Positions 1-64,000 of a stretch of DNA of 64,000 bases are shown here, piece by piece. Under the pieces are notes generated by a model. The model was not told the DNA's origin. It saw only the letters and a program-made list of their open reading frames with translations, and ran no database searches. The stretch covers positions 36,727-100,726 of the IMG/VR virus record IMGVR_UViG_3300032038_000036. One strand, written 5' to 3'. How positions within the stretch are numbered: the stretch's first letter is position 1; each line of letters begins with the position of its first letter. Both the position numbers and the translations under genes were made by a program. The stretch comes from a virus. Taxonomy: Duplodnaviria > Caudoviricetes.

Positions 1-11
1 TTAAACAAAAC

Positions 12-248
12 ATGGCAGAAGAAACAGCAGCTGGAGCAGGTGGAGCAACTGAAATTGACTTAACTGAAACCAATCAGAAACTTGATGAAATTGTTAAAGC
101 ATTAGCTGGAGATCCTAAAAATTTGGTTAAAGAAATTGCAATAAAATTATATGCAAATTCAGAATTTGATAGGTCAGGCAAATCTGCCGCACAATTAGCT
201 GATGCTGCAATTGAACGTGCAAAGATATTAGTAGCAAAATTAGGTTAA
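12..248 (+). CDS. hypothetical protein
   Basis: 78 aa ORF, A-rich start context, no recognisable motif. Confidence 0.7.
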   Translation: MAEETAAGAGGATEIDLTETNQKLDEIVKALAGDPKNLVKEIAIKLYANSEFDRSGKSAAQLADAAIERAKILVAKLG

Positions 249-255
249 TAATATT

Positions 256-846
256 ATGAAAAAACTTTACATTTTTTTAATTGTCTTAATGATGATGTTT
301 TCATTAAGTAGTTGTGAAACATATACTTATGCAACAACACAAGATGATATATATGTTGAAACTGAAGTAGATGTAGTTCGTTCAAACGTATCATTTGATG
401 TTATAATACAATATGGTACTCCTTATTATAGAGATGATGTATTGTTATATTATCTTTATAGAGATATTTATTACTATCCATTCTATTATAACAATTATTG
501 GTATGTAAGAGCATATCGAAGACCATTTACTCATTTTAATACAAGGCCTTATTTTAGACCACATAGATATGATTATAGATTCAGCCCAGGACATTATAGA
601 GGATTTGATAGACCAAATAGACCTATACCTCATTATCGTCATAATCCAAATATGCGTCGTCCTGATTATCCTCCAAGACAACCTCGTCCTGATGTAGGTA
701 ATCGTAGACCTAATCAACCAAGAATTAATGGAAATCGTCCACAAAGACCACCACAAATACGTCCTAATACAAGAACAAATCAGCCAAGAATTGATAGAAA
801 TCAAAATAATCGTAGTAGAAGCGGAAATTTTGGTGGAAGACGATAA
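256..846 (+). CDS. predicted lipoprotein with Tyr-rich middle and Arg/Pro/Asn-rich disordered tail
   Basis: MKK + hydrophobic stretch + lipobox LSSC. Confidence 0.65.
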   Translation: MKKLYIFLIVLMMMFSLSSCETYTYATTQDDIYVETEVDVVRSNVSFDVIIQYGTPYYRDDVLLYYLYRDIYYYPFYYNNYWYVRAYRRPFTHFNTRPYFRPHRYDYRFSPGHYRGFDRPNRPIPHYRHNPNMRRPDYPPRQPRPDVGNRRPNQPRINGNRPQRPPQIRPNTRTNQPRIDRNQNNRSRSGNFGGRR

Positions 847-947
847 AAAATTTTTATTATTTATTGAATATAATTTAGTTGTGAACTATTTTATTATTCG
901 TTTAACAAATTAATTTTTTTATTAACTTAAATATAACATAACGTAAA

Positions 948-1142
948 ATGAAAAAGACAATTTTTGCTTTAATTTTTGCAATGATGTTAGGTTTCTCAGT
1001 TTCATCTTGTAATGGATGTGGAGCTGGAACAGCAACAGATGCAGATAGCACAAAAGTTGATACTGTACTTGTAGATAGCACAGCAGTAGACTCAGTTGTT
1101 GCAGACACAATTGCAGTAGATACTACAGTAGTTGCTGAGTAA
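948..1142 (+). CDS. small Bacteroidetes-type lipoprotein
   Basis: signal peptide ending VSSC; repeated D-S/T-x-x-V motifs. Confidence 0.65.
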   Translation: MKKTIFALIFAMMLGFSVSSCNGCGAGTATDADSTKVDTVLVDSTAVDSVVADTIAVDTTVVAE

Positions 1143-1204
1143 ATTTGAAAACTCAAATGTAGTATAGGCAGGTAGAGATACCTGCATTTTTTATCTTAAT
1201 AAAA

Positions 1205-1243
1205 TTTGAATATTATTTATTTTTTACTATATTATATTTGTAA
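1205..1243 (+). promoter_or_regulatory. putative phage promoter (TTTGAA-N15-17-CTAT..TA..TTTG)
   Basis: matches Bacteroidetes TTTG / TAnnTTTG; same motif recurs upstream of several operons. Confidence 0.55.
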
Positions 1244-1261
1244 TCAATAAATAATTTAAAT

Positions 1262-1456
1262 ATGGACAAACAAGATTGGAAACATTTCAAAAAATCATTC
1301 AAAGAGGATTGGTTTGGTTGGTTGCTCCAATTTTTTATGATTGCAATGCTTTTTGGTTTGCTTGGATATTTAGTTTATTCAAGATTTACAAATCCACAAC
1401 CTGTTAATATAAATGAAGAAGATGTTGAATTAATAATGTCAAGTACTGTTTTTTAA
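1262..1456 (+). CDS. small membrane protein
   Basis: 64 aa with one hydrophobic segment. Confidence 0.6.
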   Translation: MDKQDWKHFKKSFKEDWFGWLLQFFMIAMLFGLLGYLVYSRFTNPQPVNINEEDVELIMSSTVF

Positions 1457-1457
1457 T

Positions 1458-1829
1458 ATGAAGAAGATTCCATACAATTGTTATATTGACCGCAAAGGTT
1501 ATGTAATGCCAAAGAGCGCAGTAATCAAACTTACTCCAGATCTTATTGAATGGCTTAGTACTGATGATGCTGTTCGTTTTCTTTTTACAGATAAACCAAA
1601 TTCTTTAAAGTTAAATAAAGAGTGGCTTACTGTAGGAATTAGTCATTCTTGGGTTGGAAATATTTATGCATATGCTGCTGATGAATCAAAAGAAGTAATT
1701 GATAAATATTTTATTGATAATCCTTATGTTAAAATTTTTGATGAAAATGACGAGGCATTTATAAAATATATGAAGTGGGTTGCAAAACTTGGTCCTTGGT
1801 TTACAAAACAGAGATTCAAGAAAGATTAA
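1458..1829 (+). CDS. hypothetical protein
   Basis: 123 aa ORF abutting previous gene. Confidence 0.65.
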   Translation: MKKIPYNCYIDRKGYVMPKSAVIKLTPDLIEWLSTDDAVRFLFTDKPNSLKLNKEWLTVGISHSWVGNIYAYAADESKEVIDKYFIDNPYVKIFDENDEAFIKYMKWVAKLGPWFTKQRFKKD

Positions 1830-1911
1830 TAAATGTTAAATTTAAATAGTAAATTTGTTTTATTATATAAGATAGGTTTACTATTTTTATTTAAATATAT
1901 ACTTACATAAT

Positions 1912-2979
1912 ATGCCTAAAAGTAAATTAACATTAATTGTTGATGGAAATTGGCTTTTGATGAGTAGACTTTCGGTATTAAATAATCGTTATGTTGATGA
2001 ATTTGAATTAAATCAAGAACTTAAGTTAATGCTTATCAAATCTATAAATGTCGTTCTTCGTACATTTACAGATATTGACAATGTGATTTTTGTTGCTGAT
2101 GGCGGTTCTTGGAGAAATTCAATTGAAATACCAGATTATTTATATAAAGAGAAAACGTCAGAGGACCAATCAGTTGAATATAAAGGAAACAGAGTAAAAT
2201 CATCAGACATCAACTGGGATTTATTATTTGAATCTTATGGAGATTTTATAACAACATTACAAAGTTGCGGTATTACAGCTTGTCAAGAACAAGGAGTTGA
2301 AGGAGATGATTGGTGTTATCATTGGTCAACATATCTTAATTCACAAGGAACAAATTGTATTATTTGGACAAAGGATAATGACTTAAAACAATTAGTAAAC
2401 ATTGACTCAAATAAATGCTTTACTGTTTGGTGGAATAGTTCAAATGGTTTATTTGTTAAAGATTTTCCTGAAGAAGAATTTAATTTCTTATTTAATACAG
2501 AGTTCAATATCAATGAAGATATTTTGAATAATCTTATTCATAAGTCAGGAGAAGTACATAAAATCAATCCATCAGAAATTATAGTTGATAAGATTATAAG
2601 AGGAGATGCTGGAGATAATATTTATCCAATAATATTAAGAAAGGCAAAGACTAATTCAACACGATCATTTAAGGTTGCAACAAAAGATATTGATTATTCA
2701 TTAGATTATAAAGATGATAATGCTGTAAATAATTATATTCACAATCTTGTAAATTCAAAAAATTATGCAGGAAGAATAAATAAAACTGAGCAAGAGATTA
2801 TCAGTCATTTTAAGTATAATAGAAAACTTGTTGCTCTTGAAAAAGAATCATATCCACAAGAAATATTGGATATATTTGAAAAATATCATGATTATAACAT
2901 AAGTAAAGATACATCAATTGCTGAAAGTCAATTACAAGCCAAAAGTAATAAATTGAATGGTATTTTAGATATAATTTAA
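1912..2979 (+). CDS. rnh: 5'-3' exonuclease / T4 RNase H-like flap nuclease
   Basis: LIVDGN, YKGNR, EGDD, KDNDLKQL, GDAGDNI motifs of the FEN/PolA 5'-nuclease family. Confidence 0.85.
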   Translation: MPKSKLTLIVDGNWLLMSRLSVLNNRYVDEFELNQELKLMLIKSINVVLRTFTDIDNVIFVADGGSWRNSIEIPDYLYKEKTSEDQSVEYKGNRVKSSDINWDLLFESYGDFITTLQSCGITACQEQGVEGDDWCYHWSTYLNSQGTNCIIWTKDNDLKQLVNIDSNKCFTVWWNSSNGLFVKDFPEEEFNFLFNTEFNINEDILNNLIHKSGEVHKINPSEIIVDKIIRGDAGDNIYPIILRKAKTNSTRSFKVATKDIDYSLDYKDDNAVNNYIHNLVNSKNYAGRINKTEQEIISHFKYNRKLVALEKESYPQEILDIFEKYHDYNISKDTSIAESQLQAKSNKLNGILDII

Positions 2980-3046
2980 TTGTTAATGAATATTAAAATA
3001 TTAACACAATAATAGCTAGGAAATAACATCCTAGCTATTGTTATTT

Positions 3047-3119
3047 ATTCCTCTAGCACGGTAAAATAATAAAATAATAAAATTATATTATTCAGAAAAA
3101 TAGACCGTGATATAGGAAT
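3047..3119. repeat. ~70-bp inverted-repeat element (copy 1; copy 2 at 59084-59153)
   Basis: ATTCCTCTAGCACGGT...ACCGTGATATAGGAAT between convergent genes. Confidence 0.5.
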
Positions 3120-3122
3120 GAT

Positions 3123-3368
3123 TTACTGCTTCATTCCGTAGATTACATTAATAAATTCATCCCCAATTGTTTCTTGAATGTATTCCTTAGCAGCTGCAAG
3201 GTTCAAGCTTTCATTTACATTAGGAGACCAAATATACAATATATCATCTTCTTCAGAATATTCACTATTAATATGATAGTTTTCTTTTATGTATTGTTGT
3301 GCCTTTGATATATTGTCATTTAATCCTAAAAATGTCTCTACAAGAATTTTTTCATTTTCCTTACTCAT
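3123..3368 (-). CDS. hypothetical protein
   Basis: likely start MSKENEK overlapping stop of upstream gene. Confidence 0.65.
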   Translation of the reverse strand: MSKENEKILVETFLGLNDNISKAQQYIKENYHINSEYSEEDDILYIWSPNVNESLNLAAAKEYIQETIGDEFINVIYGMKQ

Positions 3369-3975
3369 CAATTGTATCTTCAATATTTTTGTGCAATTTT
3401 TCTTTAAGAATATCTGTTAATTCTAAAGCTAATGCTTCAACATTTACATATTTTTTGATGATATAAGCAGAAATGTCTTCAAATTTTACATCAAGAAATT
3501 CAACTAATGTATTGATTTGAGCTTCAGGAAAATCATCCCATTTTACATCTACTTCAATTTTAGGTACTGATGTTAATTTATCAAATACCTTTTTTATTAT
3601 TTGCTCATTATTGATAGGTGCTGCTGTTGCTTGTGGAACTAATGGGTCAACTCCAAATTCTTTTTCATATTCTGCAATTGCTGCAGCATCATCATTTGTT
3701 GGTTCTGCTTTCCCAACAACCTTTCCTGACTCATCATATATATCATCAGAAACTTGTATATAATCTCGTGAAAAGATTTCCATTGGAAGCTGACCTTTAT
3801 CTGTTATGATAATCATATTATCACCATCTTGTACAGTTTGATTGATACGAATTTTCTGACCTGTTTGTCTATGCATCCATATACCTTCAATACCCATACC
3901 ACTACCATCAGCACCTGGTTCAAATTCACGTCCTTGCACCTTACCTTCAAAAGGTGTTGGTTGATATTCTGCCAT
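3361..3975 (-). CDS. hypothetical protein
   Basis: 204 aa ORF. Confidence 0.7.
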   Translation of the reverse strand: MAEYQPTPFEGKVQGREFEPGADGSGMGIEGIWMHRQTGQKIRINQTVQDGDNMIIITDKGQLPMEIFSRDYIQVSDDIYDESGKVVGKAEPTNDDAAAIAEYEKEFGVDPLVPQATAAPINNEQIIKKVFDKLTSVPKIEVDVKWDDFPEAQINTLVEFLDVKFEDISAYIIKKYVNVEALALELTDILKEKLHKNIEDTIDE

Positions 3976-4052
3976 CTTTATATTAATCTTATATGTTTAT
4001 AATTAAAAATAGATAATATTAAATTTTTAATTCAAACATTTGTTAAATTTTA

Positions 4053-4586
4053 TTAATTATTTTCTTCTAATAAATACTTTCTTTTTTCTTCATCACCAAA
4101 TATATATTCAAGAATAGTATTATGAATATCTATTTCATTCTCTAAAAAATATAAATAATTAATTGTAGTAATGAATGTATTAAAATAATTAATTTCAATT
4201 AAATCTGAATTAGATATTGCTTTGTTATTTTTTGTATCAATCCAAACAACTAATATATCATACTTTTTAAATATGATTTCAGGAATTGAATTAAATTCTT
4301 CTACTGTTAAATAACAGACGTCATTATTATAAAAATCATCAATCGTTATTCCATTTGAAATATACTTATTTGTTTTTATATATAACAATGCATTGTTTTT
4401 ATATGATAGATTAACAGTATTTACATCAAGATAATAAATGTAATTTTCATTTACTTCATCTTTATATTCTGTATCTGTTGTAAATCGTGGAATAATTGAT
4501 AATTCATCATTTATTCTAACAATATCTTTTGCAACATTTAATGCTTTTTCTTTATCTAAGCATACTATAAAAGTTTTTAAATTCAT
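4053..4586 (-). CDS. degenerate guanylate-kinase-like protein
   Basis: IIPRFTT..E..Y.Y resembles the GK nucleotide-binding segment; no intact P-loop. Confidence 0.35.
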   Translation of the reverse strand: MNLKTFIVCLDKEKALNVAKDIVRINDELSIIPRFTTDTEYKDEVNENYIYYLDVNTVNLSYKNNALLYIKTNKYISNGITIDDFYNNDVCYLTVEEFNSIPEIIFKKYDILVVWIDTKNNKAISNSDLIEINYFNTFITTINYLYFLENEIDIHNTILEYIFGDEEKRKYLLEENN

Positions 4587-4608
4587 TCGTTATTACTTAA
4601 TTATTTTG

Positions 4609-7600
4609 TTAATTAATTGAGAGAGTTATAAAGTATTTATTAGTATCACGAGATTCATCAAATGCAGTATAATACATTACTGTCAAATTAAGTCCCGGAT
4701 ATACAATGTTATTATTTATAACATGTGAACCTTGTATTAAATCATTCTTAAATAATATATGGGTTCTATTTAAGTTTTGTGTTCCATATTTTGTATTTAT
4801 ATAATACATCTTTTCATTAAATTGTGGATTTTCAATTACTCGTCCATTTTCATCATATAAGATATTTTTAATATTATAAATATTTAAAGATATCATATCT
4901 TCAGCATTAGGCAATGTAATATTAAAATATGTTTTGAATAAATTATATAAAGATAACTTATAACTTGAAATACCTGTTATTTCATTAAGTTCTATTGAAT
5001 TTACTAACATATTTTCTGCTGTAAATAATGAAGATGTATAAGCAGCACTACACATTCCTATTAATGGAATTGTCATAATATTATATGTAACTCCATTAAC
5101 AATTGGTTGGAATAAAATACTTTGTTTTGATATTATTTGCTTTGATGCATTTAATATAATATTATTAAAGTCAATTGATACAGTATCGTGTGTACTAAAT
5201 TTTGTTTTTTCAAGTTCATCAACAAGTGTTTCAGTACCCACATTGATATTTGTATTTGTTGAACCAATATGTAATGTTCCTTTATTTTGTTCATCATATG
5301 ATGTACCTAAATATGCGTTATAAATTTTACCATTTTGGTCAAGTGATACAATATTTAATCTGTTAAGTACATTAAAGTTTCTATTAAATACTTCTCCAAA
5401 ATCTAATGATGGAACATTTTCATTAAATACAAATTCATTATAATTATATTTTGATTTTTCAACTTGTTCAATTTGTATTTGATGTTCAACTATATTTTCT
5501 GTTTCTGCATATTGTTTTTCAATTGTCTGTATTAATGATTCAACATTTTGTATTTGTGCACCATCAACATATACTTTAGATTTTCTTTCACTTCCAATTA
5601 ATGTACCAATGTTTCTTAACTCTTTAATAATTTCTGTTTTAGATGTTGAAACAGTAGACTGTGATTTGTAATATTTAGGATAAAGTGAATTTGTTGTTCT
5701 AATGTTTCCTAATGATGGTAAATACTTATTTGTTTGTGAATGTGTTATATGATTATTGTTTAATGTAACTGTATCGTTATATTGTATAATACCATTAAGA
5801 TCATTTAAGTATTGTCCTATATTATCATTAACTGCTGAATATTCTTCAGATTGTTTATTCTTAATGATCATCCAATTGTTTTCATTAATAGCTAATCTTT
5901 CTTGACTTAATTGTGTAATGATTGCTTTCAATAAAATTAAATCTTGGTCATTTAAGTTTTCAACTGTTTCATCATTTGTTGCATTAATAAGATTTACTGT
6001 TGAACCTAATGCTAATGCATAATCTGAATCTATTTGATTAATACATTGGAACTCATATTCATCATCAGATACTTCAGCAACACGCCACATTGTTAATATA
6101 TAAGATCCCTTATAATATGTCTTATATAATGTATCTGATAAACATTCAAGATCTGATATACTTAATATAATACTATTTCTAAAATATTCAAAGTTGTTTT
6201 TATTTATAGTAGGAATATAAGCACAACATTGAATTTTTATTGTGTATGTATTTTCAAATAAAGCAGGATGAACATTAAAGAATTTCTGTTCAAATTTTGC
6301 ACCTTTTATTTTTTCATAATTTGATACTGCATTAAGCAAATAATAACTACTTTTTTCATCACAAGCTTTATCTCTATTATATATAAGAATAATATTAGGA
6401 TTGCCTGCATCTTTACCAACAGCTCTTATAGTAGTATTTTTATCATTAATACTCCAGTTATTTTCAGCATTAATATAAGGCATTGTAAAGATATCTTTGA
6501 TTATAACAGAATTAATAAGTTTTTCATTATTTCTATTATAATTAATTTCAAAATTGTATGTTTTTACTTTACCTATATCATTATCATAATCAAATATAAG
6601 ATTAGTATTTTCTTCCCAGAAATGATTGCTTGTATTTGTTGTTTTTAAGTTAACATAATTTATATATGTATTAGTTGAGTAATAAATATACATACTATCG
6701 TTACTATTACATATATAATGGAATTGATAATTAATTGGAATATATAAGAATGTTTCTTTTGAAAAATCTGGTTTATCATCATTAGATTTTACACAAGCCT
6801 TTTCATACAATTTTGATAATATTCGTTTGATAAATCCTGCACGTGTTTCAAGATAATACTTTTCATTATAATAACTAAAAATATTATAATAAAGATTATT
6901 ACAGTCTTCATTTAACTGATATATATCTTCATTTAAATTAATTCCATATTCTGCCTTAAAATTAGCTACAATATTTTCAAATTCAGTTGAATTTATTGAA
7001 AAGAACTCATTATTGTTTGAATTATATACAAGTTCAATTGTTCCTTTATCATATAATGAATTTGGTAAATAATTCAATATTAATGATATTGGAGAATTTG
7101 ATGAAAAATGATATGAATCAACATCGTTATAACTTAATAATTCGTTTATATCATTATATTCTGCTCTTATTAATGAAAATGGAATTTCATTTGTACTTTT
7201 GTAATTACTAAACTTAAATGAAGATAAGAAACTATTATAATACTTGTTATCTAATTCTTTAAGTGTTTTAGCATTAAACATATAAAATTTCATTTCATAT
7301 TCATCAGATAATGCACTATTTGAATATCCATTACTTTTATATGTTTTATTTGTTATCATCATCAAATGAAACCAGTCCCCGTTATCATCTGAATTATCAT
7401 AATAAATCTTTGCACCAAATTTTAATAAATTAGAATTAATATCAAACTTATAGTAATATAAAATAGAATTTAAATCATCGTCATCATTAGTACCCATCAT
7501 TTTACCAACGAGCATAAATGTAAGATCTTTACCATCGTTTATACAAATACTATTCTTTCCATATTTTTCAATGCCACCTAAAATAATATCAAAACTTAAA

Positions 7601-7941
7601 TCATTAGGAAAATATAATACATCATTAATATCTAAACTTTCAGATAATGGATTGTAATTATATACTTCTCCAGTTTCTTCATCATATGTACAAGTACCAA
7701 ATACTGCAACATATTTGTCAGAATCAACTGCTTTTCTATATTGTATATATCCTAATGTTGGTGTTCCATAATATGAAGTAGATTCTCCAATTATATCACC
7801 AAATGTAAAATGTTGATATGATATACCATCACCTTTTATACCTATACGTTGTCCTAAATTTGCTAAGGCTTGTATAAGATATTCTTCAACATATTTATCA
7901 TATTCTATTGGATTCTGTAATAAATTTACACTTTTTATCAT
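4609..7941 (-). CDS. large hypothetical (probable virion) protein
   Basis: 1110 aa uninterrupted ORF, Asn/Tyr-rich. Confidence 0.75.
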   Translation of the reverse strand: MIKSVNLLQNPIEYDKYVEEYLIQALANLGQRIGIKGDGISYQHFTFGDIIGESTSYYGTPTLGYIQYRKAVDSDKYVAVFGTCTYDEETGEVYNYNPLSESLDINDVLYFPNDLSFDIILGGIEKYGKNSICINDGKDLTFMLVGKMMGTNDDDDLNSILYYYKFDINSNLLKFGAKIYYDNSDDNGDWFHLMMITNKTYKSNGYSNSALSDEYEMKFYMFNAKTLKELDNKYYNSFLSSFKFSNYKSTNEIPFSLIRAEYNDINELLSYNDVDSYHFSSNSPISLILNYLPNSLYDKGTIELVYNSNNNEFFSINSTEFENIVANFKAEYGINLNEDIYQLNEDCNNLYYNIFSYYNEKYYLETRAGFIKRILSKLYEKACVKSNDDKPDFSKETFLYIPINYQFHYICNSNDSMYIYYSTNTYINYVNLKTTNTSNHFWEENTNLIFDYDNDIGKVKTYNFEINYNRNNEKLINSVIIKDIFTMPYINAENNWSINDKNTTIRAVGKDAGNPNIILIYNRDKACDEKSSYYLLNAVSNYEKIKGAKFEQKFFNVHPALFENTYTIKIQCCAYIPTINKNNFEYFRNSIILSISDLECLSDTLYKTYYKGSYILTMWRVAEVSDDEYEFQCINQIDSDYALALGSTVNLINATNDETVENLNDQDLILLKAIITQLSQERLAINENNWMIIKNKQSEEYSAVNDNIGQYLNDLNGIIQYNDTVTLNNNHITHSQTNKYLPSLGNIRTTNSLYPKYYKSQSTVSTSKTEIIKELRNIGTLIGSERKSKVYVDGAQIQNVESLIQTIEKQYAETENIVEHQIQIEQVEKSKYNYNEFVFNENVPSLDFGEVFNRNFNVLNRLNIVSLDQNGKIYNAYLGTSYDEQNKGTLHIGSTNTNINVGTETLVDELEKTKFSTHDTVSIDFNNIILNASKQIISKQSILFQPIVNGVTYNIMTIPLIGMCSAAYTSSLFTAENMLVNSIELNEITGISSYKLSLYNLFKTYFNITLPNAEDMISLNIYNIKNILYDENGRVIENPQFNEKMYYINTKYGTQNLNRTHILFKNDLIQGSHVINNNIVYPGLNLTVMYYTAFDESRDTNKYFITLSIN

Positions 7942-7943
7942 TT

Positions 7944-10900
7944 TTATATTAACTTAAATTTGTATGAAACTTTGTAAAGTTTTTCGTTTTTGTTTGCTCT
8001 AAGTTTAATAGGTTCAATAGTCATATTACTATCATACTTATTAAATAAAAATAAAATAATATTGTTATATTCTAATCCTAAATCATTAAAATATTCTAAT
8101 AATATTTTCTTTTTTTCTTCAGTCATTTTATCTCTATTTTCTTTATATTCAGAAATTTCATCATAAGTATAAACCTTATTATCTTCAATAAATATTTCTT
8201 CAGGTAAATTGTAAACTACATTATCATTAAAATGTTTATATTCATATTGTGATAATATTGTAGGTTGTTCTATTTCTGAGTTCTTCATAAAACTTTCTGT
8301 TGTTTTTGAATAACTACCATTATAATATTTAATTCCATTATATCTATAAATGTTAATATTATCTTTAGTAAGAACATTATATTTCTTTATATAAATATCA
8401 TTATTTGTGTTATCAATAAATTGTAATTCCCAATTATCTTGAATAACATGTTTCTTAACTAATAATGGTGTTATATAATTAAAATATCTTAAAAGTTTAA
8501 TTTTCTTTGATTTTGACATTTTAATAATATTATCATATAATATTCCATCATCAGACATTAATTTATATTGTTTCTTTATATTATCGTCATTAGTTAATGA
8601 TGACATATATTCAACATTTATTTCTGCTTCATAAGGATATATAATTGTATTTGCATTTTTTGCAAATTCATTAAATACATTTAATCTCAAGAATGGTTCT
8701 AATAAATAGAATATTTTACTAAAGAAACTATTAAATCTTTCATCAGTTATTTTAATATCATCAATTGCATCAAATTTAACATTTAAGTTAAATTCATTAA
8801 GAACATTGAATGAATTGTTTGTATTATCAATATCAATATTTATATAATAGAAAGCATATTTCTTTCCATTATATTCATATGTATAAATTTTGTATTTATC
8901 GTCATATTGTAATTTATCTCCAATAAGTAAATCATATTTCATATCAAGTATAGTACTTAATGAATATAATATAATACCTCTGTTATTTATAAGCTTATAA
9001 TACAATTCATTATAATATGATTTAACGTAATCAATAATGATATCTATTCTTTTTTCATAATTATCTTTATTGATGTCTTCAACATATATTTCATTATTTA
9101 AACAATAATCATTCCATTTATCTTTGAATATTACAGCATCATTATAATTATATGATTCTATATTTACAATTTCATTAATCCAACTTATTGAAAATGTATT
9201 ATCACGCAAATGTTCAATGAATAATTCCTTATTATTCATTAATATATTAATTGTTAAATTATCTAGATTAAAATTACTTATTGATACACTAAAATTTTTA
9301 TCTATATAGAATAACGATGTTAATTCATTTTTAATATCATTAAAGAATGGTAGTAATTCATTATTATATTTTGTAATTAATGTATTAATGATATCTAATG
9401 TATTATCTAAATGTTCATCATTTAATAATCTGATACCATTTAACATTGGAGCAGACATATTTAATTCATTAATTATATTATCAATATGATCTAATGTATT
9501 ATAAACATTTAATGTATTCAAGTATACATAAATATCATATTGCTTTACAATTGTATCATATATATCTTTTAATTTGTTATAATATATACCTCCTTCAGAT
9601 AATCTTGAATCATTAAGACCATTAATTTGTCCTTCTACTAAAATTTCAAAAGTATCTTTATAGTCATTATTAAATTGAACAACATTTATATTATCTCTAT
9701 GATTAATAAAATTATCAAGCAATAATTTTTCTAACGAAATATTTTCAATGTTTTCATCAAATATAAAATAATTGAAGTTAAAATGACTTGCAAGTAACTC
9801 TTTTAATTCAATAAATGTTTCTTCTAAATTATTATGATCATTATATAATTTCTCAATATCATCAATAATAGAATAAATGTTTTTATCATTGTTTATTAAT
9901 AATGATCTAAATGTGTCATCAACATCAATTTCTTTAAAATACTTATTACTTGAAACTATGTATTTATTGTTTATACTTATTTTATTACTATTTATCATTT
10001 GTTGAATAAGATTTAAATCATATTCATTAAAATATATATTAGTAAATAATGGAGTTAAATAATCATCAGTTTCTTTGTATGTGTATTTTTCATTATTTAT
10101 TAAATCATTATTCGATATAATTGGCCACATACTTAAGTTTTCGAGTGTAGCTTTATCATTAATAAATAAGTATAAGAAATAATTATGATCTATAAGTTTT
10201 CTTAAATTACTATCAAGTAATATCATATCTTTATAAATACATAAATCAAGTTCAATATTCCAAGATATATTTATATCATATCCTGTTAAATTAACATTAA
10301 ATACAAACTTATTATTAACAGACTTCATATCTGATAATGAATTTGTTAACCAATCTAAAACAACTCCATTATCTTTTGAATTATGCAAATATATAAAATA
10401 TTCAAAGAAATCGTTAAGACATGATAAATATTTATTTTCTAATAACTTCTTTTGTTTTTTATCTTCAGCATCAACATATTGTTTATATTTACGACGTCCA
10501 TCATCTCCTAATTCAATGAATTTTTTATAAAGATATTCATATAACGTAATATATCTATCTTTAATATTTATTTTGTTCTTTTCAATATACCAACAACGTT
10601 CTTTGACATAAATAATGTCTAATAAATTATTATTTATGATTATTGAATTATAGTCGGCATCTGAATCCTTAAGTTTTCTATAAAATTCAATTAAATGATC
10701 TTTACTTAATATATTACTGTAGAATTTTTTATAAACAAATGTGGTATTAATTTTATCATTTGGATATTCTTTATTATATAATTTAATATATTCTTCAATA
10801 TTATATGGATCTACATATATATTTTTTTCATTTACCTCATTCTTTATAAAATAATCTTTAATATCAATGCCATTATTGTTTCCTAATACTTCAAATCTGT

Positions 10901-13463
10901 ATGATTGAATATTAGACAAATAGTTTATTAAGAATAATAAATTATGTCCTTTTATTGTATCTGATGGATGAATATCTATGGATGCAATATTTGCATTTTT
11001 ATTATATTTACCTATCATTTCTAATAAAAGAGTTCTAAATTGATTATATGCATAATGAGATTTTAAATCATTGAATATGTTTTTACCTAATTGCTGCAAT
11101 AACCAATCATCTAATCTAAGACGTTTAATTTTTCCATTAATATCTAATATATTATCATCAATATTACTAATTGTGTGCATTGGTGTATTTTCTGCTAAGT
11201 AATTGAAATATGTTCTTAACAATTGATTAAGATCACCAAATTTAGACAAATCTTCATTATAATCTTTAAGAATATTTATAAGATCATTTTTATGTATAAA
11301 TCTATCTTTAATAAACATACACATTTTACCATTAATATCTTCATTATAATAAATGGAATTAAAATATTCACTTACTTTATATTTATTTGTTGTAAGTTGT
11401 GTTGTGTAATATAAAGTATCATACAACCAATAAAATCTTTCAAAATATTCTTGGGTATCATATGTTTTACCAATAAGCATAAATTGCTTTACTTTTTCTT
11501 CATCATATATGTTTGCATATACTTCTTCAAAGAAATTAATATTATTGTATGCTTCCAATATTTCAAATCCAGTAACTTCTTTTTCAACAATTTTATCTGA
11601 CAATTCTTTGATAGTAAGATAATACTTAAATTGATTTAAGATATCAGTTGTTTTATAGTACATATTTTCTTCAATGTAATTTTCTTCAATTATATATGTA
11701 CCATGTAAATCTTTAATCATGTTTTGGTCAATTTTAACATTATCACTATTGAAATTATTTAAAGATATATCAATAATCTTGTTATAATATTCTACATTAT
11801 TTTCTTTATTATATAATTTCATATTATATGCTTGATTATAATTGTAGAATTTTTGTCCATTTGATAATGTTTCTGAACTTAATACAATATCTGCTTTAAC
11901 TAATGCATCATAAAAATTTTGCTCAGTTAAGTAATTTAAATGAGCTCCACAGAATACACCAAATTTATCAATATCACCAAGTTCTTTTAAGTTATATAAA
12001 ATTCCATTAAAATATGTATATCCGTATCTAACATCAGTCCATTTTGAATTTTTGAAGAAATTATTAACAAATGATTTATCATTAAAGTTTGGACAATATT
12101 CTTCCATATTATACCATGATGAACAATAGTTAGTCATTAACTTATAATATTTATCAATATTGTTTGTATTAGTAACAAGTTTATTACCAACATTTTTAAC
12201 AACTCTATAATATTTATCAATTGATGCTCCTATAGGTAATTTTAAGTTATTATGATCTATTATAACTTTAGGGAATAATCCTTTGAACATTGTTGGGAAC
12301 TCCCCATATTTTTTATTAGGATATTGATTATATGAATAAGCAAAGTTAACATTTGTTATATAAGGATTATTATCATCAGATAACATCATCTTAAATTTAC
12401 AATACATTGGTGTTATCTTATTTGTATATGCATACTTTGTATATTTAGATTCATTGAGAGCAGGGAATCCAACATCCATTATATTGATATTCTTACTATC
12501 TGCATCTTTACCAATTACAAAATCATATAACCCAGTATATGCATTATATTTTTTGAACTTTGTATATGATGTTGTATAATTAATATCAAAGTCATACATT
12601 TCATATGCGGTATTTCCTTTTGTATAATAATGACCAAATATTTTGAATTTTGCTCCAGTAAAGAATTTACGTTCATAACTATTAAATAAATCATTAATAT
12701 TAAATGAGAAGCTTAATGGGATAATTTGTCTCATTATCATATGATTTCTTTCAAATCCTTTACATATTGTATAATCAAAATTATTAATAGTTTTTTGACT
12801 TACATATAAGTCACCAAATAAATTATCTTTATATTGTTCAATACCTCCATTATTAATATCAATACCAAAATATGTAGCTTGTAAAGAATCCTGCAAACAG
12901 AATATAACACGTTCATCTATTTGCTTTAAGTATCTTGTTAAATAGTTCTTAAGATAATTACGTTTATTGTCTTTATTAATATATACTTTTATTGTTTTTG
13001 TTAAATGATCATTAAATACAATGCTTATACAGAAATATTCTGGAAGATCATTAACATTATCAATATATATTGGTGCATAGAAATTAAACTGACTACCATT
13101 TTGACTATATTGGATTCTTTTACAACCAAATTCGTAGTCTTTATTACGAGAGTCATTATTGTAATTATATATTGAGTTTAAATCTAAAATTGCATAATTA
13201 TTTTTATTGTATGTATAATTATGCTTGTAAAAAACATCTGAATAATAGTAATGATATCTTGATACATCATATTCATACTTACCATCTAATAAATTCAATT
13301 CATAATTTTTATTAGCCATGAAATTCTGCAATGGAACCATGTTAGCAAGTCTAACATATGTTGAATATTCATTAGTACTTTCTTTGTCAATTTCTCTTAA
13401 TTTACAAGCAATTGTAAAATTGCCAGATAATGTTGGTAAAGTTCTTAATAAAGGTTTGAACAT
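7944..13463 (-). CDS. giant hypothetical (probable virion/baseplate) protein
   Basis: 1839 aa uninterrupted ORF. Confidence 0.75.
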   Translation of the reverse strand: MFKPLLRTLPTLSGNFTIACKLREIDKESTNEYSTYVRLANMVPLQNFMANKNYELNLLDGKYEYDVSRYHYYYSDVFYKHNYTYNKNNYAILDLNSIYNYNNDSRNKDYEFGCKRIQYSQNGSQFNFYAPIYIDNVNDLPEYFCISIVFNDHLTKTIKVYINKDNKRNYLKNYLTRYLKQIDERVIFCLQDSLQATYFGIDINNGGIEQYKDNLFGDLYVSQKTINNFDYTICKGFERNHMIMRQIIPLSFSFNINDLFNSYERKFFTGAKFKIFGHYYTKGNTAYEMYDFDINYTTSYTKFKKYNAYTGLYDFVIGKDADSKNINIMDVGFPALNESKYTKYAYTNKITPMYCKFKMMLSDDNNPYITNVNFAYSYNQYPNKKYGEFPTMFKGLFPKVIIDHNNLKLPIGASIDKYYRVVKNVGNKLVTNTNNIDKYYKLMTNYCSSWYNMEEYCPNFNDKSFVNNFFKNSKWTDVRYGYTYFNGILYNLKELGDIDKFGVFCGAHLNYLTEQNFYDALVKADIVLSSETLSNGQKFYNYNQAYNMKLYNKENNVEYYNKIIDISLNNFNSDNVKIDQNMIKDLHGTYIIEENYIEENMYYKTTDILNQFKYYLTIKELSDKIVEKEVTGFEILEAYNNINFFEEVYANIYDEEKVKQFMLIGKTYDTQEYFERFYWLYDTLYYTTQLTTNKYKVSEYFNSIYYNEDINGKMCMFIKDRFIHKNDLINILKDYNEDLSKFGDLNQLLRTYFNYLAENTPMHTISNIDDNILDINGKIKRLRLDDWLLQQLGKNIFNDLKSHYAYNQFRTLLLEMIGKYNKNANIASIDIHPSDTIKGHNLLFLINYLSNIQSYRFEVLGNNNGIDIKDYFIKNEVNEKNIYVDPYNIEEYIKLYNKEYPNDKINTTFVYKKFYSNILSKDHLIEFYRKLKDSDADYNSIIINNNLLDIIYVKERCWYIEKNKINIKDRYITLYEYLYKKFIELGDDGRRKYKQYVDAEDKKQKKLLENKYLSCLNDFFEYFIYLHNSKDNGVVLDWLTNSLSDMKSVNNKFVFNVNLTGYDINISWNIELDLCIYKDMILLDSNLRKLIDHNYFLYLFINDKATLENLSMWPIISNNDLINNEKYTYKETDDYLTPLFTNIYFNEYDLNLIQQMINSNKISINNKYIVSSNKYFKEIDVDDTFRSLLINNDKNIYSIIDDIEKLYNDHNNLEETFIELKELLASHFNFNYFIFDENIENISLEKLLLDNFINHRDNINVVQFNNDYKDTFEILVEGQINGLNDSRLSEGGIYYNKLKDIYDTIVKQYDIYVYLNTLNVYNTLDHIDNIINELNMSAPMLNGIRLLNDEHLDNTLDIINTLITKYNNELLPFFNDIKNELTSLFYIDKNFSVSISNFNLDNLTINILMNNKELFIEHLRDNTFSISWINEIVNIESYNYNDAVIFKDKWNDYCLNNEIYVEDINKDNYEKRIDIIIDYVKSYYNELYYKLINNRGIILYSLSTILDMKYDLLIGDKLQYDDKYKIYTYEYNGKKYAFYYINIDIDNTNNSFNVLNEFNLNVKFDAIDDIKITDERFNSFFSKIFYLLEPFLRLNVFNEFAKNANTIIYPYEAEINVEYMSSLTNDDNIKKQYKLMSDDGILYDNIIKMSKSKKIKLLRYFNYITPLLVKKHVIQDNWELQFIDNTNNDIYIKKYNVLTKDNINIYRYNGIKYYNGSYSKTTESFMKNSEIEQPTILSQYEYKHFNDNVVYNLPEEIFIEDNKVYTYDEISEYKENRDKMTEEKKKILLEYFNDLGLEYNNIILFLFNKYDSNMTIEPIKLRANKNEKLYKVSYKFKLI

Positions 13464-13623
13464 ATTTCTAAATCTTACTATATATTATATATAATTAAAA
13501 ATAACAGCAAATTTTAGTATCAAATGAAAAAAAATTAAGAAAATCTTGAATTTCTTTTGACATTGTACTAATTTTGTATTATTATAAATTAAATAAACTA
13601 ATAATTAAGTAAATTTCGGAAAT

Positions 13624-13737
13624 ATGAAACAACTCAGTCAACATATCGTATCTATGATCGGCTCATCAATTTTTGGTGAACCTTGTGGATTGAGCTTTGA
13701 ACCTAATGGGATAGTTTCCGGATATACTGAAATATAA
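13624..13737 (+). CDS. 37 aa leader peptide MKQLSQHIVSMIGSSIFGEPCGLSFEPNGIVSGYTEI
   Basis: short ORF read from sequence, followed by a terminator whose 5' arm is complementary to the ORF 3' end. Confidence 0.55.
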   Translation: MKQLSQHIVSMIGSSIFGEPCGLSFEPNGIVSGYTEI

Positions 13738-13772
13738 ATGTTGAGTACATAAGATAGTATCAATATAAAGCA

Positions 13773-13809
13773 GGACTCCGGAACGCAAGTTTCGGAGTTT
13801 TTTAGTTTT
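13773..13809 (+). terminator. intrinsic terminator of attenuator 1
   Basis: GGACTCCGGAAC-GCAA-GTTTCGGAGTTT plus T tract. Confidence 0.75.
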
Positions 13810-13852
13810 ATAAACAATGAATAAAAAATTTCTAAAAAAAATTCTTAAAAAG

Positions 13853-13890
13853 TTTGAAATAAATCCGGAAGATACTATTTTACAATTGTA
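13853..13890 (+). promoter_or_regulatory. putative promoter of tRNA block 1
   Basis: TTTGAAAT...TACTATTTTACAATTG. Confidence 0.5.
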
Positions 13891-13933
13891 ATGAAAAACA
13901 AATAATATTTAATAACAAATATTATATAAATTT

Positions 13934-14005
13934 GGCCGGTTCATCTAAGGGTCAGGATGACAGGTTTTCAACCTGTTCATAGGGGTTCGAATCCCCTACC
14001 GGCTA
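13934..14005 (+). tRNA. tRNA-Glu(UUC)
   Basis: cloverleaf, ACAGG-TTTTCAA-CCTGT. Confidence 0.9.
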
Positions 14006-14009
14006 CGAA

Positions 14010-14084
14010 GCTCTGGAAATATCGGTTCGAATCCGACTAAAGCACCTAATAAGGCATGGTAGACTAACGGTAAGTCAACAGAGT
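14010..14084 (+). ncRNA. circularly permuted tRNA-like RNA
   Basis: closing stem GCTCTG/CAGAGT, T arm first, D arm GACT-AACGGTA-AGTC last. Confidence 0.6.
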
Positions 14085-14111
14085 ATTTTTCTCAATTTCT
14101 AAAATTGAATT

Positions 14112-14128
14112 AGTTCTTTGACATATTG
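14112..14128 (+). promoter_or_regulatory. rrn-type boxA-like antitermination element
   Basis: AGTTCTTTGACATATTG; near-identical copies at 24045 and 24511. Confidence 0.6.
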
Positions 14129-14147
14129 GTACAACAAAATAAACTAA

Positions 14148-14263
14148 AGATTCTATGGGTGCCCATTTGGTGAAAGTCAAATCTTAGGTGGGCCGGGGGT
14201 TCGAATCCCTCACGTTCCGCTGGGAGCGTTGGCAGAGTGGTTTAATGTAGCCCTAAGGAATCT
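14148..14263 (+). ncRNA. circularly permuted Ser-like tRNA mimic (YrlA topology)
   Basis: CTTAGG, T arm, ACGTTCC-GCTG-GGAGCGT closed acceptor, D arm, CCTAAG. Confidence 0.75.
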
Positions 14264-14267
14264 ATTT

Positions 14268-14356
14268 GGAGAGTAATGCTTGATGGTGATAGCGGGTGCC
14301 TGCTAAGCATTGCGTCCGGCTAATCACCGGATCTGGTTCGATTCCAGTGCTCTCCG
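14268..14356 (+). tRNA. tRNA-Ser(GCU)
   Basis: class II cloverleaf, loop CTGCTAA. Confidence 0.85.
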
Positions 14357-14465
14357 CAAGTATTCAAATATATCCGCTAAGGAGTCAGAAGTTTAAATCT
14401 TTCCCTGGGTTTGAATGGCCTGGGTGGCAGAATGTTGAATGATTGCAATATTTGAATACATATTT

Positions 14466-14551
14466 GGAGAATGAACTGCGGCGGCCCGCAGGACTGTCTT
14501 GAAAACAGCTCGTTCGGTGAAACGGATTGGGATCGACACCTACTTTCTCCG
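14466..14551 (+). tRNA. tRNA-Ser(UGA), atypical T loop
   Basis: loop CTTGAAA; T loop ATCGACA. Confidence 0.75.
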
Positions 14552-14552
14552 C

Positions 14553-14720
14553 AAATTTACTGGTGAAGAATAGAGATACTTCATAAGTTTGCAAAACTGG
14601 TGGAAGCAAGTTCCTTGTCGGTTCGAGTCCGGCCCATGGTCATTATGTACCGCGGTGGTGAAACTGGTAAACACGCTGGTCCTTTTATAATTATTCTTTA
14701 TTCGACAATTCCGTAAATTT
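14553..14720 (+). ncRNA. Y-RNA-like module RNA 1 enclosing a permuted tRNA
   Basis: AAATTTAC-T-GG-TGAA-GAATAGAGA-TACTTC...T arm/acceptor/D arm...TCTTTATTC-GACAATT-CC-GTAAATTT. Confidence 0.75.
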
Positions 14721-14726
14721 TTTATT

Positions 14727-14798
14727 GGGTCTATGTCTGAGCGGTGTAGGTGGTGGTCTGCAAAACCATTTAGCCCGGTTCGACTCCGGGTGGGCCCT
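14727..14798 (+). tRNA. tRNA-Cys(GCA)
   Basis: loop CTGCAAA, U73. Confidence 0.9.
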
Positions 14799-14800
14799 CA

Positions 14801-14939
14801 AATTATCTGGTGTATATAAGAGTTACTTCGATTACTTTTTTAATTAAGTGGTTTTAATGCAATTTTTTCAGAATTGATTCCTCGGTTCGAATCCGAGAGA
14901 AAGTTTCATAACAATACTTTTATAGCTGTTCCGATAATT
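14801..14939 (+). ncRNA. Y-RNA-like module RNA 2 containing a lone T arm
   Basis: AATTATC-T-GG-TGTA-TATAAGAGT-TACTTC...ACTTTTATA-GCTGTT-CC-GATAATT. Confidence 0.75.
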
Positions 14940-14944
14940 AATTT

Positions 14945-15021
14945 GGGCTGATAGCGTAGGTGGTAGTTTGGCGCGCTGGACTGAAAATCCAGAGGCGAAG
15001 GTTCGACTCCTTCTCGGCCCA
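14945..15021 (+). tRNA. tRNA-Phe(GAA)
   Basis: CTGGA-CTGAAAA-TCCAG. Confidence 0.9.
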
Positions 15022-15028
15022 CAATAAT

Positions 15029-15101
15029 GGAGGTCTGGCAGATATGGTATATGCGCCGGACTGAAAATCCGGTTAACCTGGTTCGAGTCCGGGGGCCTCC
15101 A
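15029..15101 (+). tRNA. tRNA-Phe(GAA)
   Basis: CCGGA-CTGAAAA-TCCGG. Confidence 0.9.
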
Positions 15102-15387
15102 CAATATAAATTGCAACCCAAAATGATATGGAAAATAAGTTGTAATTTATATTATAAAGACTTAGAGTAAATTGAGCAAAAGTCCCCCAGACGTGTATCT
15201 AAGTTTAAATTGTTTAAGCTCAACCGATGTTGAGTAAACTCTGGAAGTAATTATATTAAACAATATGCGCATATTCATAATTATTTTCAGTATCTTGAGA
15301 GTTATCTTGTCCTTAAGGCGCCAAGAAGTACCTCGCTTACGTGGAATGTAGAGGAAATATTAAGTACAAGGATTTGGAAAGATTTAT

Positions 15388-15464
15388 CTGGGTGTATGCC
15401 GGTAATTGGTGATCCGTCCTCGCTTGGAACGAGGTTTATGCAGGCTCGAGTCCTGTCACCCAGA
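15388..15464 (+). tRNA. tRNA-Pro(UGG), atypical D arm
   Basis: CCTCG-CTTGGAA-CGAGG; T loop CTCGAGT. Confidence 0.75.
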
Positions 15465-15873
15465 CTCAATTGTAATTTTCAAGATATGCGGACAAACGTT
15501 AAAGCAGCTGCAAGTCCAGCTCCAGAAATGGTATAGGACTCGGTAAGACCTATGTGGGTCGGTAGCTACGAACCCCTTAGTGAGACGAGGAAAGTGAGAA
15601 GATTACAATTATCTTATATACGGAGATACGTGGTGAGACGCCTAGTAGGGCCCGCGAGGTTCGATAGTTTAAGATAGAATACCGTATAACAAATAAATGT
15701 TAGGAGATTGCCCACCGAGATTTAAGGTAGCTCCTTAAACAGCTGAATGGGAAACAGGTAAGCTCTGTTATGATATTGAATATCGGCCGTAAAAATATCA
15801 ACAACTTGAAGAGAAATAGTTAACATTTATTTTTGAAAAATATAATGATAATTTCTATTTATTATTATATAAT

Positions 15874-15947
15874 CGGGATGTAGTACAGTTGGTTAGTATT
15901 CGTGTTTTGGGAACATGAGGTCGCTGGTTCGAGTCCAGTCATCCCGA
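15874..15947 (+). tRNA. tRNA-Pro(UGG)
   Basis: loop TTTGGGA. Confidence 0.9.
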
Positions 15948-16077
15948 CATCTCAACCTTGGCAAATAATCAATTATATGTGTGAGAGAGCCATTAAGACG
16001 CGATAACTGAGGTAATCACTGAAACACATGCGAGCAATAGAGATAGTTATCTTGAGGTTGTCAATAATTGATTTTAT

Positions 16078-16151
16078 AGGGAGGTGGCCTAATTGGTTAA
16101 GGTTCGTGATTTGGGATCACGAGAGTGCGGGTTCGAGTCCCGTCCTCCCTA
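16078..16151 (+). tRNA. tRNA-Pro(UGG)
   Basis: CGTGA-TTTGGGA-TCACG. Confidence 0.9.
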
Positions 16152-16154
16152 CAA

Positions 16155-16234
16155 ATTGGCTAGTGAAGTGGAGAGTTACTTCAATGATAATGATTTAAGA
16201 CTGACTATTTACTTTCTGCGCTTATTCTGCCAAT
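16155..16234 (+). ncRNA. Y-RNA-like module RNA 3 (minimal)
   Basis: ATTGGC-T-AG-TGAA-GTGGAGAGT-TACTTC...ACTTTCTGC-GCTTATT-CT-GCCAAT. Confidence 0.75.
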
Positions 16235-16240
16235 AAATTT

Positions 16241-16312
16241 GGCCCTGTCATCTAACGGTCAGGATCTCAGGTTTTCAACCTGGTCATCGGAGTTCGAGTC
16301 TCCGCGGGGCTA
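16241..16312 (+). tRNA. tRNA-Glu(UUC)
   Basis: loop TTTTCAA. Confidence 0.9.
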
Positions 16313-16317
16313 CAAAT

Positions 16318-16394
16318 AATTCCTTGTTGTAGAGTAGAGTTACTTCAAAGAATGTGGTTTTAATAAGATACTTTATTCGCTTATTACAGGAATT
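16318..16394 (+). ncRNA. Y-RNA-like module RNA 4 (minimal)
   Basis: AATTCCT-T-GT-TGTA-GAGTAGAGT-TACTTC...ACTTTATTC-GCTTATT-AC-AGGAATT. Confidence 0.75.
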
Positions 16395-16397
16395 TAT

Positions 16398-16471
16398 GGG
16401 GATATCATACTAACAGGTTAGGTGGCAACCCTTTCAAGGTTGAGATACGGGTTCGAGCCCCGTTATCCCTA
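16398..16471 (+). tRNA. tRNA-Glu(UUC)
   Basis: CAACC-CTTTCAA-GGTTG. Confidence 0.85.
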
Positions 16472-16700
16472 CAAAGTTCACATCCCAGACAGATGGGTAA
16501 AGTTAGCATTAGAGATATGGGTTATCCGGAAATTTTATCACATATCACTTGCTGGAGTTGTCATAATCGAGTGCGCATCAAGAAAGAACTCCCATAGGCT
16601 TAAGCTTAAATACATTGGGCGAGATGGAACAGAACTTTATTTATGCACTTACTAAAACGCGAAAAACGGGTTCTTGAGGTTATCCATAAACCTCAAATAT

Positions 16701-16773
16701 TGGGCTGTCGTCTAACTGGTAAGGATACCGCCCTGATAAGGCGGCGATCTCGGATCATTCCCGAGTGGCCCAA
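16701..16773 (+). tRNA. tRNA-Ile(GAU) with Gln/Glu-like body and atypical T loop
   Basis: CCGCC-CTGATAA-GGCGG; T loop ATCATTC. Confidence 0.7.
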
Positions 16774-16779
16774 CAACAT

Positions 16780-16853
16780 TGGGATATACAGTATAATGGT
16801 TAGTACAGCGGACTCTGACTCCGCAGGTTTCGGTTCGAATCCGGATATCCCAA
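16780..16853 (+). tRNA. tRNA-Gln(CUG)
   Basis: GCGGA-CTCTGAC-TCCGC. Confidence 0.85.
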
Positions 16854-16938
16854 CGTACCTTTTGGTTGTAGGTGACTTTTCAGCATAGGCACAGCGAGCT
16901 TCGCGCCGCCGTTTACTAATAATGGAACCTTCATTTAT

Positions 16939-17012
16939 TGGGCTATGCTGTGTAACGGTTAGCACGTCAGCCTTTGAAGCTGAAGGTCTGAGTTCGAATC
17001 TCGGTAGCCCAA
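16939..17012 (+). tRNA. tRNA-Gln(UUG)
   Basis: TCAGC-CTTTGAA-GCTGA. Confidence 0.85.
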
Positions 17013-17013
17013 C

Positions 17014-17138
17014 AATAAAGGTATAGGTTCGAATCCTATATGGCAGTATTGAAGTCTATATGACTGATGGTTAATAGTTCTAGAATGTTAATCTGAAAAT
17101 GTAAACTCTGTCATTGGTGTAGGAGGTAGCATATTATT
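17014..17138 (+). ncRNA. circularly permuted tRNA-like RNA with ~60-nt insert closing the acceptor stem
   Basis: T arm ATAGG-TTCGAAT-CCTAT, ATGGCAG...CTGTCAT acceptor, then D arm GTGT-AGGAGGTA-GCAT. Confidence 0.65.
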
Positions 17139-17143
17139 TATAT

Positions 17144-17217
17144 TGAGCTGTATTTCAGTTGGTTAGAATGCCATCCTGATAAGATGGAGGTCGTAGGTTC
17201 AAGTCCTATCAGCTCAA
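17144..17217 (+). tRNA. tRNA-Ile(GAU)
   Basis: CCATC-CTGATAA-GATGG. Confidence 0.9.
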
Positions 17218-17542
17218 CTTTGGGAATTAGCAAAATGATTCGTATGAAAGTCATTATCTGTAAATATTTGCGTAAGGCCGCGATTAGGCCGAAAGTTCTC
17301 GAGATCAATAATATTTATAATAATGATAAGTAATGACAGAAAGAGAAATTAGTAAGATTAGCTAACTTACGAAATTGAATTTGAAGAAGCGAACATACTG
17401 CGCTACCCGTGGGTGGGTAGAGGTCCTGTGAAAGTCAGTGGTTCCCGACCGTATAATGAAGTTTTGAAAATTTCATATTTTCAATAACACCGGTCCCATC
17501 CTATGCTACTCGAGGTAGGCATGGAACTAGGCCGGTGACCAT

Positions 17543-17615
17543 GGGGATGTCGTATAACGGTTTATTACGATGGTCTCATAAGCCGTAGAAGGTGGTTCGA
17601 TTCCACCCATCCCTA
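17543..17615 (+). tRNA. tRNA-CAU (elongator Met or Ile2)
   Basis: loop CTCATAA. Confidence 0.85.
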
Positions 17616-17719
17616 CACATGGAGGTTCACTTGCGCAGGACTAGTTAAACAGTACTTACAATTATATCTTGCAAAGAAAAACAATCGGATATCTGATAGT
17701 GATAAGATACCTCCACCCA

Positions 17720-17862
17720 AATTCCTTGTTGAATTGAAGAGTTACTTCTTAATCCGCCAGAAACTTTGGATTTTTAGCTTAATTGGTTAGAGCGCGGGCC
17801 TGCAAAGCCCGAGGTGATGGTTCAAGCCCATAAATATACTTTTCGAGAATGTTACAGGAATT
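17720..17862 (+). ncRNA. Y-RNA-like module RNA 5 enclosing D arm, GCA anticodon arm and T arm (module replaces acceptor stem)
   Basis: AATTCCT-T-GT-TGAA-TTGAAGAGT-TACTTC...CGGGC-CTGCAAA-GCCCG...ACTTTTCGA-GAATGTT-AC-AGGAATT. Confidence 0.75.
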
Positions 17863-17866
17863 ACTT

Positions 17867-17939
17867 GCGGCTGTCGTATAACGGTTTATTATACTCGCCT
17901 TCCAAGCCAGGGACGTGGGTTCGACTCCCATCAGCCGCT
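17867..17939 (+). tRNA. tRNA-Gly(UCC)
   Basis: loop CTTCCAA. Confidence 0.85.
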
Positions 17940-18061
17940 CGCATTAGTAATGGAGTTTGGTAACGCAGAGTTTTCTCAAGGTTCTCCACGTTAAATTTAA
18001 AAACTGCTTTTAATGTGGGCACCGTTTTATATTCGAGAATATAGTACGGTGCTTATATAAT

Positions 18062-18134
18062 GCATCTGTCGTATAACGGTTCAGTACGTTCGCCTTCCAA
18101 GCCTAAGACGTGGGTTCGACTCCCATCAGATGCT
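18062..18134 (+). tRNA. tRNA-Gly(UCC)
   Basis: loop CTTCCAA, weak anticodon stem. Confidence 0.8.
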
Positions 18135-18149
18135 CTATTCTTAATTGAT

Positions 18150-18223
18150 GGCCCTCGGGACAGATTGGTTTAAGTCGTCGGTCTCTCAAGCCGGAATAAC
18201 GGGTTCGAATCCCGTGGGGGCTA
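18150..18223 (+). tRNA. tRNA-Glu(CUC)
   Basis: loop CTCTCAA. Confidence 0.85.
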
Positions 18224-18231
18224 CAATAATT

Positions 18232-18363
18232 CGCGGAGTGGTGAAATTTAAAATTAGACTTTATTCGCTGTTGCTTCGAATGAATGCTGTAGATTAGAGT
18301 TACTTCGGTATACACGCTTTTCAGGAAAAAAAGATTATGTTGGTTCGAGTCCAACCTCCGCGA
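18232..18363 (+). tRNA. tRNA-like RNA (Leu-type D arm, ambiguous anticodon) with module inserted in D loop
   Basis: acceptor CGCGGAG/CTCCGCG; module 18258-18306. Confidence 0.65.
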
Positions 18364-18471
18364 CGACGCAGTTTCGAAAGACCCATACTCTGGTGTGATG
18401 AGATAATATCAAGGAAGCACATACTAGTGGCAAAAAGTAGAGGTTCAAAATGGTGGGAAGCCATTAACAAT

Positions 18472-18546
18472 GCGGGTGTAGTATAACGGTTATTACATGA
18501 CATTGCCAATGTCGAGACGTGAGTTCGACTCTCATCATCCGCTCCA
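18472..18546 (+). tRNA. tRNA-Gly(GCC)
   Basis: loop TTGCCAA, encoded CCA. Confidence 0.9.
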
Positions 18547-18602
18547 TTTTGGAATCATATTGAACAATTGGTGAACTTTAGTGTGGTTCCTGTTCACCCC
18601 AT

Positions 18603-18675
18603 GCGGTAGTAGCTCAATTGGTAGAATGTCACCTTGCCAAGGTGAAGGTTGCGGGTTCGAGTCCCGTCTACCGCT
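18603..18675 (+). tRNA. tRNA-Gly(GCC)
   Basis: TCACC-TTGCCAA-GGTGA. Confidence 0.9.
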
Positions 18676-18788
18676 CACAATAAAAATAGTCCAATGCCGA
18701 TAAAGTTCTTACAGCACGGTATAAAAACATGTATATTTATCTGTAAGTAATATATGCATAGATAGTTTAAGTGGTTTCTATCATTTAT

Positions 18789-18935
18789 GCGGATGTAGTA
18801 TAAAGGAAAGTACACCGTTAAAAAGATTTTTATGACCTTTTAACGCTGTTACATCGTAAGATTGTTGTAGTTGAGAGTTACTTCAAATTATTGCATTCCA
18901 AGCCGGGGATGTTGGTTCGAGTCCAACCGTCCGCT
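18789..18935 (+). tRNA. tRNA-Gly(UCC) with 75-nt module insert in anticodon stem
   Basis: removing 18818-18892 restores CCGGC-ATTCCAA-GCCGG. Confidence 0.75.
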
Positions 18936-19211
18936 CAAATTATTTAAGATCTTAAATCCAGTTGTTGTTCCTGTTCTGGGAGAATATATTCCGGTATATC
19001 TCATAAAAACAAAAGCAGGGCCGTGACAATACAGAGGATTCCCTGAGGCCTCTGAAAAAATCCGCTTAGGGCCATCTTCATGAGGTTAATGTTGAAATCC
19101 CGCCCTCGCAGCTTGAGCAACTATAAGCCTTGATTATAGTAAAAAACATATCGGGACAAGACAGGGAGAATGGTTGACCTGTCATTTTTATAAATAAATA
19201 GGAATTTTGTT

Positions 19212-19535
19212 ATGGAATACACTTACAGTGGATTAGAAAACAGAATTTCTGCGGAACACTTGAAAGCTGGTGAAGTTGTAAAAGTTACAGGAAAGGGGAA
19301 TTCGATGACCCCAATATTAAAGTCTAGACAACCTGTAATTTGTATTCCAGTTGATGAAAATACTGTGTTAGCGAAACGTGACATAGTTTTGTGCAAAGTC
19401 AATGGACATTATTACCTTCACCTTATTTGGAGTTTGAAACCAGGAGATAGATTCTTGATTGGGAATAATCATAATCATCCAAATGGGGTTATATCAAGAA
19501 ACAATATCTTTGGTAAAGTGGTAGAAATTCTATGA
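19212..19535 (+). CDS. S24/S26 family peptidase-like protein
   Basis: GNSMTP catalytic-Ser motif, DIVL, GNN. Confidence 0.7.
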   Translation: MEYTYSGLENRISAEHLKAGEVVKVTGKGNSMTPILKSRQPVICIPVDENTVLAKRDIVLCKVNGHYYLHLIWSLKPGDRFLIGNNHNHPNGVISRNNIFGKVVEIL

Positions 19536-19580
19536 GTTTCACAAACTCATTATTTTTCCTTAATTCCTTTTTATTAACAT

Positions 19581-19655
19581 GGTGTCGTTAACTTAACTGG
19601 TGAAAGGCGGTGACTGTGAATCACTGAGATGTCGGTTCGAATCCGATGCGACACA
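19581..19655 (+). tRNA. tRNA-His(GUG)
   Basis: GGTGA-CTGTGAA-TCACT, G-1 present. Confidence 0.85.
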
Positions 19656-19821
19656 CGCGATAAAACTATAATAAATTCTAAGTAATGCTGTCGAGGTTAG
19701 TCCGAAGGTAACGAAGAAGTGTACACCTGCAACTCAGGAGAGGAAAATTCGCAGAAACATCGGTGAGGGATTTATTTACAATTTGAGTTTTTGATAAGTT
19801 GTTTAAGAAATTGTTTTATAT

Positions 19822-19905
19822 GGTGGTATTCGTCTAGAGGCCGATGACGCCAGATTGTGGTCCTGGTAGCGAGAGCTCACGTTGGTTCGAATCCAACATA
19901 CCACC
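19822..19905 (+). tRNA. tRNA-His(GUG) with long variable arm
   Basis: loop TTGTGGT; G-1/C73; V arm AGC-GAGA-GCT. Confidence 0.8.
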
Positions 19906-20070
19906 CGAATATCTTGAAGGACATACCTGTATATGAACCAGGAGAAGTTACCGTAGGCAACCAATGTGTAGCATCATACAATCAAGGCAAAGCATTAGAG
20001 TTGTACGGGATAGTGAAATGTAAAGGTATCTATCGAGGCTTATGCTTGTGCCAGTCAAACAAGCATCATT

Positions 20071-20157
20071 GGAGGTGTGGCAGAGCGGTCGATTGCACCG
20101 GTCTTGAAAACCGGAGGCCGTGAGAGCGGCCCGTAGGTTCGAATCCTACCGCCTCCG
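20071..20157 (+). tRNA. tRNA-Ser(UGA)
   Basis: canonical class II. Confidence 0.92.
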
Positions 20158-20177
20158 CAATAATATATAGAGAGAAA

Positions 20178-20498
20178 ATGAAAATCGATGAAAAGAGATT
20201 TTTACAAGAAAGCGATAAAACCGGTCGTTTTATTGTAAAATCAAAAATAACAGGAAAGAAATATTTTGTAGAACCTATTGGTAATACACATTCTGCAGAT
20301 TGGGGAGATTTGGATCCTGCAACAAAAAAGATGACTGGATCTTATGGAGAACGATATGAAGGATGTGTACCTGAAAAAGATTCTCTTATAACTGAAGCAA
20401 ACGGATTTGAGAAAATTGAATTGCTTGATGCTGGTGTTTCTCCATTATCAGAAATTGATAGAAGAGATAGAGAATATCAGAAACAGATGGGTTTATAA
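20178..20498 (+). CDS. hypothetical protein
   Basis: 106 aa ORF with typical codon usage. Confidence 0.7.
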   Translation: MKIDEKRFLQESDKTGRFIVKSKITGKKYFVEPIGNTHSADWGDLDPATKKMTGSYGERYEGCVPEKDSLITEANGFEKIELLDAGVSPLSEIDRRDREYQKQMGL

Positions 20499-20534
20499 TT
20501 TTATTTTTAATTACAAATATAATTATATAATAAA

Positions 20535-21650
20535 ATGAAAGACTTATTTGAGTTTTTATCAGATAATATTTATGAAAAGGATATATTCCTTGAGACAGTA
20601 AATATGATTGTTGATGAAACAATTAATGAAAGTTTCCAAGCATCAATATTAACTGAATTAGCAAAGAGAATTAAAGATGCTGAAAAGGAACATGCTGACC
20701 AAGATAAAAAAGAAGAACAAAGATACAAAGAAGAAGGTCGCGGTTATAAGCCAACAAAGACAGCAAAAACTTTCGCATCTATTTTTGGTCCATTAACAGA
20801 AACTCCAAGATGGGGTGACAAGAAAACTGGTATTCGTGGTTTGAAATGGTCAGAAATTAAAGATAGTGATTTCAAACAATATAAAGGTGATGATAAAGAA
20901 TTTGTAAAGTTCTTAAAATCAGTTTATGCAAAGAAAGCAATTGCCGATATGATTGTTTGTGCTCCAGGTACTAAAGATATTGTATGTTTTATTAAAGGAT
21001 ATGCAAAAACTTTAGGAGATGTAAGAGTATATTACTTTGCAACAGAAGGTTGGAAAAAGGGTGTTCAAGAGAAAACTGAAAAGAAATACAAATATGATGT
21101 ACGTTCTTTGAAGGTTAATGAAACACTTGAATTGATTAAAGATTTTGACGTATATGTTCTTGAAGTTACAGAATCAATGATTAAAGATTATGATGAACTT
21201 CATAAAGATCGTACTGATGCTCAAAAAGGTTCAATTGAAATGGACGAAGCAAGTATGAAAACTTTGCTTAAACAACAAAAAGCTCGTTATGATGCAATGG
21301 TTAAAGAAATAAAAGCAAAGAAACTTCAAGATGATCCAAATATTTTATTCAATGACATAAAGAAAGCAAATGATGATGTTGTTGCTTTGTTCCAAAAGGT
21401 AATGTCAAAACCTGAAAATATGGATATGCGTTTTGATTTATCAGATTTAATGAGATATGTTTCTTATGCATATGAACAATTCTACAAATCAATGAAATCT
21501 CTTAGAACTGCTAAACGTAGTGAAGATAGATATGGTAAGGGATATGGGAAATATGATAAAGAACGTTCTGATGAAGAAATTCGTGATGCAAAAGAATATC
21601 TTGAAAAGGTAAACAAAATGGTTAAGGAGATTGAAGACCAATTGAAATAA
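20535..21650 (+). CDS. hypothetical protein, possibly head-packaged
   Basis: 371 aa; N-terminal IYE/INES resembling T4-type prohead protease sites. Confidence 0.7.
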   Translation: MKDLFEFLSDNIYEKDIFLETVNMIVDETINESFQASILTELAKRIKDAEKEHADQDKKEEQRYKEEGRGYKPTKTAKTFASIFGPLTETPRWGDKKTGIRGLKWSEIKDSDFKQYKGDDKEFVKFLKSVYAKKAIADMIVCAPGTKDIVCFIKGYAKTLGDVRVYYFATEGWKKGVQEKTEKKYKYDVRSLKVNETLELIKDFDVYVLEVTESMIKDYDELHKDRTDAQKGSIEMDEASMKTLLKQQKARYDAMVKEIKAKKLQDDPNILFNDIKKANDDVVALFQKVMSKPENMDMRFDLSDLMRYVSYAYEQFYKSMKSLRTAKRSEDRYGKGYGKYDKERSDEEIRDAKEYLEKVNKMVKEIEDQLK

Positions 21651-21890
21651 CCTTAAAGATAATACTATTTATAATTACGGGCAGTCATAGGTTGGTGCAC
21701 AGGCCTATGAATCGAAGCAGCCTGTTAGCTACGGCAGCAGGGGAAATCGTTCGTTCCGTTCCTTAAGTGCGTGGTCTGAGGAATCTATAGAAGCGTTAGT
21801 TAGAGTTGTTGCACCTTTGTATCTTCGGATATGTGCCACATCCTGTAGAGGGCGAGAAACCTCGTTGAAACTCGAAAGAGCCACGTGTAT

Positions 21891-21959
21891 CGGGAGTTAG
21901 CTCAACGATAGAGCCATGGATTTTACTGTGAGACGGTTGTTTAACTCAATCACTCCCGA
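21891..21959 (+). ncRNA. degenerate tRNA-like RNA with 6-nt anticodon loop
   Basis: CGGGAGT/ACTCCCG acceptor; CATGG-ATTTTA-CTGTG; T loop TTTAACT. Confidence 0.55.
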
Positions 21960-21964
21960 CAAAA

Positions 21965-22025
21965 TTGGTTACGCAGTAAATGGTACATGTATGCTAGCTA
22001 TTTGGTTCGATTCCAACGTAACCAA
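21965..22025 (+). ncRNA. anticodon-less tRNA-like RNA
   Basis: TTGGTTACG/CGTAACCAA stem plus T arm. Confidence 0.55.
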
Positions 22026-22216
22026 CTAATAATTTGGATGCCTGCATTATCTTTTTTGACGGGTGAAAGCAGATGGAAGATAAAAACCAGCTCGGCCATT
22101 AAACAACAGAATGTGTCCAAATAAATAATAGGTTGAATAATGACGTAACCTTAATCGTGATGGTCATTCGTGTGGTTCGGTGCCTAAGACTGCGTTAATG
22201 GAACAAGGACACTTAT

Positions 22217-22291
22217 GGGTCGGTGGCGCAAATGGTAAGACGCGCTTGCCTTAGAAGCAAGATCTTGGGGGTTCGACTCCCCCTCGGCCTA
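22217..22291 (+). tRNA. tRNA-Leu(UAG) with short variable loop
   Basis: CTTGC-CTTAGAA-GCAAG. Confidence 0.8.
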
Positions 22292-22420
22292 CGCCTAATA
22301 GAATACTTGGGAGACTAAGAAAGGAAACGTAATAAAGATACATAAGGCCTTTGTTGATTTATTACAGACTCATCGCAAGATTTTCCTGGAGTCGGCAGTG
22401 GAATACCAAGAGGCAGATCT

Positions 22421-22496
22421 AGGAGCATAGCTCAGCTGGTTCAGTAGCGTCAGTCTTACAAACTGAAGGTCATGGGTTCGATCCCCATTGCTCCTA
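22421..22496 (+). tRNA. tRNA-Val(UAC)
   Basis: TCAGT-CTTACAA-ACTGA. Confidence 0.9.
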
Positions 22497-22743
22497 CGAA
22501 TACGATACCGCGTTTATGGGTAAGTTTATCCGGTTAAAATAAAACCACCTTATAACTCATTATTCAATGACTTGGTGATAGGAACTTATCGTTACCTATG
22601 AAAAAAGGAAATCATCAAGCTGAAAGAGATAGTATAACGACCTTGTCATGGCAACGTTATACATTTTTAGTAAGACCAGTTATGTGGGTATTTGTATGTC
22701 GCGAAGTACAAATATTCATTGGTTAGAATAATTGAGTGTTTAT

Positions 22744-22822
22744 GCGGCTGTGGCGCAATTGGTCGACGCAGCGGTCTAAGAAGCCGTCCTTCGGGGTATG
22801 GGTTCGAGTCCCATCAGCCGCA
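22744..22822 (+). tRNA. tRNA-Leu(AAG)
   Basis: loop CTAAGAA. Confidence 0.85.
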
Positions 22823-22970
22823 CAAAGAGATACTAAGAGGTTTACTCAATGATGTATTCAAAGTACAAGGATATTAGAGTATGGGATAGCGGGCGCTAAC
22901 AGTGTGATACAGAACTTCGCACACTTAGTAACAACATAGGCGAGTGTACAGTAACTTATGGCTCTTAAAT

Positions 22971-23058
22971 ACCTTCTTGGTGGAAATGGTAGACACGCCA
23001 GTCTAAGAAACTGGTCCGAAGTAACAGTAGGGTGCGGGTTCAAATCCCGTGGGAGGTA
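22971..23058 (+). tRNA. tRNA-Leu(AAG)
   Basis: CCAGT-CTAAGAA-ACTGG. Confidence 0.88.
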
Positions 23059-23062
23059 CAAA

Positions 23063-23128
23063 TAGAACTTATCCGGTGAATGCGCGCGGGATGAGAATAC
23101 TAGGAGGGTTCGACTCCCTCAGTTCTAT
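23063..23128 (+). ncRNA. tRNA-like RNA: acceptor + T arm, no canonical anticodon arm
   Basis: TAGAACT/AGTTCTA; GAGGG-TTCGACT-CCCTC. Confidence 0.55.
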
Positions 23129-23160
23129 TTATATAATAAATTAATATAATAGAGAGAAAA

Positions 23161-23409
23161 ATGATTACTCATGATTTAAAGACAATTGTAAAAGGTTCTG
23201 CCGTTCTTGATTGTGTAAAGGCAGGTGGTATTGCTGTTTATCATATAACAGTAGAAGATGGTACAATTTATTCACTTGATATTGATTTGTCTGATAAGCA
23301 TGATGTTGGAGAAACTGCTACATTTATGTCTCATTATGATAAAGCTTTAATATTGATGAGATGGATAAGACGTGCAATTGATAATGAAGAATTGTATAAG
23401 ATAAACTAA
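23161..23409 (+). CDS. hypothetical protein
   Basis: 82 aa; same AGAGAGAAAATG start context as 20178. Confidence 0.7.
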   Translation: MITHDLKTIVKGSAVLDCVKAGGIAVYHITVEDGTIYSLDIDLSDKHDVGETATFMSHYDKALILMRWIRRAIDNEELYKIN

Positions 23410-23537
23410 TTTGTTGTATCAATATATTTTTATACGAGGATAGGCTTTAATGCCTGCGGCTTGAACCGCTGCTGTCCGATTTATAACGGCTAACGAGATT
23501 TAATCTCCGTGAGAACAAATGGATCCTCGTTTTTAAT

Positions 23538-23616
23538 GGCCCGATGGCGGAATTGGTCTACGCAGCTGTCTCAAAAGCAGTGCTTCGGCGTCTGGGTTCG
23601 AATCCCAGTTGGGCTA
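23538..23616 (+). tRNA. tRNA-Leu(CAA)
   Basis: loop CTCAAAA. Confidence 0.9.
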
Positions 23617-23753
23617 CTCGCAATTGACATTACTTATGTAATTAGAATGATTTGGAGAAAAAAATTTCTAAATCATTCATTTTTTGTGAAAATATTTTGT
23701 CCATAAGACTATTTTATATTTATTATTAATTAAATTAAAAGAAAATATCGCAA

Positions 23754-23864
23754 ATGCAATTAGTCAATACATATAAACAAATATTAGACCAAACATTAGA
23801 TAATGCTTGGAATAAGGATTATGCGTTAAATTTTGACCACTTGCAGAATGATATGGAAGGATAA
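23754..23864 (+). CDS. 36 aa leader peptide MQLVNTYKQILDQTLDNAWNKDYALNFDHLQNDMEG
   Basis: short ORF containing antiterminator strand GACCACTTGCAG. Confidence 0.6.
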   Translation: MQLVNTYKQILDQTLDNAWNKDYALNFDHLQNDMEG

Positions 23865-23895
23865 TAAGAATATAACTATAAAATGATATAGCTGC

Positions 23896-23932
23896 AAGTG
23901 GTTAGGTGAAAAACTTAACCACTTATTTTTTT
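23896..23932 (+). terminator. intrinsic terminator of attenuator 2
   Basis: AAGTGGTTAGGT-GAAAA-ACTTAACCACTT-ATTTTTTT. Confidence 0.8.
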
Positions 23933-23963
23933 GTAAAAATTTCTAAAATATTTTCATAAATAA

Positions 23964-24001
23964 TTTGAAATTAAAACAGAAGATACTATATTATAATTGT
24001 A
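23964..24001 (+). promoter_or_regulatory. putative promoter of tRNA block 2
   Basis: TTTGAAAT...TACTATATTATAATTG. Confidence 0.5.
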
Positions 24002-24312
24002 ACAAAATTAAATATTATTTAATAACAAATATTATTTGATTTTTAGTTCTTTGAAATATTGAACTCAAGAGAAATAAAATCCACTGGGTTATTGAAGAAT
24101 AGGTTCAATTCCGATTCTATAACGTAGTCAGCCGGTACTCCTAAATAGGCAAAAGGAGCAATAATTCAGTAAAGGTACAAAGGTACTATATATGAGGGAT
24201 TGAAAATTTCCATGGGAATTTGAAAATCAGGGTAAAGTGACCCACCACATGTAGAGCAAGGATTCGCACTTAAATGAACATTATAGAAGAATAGTACTGG
24301 ATTTTTATAAAT

Positions 24313-24383
24313 TGGATCATGGTGTAATGGTAACACGCAAGATTTTGGTCCTTGCGTTCTGGGTTCGAGCCCCGGTGATCCAA
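24313..24383 (+). tRNA. tRNA-Gln(UUG)
   Basis: loop TTTTGGT. Confidence 0.88.
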
Positions 24384-24425
24384 CAAATTGATGTAGAAAT
24401 TTTTTTGAAATTTTTCTTACAAAAG

Positions 24426-24527
24426 TTTGAAATATTGAAATTAAGTTCTATATTAATATTGTAATTTTCAAATAATATTTAGAAAAATGTTATTTGATTA
24501 TTTACACTTGAGATCTTTGACATATTG
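24426..24527 (+). promoter_or_regulatory. promoter plus boxA-like leader
   Basis: TTTGAAAT...CTATATTAATATTG then AGATCTTTGACATATTG. Confidence 0.55.
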
Positions 24528-24806
24528 GTACAACAAAATAAATTTAATAAGGATCCTCTGAGATGGGTGCCCTAAGGTAGAAGCTTGAGGATTGAAATGG
24601 ATAATGTTTTATGCAACATCAAAAGCAGCTGTTTATTCAGCGGCGCCCGTGGGTATTAATCCCGATGAAAATATCGCCTTATTAAAACAAAAAACTGATT
24701 TGGAAGAGGAGTGGTGGAAAACCCCTTTCAATGGGATGCCAAGCAACCCAGCGAAATAGTTCAGTAAATATATGTAGTAATACAAACAGAATTTCCTTAT
24801 CATTCT

Positions 24807-24879
24807 GGTCTTATAATTTTAATGGTTAGAATACCTGATTAGTAATCAGGATGTTTGAGTTCGAATCTCAATGGGACCT
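24807..24879 (+). tRNA. tRNA-Thr(AGU)
   Basis: CCTGA-TTAGTAA-TCAGG. Confidence 0.85.
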
Positions 24880-25021
24880 CAATATGAATGCCTTCGATGT
24901 AAATTGGAAGATTATTTAATAAGTTGGAATAACATTCATAATTTAGGCCGAGAGAATACCACAGGAGCAGATTGAAATAAGTATTAGCTGATGTGGAACA
25001 ATATTCTTGATGACGCCATTT

Positions 25022-25095
25022 GCTCTGTTAGCTTTAATTGGTAGAGCGCCGCACTTGTAATGCGGATGTTATCGGTTCGAGTCCGGTACGGAGCT
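25022..25095 (+). tRNA. tRNA-Thr(UGU)
   Basis: CCGCA-CTTGTAA-TGCGG. Confidence 0.9.
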
Positions 25096-25152
25096 CCCGA
25101 AAGTACGATAGGTTTCAGGAATTTTCCCATCGTACTAAAAAATTCCAAATTT

Positions 25153-25226
25153 GGGCTTGCATGTACCAAGGCTGGCGAGGTTCCCTTGCAAGGAACTTGT
25201 GGAGAGTTCGATTCTCTTCGGGTCCA
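25153..25226 (+). tRNA. tRNA-Ala(UGC)
   Basis: GTTCC-CTTGCAA-GGAAC; G3.U70. Confidence 0.8.
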
Positions 25227-25378
25227 CAAATACAAAACTTCTATAAAGGAAATTTACTTAAGCTGCAGATTTTGTAAAAAGTATGTTATAGATGCGTCCG
25301 TTAGAAGTAATTTGATAGTTCATTTCCCTATGAAGGTTAAGGAGTCGGTAGAAGTAGAATCCGGCGCGGACATTTTTT

Positions 25379-25450
25379 GCTCCTGTAGCTCAGTGGTAGA
25401 GCAGTAGACTGTTAATCTATTGGTCGTGGGTTCAATCCCCTCCGGGAGCG
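25379..25450 (+). tRNA. tRNA-Asn(GUU)
   Basis: loop CTGTTAA. Confidence 0.9.
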
Positions 25451-25558
25451 CGAACATGGCGAAACATATCCAGTAACTATAGGTGAACAGAAAGGTGAAC
25501 AGCAAATAACCGAGTATGACTGGTGAATTTCACAAATCATGAATGATGCTGCATTCAT

Positions 25559-25684
25559 TTGTTTTTAGTTTAATTTGGATAAAACACCCGGATGAAACCG
25601 GGAGATGTAAAGAGCTGCTTAATTAGGCCTGATTGCAATGAGGAAACCGGTTAAGTTAGTTGGGTTCGAATCCCACAAAATAGC
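25559..25684 (+). ncRNA. tRNA-like RNA with ~50-nt insert at the T stem and 6-nt anticodon loop
   Basis: D arm GTTT/AAAC; CCCGG-ATGAAA-CCGGG; TGGG-TTCGAAT-CCCA. Confidence 0.55.
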
Positions 25685-25698
25685 AAATTAATAAAATT

Positions 25699-25772
25699 GG
25701 GGATATAGCTATAATGGTCAGAGCGGCGGCCTGTTAAGCCGATGGTTGTGGGTTCGAATCCCTCTGTCCCCG
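25699..25772 (+). tRNA. tRNA-Asn(GUU)
   Basis: loop CTGTTAA. Confidence 0.88.
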
Positions 25773-25858
25773 CTAGTGGTTTGAACTTGAATTAACAAGC
25801 GAAAGGATAAAAGCTTTCACACGAATATAAATCCGAAAATGCTAAATTATCCAATGAT

Positions 25859-25947
25859 GGCGCGATGATGGAATTGGTAGACATAGCAGACTTAAAATCT
25901 GCTGGGCCGTAAGGTCCGTGCGGGTTCGAGTCCCGCTCGCGCTACCA
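25859..25947 (+). tRNA. tRNA-Leu(UAA)
   Basis: GCAGA-CTTAAAA-TCTGC, CCA. Confidence 0.92.
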
Positions 25948-26073
25948 ATAATATGAGTGTGGAAATAACTTGTAACTCAAGTAGAGAGTTTCCAGTAAAT
26001 GGGTGGCGAGAAGAGTAAAGAGCTTACAATTTAGCCATATTATTATTTTGGATCACTTAGGTGACAGATATTT

Positions 26074-26148
26074 GGTCCATTGGTATAACGGTTAGAATAT
26101 GTGACTGTCGATCACAAGATGAGGGTTCGACTCCCTCATGGACCGCCA
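26074..26148 (+). tRNA. tRNA-Asp(GUC)
   Basis: TGTGA-CTGTCGA-TCACA, CCA. Confidence 0.9.
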
Positions 26149-26169
26149 AATAACTAAGTGATATATTTT

Positions 26170-26243
26170 GGTGGCGTGGTTTGAATGGTTACAATGCCGG
26201 ACTGTCAATCCGTGTGGTGGGGGTTCGAATCCCCTCGTCACCG
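26170..26243 (+). tRNA. tRNA-Asp(GUC)
   Basis: loop CTGTCAA. Confidence 0.85.
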
Positions 26244-26409
26244 CAAATAGAAAATAATAACTTATAAATATAAATTAAAAACATATGAAAACAATGAAAC
26301 GAAAACGTTAGTTGTGTATGTTTCCTGAGAGAAATTGGTATTATGTTTTAACCAAAAGAAGCATGCACATAAAATCAAAATCAAAAACAAATGAATTTAT
26401 TATGTGTAT

Positions 26410-26486
26410 GCCCTCTTAGCTGAGTTGGTTAAAGCTGCGGCCTTTTAAGCCGAGGATCCAGGGTTCGAGTCCCTGAGGGGGTACCA
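26410..26486 (+). tRNA. tRNA-Lys(UUU)
   Basis: loop CTTTTAA, CCA. Confidence 0.9.
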
Positions 26487-26489
26487 TTT

Positions 26490-26564
26490 GCTCTCATGGC
26501 GTTAATTGGTTAGCGTACCAGACTTTTAATCTGCGAGGTCAGGGTTCGAATCCCTGTGGGAGCA
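26490..26564 (+). tRNA. tRNA-Lys(UUU)
   Basis: loop CTTTTAA. Confidence 0.88.
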
Positions 26565-26578
26565 CAATTATAAATTAT

Positions 26579-26652
26579 GCCTCTGTAGCTGAGCTGGTTA
26601 AAGCTGCGGCCTCTTAAGCCGAGGATCGTGGGTTCGAATCCCACCGGAGGTA
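26579..26652 (+). tRNA. tRNA-Lys(CUU)
   Basis: loop CTCTTAA. Confidence 0.9.
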
Positions 26653-26678
26653 CACAACGGTTTCATATTGTTTAATAT

Positions 26679-26765
26679 GGCTCCGTGGCGAAATTGGTAG
26701 TACGCATCAGACTTAAAATCTGAGGTCCAGAAATGGGCGTGTGGGTTCGACTCCCACCGGGGCTA
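26679..26765 (+). tRNA. tRNA-Leu(UAA)
   Basis: TCAGA-CTTAAAA-TCTGA. Confidence 0.92.
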
Positions 26766-26932
26766 CAAATTAAATTTGGATGTGACTGCAGCAATATATA
26801 TAAAATTCATATTTAAGTGGAAGCTGTCACGGCTGCTTACCTGATATAAAGTAAGTAATAAATGTGTAAATGTTGACTTGCCTTAAGAAAGCAAATGTCA
26901 AATCCACTCGGTGAATTAATATGAATTTCCTT

Positions 26933-27005
26933 GGGGAGGTCGTTTAGTGGTCCAGGACAGTAGGCTTACATCCTACCAACCAGAGTTCGATTCTCTGCCG
27001 CCCCA
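26933..27005 (+). tRNA. tRNA-Val(UAC)
   Basis: GTAGG-CTTACAT-CCTAC. Confidence 0.82.
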
Positions 27006-27224
27006 CTCTTGCATGCCGTGCAAAAATTCATGGAGAAGTTAAATGGCTAAAGGTTGTTCTTTGAAGTATTAATGCGTACGACAATTATGGAGAAGATATT
27101 CATGAATCTTATTAGTGATTAGATAAGTTGATAATGGCGTAATTAACCATTTGATGATATTCTTTTTGGTAATAAGTTTAACACAGCTCCAATACAGTTC
27201 TCGATAATCTGGGAAATCGAAGTT

Positions 27225-27297
27225 GGTCCGTTGGTTGAACGGTAACAATGCCGGCTTGTCACGCCGTGTGGTACGGGTTCGATTCCCGTACGGACCG
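27225..27297 (+). tRNA. tRNA-Asp(GUC)
   Basis: loop TTGTCAC. Confidence 0.85.
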
Positions 27298-27393
27298 CGA
27301 ACATGGCTCATTTAGGGTATTCTGAATAAATGGCTGCAACTGTTTTGAAAGTTACCTATTAAATGAACAAATCGTTTCAATTGCAGTTGAAAC

Positions 27394-27479
27394 TTATGTT
27401 TAGTGTATGGGTTGCATGCTGGCGGCAAACAGTACGGCTGTTACCGCCGGAGGATAAGGTTCGAATCCTTGAGCATAGC
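27394..27479 (+). ncRNA. tRNA-like RNA with elongated anticodon arm
   Basis: CTGGCGG-CA-AACAG-TACGG-CTGTT-A-CCGCCGG plus T arm. Confidence 0.55.
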
Positions 27480-27752
27480 TATTTGTTGTATTGCAGGTAA
27501 CAATATAACAAATTATATGGGAAGAAATGGAGATAGTTTGGTTAAGTCGGTTTGTTGAAAATAGATTTAACACGGGCTGTTGAGACGATATAATTCTCAA
27601 CAGTAACAAGGAACAGATCCGAGCCTTTTAAATTCGGACAGCGATAAGTTGTGGCTTATCAGTGGTTGAATCTAAACTTATACCACGCATGAAACACTGC
27701 TAAATACGTTTAGCCGGTTCGTGGAAATTCCGGTTTTAATTTCCACCTTTTT

Positions 27753-27837
27753 GGGGTGGCTGCTCTGATGGTGGAAGGGCGGCGGACTGTAAATCCGTTA
27801 CTATGAAACACAGGGGGTTCGAATCCCTCCCACCCCA
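27753..27837 (+). tRNA. tRNA-Tyr(GUA)
   Basis: GCGGA-CTGTAAA-TCCGT. Confidence 0.88.
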
Positions 27838-27908
27838 CTGGCATCAGAACTGAGGTTCGAATCCTCAGAGAAGTAGTACTACTTAGTTTAGAAATGGTTA
27901 AAACAGTG
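27838..27908 (+). ncRNA. circularly permuted tRNA-like RNA
   Basis: T arm TGAGG/CCTCA, AAGTAG/CTACTT hairpin, D arm GTTT-AGAAATGGTTA-AAAC. Confidence 0.55.
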
Positions 27909-28004
27909 TAAGTCCGAGTTTTATTAATAAATTTAAAAGTTAAGAGTTATGAAGGAAGCAGTATTTTATTGCGGTATAGATGACTCAGAAGCATTCTATA
28001 CCAA

Positions 28005-28098
28005 GCCTGAGTAACGGCACCGGTCTGTAAAACCGATCTGCATCAACAAATTGTCGTAGTGGGCTCGCAGTAAGTAGGTTCGAATCCTACCTCAGGCA
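28005..28098 (+). tRNA. D-armless tRNA-Tyr(GUA)-like RNA with long variable arm
   Basis: GCCTGAG/CTCAGGC; CGGT-CTGTAAA-ACCG. Confidence 0.6.
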
Positions 28099-28111
28099 CA
28101 ATTCTTAACAA

Positions 28112-28248
28112 TGCCGGTTTATCACAGTATATTGGTAACTGTAGCCGCCCCGTACAGGCGGGTTCAACCAATCGAAAGTATATAGCTCGAGACAATATAT
28201 ATGAATAGAAGTTGAATATGTGAATAGGTTCGATTCCCACGATGGCAC
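28112..28248 (+). tRNA. aberrant tRNA-Tyr(GUA)-like RNA with ~55-nt variable insert
   Basis: CCGCC-CCGTACA-GGCGG; TTCAAC...GTTGAA arm; bulged T stem. Confidence 0.5.
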
Positions 28249-28364
28249 AATGGTTTATAATAATTAATCGAATTAATCTTGGAGGTAAAATCTCGCTCCT
28301 TACGATGAAGCGTTTTTATTTCGGTAAAATTCCGATATGGGAGTTAAATAGATTAAAGAGATTT

Positions 28365-28437
28365 GCGCTCTTAGCTCAGTTGGCAGAGCAACGGGCTTTT
28401 AATCCGTGGGTCCTGGGTTCGAGTCCCAGAGGGCGTA
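28365..28437 (+). tRNA. tRNA-Lys(UUU)
   Basis: loop CTTTTAA. Confidence 0.9.
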
Positions 28438-28443
28438 CAATTT

Positions 28444-28515
28444 GCCTCTATGGCAGAAGGGTTCATGCACCGGACTCTTAATCCGGCTATTAGGGTTCGA
28501 GTCCCTATGGAGGTA
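28444..28515 (+). tRNA. tRNA-Lys(CUU)
   Basis: CCGGA-CTCTTAA-TCCGG. Confidence 0.88.
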
Positions 28516-28521
28516 CAATAT

Positions 28522-28596
28522 CGCGGAAGCAGTGTGGTGGTCGCATACAAGGCTCATAACCTTAGTGGTGGAGTTCAATTCTCACTTCCGCAACCA
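28522..28596 (+). tRNA. initiator-like tRNA-Met(CAU)
   Basis: C1:A72 mismatch, loop CTCATAA, CCA. Confidence 0.75.
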
Positions 28597-28785
28597 ATTA
28601 TATTCTATCAGGTCGGAGTGCAGAGAAGTACTAATTAGTAAATTAGTAGGTATGACGAACATTAGGAAAATCCGGCACGTAGGTGGTACAGAATTATGGG
28701 AAGTTGCAAATTCGCTATAATTTCCGAGGCCGTAGGATGCGTTTAGGCGGTCATACGTTGGAAGGCGCAGGTGGGTAGAATATAT

Positions 28786-28858
28786 GGGGAGATAGTGTAA
28801 CGGTCAGCACGGGAGTCTTATACACTCGATAGTCTGGGTTCAAATCCCGGTCTCCCTA
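28786..28858 (+). tRNA. tRNA-Ile(UAU)
   Basis: GAGT-CTTATAC-ACTC. Confidence 0.8.
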
Positions 28859-29097
28859 CTCGTGCCAAGGTAGAGCGATGCAAGCCAGTATCTTGTGCTA
28901 GTCTTTCGCCATGTAGATGACGGGAAGTAATGTAAAATCATTGCAACATGGTACAAGCCCTCCCTATTCGGAACACGTAAGTGGTAAAGGTAAGGACTTT
29001 ATAACCGAAAGGTGAATTTGATAAGGATGCCGAATAGCCGAAAATGTATGAAATTGAAGTGAGTAGGTGAGTTACCAGTCTCGAAATACTGGTTAAT

Positions 29098-29170
29098 GCG
29101 TCTCTGGTCTAATGGTTAAGGCACTGGACTCCAAACCCAGTAGATGAGGGTTCGACTCCTTCGGGGCGCG
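29098..29170 (+). tRNA. tRNA-Trp(CCA)
   Basis: loop CTCCAAA, G73. Confidence 0.85.
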
Positions 29171-29302
29171 CTTATTATTTTGATAGTTCTGAAAAATTTT
29201 AATCAGAATGGGCGACATTGACTTGCTTAGCCCAGTGTTGAAATGCAGACCATTTAGGTAATCCTGCAAAGTATAATCTAAAAAAATCGAGGAGTCAAAT
29301 AT

Positions 29303-29442
29303 GGGTAGGTAACATAAAAAACGATTTAAAACTTCGGTCGTTGTTCTCCGTAAGGTAGTGTAGATTGTGAGTTACTTCAAAGGATTAATGTATTTGTCTG
29401 TTAAACAAAAGAGTGTTGGTTCGAGTCCAACCCTACCCGCCA
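29303..29442 (+). tRNA. tRNA-Asn(GUU) with module in D loop
   Basis: GGGTAGG/CCTACCC-G-CCA; TTTGT-CTGTTAA-ACAAA; module 29331-29378. Confidence 0.8.
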
Positions 29443-29537
29443 CTTATAAGGGAACCGAGTTATGGGGTACTCGGGGATAGGAAAGTTTGGAAACGTATTT
29501 GTCCTGTAAATCAGTCTTTCAAATAAACAACCCTTAT

Positions 29538-29608
29538 GGAGCATTAGGCTAACGGTAAACTGCTCCCGTGCTCTGGGAGTGTTCGAGGTTCAATTCCTTG
29601 GTGTTCCG
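29538..29608 (+). tRNA. tRNA-Ser(GCU)-like with short variable loop
   Basis: CTCCC-GTGCTCT-GGGAG. Confidence 0.6.
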
Positions 29609-29614
29609 CAAATT

Positions 29615-29744
29615 GGTGACGTAGCTAAACGGTAGATAAACGACTTTATTCGCTGTTACTCAGAAATGATGTTGTAGAACAGAGTTACTTCAAAGCATTA
29701 ATCAGTCAAATTAAGGAAAGTTGGTTCGACTCCAACCGTCACCG
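29615..29744 (+). tRNA. tRNA-Asp(GUC)-like with module in D loop
   Basis: TTAAT-CAGTCAA-ATTAA (A33); module 29643-29691. Confidence 0.7.
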
Positions 29745-29781
29745 CAATAATAAATTTTTGAAAATTTTATATTTTCAATAT

Positions 29782-29929
29782 TGGGTAGAAGTATAAGGGT
29801 AAAACAAATTTCAAAATGACTTTATTCGCTGTTACTCAGAAATGATGTTGTAGAACAGAGTTACTTCAAATTTAAATGTACATTTCGTCGTAATCGAAAG
29901 AGATGGTGGTTCGAGTCCACCCTACCCAA
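29782..29929 (+). tRNA. tRNA-like RNA (GUA or CGU anticodon) with module in D loop
   Basis: TTTCG-TCGTAAT-CGAAA; module 29819-29867. Confidence 0.65.
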
Positions 29930-29998
29930 CAATTCTCGTCGAGCAGCTGGTTTTCAGGGGCTTGTCACCAGCTGGGAACAAAAAAGACCGCCCACCAT

Positions 29999-30085
29999 GT
30001 GTCTATGGCCGAGTGGTTGAAGGCAGCAGACTGTTAATCTGCCGTGGAGAAATCCCCATCGTAGGTTCGATCCCTACTGGGCACG
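29999..30085 (+). tRNA. tRNA-Asn(GUU) with class II variable arm
   Basis: GCAGA-CTGTTAA-TCTGC; long V arm. Confidence 0.82.
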
Positions 30086-30092
30086 CCCTAAG

Positions 30093-30201
30093 TACTCTAT
30101 GGTGAAATTGGAAACTGACTTGAAGGCCAAAAGTTAGTAATACACGGAGGAACTGTAAACCTCTGCTTTAATGCATCTCGGTTCGAATCCGAGTAGAGTA
30201 C
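30093..30201 (+). tRNA. tRNA-Tyr(GUA)-like with extra hairpin in D loop and enlarged anticodon loop
   Basis: ACTGACTT..AAGTTAGT insert; GGAGG-AACTGTAAA-CCTCT. Confidence 0.6.
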
Positions 30202-30223
30202 TATGTTATATTCTTGCAAGAAT

Positions 30224-30295
30224 CGGGATTTGGTGTAATGGTAAGCACGGGGTTGTATTTGCGCAACCAGGTGAAGTTCGAATCTTCGGTCCCAA
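30224..30295 (+). ncRNA. tRNA-like RNA with 8-nt anticodon loop
   Basis: GGTTG-TATTTGCG-CAACC; D and T arms present. Confidence 0.55.
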
Positions 30296-30562
30296 CAAAT
30301 AACTATCGGTGTCCGAGTGAAACGGATATGTTTCTATATTGATGTGTCGGCGGACTGTGTTAAGACTTAGAATTAGGGCGCTACTTATCGACGGATAAGC
30401 AATCTTGAAAGGGGTACTTAACAGCATCAAGAAATAAACAAGGTTAAAAGTCAAGCAAGCCCGGGATAAAGTGAGGAACTAAGTTACTTGTTTTGGAAAC
30501 GATCACGGCAGGGATATAGCACCTGCAAATAATGGGTTCGACTCCCATGGCCGCTACAAGAT

Positions 30563-30700
30563 TGCCATTTAGCTCAGTCGGGTAGAGCACGTAACAATAC
30601 TTTTGTCGCTGGTTACGTAATATCATTAATTACTGTTGAAGATGAGAGTTACTTCAGCCTTTTAAGCTCGGGGTCGTGGGTTCGAGCCCCACAGTGGCAA
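30563..30700 (+). tRNA. tRNA-Lys(UUU) with 64-nt module insert in anticodon stem
   Basis: removing 30592-30655 restores CGAGC-CTTTTAA-GCTCG. Confidence 0.78.
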
Positions 30701-30827
30701 CTAATAAAAATATATCAGCATCTAAAACAGGGCCGAAGGAGAAACAATAGGCGCGCATTGTTCAATGGTTTGGGTCTGTCCGATGAGAAAAATCTTTGAG
30801 GCTAAGCCATGATGGATATATTTTTTC

Positions 30828-30865
30828 TTTGAAATTTTATTTATATAAAACTATATTATTATTGT
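30828..30865 (+). promoter_or_regulatory. putative promoter of last tRNA block
   Basis: TTTGAAAT...ACTATATTATTATTG. Confidence 0.45.
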
Positions 30866-30882
30866 TAATAAACAAACAGTTT

Positions 30883-30955
30883 GGGATGTAGGTCAAACGG
30901 TTAAGATGTCTGCCTGTCACGCAGCACGGAGCGGGTTCAACTCCCGTACGTCCCG
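30883..30955 (+). tRNA. tRNA-Asp(GUC)
   Basis: loop CTGTCAC. Confidence 0.85.
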
Positions 30956-31152
30956 CATAATATTGTTAAAAAGATGACATGCTCCTAAGGTAGGAATAAA
31001 TCTTTTTATGCAAGAGTCAATAACGATGGTTCTGATAGAATAAAAATTAAATTCAGAGAAATTAGATATTCAGCGCATGCGGGCTATCGTGGGAAGTACA
31101 ACCACAATTAGGGCGAGGCATAGTTGTTATTGCACAATATTATTTCTTCGTT

Positions 31153-31226
31153 GGGCCCGTAGCTCAGTTGGTTAGAGCAGCAGACTCATAATCTGAAGGT
31201 CGTGGGTTCAATCCCCTCCGGGCCCA
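31153..31226 (+). tRNA. tRNA-CAU (Ile2-like body)
   Basis: GGGCCCG/CGGGCCC; loop CTCATAA. Confidence 0.88.
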
Positions 31227-31245
31227 CAAATTATTATTAATATAT

Positions 31246-31316
31246 CGCGGTGGTAGAGCAATGGTAGCTCGTAAGGCTCATAACCTTGAGACGCAGTTCG
31301 AATCTGACGGCCGCAA
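31246..31316 (+). tRNA. initiator-like tRNA-Met(CAU)
   Basis: C1:A72; GTAGAGCAATGGTAGCTC D arm. Confidence 0.75.
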
Positions 31317-31323
31317 CTAATAT

Positions 31324-31394
31324 CGTGGGATAGTGTAAAGGTAACATTAAAGGCTCATAACCTTTAGCTTCTGGTTCGACTCCAGATCCCGCAA
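31324..31394 (+). tRNA. initiator-like tRNA-Met(CAU)
   Basis: C1:A72; AAAGG-CTCATAA-CCTTT. Confidence 0.8.
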
Positions 31395-31644
31395 CTCCGA
31401 GCCCGTAATAGGGACACGTACCTGACGTAAGCGGAAACGATAGGTAAAATGAATTGGGAGGCTCAGTAAGCTTTGTGGTAATACACGCTAGCCTATCTAC
31501 CTATGCCGAACGACTCTTAACCAATTCAATGAGAAATTTATCAGGTTGTTCTCATATTTTTATAAAGAACTTAAATAGATCACGTGGAGGCAGACCACCC
31601 GACCGGAGTAATTAACCGGAAATATGCATTAGTTCTTTATATTT

Positions 31645-31727
31645 GCCGGAATGGGACAGTGGTCGACTCCACTTGACTTGTAATCATGCTCCGTAAGGAC
31701 GCGTCAGTTCGAATCTGACTTCCGGCT
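31645..31727 (+). tRNA. tRNA-Thr(UGU) with class II variable arm
   Basis: loop CTTGTAA; V arm TCC-GTAA-GGA. Confidence 0.78.
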
Positions 31728-31916
31728 CTATCGTGTACATACCACTTGCTGGATTATCTGCACGTAAAAAATCAAAAGAGGTCGCGCCTCAACGTAACGT
31801 TAGTAATCCCTGAATAAATATGTGAGTGAGAGCGTATTCTATTGTTTGTTCAAATTGACTATTCTATCGTAAGTGAGAAAGTTTTTCTGTTTCGGTAACA
31901 ACTTAAAACAGTATTT

Positions 31917-31989
31917 GGGGTCATGGTATAGTCGGCTAACACTTCTGCCTTGCACGCAGAGATCCCGGGTTCGAAGCCCGGTGGCTCCA
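31917..31989 (+). tRNA. tRNA-Ala(UGC)
   Basis: TCTGC-CTTGCAC-GCAGA; G3.U70. Confidence 0.88.
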
Positions 31990-32247
31990 CACAGAACATA
32001 CTACTAAGTATGAGAAATACAAAAAGTTAAGTACTGGAAATTGGCTTCTAAACGGCGGATTTGTTCCGTGTTAGTTGGAAGAGAAAACTGGGGTACAGGC
32101 TATAAAACTCTGATATCGGAGATGCCCAGGGCTTAAGCACGCGAAGGCCGTGTACAGGAATACTGTAGGTGACAGTGATACGTCTGCATGGAATATATAC
32201 AGTAAGCAATCTTAACCCATACTTAGCAAGTGGACTGTCAATATACT

Positions 32248-32358
32248 AAACAAACCTTGTTGTATTATAGAGATACTTCATATTTTTATTGTTTGTTTGA
32301 TTTTTATTTTATTACGATTACATTTTTATTTCTTTATAAGAGTGTTACGGGTTTGTTT
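32248..32358 (+). ncRNA. Y-RNA-like module RNA 6 with U-rich loop
   Basis: AAACAAACCT-T-GT-TGTA-TTATAGAGA-TACTTC...TCTTTATAA-GAGTGTT-AC-GGGTTTGTTT. Confidence 0.7.
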
Positions 32359-32379
32359 ATTTTTTTAAGAGAAAAATAT

Positions 32380-32451
32380 TGGGCTATCGTATAACGGTTA
32401 TTACACAAGATTTTGGTCCTTGTAATGCAGGTCCGATTCCTGCTGGCCCAA
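32380..32451 (+). tRNA. tRNA-Gln(UUG)
   Basis: loop TTTTGGT. Confidence 0.85.
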
Positions 32452-32842
32452 CTAATTAACTTGCTTAACATAGTTCATGACACTGGTTACCGTTTTAGCA
32501 ATTGTAGGTATACATGCAATGAGGTTATCGGAGAAGAATCAAGGAACCGATGATTTAAAAATATGATTTAAATCAGACTTCACCAGAAGCAAGTTTTTAA
32601 TATAATTTGATGAGTACAGGCCTCTGAGTAGTACTGGGGTAAGTAATAAGCAAATGTCGACTTCTTCTTATTACGTTGGTTGGATCTAAGAAATAGTCCT
32701 CGCCCAGTGAAATGAGTTGAGTTTCGTGAGAGCTCATAAGGTGCAACGCAACAGAAGAGTAAAATCTCAAAGAGATAATGCAATCCGCGTTTTCTAGCCG
32801 TGGTTTCTTCAGTCCGTAGCTCGCAAATTTACTCATCAATAT

Positions 32843-32914
32843 ACGGACTTAGTATAACGGTTATTATGACGGTCTCCAAAACCGTGGATGTGGGTTCGAT
32901 TCCTGCAGTCCGTG
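32843..32914 (+). tRNA. tRNA-Trp(CCA)
   Basis: ACGGT-CTCCAAA-ACCGT. Confidence 0.9.
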
Positions 32915-32998
32915 CTTAATATAAATAATGGAAAATAAATTCATCACTTATGGGAAGTTATTTATATTTAAGGGACGCTGCGTGATGAACAGTGTAAA

Positions 32999-33067
32999 AG
33001 GCTATTAGTATATCGGTTAGTATGCTTGGTAGTGCAAGAGAGGCGGGTTCGACTCCCGTATAGCTTT
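32999..33067 (+). ncRNA. tRNA-like RNA with truncated anticodon arm
   Basis: CTTG-GTAGTG-CAAG (4-bp stem, 6-nt loop); intact D and T arms. Confidence 0.6.
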
Positions 33068-33092
33068 CAAATTTTGTTGTATCAATTTATTT

Positions 33093-33166
33093 GTCCCATT
33101 GGTATAGAGATTGTGCCGCTGCTTCTAAACCAGCTGAGGTGGGTTTGAGTCCTACATGGGGCACCA
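33093..33166 (+). tRNA. amber suppressor tRNA (CUA)
   Basis: GTCCCAT/ATGGGGC-A-CCA; GCTGC-TTCTAAA-CCAGC, anticodon CTA at 33125-33127. Confidence 0.8.
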
Positions 33167-33289
33167 AAGGAAGAGTTCAGGTTAGAATCCTGTTTGAAAA
33201 CGGACTACACATCAAGGTTTGCCCGTTTGGTGTATAGAATTTGAAACAGCACGCCTTTTATTTACTAACAAATTAATTAAATTAAAATT

Positions 33290-33331
33290 ATGAAACAATT
33301 TTGGTAGATTTTTGAAGATGGTTTTCCGTAA
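33290..33331 (+). promoter_or_regulatory. leader mini-ORF MKQFW(TAG)IFEDGFP(TAA) with downstream alternative hairpins
   Basis: strong A-rich start context; competing TGTTCAA/TTGAACA pairings at 33351-33411. Confidence 0.5.
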
Positions 33332-33443
33332 ATAGATTTGTTTATTAAATCTGTTCAATATTTTCTATGTGTTCAACAATATTTGAACAGAACGTTTTCT
33401 TGAACACAGAAACATTATAAACAAAAAATATTTATTTACAATT

Positions 33444-33908
33444 ATGGAAAACAAAGAATTTAGAAACGCTTTATTAGAAGCAATCAAGAACGAATTAAAA
33501 GATTTCACTCAAATTCAAAAGGATTTAAAGAAATCACGTAAGGAACAATATCGTCCAAAAGGAAAAGCATTACAAGATATTGTTGATGAAGCTAAAAGTA
33601 ATGCAGCAAAAATTGAAACTCTTATTTATTATTATCGTTGGTTGAAGCACGGTTTGAAATACTGGGCTAATAGAGGTATTCATAACTTTAAGGAATATAA
33701 GTTCTTAAAATTAAACGATAAAGGCTTTGATGCTGATGACTATTATTTCAAGAACTGGGATAAAGTTATTGATTACGGAACAAACAAAGGTAAAACTCAC
33801 GGTGAACTTTTAATGCAATATTCAAAGACTTATTATATTAACAAATGTAATGAGTATGGAATTGAAGTATCAGAAAGTAATGTTAAGTATATCATTGAAA
33901 ATAAATAA
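33444..33908 (+). CDS. hypothetical protein
   Basis: 154 aa ORF. Confidence 0.7.
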   Translation: MENKEFRNALLEAIKNELKDFTQIQKDLKKSRKEQYRPKGKALQDIVDEAKSNAAKIETLIYYYRWLKHGLKYWANRGIHNFKEYKFLKLNDKGFDADDYYFKNWDKVIDYGTNKGKTHGELLMQYSKTYYINKCNEYGIEVSESNVKYIIENK

Positions 33909-33920
33909 ACGATAATAATT

Positions 33921-34331
33921 ATGGATAAGGAATATATTTTAGATTTAATTAAAAAGAGTGACGAGTTTAATCATATGTACACTCATGAAGGAGAAGACTT
34001 TGTAATTGATGCAACAACTAAAGAACAGTTTTTAGCATTCAAAGATTTCGTTAAGTCTAAATCTCATCACCACTATGTATATGTTGCTTATTATGCATTC
34101 AAGCATCGTATTGGATGTGATTTTGAAAATGGTGAATTGGTTGATAATTTGAAGTTAAGAGAGTATCTTGATAATGAAATTGTCAAATGTTATAAAATGC
34201 TTTACCATGGAGAAAATTCATGGGCTTATGGAGGTGGTGGTGATTGTATGAAATATGAAGCAATCCCAAGATTTAAGAGAAAAGTAATTGAAACATACAA
34301 TAAATTTGCTACATTAAAAAATGAAAAATAA
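33921..34331 (+). CDS. hypothetical protein
   Basis: 136 aa ORF. Confidence 0.7.
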   Translation: MDKEYILDLIKKSDEFNHMYTHEGEDFVIDATTKEQFLAFKDFVKSKSHHHYVYVAYYAFKHRIGCDFENGELVDNLKLREYLDNEIVKCYKMLYHGENSWAYGGGGDCMKYEAIPRFKRKVIETYNKFATLKNEK

Positions 34332-34665
34332 ATTATATATTTTAACAGATAAAACATTAGATCCTATATATGCTGCTGTTCAAGGTGGTCATGCTGTTGC
34401 AGAATGGTTACTTGAAAATTGGTAGATACAAGGAAATGGAGATCCTGCTTTGGAATGGAGAAATGATTATCTTATTTATTTGTCAGCTGATGTAAATGAG
34501 TGGTATGAAAGACTTGCACCATTTGATCCATCAAAATATAAATGGACATATTTTACAGAACCAGATTTAGATAATAAATTAACGGCAATTGCAATATATG
34601 AACATGATTTTCCTGGGATTATAAAGAGAAAATTGAAAAATGAGAAATTATTAGAGAGGAATTAA
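34321..34665 (+). CDS. peptidyl-tRNA hydrolase type 2 (Pth2)-like protein with in-frame TAG at 34423-34425
   Basis: KLYILTD..L...AAVQGGHAVAEW before the TAG and FTEPDLDNKLTAIAI after it in the same frame (114 aa if read through). Confidence 0.7.
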
Positions 34666-34762
34666 CTTCCTCTCTTTTATTTTTAAACATATTGAGCACA
34701 CCGTACTATATTTATTTTTAAATATATATCAATGTTCAATTAACAAAAATATTAAAAATATT

Positions 34763-36541
34763 ATGAAAAAGCATTTATTATATCTTTTGATAGTTTGTAT
34801 GTTTTTATTTTCATCTTGTATGAAACATGATTTTAATGAAAACAATGAACAACAAATAAAAGATAATGTTGAAACAGTATTTGGCACTAATTTTCCAAAT
34901 ACTCAAGATTGGTGTACTACAATAAATAGTTCAGTAAATGTATTTGCAAATACATCTGAAAATATTGTTAAAGTACAAGTGCTTATGTCAAGTGTAAATA
35001 GAAATGATTCATCTATTAATATAACAAGTCTTAATGAAGCAAATATTAGTAAAAATGAAAAAATATCAATTACATTTGATGTTCCCGAAAATTATGAAGC
35101 TTTATTTATTGCTTTCATAAACGATAAAGGTCAATATTTCTACAAGCCGTTTAAAATTGGTGATAAAGAAGTAAATTTTAATAATGTTCAAAAAGCTAGA
35201 ACAAGATCCGTAAGTGTTTCATTACCTTCTGATGCAAGTTTTACAATAAATGGTACAGTTGAAACATTTGCAAATCAAAGAGGTTGGCTTCCTGGTGAAG
35301 TATTTTATAATTTTGATAATACATCATATACACCTGAAGTATATACAACTGATTTTATAACTGTATTCAATAATGTTATATTCAATTACTTTAAAAATGG
35401 TCGTGCATATAATAATTTACCATTGATTAAGAAAAGTGGATATTACAATGAATTATCTTATCCTATAACAACAGGAGATGAACCTATTATTGTATCTCCT
35501 GTATATAAGAATGATGGTGGTTATAAAGAAATTGCATTTGCTGATTTATATTACTATTATTATAAAGGTGATTTATCAGTAGCAGAAATTGAAGCATTAC
35601 CAAAATATAAAGCTATTGATCTTAGCACAGTATTTACAAATGAAGATAATAATGTTACTTACAAACGTGCTTCTTATGGTTTAGTATATTTTGGAGATGG
35701 AACTCCAGAAGTAGGTACCGTTGGCACATACAAATTCCCAATTGGATATAAGATTGGATTCTGTTATAAATCAAACACAACCACAGATAATAAAAAGAAA
35801 CAAGGTGAACTTTATGGAGATGGCCGTTTGAATTATAATATTAACAATTGGGGTAATTTCAAAACATCTAAATTAGAAGCTACTGCACCTCGTATGGCTT
35901 GGATGACAGTTGATAATAGAATGTTCTTATGTGTAGAATCAGGTACTGATGCAGACTTCAATGATTTGATTCTTGAAGTTGAAGGTGGTATTGAACCAAT
36001 TATAATTCCACCAATATATGAAACTAATTTCTATACATTCTGTTTTGAAGATAGACGTCTTGGTGATTATGATATGAATGATGTTGTATTAAAAGGAACT
36101 AGACTTTCAGAAACAACAGTAGAATGGACTTTAATGGCTACTGGAGCAACTGATGAACTTTATATATACAATATTGAAGGTGAACATATTAAAAATACTG
36201 CTGAAGTACATGATATTTTAGGAAAGCCACGTGGAACGTTTATTAATACACAAAGCGGTGATAATACTCCTTATGTTACTGATATTGTAAGAGTTGCAAA
36301 AACATTTAGTTTCTTAGATGTAACAACACAACCTTACATATTTGATAAAAATATGAATTGGGATGTACATATTTCTCGTATAGGACAAGATCCACATGCT
36401 ATTATGATTCCTTATGATTTTAGATGGCCTCTTGAAAAAATTTGTATTAATAAAGCATACTTACAATTTAATTCTTGGGGAATTGGTTCAATTGAAGATA
36501 ATGATTGGTACAAATATCCAGAATTAGATAAAGTTTTTTGA
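34763..36541 (+). CDS. Bacteroidetes-type lipoprotein with LruC/DUF4842-like C-terminal domain
   Basis: lipobox FSSC; DADFNDL; FED..GDYDMNDVV; WPLE..I..AY..F..W. Confidence 0.7.
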   Translation: MKKHLLYLLIVCMFLFSSCMKHDFNENNEQQIKDNVETVFGTNFPNTQDWCTTINSSVNVFANTSENIVKVQVLMSSVNRNDSSINITSLNEANISKNEKISITFDVPENYEALFIAFINDKGQYFYKPFKIGDKEVNFNNVQKARTRSVSVSLPSDASFTINGTVETFANQRGWLPGEVFYNFDNTSYTPEVYTTDFITVFNNVIFNYFKNGRAYNNLPLIKKSGYYNELSYPITTGDEPIIVSPVYKNDGGYKEIAFADLYYYYYKGDLSVAEIEALPKYKAIDLSTVFTNEDNNVTYKRASYGLVYFGDGTPEVGTVGTYKFPIGYKIGFCYKSNTTTDNKKKQGELYGDGRLNYNINNWGNFKTSKLEATAPRMAWMTVDNRMFLCVESGTDADFNDLILEVEGGIEPIIIPPIYETNFYTFCFEDRRLGDYDMNDVVLKGTRLSETTVEWTLMATGATDELYIYNIEGEHIKNTAEVHDILGKPRGTFINTQSGDNTPYVTDIVRVAKTFSFLDVTTQPYIFDKNMNWDVHISRIGQDPHAIMIPYDFRWPLEKICINKAYLQFNSWGIGSIEDNDWYKYPELDKVF

Positions 36542-36715
36542 AAAAATATTTAACAAATTCTATATAAAAATATCGGGACAATCTCGATATTTTTTTATTA
36601 TTAATTAACAATAAGCGTTAGTGTTTTGGTACAGAGGTAATAAACGCTTACCTTTAAGAGTTGTAACAGACTCGAGTTGTATTAGAACAAATTAAAAAAT
36701 ATAAAGCTTAACATT

Positions 36716-37567
36716 ATGGTACAAATTACAAATCCGTTAGCCAAGATTGCGGTTAACAAGTCACTTTTAAAAGAATATTCAAATTCAGAGTATTCAAGAG
36801 TTGTTTATATGAAAAATAACTCAGAGTTTCAAATTCAAATTTTTAATCCTTACGATTACACAATTGGTGCAGACATTTCAATTAATGGTAAGAGAATGTC
36901 TAATCGTATTATCATCAAACCAGGTCAACGTATTTGGTTAGAAAGATATCTTGATGAAGCACGCAAATTCTTGTTCTCAACTTATGAGGTTGAAAATAGT
37001 TATGAAGCAAAACAAGCTATTCGTAATAATGGATTAATCAGTATTTCATTCTATAAAGAAAAGCCTTATCAAGAGCCTATACATATCTTTAAGTCAACAC
37101 CAGAGCCACAGCCATGGTATAATTATAGATTGTATAGTGATAATATTGATAATACTGCTCTTAATGCATATCATATTGACAATGCGGTTAATTTCTGCGC
37201 AGAAACAACAAGAGGTTTAGCAAAGAGTTCAGTAACATCTGCTGCAACATCTGCAACTTATACAAGTACATTAGGTATGGATGATATTAAACCTTCAGGA
37301 GCAAAGAATATTAATGCAAATATAAGAAGTAAGTCAATTGAAACTGGTCGTATTGAAAAGGGTTCACATTCAAATCAAGAGTTTGAGAATGTATTTATTG
37401 ATTTTGAATACTGTTCATTTGCACTTGAGACAATTCAAATACTTCCTGAATCTCAAAAACCCTACACTGATAAAGATCTTAAAAAAGTTTATTGTGTAAA
37501 TTGTGGACGTAAACTTAACACAAAATATAAGTTCTGTCCATACTGTGGTTATAGAATTGTATATTAA
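36716..37567 (+). CDS. hypothetical protein with C-terminal zinc ribbon
   Basis: CVNCG...FCPYCG. Confidence 0.75.
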   Translation: MVQITNPLAKIAVNKSLLKEYSNSEYSRVVYMKNNSEFQIQIFNPYDYTIGADISINGKRMSNRIIIKPGQRIWLERYLDEARKFLFSTYEVENSYEAKQAIRNNGLISISFYKEKPYQEPIHIFKSTPEPQPWYNYRLYSDNIDNTALNAYHIDNAVNFCAETTRGLAKSSVTSAATSATYTSTLGMDDIKPSGAKNINANIRSKSIETGRIEKGSHSNQEFENVFIDFEYCSFALETIQILPESQKPYTDKDLKKVYCVNCGRKLNTKYKFCPYCGYRIVY

Positions 37568-37581
37568 TAAATAAAGCGAGC

Positions 37582-38220
37582 TTATTGCTCGCTTTTTTGT
37601 TTTGGATAAACTCCGATATAATCCATGATATGCATGGTATCGTCATCTATCATTTCTTGAGTAATATAAGGGTTATGTTTCTTTGCATATAATGGTAAAC
37701 ACCAAGAACTCCAATCCATTTGTTTTATATTCTCCCAGAAACCTTTATCAGTGTCCCAATTGAATAAATGACAGTAATATTCTTTTATTGATGTAAATGG
37801 TAAGTTGTCATTTCTAAAATATGTTTTCCATGGGTGATGAGTTCCATATTCCCAAATCATATCTTTATAATCAATAACAGCAAAATTTGCTTCTTTCAAA
37901 TAAAGTTCTGCAATATCTAAAAACTTCTTATTATTTGTATTATCTTCAAGATAAATACGAATTATTGAACCTGGAAACTCAAATTTGAAATACTTACAAA
38001 TATCTGGAATAGTTGCAAAACTTATATTTTTTGATTTATAAAAACCATGTGCAGTATGCCAACGATCTTTGCATCTTGAAACTCGTACATCAAATATTCT
38101 TACACCTAAGTCATATTGGGTTTTAATATCTAACTTTTGACATCTCCAAAAAATAGATATTAAATTATGTAAAGGATTTATTGGCTTATCGTATGTAAAT
38201 GAATCGTGTGATGCTATCAT
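37582..38220 (-). CDS. PI-PLC X-box-like phosphodiesterase
   Basis: SHDSFTY, CQ..I..QY..GVRIFDVR, AHG motifs. Confidence 0.75.
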   Translation of the reverse strand: MIASHDSFTYDKPINPLHNLISIFWRCQKLDIKTQYDLGVRIFDVRVSRCKDRWHTAHGFYKSKNISFATIPDICKYFKFEFPGSIIRIYLEDNTNNKKFLDIAELYLKEANFAVIDYKDMIWEYGTHHPWKTYFRNDNLPFTSIKEYYCHLFNWDTDKGFWENIKQMDWSSWCLPLYAKKHNPYITQEMIDDDTMHIMDYIGVYPKQKSEQ

Positions 38221-38222
38221 AT

Positions 38223-38660
38223 TTATTCAACAACTAATTCTTCTTCAGGATTTATATCGTCTTCTTGGTCATCAGGAATACCGTTATGATTATCATCTTT
38301 TACTGGTCTTCCATTTTCATCAAGAGGTGGCACTTTAAATTTTGAATATGAAAATTCTGTCCATGCTGATGTTAATCCACCTGATGCAAATATACCTGCA
38401 ACTGCGCCAATGTATAAAGCCATATCAGATAAATTAATTGTCATTGTATGATTAAAGAATATATCAACAAGCATACCAACAATAGGTACAATTAATAAGA
38501 TTATACCTACAAACAAAGTTGCTAATAAGAAAAAGTTTAATGCACTAACATTATTATTTTCTTTAACAAGTTTTGCAAAATAATTATCGTTGTCTTCTTT
38601 CTTTTTCATGCCTTTATATAATCCGAAAGTAATTGTTCTTAATATTTTTTGTCCAAACAT
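38223..38660 (-). CDS. two-TM membrane protein (holin-like candidate)
   Basis: two hydrophobic segments, acidic C-terminus. Confidence 0.6.
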   Translation of the reverse strand: MFGQKILRTITFGLYKGMKKKEDNDNYFAKLVKENNNVSALNFFLLATLFVGIILLIVPIVGMLVDIFFNHTMTINLSDMALYIGAVAGIFASGGLTSAWTEFSYSKFKVPPLDENGRPVKDDNHNGIPDDQEDDINPEEELVVE

Positions 38661-38892
38661 AAAATTGTGATATATTTAATGCCTCAATATATCAAATCCT
38701 ATATATTAATAATAACCCAAAAAATTGATTTATGTTAATCTGATGGAAATCAAATAATTAACTAATGATAATTGGGTTAATTTAAATTAATTATTTCATA
38801 GTTATAAGAGAAAAAGCATATATTTCTATACCAATTTTGTTATTTTGAACTATATTTAATTGTAATTAATTGTAAAAAGTACAATAAATATT

Positions 38893-39638
38893 ATGAAAGA
38901 AATAATGGTAGTATTAGGAGTTCTGCTTATATGTATTTTTCTAATAAAAATAAAAGATGAAATATAATATGAAGACAGTAAAGAACTTTTTTAAGAACGC
39001 ATGGGATTGCTACTGCCAAGCTATGGCACTTGCATATTATCCTTATTATATGAAGCATGAAACTTCATCAAATGATTAATAGACAATAAATAACAAACAA
39101 CAGTAAAAATATTAAAAATTAGAATTATGAAAACAATTAAAAGAATTACAAAAACATTAGTTCATGGTTATATTAACGGTATGAAAGAAAGTGCTAGATG
39201 GCAGTACGGATATTTATACGAGAAATAACCAATAATTAAATAAAAGATATGAAACATAATTTTATAAAGTGGTTCATATCGGATTATATAGAGATTATCA
39301 AGTATATTAAAACTTTAATAGAAAAACAAAGAATTAAAAAAATTGTTAATCGGTAATTATGAACAAGTTAGTTAAAAAAATTAAAGAATATTTTAGAGTA
39401 AACGCTTCACAAACAATTGAAGAGAAACATCAAAAATATGCATATAGATTTTATTAATTATGAAAACAATAAAACGAATTGTAAAAAAAATAATATCTGG
39501 TAATGTTCTTATGACACCAACAGGTATGATACCAATGAATATATGAAAACAATAATTGTTGGTATATTGTTTATATTTGGACTTATAATTGCAAAAGCAG
39601 TTGATACATATTTTCAGTCCAAACATTATTTTAAGTAA
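38893..39638 (+). other. operon of seven microprotein genes (about 24-36 aa each)
   Basis: ORFs starting at 38893, 38969, 39127, 39249, 39359, 39460, 39543; promoter motif upstream; terminator downstream. Confidence 0.7.
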
Positions 39639-39664
39639 ACTCCTTAAAACAACATACAACCATT

Positions 39665-39692
39665 AAAAAAAGGCGAGCATTAGCTCGCCTTT
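39665..39692. terminator. bidirectional intrinsic terminator
   Basis: AAAAAAAGGCGAGC-ATTA-GCTCGCCTTT. Confidence 0.75.
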
Positions 39693-39694
39693 CA

Positions 39695-40618
39695 TTATCT
39701 ATCTCTAAATACGCCTCCCTCATATCCTTGAATAGTTTTATCTATTTCAGATTTGTCTATTCGATATTGACCCAATTCACAGTATTCTTTTTCTATTTCA
39801 ATACAAGTATAATTTCTTCCTAATTTATTTGCAACAACTCCTGCTGTACAAACTCCTGCAAATGGTTCGTAAATCCTATCTTCAGGTTTTGATGATGCAA
39901 GAATTAATTTTGCAAATAATTTTTCAGATTTTTGTGTTGGATGATCTGTATTTTCTGGCATTGACCAAAATGGTACTGTAATATCAAACCAAATATTTGA
40001 TGGATATGTCATTCGCATATTACCTTCTTCAGTTGATTCCCAATCCTTATTATTTCCATTTTTATCTTTATATGGAGCTAATACTTTCTTTTTGATTTTA
40101 ACTGCTTCAACATCAAAATAATAATTTGCTTTATCTTTAACAACCATATAAATATCTTCGGAATTATTCTTCCAATTATTCATTGCACCACGACCTTTAT
40201 CTCGTGCCCATGTTATTCTATTAATAACATCATTTGTTGCAACTCCAGTTGTATCAAGATTTTGTAAAGCAAGATATTCAATAAATGAAGTTTTCCAATC
40301 ACCACAAACATACATTGTTCCATTAGGCTTCAAAACACGCAAGCATTCCTTGAATATATCATAAACATATTTCAAATATTCATCTTGGTCCATTGCTTTG
40401 AATGTTGTTGTGCTATATTGCTTGGTTAAATTATATGGAGGATCTACTATGATTAAATCAAAATATTTATCTGGAATTGTTTTGTTAATTTCATTGAAAT
40501 CTCCATGAATTATCTGATTCTTATTTTCAATAAATACATGATCTATTTTTGGAGCAACTATACCTATTTCCTCAGCTGATAATGTTATAGTTCTATTCAT
40601 TGAGGCTCTTTCTTTCAT
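39695..40618 (-). CDS. N4/N6 DNA methyltransferase (beta class)
   Basis: DPPY, HPTQK, EPFAG motifs. Confidence 0.9.
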   Translation of the reverse strand: MKERASMNRTITLSAEEIGIVAPKIDHVFIENKNQIIHGDFNEINKTIPDKYFDLIIVDPPYNLTKQYSTTTFKAMDQDEYLKYVYDIFKECLRVLKPNGTMYVCGDWKTSFIEYLALQNLDTTGVATNDVINRITWARDKGRGAMNNWKNNSEDIYMVVKDKANYYFDVEAVKIKKKVLAPYKDKNGNNKDWESTEEGNMRMTYPSNIWFDITVPFWSMPENTDHPTQKSEKLFAKLILASSKPEDRIYEPFAGVCTAGVVANKLGRNYTCIEIEKEYCELGQYRIDKSEIDKTIQGYEGGVFRDR

Positions 40619-40686
40619 TCATCTAATAAACATATATTTTATACAATATAGTAATTATATATTAATAAATTTTAAATTTTGTTAAA

Positions 40687-42642
40687 TTATTGTCCAGTCG
40701 CAAATATATCATATGTACCTTTTTGATTTGGAATATATCCACCAAGACGATTTGCAAATATATCATCTCCATTATTCATTGGTGGGAACATTGGACTGTT
40801 ATCACCAAAGTAATCAAAGCTTCTATCTCCCCATTTGTTATTATAACTATCTTCAACTTCAGATTCAATATATTCTTCAATTAATGATTTATATTTACCT
40901 GTCTGTTGTACCATAGGAATTTGAACAAATGTCATAATTAAATCATCATGTCCATAAGAAGCTTTATATGATCCATTGCCATTTTTATCTTCAAAGTTTT
41001 CAAGTTCACCAAGAGATATAAGGTCAGTAGTATCAATTTGTTCCTTTTCAAATAATATCTTTAACAATGAACAAGCTGTACCTTTATTTCCTGATGTAAA
41101 CTTAATACCAGGGATAAAGTTTGATGTTGATTTTGTTCTACCAAGAATTTGTTCATCCATTGCTGTTTTCTTATACATAACAAAGTTTGATAATTCAAGT
41201 TCATCAACAATATTAAATCTATAAGCAGCTTCAGTGTTAAAATCATCATCATTCAAATCCATAAGCATTCTATAGAATAATGCTCCATAAGTATTCCATT
41301 CTAATGACCAAATACATCTATCATAATTGAATAATTGCCCAGCTAATAACCAAAATTCTAAAGCAGCATGTTCAAGATCTACTGAATTGGCTTTCCAATA
41401 ACCAACATGTTTAAATTTGTCCTTTCCTACAATTTGGAATATATTGAATATAGTGGAATCATTTCCACCGCCTTCTGCTAAGTCAATTGTTAATAAAAAG
41501 AATACTTTCTTAAGCAATATCAAATCAAAATCTGGTCTGAAGAACAAATTCTGATGATATTGTAAATGTGTTCCATATAAATCTTCAAGTTCTTCTGTTT
41601 TTGGTTCCCACAATATTGCTTTATCTCGTAATCTTGATAAACATTCACGAGATACAAGACATTGGTCAGAAGCAGAGAATTGTGTACCGTATTGATAATA
41701 GAAAGCTTCTTCACTTCCTAATATACCAATCATTTCTTCCTTCCATTTTTCAGTACGTTTTTCCCAGATCTTTAATTTTGTATTAAATTGTGGTACTTGA
41801 TACCAGTCAACTTTAAATGGTGCATATATGTTTTTCTTTTCAATTGCACCTTTCCACAATTTATAGAATAAGTTAAATCCATTCTGTGTTGACATTATAC
41901 AAACATTTGAGTCAGTAATAGTTGTTACAGTAGGTATAATGTTATTATAGAACAATTCAACATCATTAGGTGGACACCAAGCAAACTCATCAAGAATAAG
42001 GAAATTGATTGTTTTACCAAGACCTGCAGTTGGTGAGAATGATTCTGTTGCAATTGTTGAATTATTATCAAATGAAATTTCTGTTTGATTCCATTTCATA
42101 GTACCTATCTTCAAATGATAAGGAAGATACAAGTACATATCTTTTATTTTTTTAATCAAGTCTACACCAGCTGGACCTGATTTTGATAATATAAGTCCAT
42201 TCTTATCTGAATTGAACAATATAACCCAAAGACAATAAATTGCTGTTGTCGTTGATTTACCAGATTGACGACAACTTAAGAATATGCTAAATCTATTGTT
42301 TTGTAAATGTCTTATATAATCTTCTTGATAATCACGTAACTTACAGGCTTTCAAACCTTCAGGTGTCATCAAGAAACATTTTGAAGCGAAATATATTGGG
42401 TCAGTTGCACAATGCTTATAATCTTCTATTTCTTCAGGAGTATATCTTCTAACAAGTTCAGGTTTTAATAACTTTGTATTCTTGTTTAAAAAAGGACTAG
42501 CCTTTAATGGCTGTCCTGATTGAATACCTTCTAATGCTTTTTGTATAACTGAAGTTGACCAAATAACCTTTTCGGCAGCTTTACCACCAACTTGTTCTTT
42601 TATCGGATTATACTCATATTCAAATTCTTTATCTTTAGCCAT
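40687..42642 (-). CDS. terL: terminase large subunit (T4 gp17-like)
   Basis: LRDYQ, RQSGKS Walker A, LILDEFAW, STQNG, IDLAEG, HDDL. Confidence 0.92.
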   Translation of the reverse strand: MAKDKEFEYEYNPIKEQVGGKAAEKVIWSTSVIQKALEGIQSGQPLKASPFLNKNTKLLKPELVRRYTPEEIEDYKHCATDPIYFASKCFLMTPEGLKACKLRDYQEDYIRHLQNNRFSIFLSCRQSGKSTTTAIYCLWVILFNSDKNGLILSKSGPAGVDLIKKIKDMYLYLPYHLKIGTMKWNQTEISFDNNSTIATESFSPTAGLGKTINFLILDEFAWCPPNDVELFYNNIIPTVTTITDSNVCIMSTQNGFNLFYKLWKGAIEKKNIYAPFKVDWYQVPQFNTKLKIWEKRTEKWKEEMIGILGSEEAFYYQYGTQFSASDQCLVSRECLSRLRDKAILWEPKTEELEDLYGTHLQYHQNLFFRPDFDLILLKKVFFLLTIDLAEGGGNDSTIFNIFQIVGKDKFKHVGYWKANSVDLEHAALEFWLLAGQLFNYDRCIWSLEWNTYGALFYRMLMDLNDDDFNTEAAYRFNIVDELELSNFVMYKKTAMDEQILGRTKSTSNFIPGIKFTSGNKGTACSLLKILFEKEQIDTTDLISLGELENFEDKNGNGSYKASYGHDDLIMTFVQIPMVQQTGKYKSLIEEYIESEVEDSYNNKWGDRSFDYFGDNSPMFPPMNNGDDIFANRLGGYIPNQKGTYDIFATGQ

Positions 42643-42644
42643 AT

Positions 42645-43643
42645 TTACAATCCTATTAAGGCAAATATTTTTAACTTTGCTTTTTGTATAGCTGCATCAG
42701 CTTTTATTTTTGCTTTCTTTTCAACTTTCTTTTTTTCGTCTACAATTTTTTTAGCTTGTTTTTCAAGTTCTTTATTATATAATCTTACAATATTAGATCC
42801 AATTTTATCACCCTCATCTTGACAGAAATCATCAATATCTTTTTCAATTTTCTTATATCCTGTTTCTAATTCTTGAGTGATATTCTTTTCAGCTCTTGCT
42901 ATTTCTTTATCTACATTTTGTTGTACCCATTCTGCACCTTCAGCAATATGTGATGTAATCTTACCGATAGTTTCGGCACTTTTTGCAGCTACCTTTTGTG
43001 CAGATTCAATAAACTTTGAAGCTTTCTTTTTTGCTTCATCTGCCTTTTTATTTTTCTTCTTTTCATTATTGTCTTCCTTTTTACTTTCATCTAAATCTTC
43101 AACAGGAGTTGTCATTTGAGGCATGACGTCTCCTAATGATAATTTAACTGGTTCATAAGGTTGACCATTTCTATCTATATCGCCTTTTGATTTTCCAACT
43201 CTTGCAGATGTATAACCTGCAATTCTCCCAGGAATTGATGCAGGTAATGCAATCATTTTCGTAGTATATTCTGCAGCTAATGAAACTGCTTTATTTGCAA
43301 TTGCATCATTAACAGCTGCAGCTACCGCTGCTGCGGCTGCTGTTGCATCTCCAGCATTGTCCATTATTGACTTAACATCTACCTCAGATTTCTTTTCTTC
43401 TGAATGTATAGGATCTGGATAATCTGGGCCACTATTTTCTGGATCTGCTGTATCTGTTCCTGGATAATCTTTAGGATTACCAGTTGCCATTGAGTTTGGT
43501 GGATCACCTGCTAATAATGGAACAATCTTTGGATCTGGTGGTTCAGGTTCAAACATTGGAGTAAATGCTGGAGCAGGTTCAATCATTGGACCATTATATG
43601 TTGCTTGCCCATAACTTTCAGCTCCTATATATCCTTCACTCAT
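42645..43643 (-). CDS. hypothetical protein (Pro-rich N-term, coiled-coil C-term)
   Basis: likely start MSEGYIG. Confidence 0.7.
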   Translation of the reverse strand: MSEGYIGAESYGQATYNGPMIEPAPAFTPMFEPEPPDPKIVPLLAGDPPNSMATGNPKDYPGTDTADPENSGPDYPDPIHSEEKKSEVDVKSIMDNAGDATAAAAAVAAAVNDAIANKAVSLAAEYTTKMIALPASIPGRIAGYTSARVGKSKGDIDRNGQPYEPVKLSLGDVMPQMTTPVEDLDESKKEDNNEKKKNKKADEAKKKASKFIESAQKVAAKSAETIGKITSHIAEGAEWVQQNVDKEIARAEKNITQELETGYKKIEKDIDDFCQDEGDKIGSNIVRLYNKELEKQAKKIVDEKKKVEKKAKIKADAAIQKAKLKIFALIGL

Positions 43644-43659
43644 ATAAACTAAAATATAT

Positions 43660-44361
43660 TTAATTAACGTGACATTTTGCACATAATATATCGTTAGCAG
43701 TAAATGAATTTGCTAACTGTTGTAATGGTTCTTGTAAATGAGATGTATATGGGCTTCCTGCTGCAGCTGCAGCAACGGCCATACACTTTTCTTGCATTCC
43801 ACCTCTTAATGTTTGACATTTATGTCCCATAACAGCTGGTTCATAAGGTCCTGCAGGTGAATTGTCTCCGCCACATTGAAGTATATTTCCTGATGTAACA
43901 TTAATATTACAATCATGAATATTCAACTTATATTCTCGTGTTGGAAAAAAGTCAATATAGTCTTCACCAATTACTTGTTTGTAACCTTGCTTATTATCCC
44001 AAGTTGACATAATTGGTGTTTCCATTTCTTCACGAGCATGAAATACATCAGGTGTATCGTCATAATACTCATTAAGATATCCTTGTACTATGTCAATTGT
44101 TTCAAAGAATGGAAACCACCAAAATTCGTTATAATTTGATTTATTAACTAAAACCCATACTTTTTGACCTTTAAGAGGCTTTGTAAATGTTTGATAACAA
44201 TACATCTTAAATGGTCTTACCCAAGGCAAGGCTTCTTTTGTTGGTGTTGTTGTATGATGAATAACTCCAGGAATTGAACATCTAACACGTCCAATTTTAA
44301 GAGGGTCATCATTATACTCAACAACACTCTCAATAATATAATAATCTATTAATTCTCCCAT
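43660..44361 (-). CDS. baseplate hub gp5/VgrG-like OB-fold protein
   Basis: DDPLKIGRVRC..G..LPW..P..GQKVWV. Confidence 0.7.
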   Translation of the reverse strand: MGELIDYYIIESVVEYNDDPLKIGRVRCSIPGVIHHTTTPTKEALPWVRPFKMYCYQTFTKPLKGQKVWVLVNKSNYNEFWWFPFFETIDIVQGYLNEYYDDTPDVFHAREEMETPIMSTWDNKQGYKQVIGEDYIDFFPTREYKLNIHDCNINVTSGNILQCGGDNSPAGPYEPAVMGHKCQTLRGGMQEKCMAVAAAAAGSPYTSHLQEPLQQLANSFTANDILCAKCHVN

Positions 44362-44383
44362 CTATAAATATAATAAAAATAAA

Positions 44384-44830
44384 TTAAGTTAATACTTTAT
44401 CTAATGAATTATAATCAACCATGTTGTCATATCCAACTAATGGAACTTCTTTGTTAGGGTCATACATTGTAAATATATACTTAACCCATGCAAATCTTTT
44501 ACGATTTTTTAAATAATCCCAATCATATGTATGATAAAAAGCTTCTTGTTCAAATGATATTGAACGATATGCTACTTTTGAAATTGTTCTACCATACTTC
44601 TTTTTCTTATAAAACCAACTAAATGGAATTTTAATTATCCATTCTAAAACATATAAAGGCAAGAAAAATACATAAAGTAAATCTTTATATTGTTCAGTAT
44701 GAATAGATTCGTGATTATATGTACTTTGTTTAAGTCTACCACGATATTCATTACGACCAAATAATACTCCAAATAGATTCATATATGAGAATCCAGAAAA
44801 TGGAATAATTGAATTATAAATTACTTTCAT
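44384..44830 (-). CDS. HExxH zincin-like protein
   Basis: NHESIHTEQ...AYRSISFEQEA. Confidence 0.6.
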   Translation of the reverse strand: MKVIYNSIIPFSGFSYMNLFGVLFGRNEYRGRLKQSTYNHESIHTEQYKDLLYVFFLPLYVLEWIIKIPFSWFYKKKKYGRTISKVAYRSISFEQEAFYHTYDWDYLKNRKRFAWVKYIFTMYDPNKEVPLVGYDNMVDYNSLDKVLT

Positions 44831-45345
44831 ATTTTATTAAAATTTATTTGTGATGCTTCTGCTTGTTTAGCAGTATTTTGTTGCAACTTTGCTTTTTCTT
44901 CTTTTTTAACGTGATCCTTCATAAGTTTATCGTATTTTTCGCTAACCTTCTTTCGTTTTTCTAATGATTTACGCATCTTATCAGGATCTTCCCAATCTTC
45001 AATCCATTTTTCATCACCTATGCATTGGTTCAATAATTTATCATAAAGTTCAAATATGTTTTTATGATCTTTATCAATTAAACGGAACCAATAATAGTAT
45101 TTATCAGAATCATTTTTATCTCCCAATGGAAAGCCTTCCATTTTTGTTACTTCTTCAAAGAAATGTTCAATATTACCTAATGCTGCCCATGCACACCCAG
45201 TATCTTTACTATATGATTCACATTTATCGTAAATCAATCCACATATCTCTCTATATAAATCACCTCTTAAATCAAGTGGTGCATCTCCTTCATTAGGTTC
45301 ATATCCCCAAGAACCTTCATTTATAAATTCATTAAGATTCTTCAT
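44827..45345 (-). CDS. hypothetical protein
   Basis: N-terminal MKNLNEFINEG. Confidence 0.7.
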   Translation of the reverse strand: MKNLNEFINEGSWGYEPNEGDAPLDLRGDLYREICGLIYDKCESYSKDTGCAWAALGNIEHFFEEVTKMEGFPLGDKNDSDKYYYWFRLIDKDHKNIFELYDKLLNQCIGDEKWIEDWEDPDKMRKSLEKRKKVSEKYDKLMKDHVKKEEKAKLQQNTAKQAEASQINFNKI

Positions 45346-45931
45346 TTCCGTATAACTTATTGAATATTTCTAAATAATTTACTTCATTAAGATTTTCATT
45401 TAAACCTGAATATGGTTCTATTTTATCTAATTCATTATAAAAATCATCAATTGCTTTATCAAGATTTTCTAACTTACGATCTTTACAACGATATTCAAGA
45501 TGCCAACAAGTACTTTTGTTTTCAACACCTGTTAAAGGATCTCCATGAATATCAAAATACAAATGCCATTTATTATCTAATTTTGAATGATAATCAAATA
45601 TTTCTAAATACTTATGCATAAAAACCAAAAATGCGCATAAATATTCCATCTTATGAAACCAAAAGAAATAAACCAAATGACCACCTTTATATAATACTGC
45701 ACCTGGATAATTATCATTCTGTTTTGAATCTAAAGGTTCTATTAAATTCTTTTTTGCTAATACTTCTCTTATTTTATTAGAATCTTTATAATTGCTAATA
45801 TAATGTGTTTCAACAGAGTCACACAATTCATTTATAGTATTATATTTACTATAATCATCAACTTGATTTGTTATCTTTGCACCACCAACTTTAATGGCAG
45901 CTTCATTAATTGTATTAGTTAATCGTTTCAT
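45332..45931 (-). CDS. hypothetical protein
   Basis: likely start MKRLTNTINEA. Confidence 0.7.
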   Translation of the reverse strand: MKRLTNTINEAAIKVGGAKITNQVDDYSKYNTINELCDSVETHYISNYKDSNKIREVLAKKNLIEPLDSKQNDNYPGAVLYKGGHLVYFFWFHKMEYLCAFLVFMHKYLEIFDYHSKLDNKWHLYFDIHGDPLTGVENKSTCWHLEYRCKDRKLENLDKAIDDFYNELDKIEPYSGLNENLNEVNYLEIFNKLYGNEES

Positions 45932-45935
45932 ATTA

Positions 45936-47702
45936 TTATACTTGTGTTGTTTCTGGAGATTCAGGTTGTACTTCACCCATCATTTCGTCATCTATATCTG
46001 ATGCATCTGATTCTGGTTCTTCACCACCTGTTTCTTCAGTTCCTGTTTCTTCTTCAGCACCAGCTTCTTCCTCTTCAGCTCCGCCTTCTTCGCCTTTTTG
46101 TTTTGCAAGCTTTTCTTCCATCTTGTACTTTTCATTCAATTCAAGGTCAGCATCAGACATCTTAAGATATTTCATAACCAAGAACTTAAGTGAGAAGAAT
46201 GATTCTTCATTACCATCAGCATCAGTTGTTGCTAAACTATCTTTCATTGTACCAATAAATTCAATTCTCTTTGTCATAACTTCAATGTCCATCATTTCTT
46301 CAAACAAGTTGTATGAGTTCCAACGAAGAGAAATTGAGTCAAGTATACGTTTATCGTTTTTAATATCTGGAACAGAAAGTGTTAATTGAATACGAAGCGG
46401 TTTAAGTAATATTTCTGCAAATGAATTACGAAGACGAGTAACAAAACGTGAGAAGTCAATTTCATCACGTAATGCTTGTGTTGGATCATTACCGAACCAA
46501 GTTGATTGAGCTTCTTTATCAAATCTATTTGCAGGTATTTTTGACATCTTCCAAAGTTTAGATTCAAACCATCTTATTTGGTCAGAGTCATTAAGCATAG
46601 GACCATTATCAACAAGTGTTTCAATTTGAGGTGCACCATTTTCAGTTTCTGGGAACCAATATTCTTTATTGAATGGCAAGTTCATTTTACCATTAACTGT
46701 CAATTCACCTGTTTCTGTATTGAATGATATATCTTCTTTATATCTATTCATTGAATTTGCAAGTGTCTGCATACCATTCTTCTTTGACATTGAACCTACA
46801 GGAATTGTAAATAATGTCTTAAATGATGATTGTGTTACCGTCCAAATAACTTGTGCTTGTTCAATGATACGATACAAATTAAATGGACGAATCAAACGCT
46901 CAAGATATGATTGTCTTGTTGATACACCACTATCTTCATATTTTATATAAATAACTTGTGAGTCAAGCAATGTACGTTCAAATCCAAGTTTACCTTCAAA
47001 CTGAATCCAATATGTTGTACCGTCTTTAATCTTTTGAGTTAATGTTGCTGGGTCAATATCAATAATACCAATAATTGCTTTTGGATTTTCAAGGTTATCA
47101 TAAACAATTTCATATGCCATTACACCGTCTATCAAATAACGCTTATATTCATCCCAAGCAAACTTTTTCCATTCAAGTAATAAATAAATCTTATAGAACG
47201 CAATATCCATAGCATTACGAATTTCTTCAGCTGACTTTTCATTCAAATCTTGAATAAGACCTGTATCTAAGAATGGAGTACAAATATAAGATTCATCATC
47301 ATCATATACAATTGATTCATTAGACATAATATCAAGAATATCTTCAAGTTCAGGCTGCATAGCCATCTTACGAAGAATATCACGTTTCTGCTCTAATGTT
47401 TTTTCAGCAAATGATTTGTCTTCTTCTGGTTTTACTTTCCAGTTATTCATTGATGATCCCATAAGAACTTGTTGCAATGCAACTTCTTCTTTAGGTTGAA
47501 TTGCTTTATCTGCTGGAAATGCAACCATGTTCTTATAAACCTGGTCATTATAGTTCATTCCATAATGAGATAAAGAAGTCAATATCTTAGACCATCTTGT
47601 TGGTTTTTGTGTACTATCATAAGATTGCTGGAAATTTTTCTGTACCGCTTCATTAATAGTTTGTTCATTTTCCAACACACTTTCTAAATTACCAAATATC
47701 AT
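45936..47702 (-). CDS. portal protein (T4 gp20-like)
   Basis: YLIDG, SYLE..RP.N...IE, KEYWFP, LRDEIDFSRFVTRLR; acidic tail. Confidence 0.88.
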   Translation of the reverse strand: MIFGNLESVLENEQTINEAVQKNFQQSYDSTQKPTRWSKILTSLSHYGMNYNDQVYKNMVAFPADKAIQPKEEVALQQVLMGSSMNNWKVKPEEDKSFAEKTLEQKRDILRKMAMQPELEDILDIMSNESIVYDDDESYICTPFLDTGLIQDLNEKSAEEIRNAMDIAFYKIYLLLEWKKFAWDEYKRYLIDGVMAYEIVYDNLENPKAIIGIIDIDPATLTQKIKDGTTYWIQFEGKLGFERTLLDSQVIYIKYEDSGVSTRQSYLERLIRPFNLYRIIEQAQVIWTVTQSSFKTLFTIPVGSMSKKNGMQTLANSMNRYKEDISFNTETGELTVNGKMNLPFNKEYWFPETENGAPQIETLVDNGPMLNDSDQIRWFESKLWKMSKIPANRFDKEAQSTWFGNDPTQALRDEIDFSRFVTRLRNSFAEILLKPLRIQLTLSVPDIKNDKRILDSISLRWNSYNLFEEMMDIEVMTKRIEFIGTMKDSLATTDADGNEESFFSLKFLVMKYLKMSDADLELNEKYKMEEKLAKQKGEEGGAEEEEAGAEEETGTEETGGEEPESDASDIDDEMMGEVQPESPETTQV

Positions 47703-47803
47703 AATTTATCAAATATATGTATATATAAAAATATATTTTTTGGTTTATTGTATGCTTTACAATAAGATATATTTATTTTAAAAATAAGATTTTTTCTAAA
47801 TAA

Positions 47804-47841
47804 TTTGAATAATATATAAATTTTACTATATTATATTTGTA
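47804..47841 (+). promoter_or_regulatory. putative promoter
   Basis: TTTGAATA...TACTATATTATATTTG. Confidence 0.6.
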
Positions 47842-47854
47842 ACAAATAATAAAA

Positions 47855-49042
47855 ATGAACATGGAAATTTGCCCAAAAGTTTATTTCAAAGTCAACAAGA
47901 ATTACGGTGTAATGGTTCCCGTAAGTGGTCTCATTTCAAAGATCGACAAGGAGTTTCTGAATCCCGAGGTTCTTGAAGCCAACAAGAAAGGCTACAATGA
48001 TTATACTCGCGACTTTATTACCAATTGTGATAAGTCGGATGTTTTCTTCTCAGAAAGCTACAACTACGATCCTAAGAAAATCACTTTCAACTTCGACGAA
48101 ATTAAGGTCTGTGCAGACTCTGATTTTATTGAGATGTCAACTGGAGTTTGTACTTTCGATATGAAGAAAGCTTACAATTCAGGCGTCAAAAATGAGGATG
48201 CTGTTTCGTTTCTTAAGAAGATGATAAAGGATTATCCTTGTCCCGATGTCAATTCAGGTTTCTATGTTGAAGAGCGTCGATGGAATATCTTGCTCCGCAA
48301 CATTATGAAGCACAAGAACACAATGTTGGTTGGTCCTACCGGAACTGGTAAGACTGATGTTATCATTCGAATCTGCAAGGCTTTGAATATTCCTTGCCGA
48401 ATTTATGATATGGGTGCAATGATGGATCCTCTGACAGATTTGCTTGGTTCTCACCGTCTTGAGAACGGCACTTCAAAGTTCGACTATGCAAAGTTTGTTC
48501 AGGATGTTCAGGAGCCCGGAGTTATTCTTCTCGATGAGCTTTCACGAGCACCTCAGATGACCAACAATATTCTGTTCCCCTGCTTGGATGACCGTCGAAT
48601 GCTTCCTGTAGAAATTGCAGACTCAAAAGGACTTCGTTCAGTTCCCGTTCATCCTGAGTGTACCTTCATTGCCACTGCAAATATTGGTTCTGAATATTCA
48701 GGTACAAATGAACTCGATGCTGCTCTTGAGAATCGTTTCATGACAATTCAGGTTGACTACCTGCCTAAGACAATTGAGTCTCAGGTAATTTCAATTCGTA
48801 CAGGTTGTGATGAGCGTTCCGCAATGAAAATTGTTGGAGTTGCAAATGCAATTCGTGAGCGTTACTTGGATGGTTCACTTTCAAAGACAATTTCAACTCG
48901 TGAAACTCTCGCTTGCGGAGAACTTATCGTTGATGGTTTTTCACTTCTTGAGGCAGTCAATTTCTCCTTCTGTGAAAAGTTCCCCAAGTACGGAGAGAAC
49001 TCAGAATATGATACTGTAAAGAAAATAATGATGGGATTCTAA
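47855..49042 (+). CDS. MoxR-family AAA+ ATPase (CbbQ/NorQ/CobS-like)
   Basis: GPTGTGKT, LLDELSR, FIATAN, LDAALENRF, STR. Confidence 0.9.
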   Translation: MNMEICPKVYFKVNKNYGVMVPVSGLISKIDKEFLNPEVLEANKKGYNDYTRDFITNCDKSDVFFSESYNYDPKKITFNFDEIKVCADSDFIEMSTGVCTFDMKKAYNSGVKNEDAVSFLKKMIKDYPCPDVNSGFYVEERRWNILLRNIMKHKNTMLVGPTGTGKTDVIIRICKALNIPCRIYDMGAMMDPLTDLLGSHRLENGTSKFDYAKFVQDVQEPGVILLDELSRAPQMTNNILFPCLDDRRMLPVEIADSKGLRSVPVHPECTFIATANIGSEYSGTNELDAALENRFMTIQVDYLPKTIESQVISIRTGCDERSAMKIVGVANAIRERYLDGSLSKTISTRETLACGELIVDGFSLLEAVNFSFCEKFPKYGENSEYDTVKKIMMGF

Positions 49043-49044
49043 TT

Positions 49045-49488
49045 ATGGAAATTATAAATAGAAAAGCAAGACACGAATATACTGTCATAGAAGATTTTGT
49101 TGCAGGACTTGTTCTTCAGGGTTCTGAAGTAAAATCAATTCGAGCTGGCAAATGTAATATATCTGATGCATATTGCTATGTATCATCAAAGGGTGAAGTG
49201 TGGATGAAGAACTCCCATATTTCAAAATATGACTCAGATCGGTTTACAAATCATGATGAACTTCGTGAACGTAAACTTCTATTAACTAAAAAAGAAATCA
49301 GAAAGCTAGCAGGTGAAGTACAGAACCCAGGTATCACACTTGTACCACTTAAAATTTTTGTTGACGAACGTGGTCTGTTGAAACTTGTACTTGGCCTTTG
49401 TAAGGGTAAGAAAGAATATGACAAAAGAGAAACTATTAAAGAGAGAGATTCTAAAAAAGAACTTAATCGTATTATGAAAAACTACTAG
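49045..49488 (+). CDS. smpB: SsrA-binding protein SmpB
   Basis: NRKARHEY, AGLVLQGSEVKSIR, RKLLL, GKKEYDKRE. Confidence 0.95.
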   Translation: MEIINRKARHEYTVIEDFVAGLVLQGSEVKSIRAGKCNISDAYCYVSSKGEVWMKNSHISKYDSDRFTNHDELRERKLLLTKKEIRKLAGEVQNPGITLVPLKIFVDERGLLKLVLGLCKGKKEYDKRETIKERDSKKELNRIMKNY

Positions 49489-49577
49489 CATTTATTTGTT
49501 AATAAATGTTTAAGCAACTTTAAATTTTAAGGTTGCTTTTTCTATTTTAAACAAAATAAAGTATATATACAAAATTT

Positions 49578-50615
49578 ATGGAAAACATTGAACAGCTAAA
49601 GCAAGATAATGCGAAATTAACAGAAAGACTTAATAATGCAGCAAAATTCTTTAGAGAACAAAAAGCTCAAATAGAATTATTAACAAAAGAGAATGAAGAG
49701 TTAAAAGCTCAAATTAATAGAACACCACAAGAAGAAGTAATTGATACAGAAAAATGGAATAAATTAGTTACTGAAAAAGAAAATCTACAAAAGCAAATTG
49801 AAGGATACGAAAACGAACGTAAATCAAATGAAGCATATTCAGATGATTTAAATAAACAATGTGACAAATATGAATTAAAAGTTCAGGAATTAGAAAAAAA
49901 TATTGAGTCAAAAGATAAAGCTTATAAGGTTCTTCAAGATACATATAATGAAGTATTTGCTGATTATAACAAATTAAAAGAAGAAATATCTCAAATTGAT
50001 AAACTTCAAAATACAATTAAAACATATGAACGTAAAATTGATGAACTTGAAAATAATAACCCAGAAGTTCAAAAATTAGAAGAGCAATTAGTAAAAGCTG
50101 AAAAGACAATTGAAAACGATAAACTTGATTATAATAAACTTAATAAAGAACATGAAGCTCTTAATGATACTTATAATAAATTGAATAATGAGTATTCAGA
50201 TATATATACAAAGTATAATGATTTAGAACAAGGACGAATTAAATCTGAAGAACAACTTAATGCTTTGAATACTTTGTGTATTCAATACAAAGAAGACAAC
50301 AAAGAGCTTCAAGATAAATTTGATAATCTTGAGAAAATCTGTAATGATTTTGAAAATCAGAAATTAGCAGCAGATGCTGATTATCAAGGTATATTAGATA
50401 TGTATCAAGAGTTGCAAAAAGAATACGAAAGACTCAGAAATGAAAGAGATATATATTCACAATCAGATGATGCATTAGCAGAAATTGCAAAGATATTAAT
50501 TGAAAAAGGTCTTGTAAATAAAAATGATTTAACACCACAAACAGCTATTAAAGAAAGCGGAACAGCTCATCGTATGGGAGATAGTTTAGAAGGTGGTAAG
50601 AATGTTGGTGTATGA
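49578..50615 (+). CDS. coiled-coil protein
   Basis: heptad-rich 345 aa. Confidence 0.75.
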   Translation: MENIEQLKQDNAKLTERLNNAAKFFREQKAQIELLTKENEELKAQINRTPQEEVIDTEKWNKLVTEKENLQKQIEGYENERKSNEAYSDDLNKQCDKYELKVQELEKNIESKDKAYKVLQDTYNEVFADYNKLKEEISQIDKLQNTIKTYERKIDELENNNPEVQKLEEQLVKAEKTIENDKLDYNKLNKEHEALNDTYNKLNNEYSDIYTKYNDLEQGRIKSEEQLNALNTLCIQYKEDNKELQDKFDNLEKICNDFENQKLAADADYQGILDMYQELQKEYERLRNERDIYSQSDDALAEIAKILIEKGLVNKNDLTPQTAIKESGTAHRMGDSLEGGKNVGV

Positions 50616-51709
50616 AGATAGATACTTGTATAATTGTAAAAAACGAAGAAAAAACAATTAAAAAGCTTATTGAACAGTTTTTAGTTTTTTCAAATGAAAT
50701 TCACATAACTGATACGGGATCAACAGATAACACAATAAAGATCATTGAAGATTTCCAAAAAAGTTATTCTAATGTTTTCTTGCATCATTTTGAATGGTGT
50801 ATGGATTTTGCAAAAGCTAGAAACTATTCATTAACTTGTTATGAATGTAAATCCGATTATCAATTTTGGTGTGATGGTGATGATGAACTTAATGATAAGC
50901 TTCTTGAAACATTAAAAGAGTTTTCGCAATCAAATAAATATGATGCGGATATATATTTTATGAAATATCAATACTTTGATGGTGATAAAAATCCCCATAA
51001 TCGTACATCACTATTAAAAGTTGGTAAAGGATTAATATGGCATGATCCTATTCATGAATATATAGGATATACAACTGCACATAAAGTTGATTATGACACA
51101 TTTAATAATGGTTCTTTAATTATACATAGAAGACCAGCGAATGTTGCGCATACAGATAGAAATTTGCAAATATTTATGCAAATGGAACGTAATCAATATC
51201 CTTTTACATGTCGTAATAGATATTATTATGCTCGTGAATTAATGTATAATAAATTGTATGATTGCGCAATTAATCAATATCATAAATGTATTGACTCAAC
51301 AGAAGATAATAAACTTGATAAATATAATGCTTGTAATAGATTATTTGAAATAAAAGATCCTGAAGCAATTGATTATTTCTTTAAGCTATTGAAGAATAAT
51401 GTTTATCGCAAAGATATGTTTTATAATGTTGCTAAATATTATTATGATAATAAAAATTATGATTTAGCAAGATTATATTATCTATGGTGTATCAATACAC
51501 CTGAGCCTAAACCAGGTCAATCATTTGGATATAATAAAATATGTCAAGTTAATTCATTATTACAATTAAATGTAATTGAATATAAATTAGGCAATATTAA
51601 AGCGGCAATAGAATATAATAACAGAGTATTGGCATTAGAACCTTCTCATAAAACAGCATTAAGTAATTTAGCTTTTTATAAGAATTATGAAAATAATCAA
51701 AATAAGTGA
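50612..51709 (+). CDS. GT2 glycosyltransferase with TPR repeats
   Basis: IIVKNEE, DTGSTDNT, DFAKARN, DGDD, IHE. Confidence 0.88.
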   Translation: MKIDTCIIVKNEEKTIKKLIEQFLVFSNEIHITDTGSTDNTIKIIEDFQKSYSNVFLHHFEWCMDFAKARNYSLTCYECKSDYQFWCDGDDELNDKLLETLKEFSQSNKYDADIYFMKYQYFDGDKNPHNRTSLLKVGKGLIWHDPIHEYIGYTTAHKVDYDTFNNGSLIIHRRPANVAHTDRNLQIFMQMERNQYPFTCRNRYYYARELMYNKLYDCAINQYHKCIDSTEDNKLDKYNACNRLFEIKDPEAIDYFFKLLKNNVYRKDMFYNVAKYYYDNKNYDLARLYYLWCINTPEPKPGQSFGYNKICQVNSLLQLNVIEYKLGNIKAAIEYNNRVLALEPSHKTALSNLAFYKNYENNQNK

Positions 51710-52064
51710 TAACTTAAAGATAAATATTGAAATGCTTTATTCATTAGAGAAACGAGATAATAAGAAAGATATTGATGAATGGGAAAATAAGTATCAAAAA
51801 TATTTAACTAATTTTACTCAAGATCCACCAATGCTTGCTATTACTGATGATGAAGTATTTCAACCAGTATTTGGAGAAGAAGTTGATGAAGACAAAATGA
51901 AATTATATGGGGATGCATTATCTAATCATATAATTTCAATTATTGGAGCATGCCCAATTTATAATGAAACTTATTTTGTTATACTTGCATCAGGATTAAA
52001 AATTAACATTGATAAAACAATTTATGATGCAATTGATGAATACTTAAATAAATTTATAGATTAA
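51687..52064 (+). CDS. hypothetical protein
   Basis: 125 aa ORF. Confidence 0.65.
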   Translation: MKIIKISDNLKINIEMLYSLEKRDNKKDIDEWENKYQKYLTNFTQDPPMLAITDDEVFQPVFGEEVDEDKMKLYGDALSNHIISIIGACPIYNETYFVILASGLKINIDKTIYDAIDEYLNKFID

Positions 52065-52137
52065 ATTATAAATATTATTAATTTTTTAAATTTCGTTCAT
52101 AATTTACTATATTAGTTTTGTAATTAATTGGTAAATT

Positions 52138-52683
52138 ATGAACGAAATTGATTTTAGAAAATTGGAGCTAGATGTTTATCATATTTTAGATAAATATTTC
52201 AAAGATGTAAAAGATGTAGCAGGAAATGACTATGTCTTGCATTTATATGCTGTTGCTGATGCAGTACAAAAGGAAGCAAATTATGAAGTTGTAGATCCAA
52301 AATCAACATTAGCAACATTTTATAAAAAGGCATTTATTGTTGCATTGCTTCATGATATATTTGAAGATACTGCTTGTACAGAAGATGAACTTCGAAAGAT
52401 TGGATGCGATGATGAAATAATTGATGCTATCAAGTCAGTTACTCGTCGTAAGGATGAACAATATTATTTTGATTTTATTTTACGAGCAAGTAAAAATGAT
52501 ATAGGTCGTATTGTTAAAATTCATGATTTGGAGAACAACATGGATATTAAACGTCTCAATAAGTTTGGAGATTATGAACAAAAACGACTAAAGAAATATT
52601 GGTATTCATGGAAATTCCTTAAAAAGGAAATTGATGAAGTTACTGCAAATAATGAAATACATCCTGATAGAAAATTTAGATAA
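52138..52683 (+). CDS. HD-domain small alarmone ((p)ppGpp) hydrolase-like protein
   Basis: G..Y..H..AV, ALLHDIFEDT, VKIHDLENNM. Confidence 0.78.
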   Translation: MNEIDFRKLELDVYHILDKYFKDVKDVAGNDYVLHLYAVADAVQKEANYEVVDPKSTLATFYKKAFIVALLHDIFEDTACTEDELRKIGCDDEIIDAIKSVTRRKDEQYYFDFILRASKNDIGRIVKIHDLENNMDIKRLNKFGDYEQKRLKKYWYSWKFLKKEIDEVTANNEIHPDRKFR

Positions 52684-52715
52684 TTCATTAATTAGTAATC
52701 AATAAAATATAAAGT

Positions 52716-53129
52716 ATGTTTTTTTATTATTTCGGTCTTATTAGTTTTACAGTAATTATAGCAGTTATATTAGCACTGATAACAGTTTCTTGTTGCAGAG
52801 GTCATTATCTTTATTATCAGTTTACAAAACCACAATTGAGAGCATATGATAATAAGCTCCAATATTATAGAATTGATTGTGATAAAGATAAATCAAAATG
52901 GGTGCCTCTTAGGTGTACTATTATGAGAAAGTATCATCCACGTGGTGATGAAAATAAAATTGCTCATCAGGGAGAATCTGTACCTATCATAATTGAGTCA
53001 ATTGATGAGCTTAATGAGTATCGAAAGAAGCTTTCAAATTATAATAAGCTTTTGGATTTTATCGACCTTCAGGAAACTCTTATGAAAGATTACAATTCAT
53101 TTGATGAACAACAGAGAATTATACAATAA
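52716..53129 (+). CDS. membrane-anchored hypothetical protein
   Basis: N-terminal TM segment. Confidence 0.65.
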   Translation: MFFYYFGLISFTVIIAVILALITVSCCRGHYLYYQFTKPQLRAYDNKLQYYRIDCDKDKSKWVPLRCTIMRKYHPRGDENKIAHQGESVPIIIESIDELNEYRKKLSNYNKLLDFIDLQETLMKDYNSFDEQQRIIQ

Positions 53130-53134
53130 TTAAT

Positions 53135-53518
53135 ATGAATATTAAAACAATCAAAGAACGTTGGAAAGCAATTAAAGCTTTATTGAAATGCGACGAATAT
53201 TTTTTAGGAGTTGCGTGGAAAGATGATCGTTATCATAATGATCATGCCCTTATCTGTTATGATTATATAAATAATACAGATAGAAATTTATTCTATACTT
53301 TTATTCATGATTTTATTGAAAATAACTTGCGTTCTATTTCAGGAAAATTTATATGTGTACGATCTTATGAAGATTTAGAACATGACATATATATACCAAA
53401 AGGATCTGAAATTACATTTGACAAAGGATATGCTAATGTAATATCACATGGAAATGTAATTACATATAAAATGCCAATTGAAGAAATATTCTCCCATTTT
53501 AAGTTTATGTCAAAATAA
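53135..53518 (+). CDS. hypothetical protein
   Basis: 127 aa ORF. Confidence 0.65.
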   Translation: MNIKTIKERWKAIKALLKCDEYFLGVAWKDDRYHNDHALICYDYINNTDRNLFYTFIHDFIENNLRSISGKFICVRSYEDLEHDIYIPKGSEITFDKGYANVISHGNVITYKMPIEEIFSHFKFMSK

Positions 53519-53572
53519 AGAAAGCGAATACTTGGCCAAAGTATTCGCTTGATTATTTTAGATTTAATTAAA

Positions 53573-53968
53573 TTAATATGCAGTAAACTTATTACCTTCA
53601 ACACCATTTGATTTCATATATGCAAATGCATTCAAATTAGATGCTGATTCCCAGTTGTTGAAATTTGTACCGGTACCTGTATCATTACTATTAAAGAATT
53701 TATTGAATACACTCTTTACTTTTGTATTACTAATAAGTGATGTTAAATTATTTTTTGTAGGTACAAAGTTTGAACCTGATTGTGAAAATACTTTACCTTT
53801 TGAACTGTCTAAAACACCGTTTTTATAGAAATTAGTTCCGCTTGTTTTGAAAATACCAACTTCTGAATTAGTTTTTAATACTGATCCGCCATTTGCTGCA
53901 CTTGTTCCTGTGTTAACTTCATTAGCTTCATTAGTACTTTCAATTTTTTTAACATAATAATTTGCCAT
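53573..53968 (-). CDS. hypothetical protein
   Basis: 131 aa Asn/Ser-rich ORF. Confidence 0.7.
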   Translation of the reverse strand: MANYYVKKIESTNEANEVNTGTSAANGGSVLKTNSEVGIFKTSGTNFYKNGVLDSSKGKVFSQSGSNFVPTKNNLTSLISNTKVKSVFNKFFNSNDTGTGTNFNNWESASNLNAFAYMKSNGVEGNKFTAY

Positions 53969-54103
53969 GATATCTAGATATAAAATTATATTTATGCATA
54001 AATTTAATTAAAAATAATATATAAAATAGAAAAATAACCAAAATTATTTTTGAATTTTTTTAAGAAAAAATCTATATATTATTTGTAAAATTGATAATTA
54101 AAT

Positions 54104-55999
54104 ATGATTTCAAAAATTTATACTGAAGATTGGTTTGGTCGTACAAATGGTGGTTATACATTTGATGAGGCTGAAATGAACAGTGGTATTGTTAAAATTG
54201 ATAATCATAAGTATTCATCCTTCCTATATAATGAAGATAAAGCCGAGCGTATTTGTTCAGATCCTGAGTTCTTGAAGAAAGAGATGATGGATATGATACA
54301 TGCTGTGGGTTTGAGTAATATTGCTTTCAAGCTTTCAACAACTTGTGAGACTGCACAGACAAACGGTCGTTTTATTGAGGTTGGAATTGGAAAAGAATAT
54401 CAGGATATATCTGATTGTTATGAAAAGTTGGACCGTGTAATTGCAATGACTCTTCATGAGTGCTGTCATTGCCTTTATACTGACTTCAGTCACGTACACA
54501 AGGTTTGTTCAAAATATCCTTCAATTGTTCATCATATTCACAATGTCATTGAGGATGAAATTATTGAACAGAAGCTTTGCTTGAAGTACCCAGGATATGA
54601 GAATTTCTTGGCAAAGCTGAAATATAATTTGTTTGATAAGCATTCTGATGAAGCTGAAGAACCTGAAACCGATCTTCAGGAAGTAATGCAGATTTTCTTT
54701 TTTGCTGTTCGTTATCCCAAATATCTTGCTAACATCGATGAGGATACTCTCAATAAGCACGAGAACATCATTATTGATATTAAGAAGATTATGAGGGAGA
54801 CTAACTGTTTTGTTACTGATAATTCAACTCCCACTATTTCTTCAACTGATGCAGCTGTTAAGATTTATGAACTGCTTGTTGATAATTTCTGTTCAGGAAA
54901 TGGTGATGGAGAATCTGAATCTTCAAATGGTAACGGAAATTCAAATTCTTCAAATAGTTCTTCCGCTTCAGGAATCAATATTTCAAATGAGGAGCCTGAT
55001 TTTGATGGAGAAAATGGAGGAACTGATTTTGGTGATATTGCTGCTATTCTTGCAAAGATACTTCAGGAATTGTCTTCAGAATCTGAAATGACAGATCCTA
55101 AGGACCTTACAATTTATCATACTGATATTGAAGATAAGGTTTCTGATTTTAAGGAGTTTGAATGGAAACAGTGCAAAGATACTCGCATTGATTATAATGA
55201 AATTACAACTTGGACGAACGAGAATGTAATGAAATATAAATCATATTACCGTGAGGCTGCTCCTTATATTGCTCAGGCAAATAACTTGATTATCAATAAT
55301 AAGACAAAGCAGACTGTTAATTTAACTCGTTTCACTCGTAACGGTTCACTTGATCCTACAAGACTTGCAAATGCAATGTGCAATGAGCAGACAGTTTATA
55401 CTCGTCGTACTGTTGAAACAAAGCACATCGATGCTGAATATGCACTTGTTATTATGCTTGATGAATCTGGTTCAATGAATGACCACGGTATCAATATTCT
55501 TGCAACAAAGATTGCAATTATGTTGTATGAAGCTGTTCGTAATTATCCAAAGATTAAGTTGTTTGTTTACGGTCACGGTGATTGTGTATATAAGTACATT
55601 GACTGTGATAAGAACAAGAACAAATATGTACTTGGCGCTCGTCGTAATCAGTGTGGTCAGGATGAAGTTCGTTCTTATCAGTTAATTGTTGATGACGTTA
55701 AGAAATATACAAAGCTTCCTATTGTAATGTTTAACATTACTGATTCTTGCTACTGTTCAAATGAAAACAGACTTGCAGAACTAGTTCATAAGCTTAAGGA
55801 TGACAAAGAACAGCCTACATATATTAATTTGATTTGTCTTGGACATAATGAGGCAACTAACCGCAATGTTCGTAGTTGGAATGATATAATTTACGGAGAA
55901 GGAAACTGGGTAATTTATGATAAGGTTGTTTTCTGTAATGAATGGACAAACACCATCAAGAAGATTGCAAATATTATTCATAGGACAGTAAAACTCTAA
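54104..55999 (+). CDS. vWA-domain protein with N-terminal HExxH (CobT-like MoxR partner)
   Basis: LHECCH..YTD, HNVIED; MIDAS DESGS. Confidence 0.85.
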   Translation: MISKIYTEDWFGRTNGGYTFDEAEMNSGIVKIDNHKYSSFLYNEDKAERICSDPEFLKKEMMDMIHAVGLSNIAFKLSTTCETAQTNGRFIEVGIGKEYQDISDCYEKLDRVIAMTLHECCHCLYTDFSHVHKVCSKYPSIVHHIHNVIEDEIIEQKLCLKYPGYENFLAKLKYNLFDKHSDEAEEPETDLQEVMQIFFFAVRYPKYLANIDEDTLNKHENIIIDIKKIMRETNCFVTDNSTPTISSTDAAVKIYELLVDNFCSGNGDGESESSNGNGNSNSSNSSSASGINISNEEPDFDGENGGTDFGDIAAILAKILQELSSESEMTDPKDLTIYHTDIEDKVSDFKEFEWKQCKDTRIDYNEITTWTNENVMKYKSYYREAAPYIAQANNLIINNKTKQTVNLTRFTRNGSLDPTRLANAMCNEQTVYTRRTVETKHIDAEYALVIMLDESGSMNDHGINILATKIAIMLYEAVRNYPKIKLFVYGHGDCVYKYIDCDKNKNKYVLGARRNQCGQDEVRSYQLIVDDVKKYTKLPIVMFNITDSCYCSNENRLAELVHKLKDDKEQPTYINLICLGHNEATNRNVRSWNDIIYGEGNWVIYDKVVFCNEWTNTIKKIANIIHRTVKL

Positions 56000-56046
56000 A
56001 TATTACATAAGACATCATTTATATGTTTATTTTTAAATATATATAA

Positions 56047-57171
56047 ATGATGTCTTATTTTATGCAGTCAAATATATTACAAGCTGAAAAGGATATATAT
56101 GAACTTTTATGTAATGATGATCTATATGAATTTTATATTGATAGTGTTCACTATGCACATTATATAATTTATACAGATAACTTTGGCATAAATTATAGAG
56201 TATTTATCCATGATGCATTATTGTATAATGACATAGAATTTTTTGTTGAATCATTTGATACTAAAAATAAATTAATAATATTGGCATATGAAAAAGATCT
56301 TCCTATGGTAATATTATTAGAGGATAATGAATATTCAGTTGATGAATATAATAATTATGAATTTAGAGAAGTTGGTAAAGAAACTGAAGTTATTGCACCA
56401 GAGAATAATACAATTGAAGAATTAGATATATATCAAAATTCTACAGATCAGATATTTAATTATGATACTGTTCAATTAACTTATAATTCATCTGAAAATG
56501 TATATAAAGATTCTTTAGGAAATAAATATAAAATCTATAATAAGGATAATTCAAAAATTAATAGAATTATACGTCATTATAAATTAATACAAAAAAATAA
56601 TGAATGGTATAATACTGAAATTGGTAAAGTACAGCATTCATTTGTTGTTAGTTTTATTGATAATACAAAAGTACCTTATTGCTTAATTGAAGTAAGTCAA
56701 AATCCTAATGCATATAATAATTTGTATCAAGATGATGGATTTTCAGCACATAATGAACATAGAGAAGAACCATTATATTTTTCAAGATATTATTCACAAG
56801 AAGATTTGAAAAATAAATTAAAAAATGATGCATTATTAGCTTCTTATAGTTATGCAAATAAAATTAATAAAGATTATACTGAAGATGAAGAATTTATTGG
56901 TACGATTAATGAATGTTTGAATAACTATAATAATACAAATAATATGTATTTAAGATTAGCACCATCATTAGATATGAGAGTTTCTCAATATGAACGTGCA
57001 TTGAAAATAAACAAGATATATACAGATTATTATAATGATGATTATATTTATCAATTAGCTCAGAATGGGCAAATACCTGTATTTAATGATAATCTATTAT
57101 ATTCTGAAAGTAAATATAACTATATAAAACAAAATATAGAAACAAAACAAATTAGAAATTTAGGTGATTAA
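56047..57171 (+). CDS. hypothetical protein
   Basis: 374 aa ORF. Confidence 0.7.
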   Translation: MMSYFMQSNILQAEKDIYELLCNDDLYEFYIDSVHYAHYIIYTDNFGINYRVFIHDALLYNDIEFFVESFDTKNKLIILAYEKDLPMVILLEDNEYSVDEYNNYEFREVGKETEVIAPENNTIEELDIYQNSTDQIFNYDTVQLTYNSSENVYKDSLGNKYKIYNKDNSKINRIIRHYKLIQKNNEWYNTEIGKVQHSFVVSFIDNTKVPYCLIEVSQNPNAYNNLYQDDGFSAHNEHREEPLYFSRYYSQEDLKNKLKNDALLASYSYANKINKDYTEDEEFIGTINECLNNYNNTNNMYLRLAPSLDMRVSQYERALKINKIYTDYYNDDYIYQLAQNGQIPVFNDNLLYSESKYNYIKQNIETKQIRNLGD

Positions 57172-57176
57172 ATAAA

Positions 57177-58349
57177 ATGAATATAAGTCCAAGAAATAAT
57201 TTTGATTTACTTCAAAATTTTATTCCATATAGAATTGTAAAATATAAGGATAATAAATATTATATAATGATTAACATATTTGTTCATGAAACAGATATAT
57301 TTGGTTATAGTATTTATTTCTTTATTGATGATAAATTTGCTCCTGATTATAGAGGTAATGAAATATATGATTTCTTATCAAATATTGATTTGGAAAATGA
57401 TAACATTAGAGATATATTAATAAATGGTACAGAATCATTGTTAATAGGAACAGATTATTTTTTATCTGGAAATACTGATGATCCAGGAATTATGTCATCA
57501 AATATCAATGATTATTTATGTATATCTGGAATTAAGATAAAAGATATTGATAATATTAGTTATTTTATATATAAGAATAAAGCAATAGAGAATAATCAAT
57601 TTAATGATGATGAATTAAATAAATTAAATTCAACATTTATGAAGATTATTCAAACTTATTCAGATATGTATGGTAATGCAATTGATTCATTAGATTTTGT
57701 TTATCAAAATGTAATTGATTATTATGCTAATGGACAATATGATGATGCAATTATATTAATGAACTCTATATTTAATACACAATTAACTACATCAGTTACA
57801 GCTAATTGTGGATGTAATTCTCAAAGCGACTGTACAAGTGTAGCTTCAGGAACAAGTACAATTAACACAGGTACAGATTTAGTATCATTAGATACAGCAA
57901 CTTGCGCTGATAAATATAAGGCAGCAATGTATCAATGGCTTATACAAATGTTATCAGATATTAACTTTTATTGTAATTGGATGTTTACAACAGTTGAAGA
58001 TGAAGATAATATAACAATTCCTGATGAAGAATTAATTGATAACTTAATAGAATTATTAACAGAGTTCTTAAATGCTAATTATGATTTGTCAAATTTAAAA
58101 GGTTGTAAGAGTGCATGCAATTGTGGTCATTCAAAGAAATATTTCAGTAATAATACAACTGGAGACTGTGCAGATTTAATGAATAATGGAATAGGAGTTA
58201 ATGTTGATAACTGTTCATATTATACAATTATTGAAAATTATATTAAAGCACTTAATTGGGTAAAAAATAATCAAATTGACGAAAATAAGAACAAGATATA
58301 TGTATATGGAAAACAGTTTGCAGAAATATTTCCATTATTAAGTTTTTAG
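57177..58349 (+). CDS. hypothetical protein with Cys clusters
   Basis: 390 aa; CGC and CxxxCNCGH; ends in TAG. Confidence 0.7.
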   Translation: MNISPRNNFDLLQNFIPYRIVKYKDNKYYIMINIFVHETDIFGYSIYFFIDDKFAPDYRGNEIYDFLSNIDLENDNIRDILINGTESLLIGTDYFLSGNTDDPGIMSSNINDYLCISGIKIKDIDNISYFIYKNKAIENNQFNDDELNKLNSTFMKIIQTYSDMYGNAIDSLDFVYQNVIDYYANGQYDDAIILMNSIFNTQLTTSVTANCGCNSQSDCTSVASGTSTINTGTDLVSLDTATCADKYKAAMYQWLIQMLSDINFYCNWMFTTVEDEDNITIPDEELIDNLIELLTEFLNANYDLSNLKGCKSACNCGHSKKYFSNNTTGDCADLMNNGIGVNVDNCSYYTIIENYIKALNWVKNNQIDENKNKIYVYGKQFAEIFPLLSF

Positions 58350-58418
58350 TTAAACATTAAAGTTTAATATTAAGTTTTTAATTTTATATTTAATTATACA
58401 AAAACATATTGTTAAGAT

Positions 58419-58640
58419 ATGAAAAATATTGCTAATTATCTTGAATTTGTAGATGAAGATGGAATCTATGAATGCACTAAACGTAATGTAAAAGATATGA
58501 AAGACAGAATGAAAGCTTTTAAGAGAGGATCACGAGAAGAAGAAATAGAAGCACATGGACGTCCAATATCTTACAACAAGACTTTTAGAGATAGAAGCAA
58601 ATATACAAGAAAGGATAAACATAAAAACAATAATTTTTAA
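58419..58640 (+). CDS. small basic protein
   Basis: SREEEIEAHG...YTRKDKHK. Confidence 0.65.
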   Translation: MKNIANYLEFVDEDGIYECTKRNVKDMKDRMKAFKRGSREEEIEAHGRPISYNKTFRDRSKYTRKDKHKNNNF

Positions 58641-58641
58641 T

Positions 58642-59022
58642 ATGAAACATTTACAAGATTACATTATTGAACAAGTACAAGTTAATGAAGGTGCTACTTC
58701 AAAATCAGTTACTTTCGATTTTACAGATTTAGAAAATGGAAAGGAAACAATTGAATCATTAAAGGATAAAGAAGGTGTTGAAGTTGATGGTGACAAGTTA
58801 ACTGTTACTGTTAATTCAGATACAGTAGATAAACTTGATACTGTACAAGATATACTTCAGCAATTCTGTCAAACAATTCGTAATTCTCAAAAGAGATCTT
58901 CAGATGAACAATATGCTCAAAAGACAGTTGACTTCGAAAAGAAAGTTGGTGAATTAAATGATGCAATTGATGAAATTAAGAATCCGGATGATACTGGAGA
59001 AAAAGGAAATGAAGATGAATAA
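58642..59022 (+). CDS. hypothetical protein, possibly head-packaged
   Basis: likely start MKHLQDYIIEQVQVNEG. Confidence 0.7.
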   Translation: MKHLQDYIIEQVQVNEGATSKSVTFDFTDLENGKETIESLKDKEGVEVDGDKLTVTVNSDTVDKLDTVQDILQQFCQTIRNSQKRSSDEQYAQKTVDFEKKVGELNDAIDEIKNPDDTGEKGNEDE

Positions 59023-59083
59023 TCATTAATATTTTTTAACAGTATAAAGATATATCAAAAAACTTCGAGAATATATCTAGATG

Positions 59084-59153
59084 TTCCTCTAGCATCCTTC
59101 AATATTAAAATCATATAATTATATTTCATATGAAAGTTGATGATGCTAGAGGA
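59084..59153. repeat. ~70-bp inverted-repeat element (copy 2)
   Basis: TTCCTCTAGCATC...GATGCTAGAGGAA. Confidence 0.55.
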
Positions 59154-59164
59154 ATTTTTTTCTC

Positions 59165-59539
59165 TTATTTATAATAGTGATTATTAATTATTATAAAATT
59201 TTCATTTGAATAATCTTCCATCTTTTGAATTTCATCATTTGTTAATTGAACAAGATTATTCATATCATATTTTATTTGTTTTAATTTATTTTCAAGAACT
59301 TCATTTTCTTGCTTATTATAATTTGTAACAAATAAGTATTTTTTATCGTGAAGAATATATAATTTGAATGGTATGCTTATTCCATTATACATATAAATAT
59401 TCTTAGGCATTGCATATGTTTCAAGGAATCCATTTATTGTTGTTCTTTCTTTAATTACTTTATCTTCTATTAACATTAAATCAATTTCATGTTTTGTTAA
59501 TATAAGATCTTCAATATCGTTAATATTTACTATTTTCAT
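59165..59539 (-). CDS. hypothetical protein
   Basis: 124 aa ORF. Confidence 0.6.
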   Translation of the reverse strand: MKIVNINDIEDLILTKHEIDLMLIEDKVIKERTTINGFLETYAMPKNIYMYNGISIPFKLYILHDKKYLFVTNYNKQENEVLENKLKQIKYDMNNLVQLTNDEIQKMEDYSNENFIIINNHYYK

Positions 59540-59642
59540 TTTATTATTGTTTTATTTATAGTATTAAATTATCTTACAAATAAAAATATCATTTTATTTT
59601 TAATTATATATATTATATAGTACATAATTATCTTTATATAAA

Positions 59643-61103
59643 ATGAATAATGTTTTTAATAGAGAACGAGAACCATGGATAAGACCTTGGAACCAAGAAA
59701 AGTTTGATGATTTATATAATAGAGATGAACGATTCTTTTCACTTGTTGTAAAAGGATTATTATCTTGGCTTAATAGAAATATTGTCTTATATAATAAATC
59801 AATTAATCATTTTATATTTAATACAGGTTCATCTTATTTATATGTAGAATCAAATGGATATGAATATAATGTGGCAGAAACAACTGGAGAAGATACTATG
59901 TATATGAAACTTCCAAGATGCCTTATTGAAATTTCAGATATTAATATACCTATGGAAGAGTTGTCAGCTCCATTTTCAAGAGGTAATTATGAAAGACGTA
60001 GTGGTAATCAATTACAAGGATTTAATGCTGAAATTAGAAGATTACCAATTGAGCTTACAATTAATATGAAATACTATTTATCTAACTTTAATGAAACAAT
60101 TGTTTTGTTACAAGAACTTATAGATAAACTTGTTTTTCAAAGATATTTCAATATAACATATTTAGGTAAAGTTGTTCAATGTTCAATTGAGTTCCCAGCA
60201 AATTATAATCCTGAACTTAATAAAATTGATATGTCTTCACCAGAGCCAAATCAAAGAAATATAACATTTGATATAAAAATCTGTACAAACTATCCATTAA
60301 TTGATACACGTACTGAAATTCCTACTGATAAAGTTATTAGTAAATTTGGTCATGAAGTTGATTTATATCTTAAAGGATTTAGTTCTGATTCTATGAAAAA
60401 AGGACAAACTATTTCTGATGATGATGGATTTACTGAATTTGAAAATAATTTAATAAATGAAAAAGAAGATATAATATTTGATAAAGTTGAACCAATTCAT
60501 ACTCAAGATAATCATATAGATAATCCTGATGATAATACTCAAGATAATCCTATAGATAATCCTGATGATAATACTCAAGATAATCCTATAGATAATCCTG
60601 ATGATAATACTCAAGATAATCCTATAGATAATCCTGATGATAATACTCAAGATAATCCTATAGATAATCCTGATGATAATACTCAAGATAATCCTATAGA
60701 TAATCCTGATGTTGTTGAAGATAAAGATGGTATAACAATTTATACTAAAGATATTAAAGATCCATTTATTAAAGGATTTGATATAAATAATGATGGAATT
60801 ATTGATATTAATGATTTAATAACAAAATTTGATACTAATAATGATGGTGTTATTGATGAACATGAATTGATAACAATTTTAGAAAAAATGAAATATGAAG
60901 CATATGATGAAAATTGTGATTATGCTGAATCTTGTCATTATAAAATTGATTATAAAGATGTTTATTATGCAATTAAATTAATAAATAAACAAGAAGCAGT
61001 GTCTGCCCATTATGATAAATTTGCAAAGAAGATATATGTAACACATAATGATACTGGAGAAACTGCCGAAATTGATATGGTGAAATATAAAGTAATAAAT
61101 TAA
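59643..61103 (+). CDS. T4 gp15-like tail completion/sheath stabiliser fused to repeat linker and EF-hand-like Ca-binding motifs
   Basis: LPR...RLPIELTINMKYY...QELIDK; DINNDGIID and DTNNDGVID. Confidence 0.55.
   Translation: MNNVFNREREPWIRPWNQEKFDDLYNRDERFFSLVVKGLLSWLNRNIVLYNKSINHFIFNTGSSYLYVESNGYEYNVAETTGEDTMYMKLPRCLIEISDINIPMEELSAPFSRGNYERRSGNQLQGFNAEIRRLPIELTINMKYYLSNFNETIVLLQELIDKLVFQRYFNITYLGKVVQCSIEFPANYNPELNKIDMSSPEPNQRNITFDIKICTNYPLIDTRTEIPTDKVISKFGHEVDLYLKGFSSDSMKKGQTISDDDGFTEFENNLINEKEDIIFDKVEPIHTQDNHIDNPDDNTQDNPIDNPDDNTQDNPIDNPDDNTQDNPIDNPDDNTQDNPIDNPDDNTQDNPIDNPDVVEDKDGITIYTKDIKDPFIKGFDINNDGIIDINDLITKFDTNNDGVIDEHELITILEKMKYEAYDENCDYAESCHYKIDYKDVYYAIKLINKQEAVSAHYDKFAKKIYVTHNDTGETAEIDMVKYKVIN
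60501..60710 (+). repeat. 36-bp coding tandem repeat, ~6 copies (TQDNPIDNPDDN)
   Basis: ACTCAAGATAATCCTATAGATAATCCTGATGATAAT unit. Confidence 0.95.
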
Positions 61104-61105
61104 AT

Positions 61106-62422
61106 ATGAGTAAAATAGGTACAGAAATAATTGTTGGTCAAATATTTAAACCAATTGTTACCACATTCACTTATGACGAACTTAAAAATTATCGAGACAA
61201 TGATATATCTATAGGAATAAATAATGCTGTAATTTTTTCAATTCCACAACAAGGATTAGATAATGATTCATCTGTTGATAACCATGAAGAAACATCAATA
61301 TGGGCAACAGATAATTCTGGGTTATTATGTCCTTTATCATTTCCTTATTCAATGATTGCAAAAATTAAAGATTCATTGGATAGATACGAAGAAAATACAA
61401 ATGCTAAGAAAATTGTATCAGTTAACTGGACAAAAACACAAGGAACTAGTGAAGCAGGTATATCTCCAAATATCAATATTAAAGTTGAAGTTAAATATGC
61501 AAATGATAGAACTGCATTATTAAATGTAACTGGTATTAAAGTATATAAAAATCCACAATTTACTGAAGAATATGTTACTGTTATTGCTGGTGGTGAAACA
61601 ATAAACTGGTATGATAAAGCTGGTATTTATTATTTACAAGGTCTTGTAACAGATACTGCTATAGGTAGTATAATGGCTACAACAAATGATTTACCTTTGG
61701 AGTGGACAATTACAGAAATTAAAAAAGAAAACCCAAGATGCACATCTAATGTTCAAATTAAATTTTATGAACATAATAATATTAAATTTTATTATGCTGA
61801 AATAAATTTATCAGCAAATATTGCAGGTAAATTTGAAATAGAAAATTTAACAGAAGGTTGTTTTTTAGATAATACTGAATGTTATGTTACAACTGATAAT
61901 TTACATGCAATATTTAATTTATCTAATAGAACGTATGAAGCATTAAATGGAAAAATTAAATATAGATTTTATCCTGATAATACAAAATATTATAATGATA
62001 TATTCTGGACAAATATTGATGTTGGAGCTATTAATGGTATGCCTATTGAATCTGATTATTATATTTATATAGGATTACAAAAACCAACAGAAAATACAAA
62101 TCCTGATGATGATTTAGCAATAAATAATGCTCCTTTATATACTGGATATGGAGCTGCTGGTTGGAGATCTATAGGACAAACAATTGAACAATATAATGCA
62201 AGTAATCCAGCATATAATGGTGGATTTAAAACAGTTATTTTAGATAGAGATTTTAATTATGTTACTTGTTATATTGCTGTGCCACCTAATATGCATACGT
62301 ATGACGGACTTGGTAATCCTATAACATGGACATTAGAAGAATCTAATATAACTATTAAAAATCGTAAATACAATATTTATAAAAACAATATAGAAGGTGA
62401 AATGACGAATTTAATTTACTAA
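61106..62422 (+). CDS. hypothetical structural protein
   Basis: C-terminal ~120 aa paralogous to next gene. Confidence 0.7.
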   Translation: MSKIGTEIIVGQIFKPIVTTFTYDELKNYRDNDISIGINNAVIFSIPQQGLDNDSSVDNHEETSIWATDNSGLLCPLSFPYSMIAKIKDSLDRYEENTNAKKIVSVNWTKTQGTSEAGISPNINIKVEVKYANDRTALLNVTGIKVYKNPQFTEEYVTVIAGGETINWYDKAGIYYLQGLVTDTAIGSIMATTNDLPLEWTITEIKKENPRCTSNVQIKFYEHNNIKFYYAEINLSANIAGKFEIENLTEGCFLDNTECYVTTDNLHAIFNLSNRTYEALNGKIKYRFYPDNTKYYNDIFWTNIDVGAINGMPIESDYYIYIGLQKPTENTNPDDDLAINNAPLYTGYGAAGWRSIGQTIEQYNASNPAYNGGFKTVILDRDFNYVTCYIAVPPNMHTYDGLGNPITWTLEESNITIKNRKYNIYKNNIEGEMTNLIY

Positions 62423-62446
62423 TATAAATATATAATAAATATAAAT

Positions 62447-63136
62447 ATGGTGCAAAATGGAATTGAATTTACAATAAATAATGAAGATTATTTAATAGTA
62501 AATAAAAAAATATCTATTGATTCTTACAATAAAATACAAGCAGGTAAAAATAATCCAATTATTAATGCAATATCAATTGATTGGAATAATGCAAAAGTAG
62601 ATGAAAATACATATATTAATTCTACTGGTGATTTATTATCGTGGATTAAATCATTTAAATCAAATAATAATTCAGGAAACACACAGTTAACACAAGAACA
62701 ATTAGAAGCATTAAATTATTTAGTTGATTTTGTTAAACAAATAAAATTTAATAATCTTATTAATAAAAATGATTATTTCATATATATAGGTTTAAATAAA
62801 CCAGTATCAAAAACAAATCCTTTATTGGATTTAGCAATGAATAAACAACCATTATATGAAAATACATATCCATGTGGATGGTATAGCATTGGGGAAGATA
62901 TATCTCAATATAATGAACAAAATCCTGCATTTAATGGTGGATTTACTCCAATATGTTTAGATATTGATTTTAATAACGTAAATTGTTATATTGCACTTCC
63001 TATAAATATGAATATATATGATGGATTAGGTAATCAAATTGAATGGGATTATGTTGATGAAATTACAATTAATGATCATCAATATAAAATATTAACTAAT
63101 ATATTAGAAGGTGAATTTACAAGTATAATATATTAA
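62447..63136 (+). CDS. hypothetical structural protein
   Basis: INAISIDWN motif; shared C-terminal domain. Confidence 0.7.
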   Translation: MVQNGIEFTINNEDYLIVNKKISIDSYNKIQAGKNNPIINAISIDWNNAKVDENTYINSTGDLLSWIKSFKSNNNSGNTQLTQEQLEALNYLVDFVKQIKFNNLINKNDYFIYIGLNKPVSKTNPLLDLAMNKQPLYENTYPCGWYSIGEDISQYNEQNPAFNGGFTPICLDIDFNNVNCYIALPINMNIYDGLGNQIEWDYVDEITINDHQYKILTNILEGEFTSIIY

Positions 63137-63185
63137 TAAATATTAAATATAATTAGTAATGCGAGTACTTAAGTACTCGCATTTT

Positions 63186-64000
63186 TTATTTCTTTGATTG
63201 TTCATATTCAATTGCAGATTTTGAATCATAATTGAATGGAGGCTCAGTTACTTCATGTGCAGCATTACCTATACCATCAACCATATCTTCTGATTTATAT
63301 TCTCCACCTGCTTTACTTTGTTCATATGATACAGCATTCTTATGATCATAATTGAATGGAGGTTCAGTATAACCTTCAGATATTGCAGCATTATTTACTT
63401 TATTTTGCTCATATTCAATTGCAGATTTAGGATCATAATTGAATGGTGCTTCAGTTACTTCGTGTTCAGCATTACCTATTCCATCAACCATGTCTTGAAC
63501 TTTATATTGACCACCTGCTTTGCTATTTTCATAGTTGATTGCATTCTTAGGATCATAATTGAATGGTGCTTCAGTTACTTCATGCTCAGCATTACCTATT
63601 CCATCAACCATGTCTTGTACTTTGTATTGTCCTCCTGCTTTACCTTGTTCGTATGATACAGCATTCTTAGGATCATAATTGAATGGTGCTTCAGTTACTT
63701 CGTGCTCAGCATTACCTATTCCATCAACCATGTCTTGAACTTTATATTGACCACCTGCTTTGCTATTTTCATAGTTGACTGCATTCTTAGGATCATAATT
63801 GAATGGTGCTTCAGTTACCTCATGTTCGGCATTACCTATACCATCAACCATATCTTGAACTTTATATTGACCACCTGCTTTGCTATTTTCATAGTTGACT
63901 GCATTCTTAGGATCATAATTGAATGGTGCTTCAGTTACCTCATGTTCGGCATTACCTATACCATCAACCATATCTTGGACTTTATATTGACCACCTGCTT
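63186..64000 (-). CDS. 3' part of a repeat protein (begins outside window)
   Basis: 40 aa repeats MVDGIGNAEHEVTEAPFNYDPKNAVNYENSKAGGQYKVQD. Confidence 0.85.
   Translation of the reverse strand, partial: AGGQYKVQDMVDGIGNAEHEVTEAPFNYDPKNAVNYENSKAGGQYKVQDMVDGIGNAEHEVTEAPFNYDPKNAVNYENSKAGGQYKVQDMVDGIGNAEHEVTEAPFNYDPKNAVSYEQGKAGGQYKVQDMVDGIGNAEHEVTEAPFNYDPKNAINYENSKAGGQYKVQDMVDGIGNAEHEVTEAPFNYDPKSAIEYEQNKVNNAAISEGYTEPPFNYDHKNAVSYEQSKAGGEYKSEDMVDGIGNAAHEVTEPPFNYDSKSAIEYEQSKK
63190..64000 (-). repeat. 120-bp coding tandem repeat, at least 6 copies
   Basis: near-identical units with synonymous variation. Confidence 0.95.

Follow-up and report, generated by a model that had tools for sequence, protein, structure and literature searches.

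A collinear cluster of seven microprotein ORFs beside the terminase gene of a T4-like rumen phage

The locus and its transcription signals

The DNA analysed here (the window) is a stretch of 64,000 nucleotides from a 100.7-kb IMG/VR viral record with an estimated completeness of 35%. Genes for a T4-type portal, a T4-type large terminase and an N6/N4 methylase are found in the window along with 61 tRNA genes, and the G+C content outside the tRNA island is about 26%. Related contigs are 236-435 kb in size. The sequence occurs in metagenome and metatranscriptome runs of bovine and sheep gut. The window comes from a T4-like jumbo phage of the rumen.

Seven microprotein ORFs had been described at this locus in an earlier note made from the sequence alone. 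All seven were found in place, on the plus strand and with ATG starts (Table 1). Six of them end in TAA; the remaining one, s6, ends in a TGA that lies within an ATGA overlap onto the start of s7. From s1 to s7, the ORFs are separated by 1, 47, 20, 2, 2 and -4 nt. For s2, an alternative ATG at 38957 would give a protein of 40 aa, and the start at 38969 is the one backed by relatives. Each of the seven ATG-initiated ORFs has 24 codons or more, and together they account for 90% of the 746 bp between 38893 and 39638. The extent of packing expected by chance was obtained from 5000 first-order Markov sequences matched to the composition of the region. These contained a mean of 1.2 such ORFs with 15% cover and a maximum of 5 ORFs, and none of the 5000 attained the observed number and cover.

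Table 1. Coordinates of the seven microprotein ORFs and adjoining features in the window
Feature	Position	Strand	Description
PI-PLC X-domain-like phosphodiesterase	37582..38220	-	212 aa; neighbour of the operon
tm145	38223..38660	-	divergent neighbour, conserved in this lineage; 145 aa, two membrane spans
promoter-like element CTATATTTAAT	38850..38860	+	about 33 nt before the ATG of s1
s1, family A	38893..38967	+	24-aa single-pass membrane microprotein, conserved K-D tail
s2, family B	38969..39079	+	36-aa cationic amphipathic peptide; Tyr/Pro-rich core W-D-x-Y-C ... YYPYY
s3, family C	39127..39228	+	33-aa cationic amphipathic peptide, s2 paralogue
s4, family D	39249..39356	+	35-aa basic helical peptide
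s5, family E	39359..39457	+	32-aa cationic peptide, Tyr-rich tail; least conserved of the seven
s6, family F	39460..39546	+	28-aa cationic amphipathic peptide, invariant TPTG[M/I]IP core
s7, family G	39543..39638	+	31-aa single-pass membrane microprotein, conserved K-[KR]-x-D tail
hairpin terminator	39669..39692		10 pairs (6 G-C) followed by a T-run

In this phage lineage the microprotein cluster adjoins the terminase gene, and the portal gene is nearby. The DNA methylase gene is convergent to the operon, with the hairpin terminator between them. The product of tm145 shows 56-71% identity to its relatives, with invariant residues in the loop and in the spans and with a charged tail. No family match was obtained for tm145, holin families included. 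For the PLC-like neighbour, the cut-off of PF00388 was passed by the homologue P0057 (28.5 bits), the copy in the window reaching only E = 0.013.

The promoter-like element occurs 4 times in the window, where 0.8 occurrences are expected. In nearly all relatives an element of the form CTAT[A/T]TTTAAT is kept about 30-45 nt 5' of the first small ORF. Its core, TAT[A/T]TTTAA, was found 12 times within 90 nt upstream of the genes of this contig against 1.5 expected, an eight-fold excess. The genes preceded by the core include the portal gene and a gene of 1839 aa; nine motif-carrying genes compared with PHROGs gave no matches. Over the entire spacer upstream, the window and the related contig L026 are 94% identical, which exceeds the conservation of synonymous sites in the ORFs. 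At the other end of the cluster, the hairpin and T-run are the sole terminator-like site between 38200 and 40000. The last gene of the operon is likewise followed by a hairpin and T-run, with differing stems, in L026, L031, L035, L022, L027, L032 and L038, and such a structure is present in at least 8 loci. The ORFs are tightly packed between a promoter-like motif and a terminator, as had been proposed from inspection of the sequence.

No Shine-Dalgarno motif precedes any of the seven ORFs. Only 4 of the 85 genes of this phage have one, and the regions upstream of its genes are A/T-rich. Since the motif is rare genome-wide, its absence before the small ORFs is normal for this phage.

The cluster is covered by RNA-library contigs from four rumen metatranscriptome studies, with an identity of 99-100% in three of the four. 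These contigs indicate presence only, being silent on strand, level and translation, and DNA carry-over is possible. The interval 38670-38886 is covered by no RNA-library contig, and the contigs of three studies start at 38894-38914; with no DNA run for comparison, these ends were not read as a transcript start.

Conservation and selection at the seven ORFs

Relatives were collected via the terminase and via the divergent neighbour tm145. As most of them were retrieved through tm145, the way of searching accounts in part for its linkage to the cluster. A blastn comparison of the operon region with 50,697 phage records gave zero matches. About 14 distinct contigs of related rumen phages have the small genes arranged on a single strand in the order A-B-C-(D)-(E)-(F)-G, with lineage-specific losses. 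Distinct orthologues numbered 8 for family A, which is always 24-25 aa long and always first, 9 for B, 13 for C, 7 for F and 15 for G, which more relatives retain than any other member and which is the last peptide in every case. Five were found for family D (WIN, the window's own sequence in these comparisons, and L020, L026, L022 and L032). Family E is present only in WIN and L020, and weak relatives with a similar tail are seen in L034, L106, L165 and L175. The ATGA overlap between F and G is retained in L020, L022 and L026. The earlier description of the locus as an operon was borne out by this collinear conservation together with the presence of the cluster in RNA libraries. It had also been called hidden. 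The two ORFs s1 (24 aa) and s6 (28 aa) are shorter than the usual limit for gene calling, but s2-like and s3 sequences are already found in public protein collections, where they are without names.

In each of the six families tested, the annotated frame had the lowest pooled pairwise pN/pS, with values from 0.28 to 0.72. The value for family B was 0.28 (1.07-1.31 in the shifted frames), and those for D and F were 0.40 and 0.46; A, C and G had 0.66-0.72, and for the hydrophobic families A and G the gap to the shifted frames (0.77-0.81) is modest. Synonymous differences are near saturation in the pooled comparison. The unsaturated pair WIN/L026 gave a pS of 0.345 and a pN of 0.106, a ratio of 0.31, as against 0.87 and 1.86 in the shifted frames. 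An antisense ORF of 81-88 codons in the window is lost in L026, in which the longest run is 39 codons. The earlier note had made its proposal depend on coding conservation, and the ORFs were found to be conserved, collinear and under purifying selection. Judged from these sequence comparisons, the seven ORFs are very probably real protein-coding genes.

That the ORFs arose by chance in an AT-rich spacer, or that the region is a non-coding RNA region, is hardly credible. Such a reading could draw on the absence of any meaningful match for the seven peptides in Pfam and PHROGs and on the lack of upstream Shine-Dalgarno motifs. The latter are rare throughout this phage, however, the packing was reached by none of the random sequences, and the amino-acid sequences have been conserved while synonymous change is saturated. 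An Rfam scan of the region returned the terminator hairpin only, under threshold. The candidate of chance ORFs is contradicted by the conservation data.

Membrane spans, amphipathic peptides and their relatives

The first and last peptides of the cluster, s1 and s7, each consist of one hydrophobic span and a short conserved Lys/Asp tail; the 15-residue hydropathy maximum of s1 is 3.5. In the tm145 lineage the family-A span always precedes the B/C helix, with a gap of 1-28 nt. No signal-peptidase site (A-x-A) is conserved among s1/s7 orthologues. An A-K-A motif is present ahead of the tail in the s7 of the window, but it is not conserved in the orthologues, and the K-[KR]-x-D that follows the hydrophobic stretch is typical of a membrane anchor.

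In s2, s3, s5 and s6 the hydrophobic moment is maximal at the N-terminus (0.70-0.96; 0.83 in s3), and the first 14 residues have a net charge of +2 to +5; the net charge of s3, s5 and s6 is +5. These four fit the statement that most of the peptides have a cationic amphipathic helix at the start. It does not hold for s4, in which the amphipathic segment is located further in, or for the spans s1 and s7. None of s2-s6 has a hydrophobic signal sequence. AlphaFold2, with an alignment of 42 sequences, predicted s3 to be a single helix from residue 2 to residue 31 (mean pLDDT 86).

The K, W, Y and P positions of family B are invariant. Families B and C can be aligned with each other; the alignment has invariant tyrosines, and the lysines at positions 5 and 9 are conserved. 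Over their first 52 nt, s6 and s3 share 77% identity (repeat D1), and the database peptide P0019 is a hybrid of a C-type middle and an F-type tail. The B/C alignment, the s6/s3 repeat and the hybrid P0019 together indicate that B, C and F are one tandemly duplicated superfamily. On these alignments, s2, s3 and s6 are members of one diversifying superfamily of cationic amphipathic peptides, laid out as a Lys-rich amphipathic N-terminal helix and an aromatic/proline-rich C-terminal part.

The family extends beyond the tm145 lineage. A search of 1.84 billion representative proteins with the B/C profile gave 32 clusters at E <= 0.001. Standalone peptides of 29-45 aa make up 30 of these, and the other two, which are longer, are low-complexity repeats. 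For the clusters that were looked up, the source is mostly a metagenome assembly, and no informative name is attached to any. In its 40-aa form, s2 has four close unnamed database relatives (P0001-P0004). Further members of family F were found in L043, L054, L106, L151 and L174. A search of viral contigs for the family-F core, written as a degenerate DNA pattern, gave mostly noise: of more than 118 matches, 13 were located in small ORFs, and about 7 of these 13 look true.

The small size of the peptides, the hydrophobic starts of s1 and s7, which can be read as a signal peptide, and the A-K-A of the window's s7 would be in keeping with secreted communication peptides of the arbitrium/Phr type or with mimics of host signals. 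This is highly improbable: the A-x-A is unconserved and gives way to the anchor-like tail in orthologues, s2-s6 are without a hydrophobic signal, no relative of family B was found in 185,579 prokaryote species genomes, and no receptor-like gene is a conserved neighbour. The earlier suggestion of host-mimicking signalling peptides was not sustained, given the missing signal sequences and conserved cleavage site and the lack of family-B relatives in those genomes.

The neighbourhoods of the family were compared across lineages. In a lineage of 20-25% G+C the order is a secreted helical protein, a 69-aa two-span protein, a B/C peptide and an E-/F-type peptide; the B/C peptide gene overlaps the two-span gene or is no more than 6 nt away from it, and the peptides are placed among SbcCD, GrpE and NAD-salvage genes. 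A complex prediction for the 69-aa two-span protein and the adjoining B/C peptide of L165 gave a score of 0.00 and was not read either way. In L045 and L176 the neighbours of the peptide are small membrane proteins and a lipoprotein. The F-/E-type peptides of the distant contig L106 are found beside a PLC-like homologue, with a membrane protein and a secreted helical protein also adjacent. Many relatives in the tm145 lineage carry within the operon a secreted protein that is DUF2807/GIN- and ToastRack-like or helical. Four tandem amphipathic paralogues adjoin the terminase gene in L174 with no clear membrane partner, and L177 has a lone peptide with a sigma-like gene adjacent. Placement of a span gene directly upstream of the B/C gene is therefore not universal, being seen in two lineages and not in L174 or L177. 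From these gene neighbourhoods, the cell envelope appears to be a recurring theme, frequent and not universal.

Two further readings bear on the shared N-terminus. In T4, the internal-protein locus is hyper-variable and its products share a capsid-targeting N-terminus, and the very small peptide Stp has 26 aa. The phage set resembles these in comprising very small peptides with a presumed host-directed role and in having an N-terminal motif common to genes of one hyper-variable locus in a T4-like phage; it differs in showing no sequence similarity to them, in having the motif confined to peptides of at most 40 aa and in its non-structural contexts. Virion-internal peptides, with the common N-terminus as a capsid-targeting sequence and the basic peptides packaged with the DNA and injected, are of very low probability as an explanation. 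The position beside the terminase gene and near the portal gene, the N-terminus common to several small proteins and the positive charge would fit it. Against this, the motif of s2, s3 and s6 is found nowhere else in the 100-kb contig and no larger ORF carries it, and elsewhere the family is located among SbcCD, GrpE and NAD-salvage genes and co-occurs with exported or membrane proteins.

The paralogues might also be seen as RiPP precursors, with the Lys-rich N-terminus as leader and the Tyr/Pro-rich C-termini as enzyme-modified cores. Tandem paralogues with a common N-terminal part, differing conserved C-terminal cores and invariant Tyr positions are what such precursors would have. The reading is nonetheless very unlikely, as no radical SAM, YcaO or lanthipeptide-type enzyme and no protease/transporter is a conserved neighbour in the window and about 10 independent contexts, the putative leader would comprise about 12 residues, and the whole of s3 is predicted to be one helix.

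Candidate roles at the host envelope

The nearest bacterial counterparts of s2, s3 and s6 in design are AzuC of E. coli (28 aa) and SpoVM of B. subtilis (26 aa), which are similar in size, have a Lys-rich amphipathic N-terminal helix and are without a signal sequence. AzuC is an amphipathic protein of the inner membrane that binds GlpD and raises GlpD activity (PMC8915982). The lead to AzuC came from a top-10 list of Atlas features, in which values of 0.83-0.86 (AzuC 0.83) fall in a range often reached by shuffled proteins. Alignment of the E. coli K-12 AzuC record with the B/C profile gave a short match of 17 columns at an hhalign probability of 70%; its score was 20.8, and the maximum among 600 shuffled controls was 18.6. 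In this alignment Tyr14 of AzuC is matched with the invariant Tyr of the B/C family and is followed by Cys, as in family B. The alignment is too short to separate homology from convergence, and AzuC is taken here as a putative analogue in mode of action and not as a fellow member of one family. AzuC is, moreover, a single gene on a dual-function sRNA found in few enteric bacteria only, whereas the phage set has tandem paralogues, Tyr/Pro-rich or TPTG[M/I]IP tails and co-encoded spans, which set it apart from SpoVM as well. This short, borderline match is the sole resemblance to a host protein, and the relatives of the peptides are metagenomic and unnamed; the host-mimicking part of the earlier proposal is not supported by these comparisons.

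MgtS and AcrZ, both cited in PMC8915982, and KdpF and MgrB are single-span regulatory microproteins of bacteria that bind larger membrane proteins. Their design is shared by s1 and s7, which are single spans of 24-31 aa with short charged tails; unlike them, s1 and s7 are phage-encoded, show no sequence similarity to them and are always operon-linked to amphipathic peptides. Fremin and co-workers reportedly described in 2022 conserved phage genes of at most 50 codons, often overlooked in annotation and in many cases with a predicted membrane or secreted product. In contrast to such small-gene families, the genes described here form a collinear seven-gene operon, which has recurrent partners and includes a defined superfamily. 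The operon is an uncharacterised addition to the small genes of phages.

The best overall explanation, held with slightly better than even confidence, is that the locus is a real seven-gene operon and forms an envelope-directed accessory module of large phages. In such a module the single-pass s1 and s7, first and last, would bracket five small cytosolic peptides. The amphipathic helices would rest on the cytoplasmic membrane of the host or dock there, at its inner face, in the manner of AzuC and SpoVM, and could change where membrane-associated proteins are located or how active they are. The module would work jointly with the membrane-spanning microproteins and, in relatives, also with co-encoded secreted proteins or lipoproteins, s4 and s5 being presumptive additional basic helical peptides of the set. 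That the peptides act at the membrane in this manner is given somewhat less than an even chance. Membrane binding, the protein targets and the role, be it host takeover, control of envelope stress, exclusion or the timing of lysis, are what we infer. The two spans, the predicted helix of s3 and the membrane, secreted and PLC-like neighbours make the earlier term membrane-active plausible for these peptides.

A lysis accessory set is one way in which such a module could serve the phage. In it, tm145 would be a two-span holin and s1 and s7 holin regulators, the amphipathic peptides would break the outer membrane like a disruptin when infection ends, and the PLC-like enzyme would help. The precedent is gp28 of phiKT, a 56-aa cationic amphipathic peptide, predicted helical and membrane-seeking and termed a disruptin, which replaces spanins (bioRxiv 10.1101/515445). 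The phage peptides resemble gp28 in being phage-encoded, cationic and amphipathic, with a helix predicted here for s3. The two spans and charged tail of tm145, the PLC-like neighbour and the promoter-like motif common to the operon and the portal gene, a hint of late expression, point the same way. The peptides are, however, half the size of gp28, they comprise several distinct paralogues with no adjoining endolysin, and tm145 matches no holin family. The only phage-lysozyme match is located about 130-180 kb from the cluster in relatives that are 98% and 83% complete, and this distance weakens a disruptin-like role. Amidase_2, the other of the two endolysin families searched, was not found in these two near-complete relatives. 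Lysis genes are scattered in T4-like phages. The family is found among DNA-metabolism genes in other phages, and the distinct conserved C-terminal cores of the paralogues favour specific binding over generic membrane disruption. Taken together, a lysis role appears improbable.

The envelope of the infected cell could instead be altered against a second phage by the small membrane-spanning and membrane-peripheral proteins, by superinfection exclusion or a block of injection. In T4, Imm and Sp block injection by a second phage. An accessory module of variable content, in which small membrane proteins are accompanied by secreted proteins or lipoproteins, would suit such a function, as would the differences in gene content among close relatives, a usual trait of conflict genes. 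The peptides show no similarity to Imm, to Sp or to any exclusion family in PHROGs, and selection is mainly purifying and not diversifying. The amphipathic peptides, being without export signals, would stay cytoplasmic, which also counts against exclusion. This function is assigned a small chance only.

Within the favoured reading of an envelope-directed accessory module, a bolder and rather unlikely proposal is that large phages of the gut and rumen carry rapidly duplicating AzuC-like microproteins which, with the span microproteins, would dock on the inner membrane face and re-localise or re-tune peripheral-membrane enzymes or envelope-stress sensors of the host. This would be a viral use or mimicry of bacterial regulatory microproteins, with one target for each C-terminal core.

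Microproteins of fewer than 40 residues are mostly missed by annotation, and very few of those encoded by phages have a known role, among them T4 Stp and phiKT gp28. The present locus offers a testable set: a collinear seven-gene operon with coding evidence, a phage-only superfamily of about 30 clusters restricted to large phages of gut and rumen metagenomes, and recurrent partners. If the peptides prove to be lysis or exclusion factors, the small known repertoire of peptide-sized phage effectors would grow. If the comparison with AzuC and SpoVM is true, giant phages would control membrane processes with the small-protein logic of their own hosts, and short peptides that can be synthesised would become tools for finding the targets.

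Promoter-like motif and translation signals

Upstream of genes of the phage contig, Shine-Dalgarno-like motifs are depleted: 4 of 85 genes have one, and the background rate is 7.8%. In the 90 nt that precede genes, the motif TAT[A/T]TTTAA(T) occurs 12 times where 1.5 occurrences were expected, an eight-fold excess, and the genes concerned include the portal gene and a gene for a protein of 1839 aa. The motif may represent a promoter class of the phage's own. The spacer separating the microprotein operon from the divergent gene tm145, which encodes a two-span protein, was compared with that of L026, one of the closest relatives. Identity in the spacer is 94%, and the synonymous sites of the adjacent ORFs are 35% different. 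Non-coding constraint on the spacer is strong. Among the stop codons of the 85 genes TAG is rare (TAA 72, TGA 10, TAG 3), and in all seven small ORFs it occurs neither as stop codon nor internally.

Features of the window and of related contigs
Feature	Position	Strand	Remark
TAT[A/T]TTTAA(T) upstream regions, examples	13463, 47702, 59643, 20535, 3975, 53968		
tm145 to s1 (first operon gene) spacer	38661-38892		divergent promoters
PI-PLC X-domain-like phosphodiesterase	37582-38220	-	212 aa; one homologue above PF00388 cut-off
N6/N4 DNA methylase gene	39695-40618	-	between operon and terminase
Antisense ORF	39393-39659	-	88 codons, TTG start; overlaps s5-s7, the last three operon genes
tRNA gene cluster	13934-33068	+	ARAGORN; 61 tRNA genes in ~19 kb
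Signal-peptide protein genes in relatives	L022:2921-3319, L032:3048-3446, L028:1128-1550; L024:190-543, L165:5368-5784		
P0019	L045:4063-4167		34 aa; phage contig with 33% G+C

Surroundings of the operon

The PI-PLC-like protein is related to 38 clusters, all of which stem from metagenome collections and lack an informative name; on the distant contig L106 a homologue again adjoins the peptides. In relatives, a signal-peptide protein of one of two unrelated types, either DUF2807/GIN- and ToastRack-like (~133 aa) or helical (118-140 aa), is encoded within or beside the peptide operon. Neither type is present in the window. The N6/N4 methylase gene is kept in the closest relatives, L020 and L026, and also in L031; it is missing from L002-L005, where the operon directly adjoins the terminase. 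By its appearance, the gene looks like an insertion. The antisense ORF is probably not a gene, because its open frame is not kept intact in L026; the antisense runs there reach at most 39 codons. Across the tRNA cluster G+C is ~0.40, compared with ~0.26 elsewhere. The anticodon loops of three of the 61 tRNAs (27394, 30223 and 32999) are odd.

A peptide between families C and F

The middle of the database peptide P0019 is that of family C (operon member s3), and its tail is family-F-like (s6). P0019 is a natural intermediate that links the two families.
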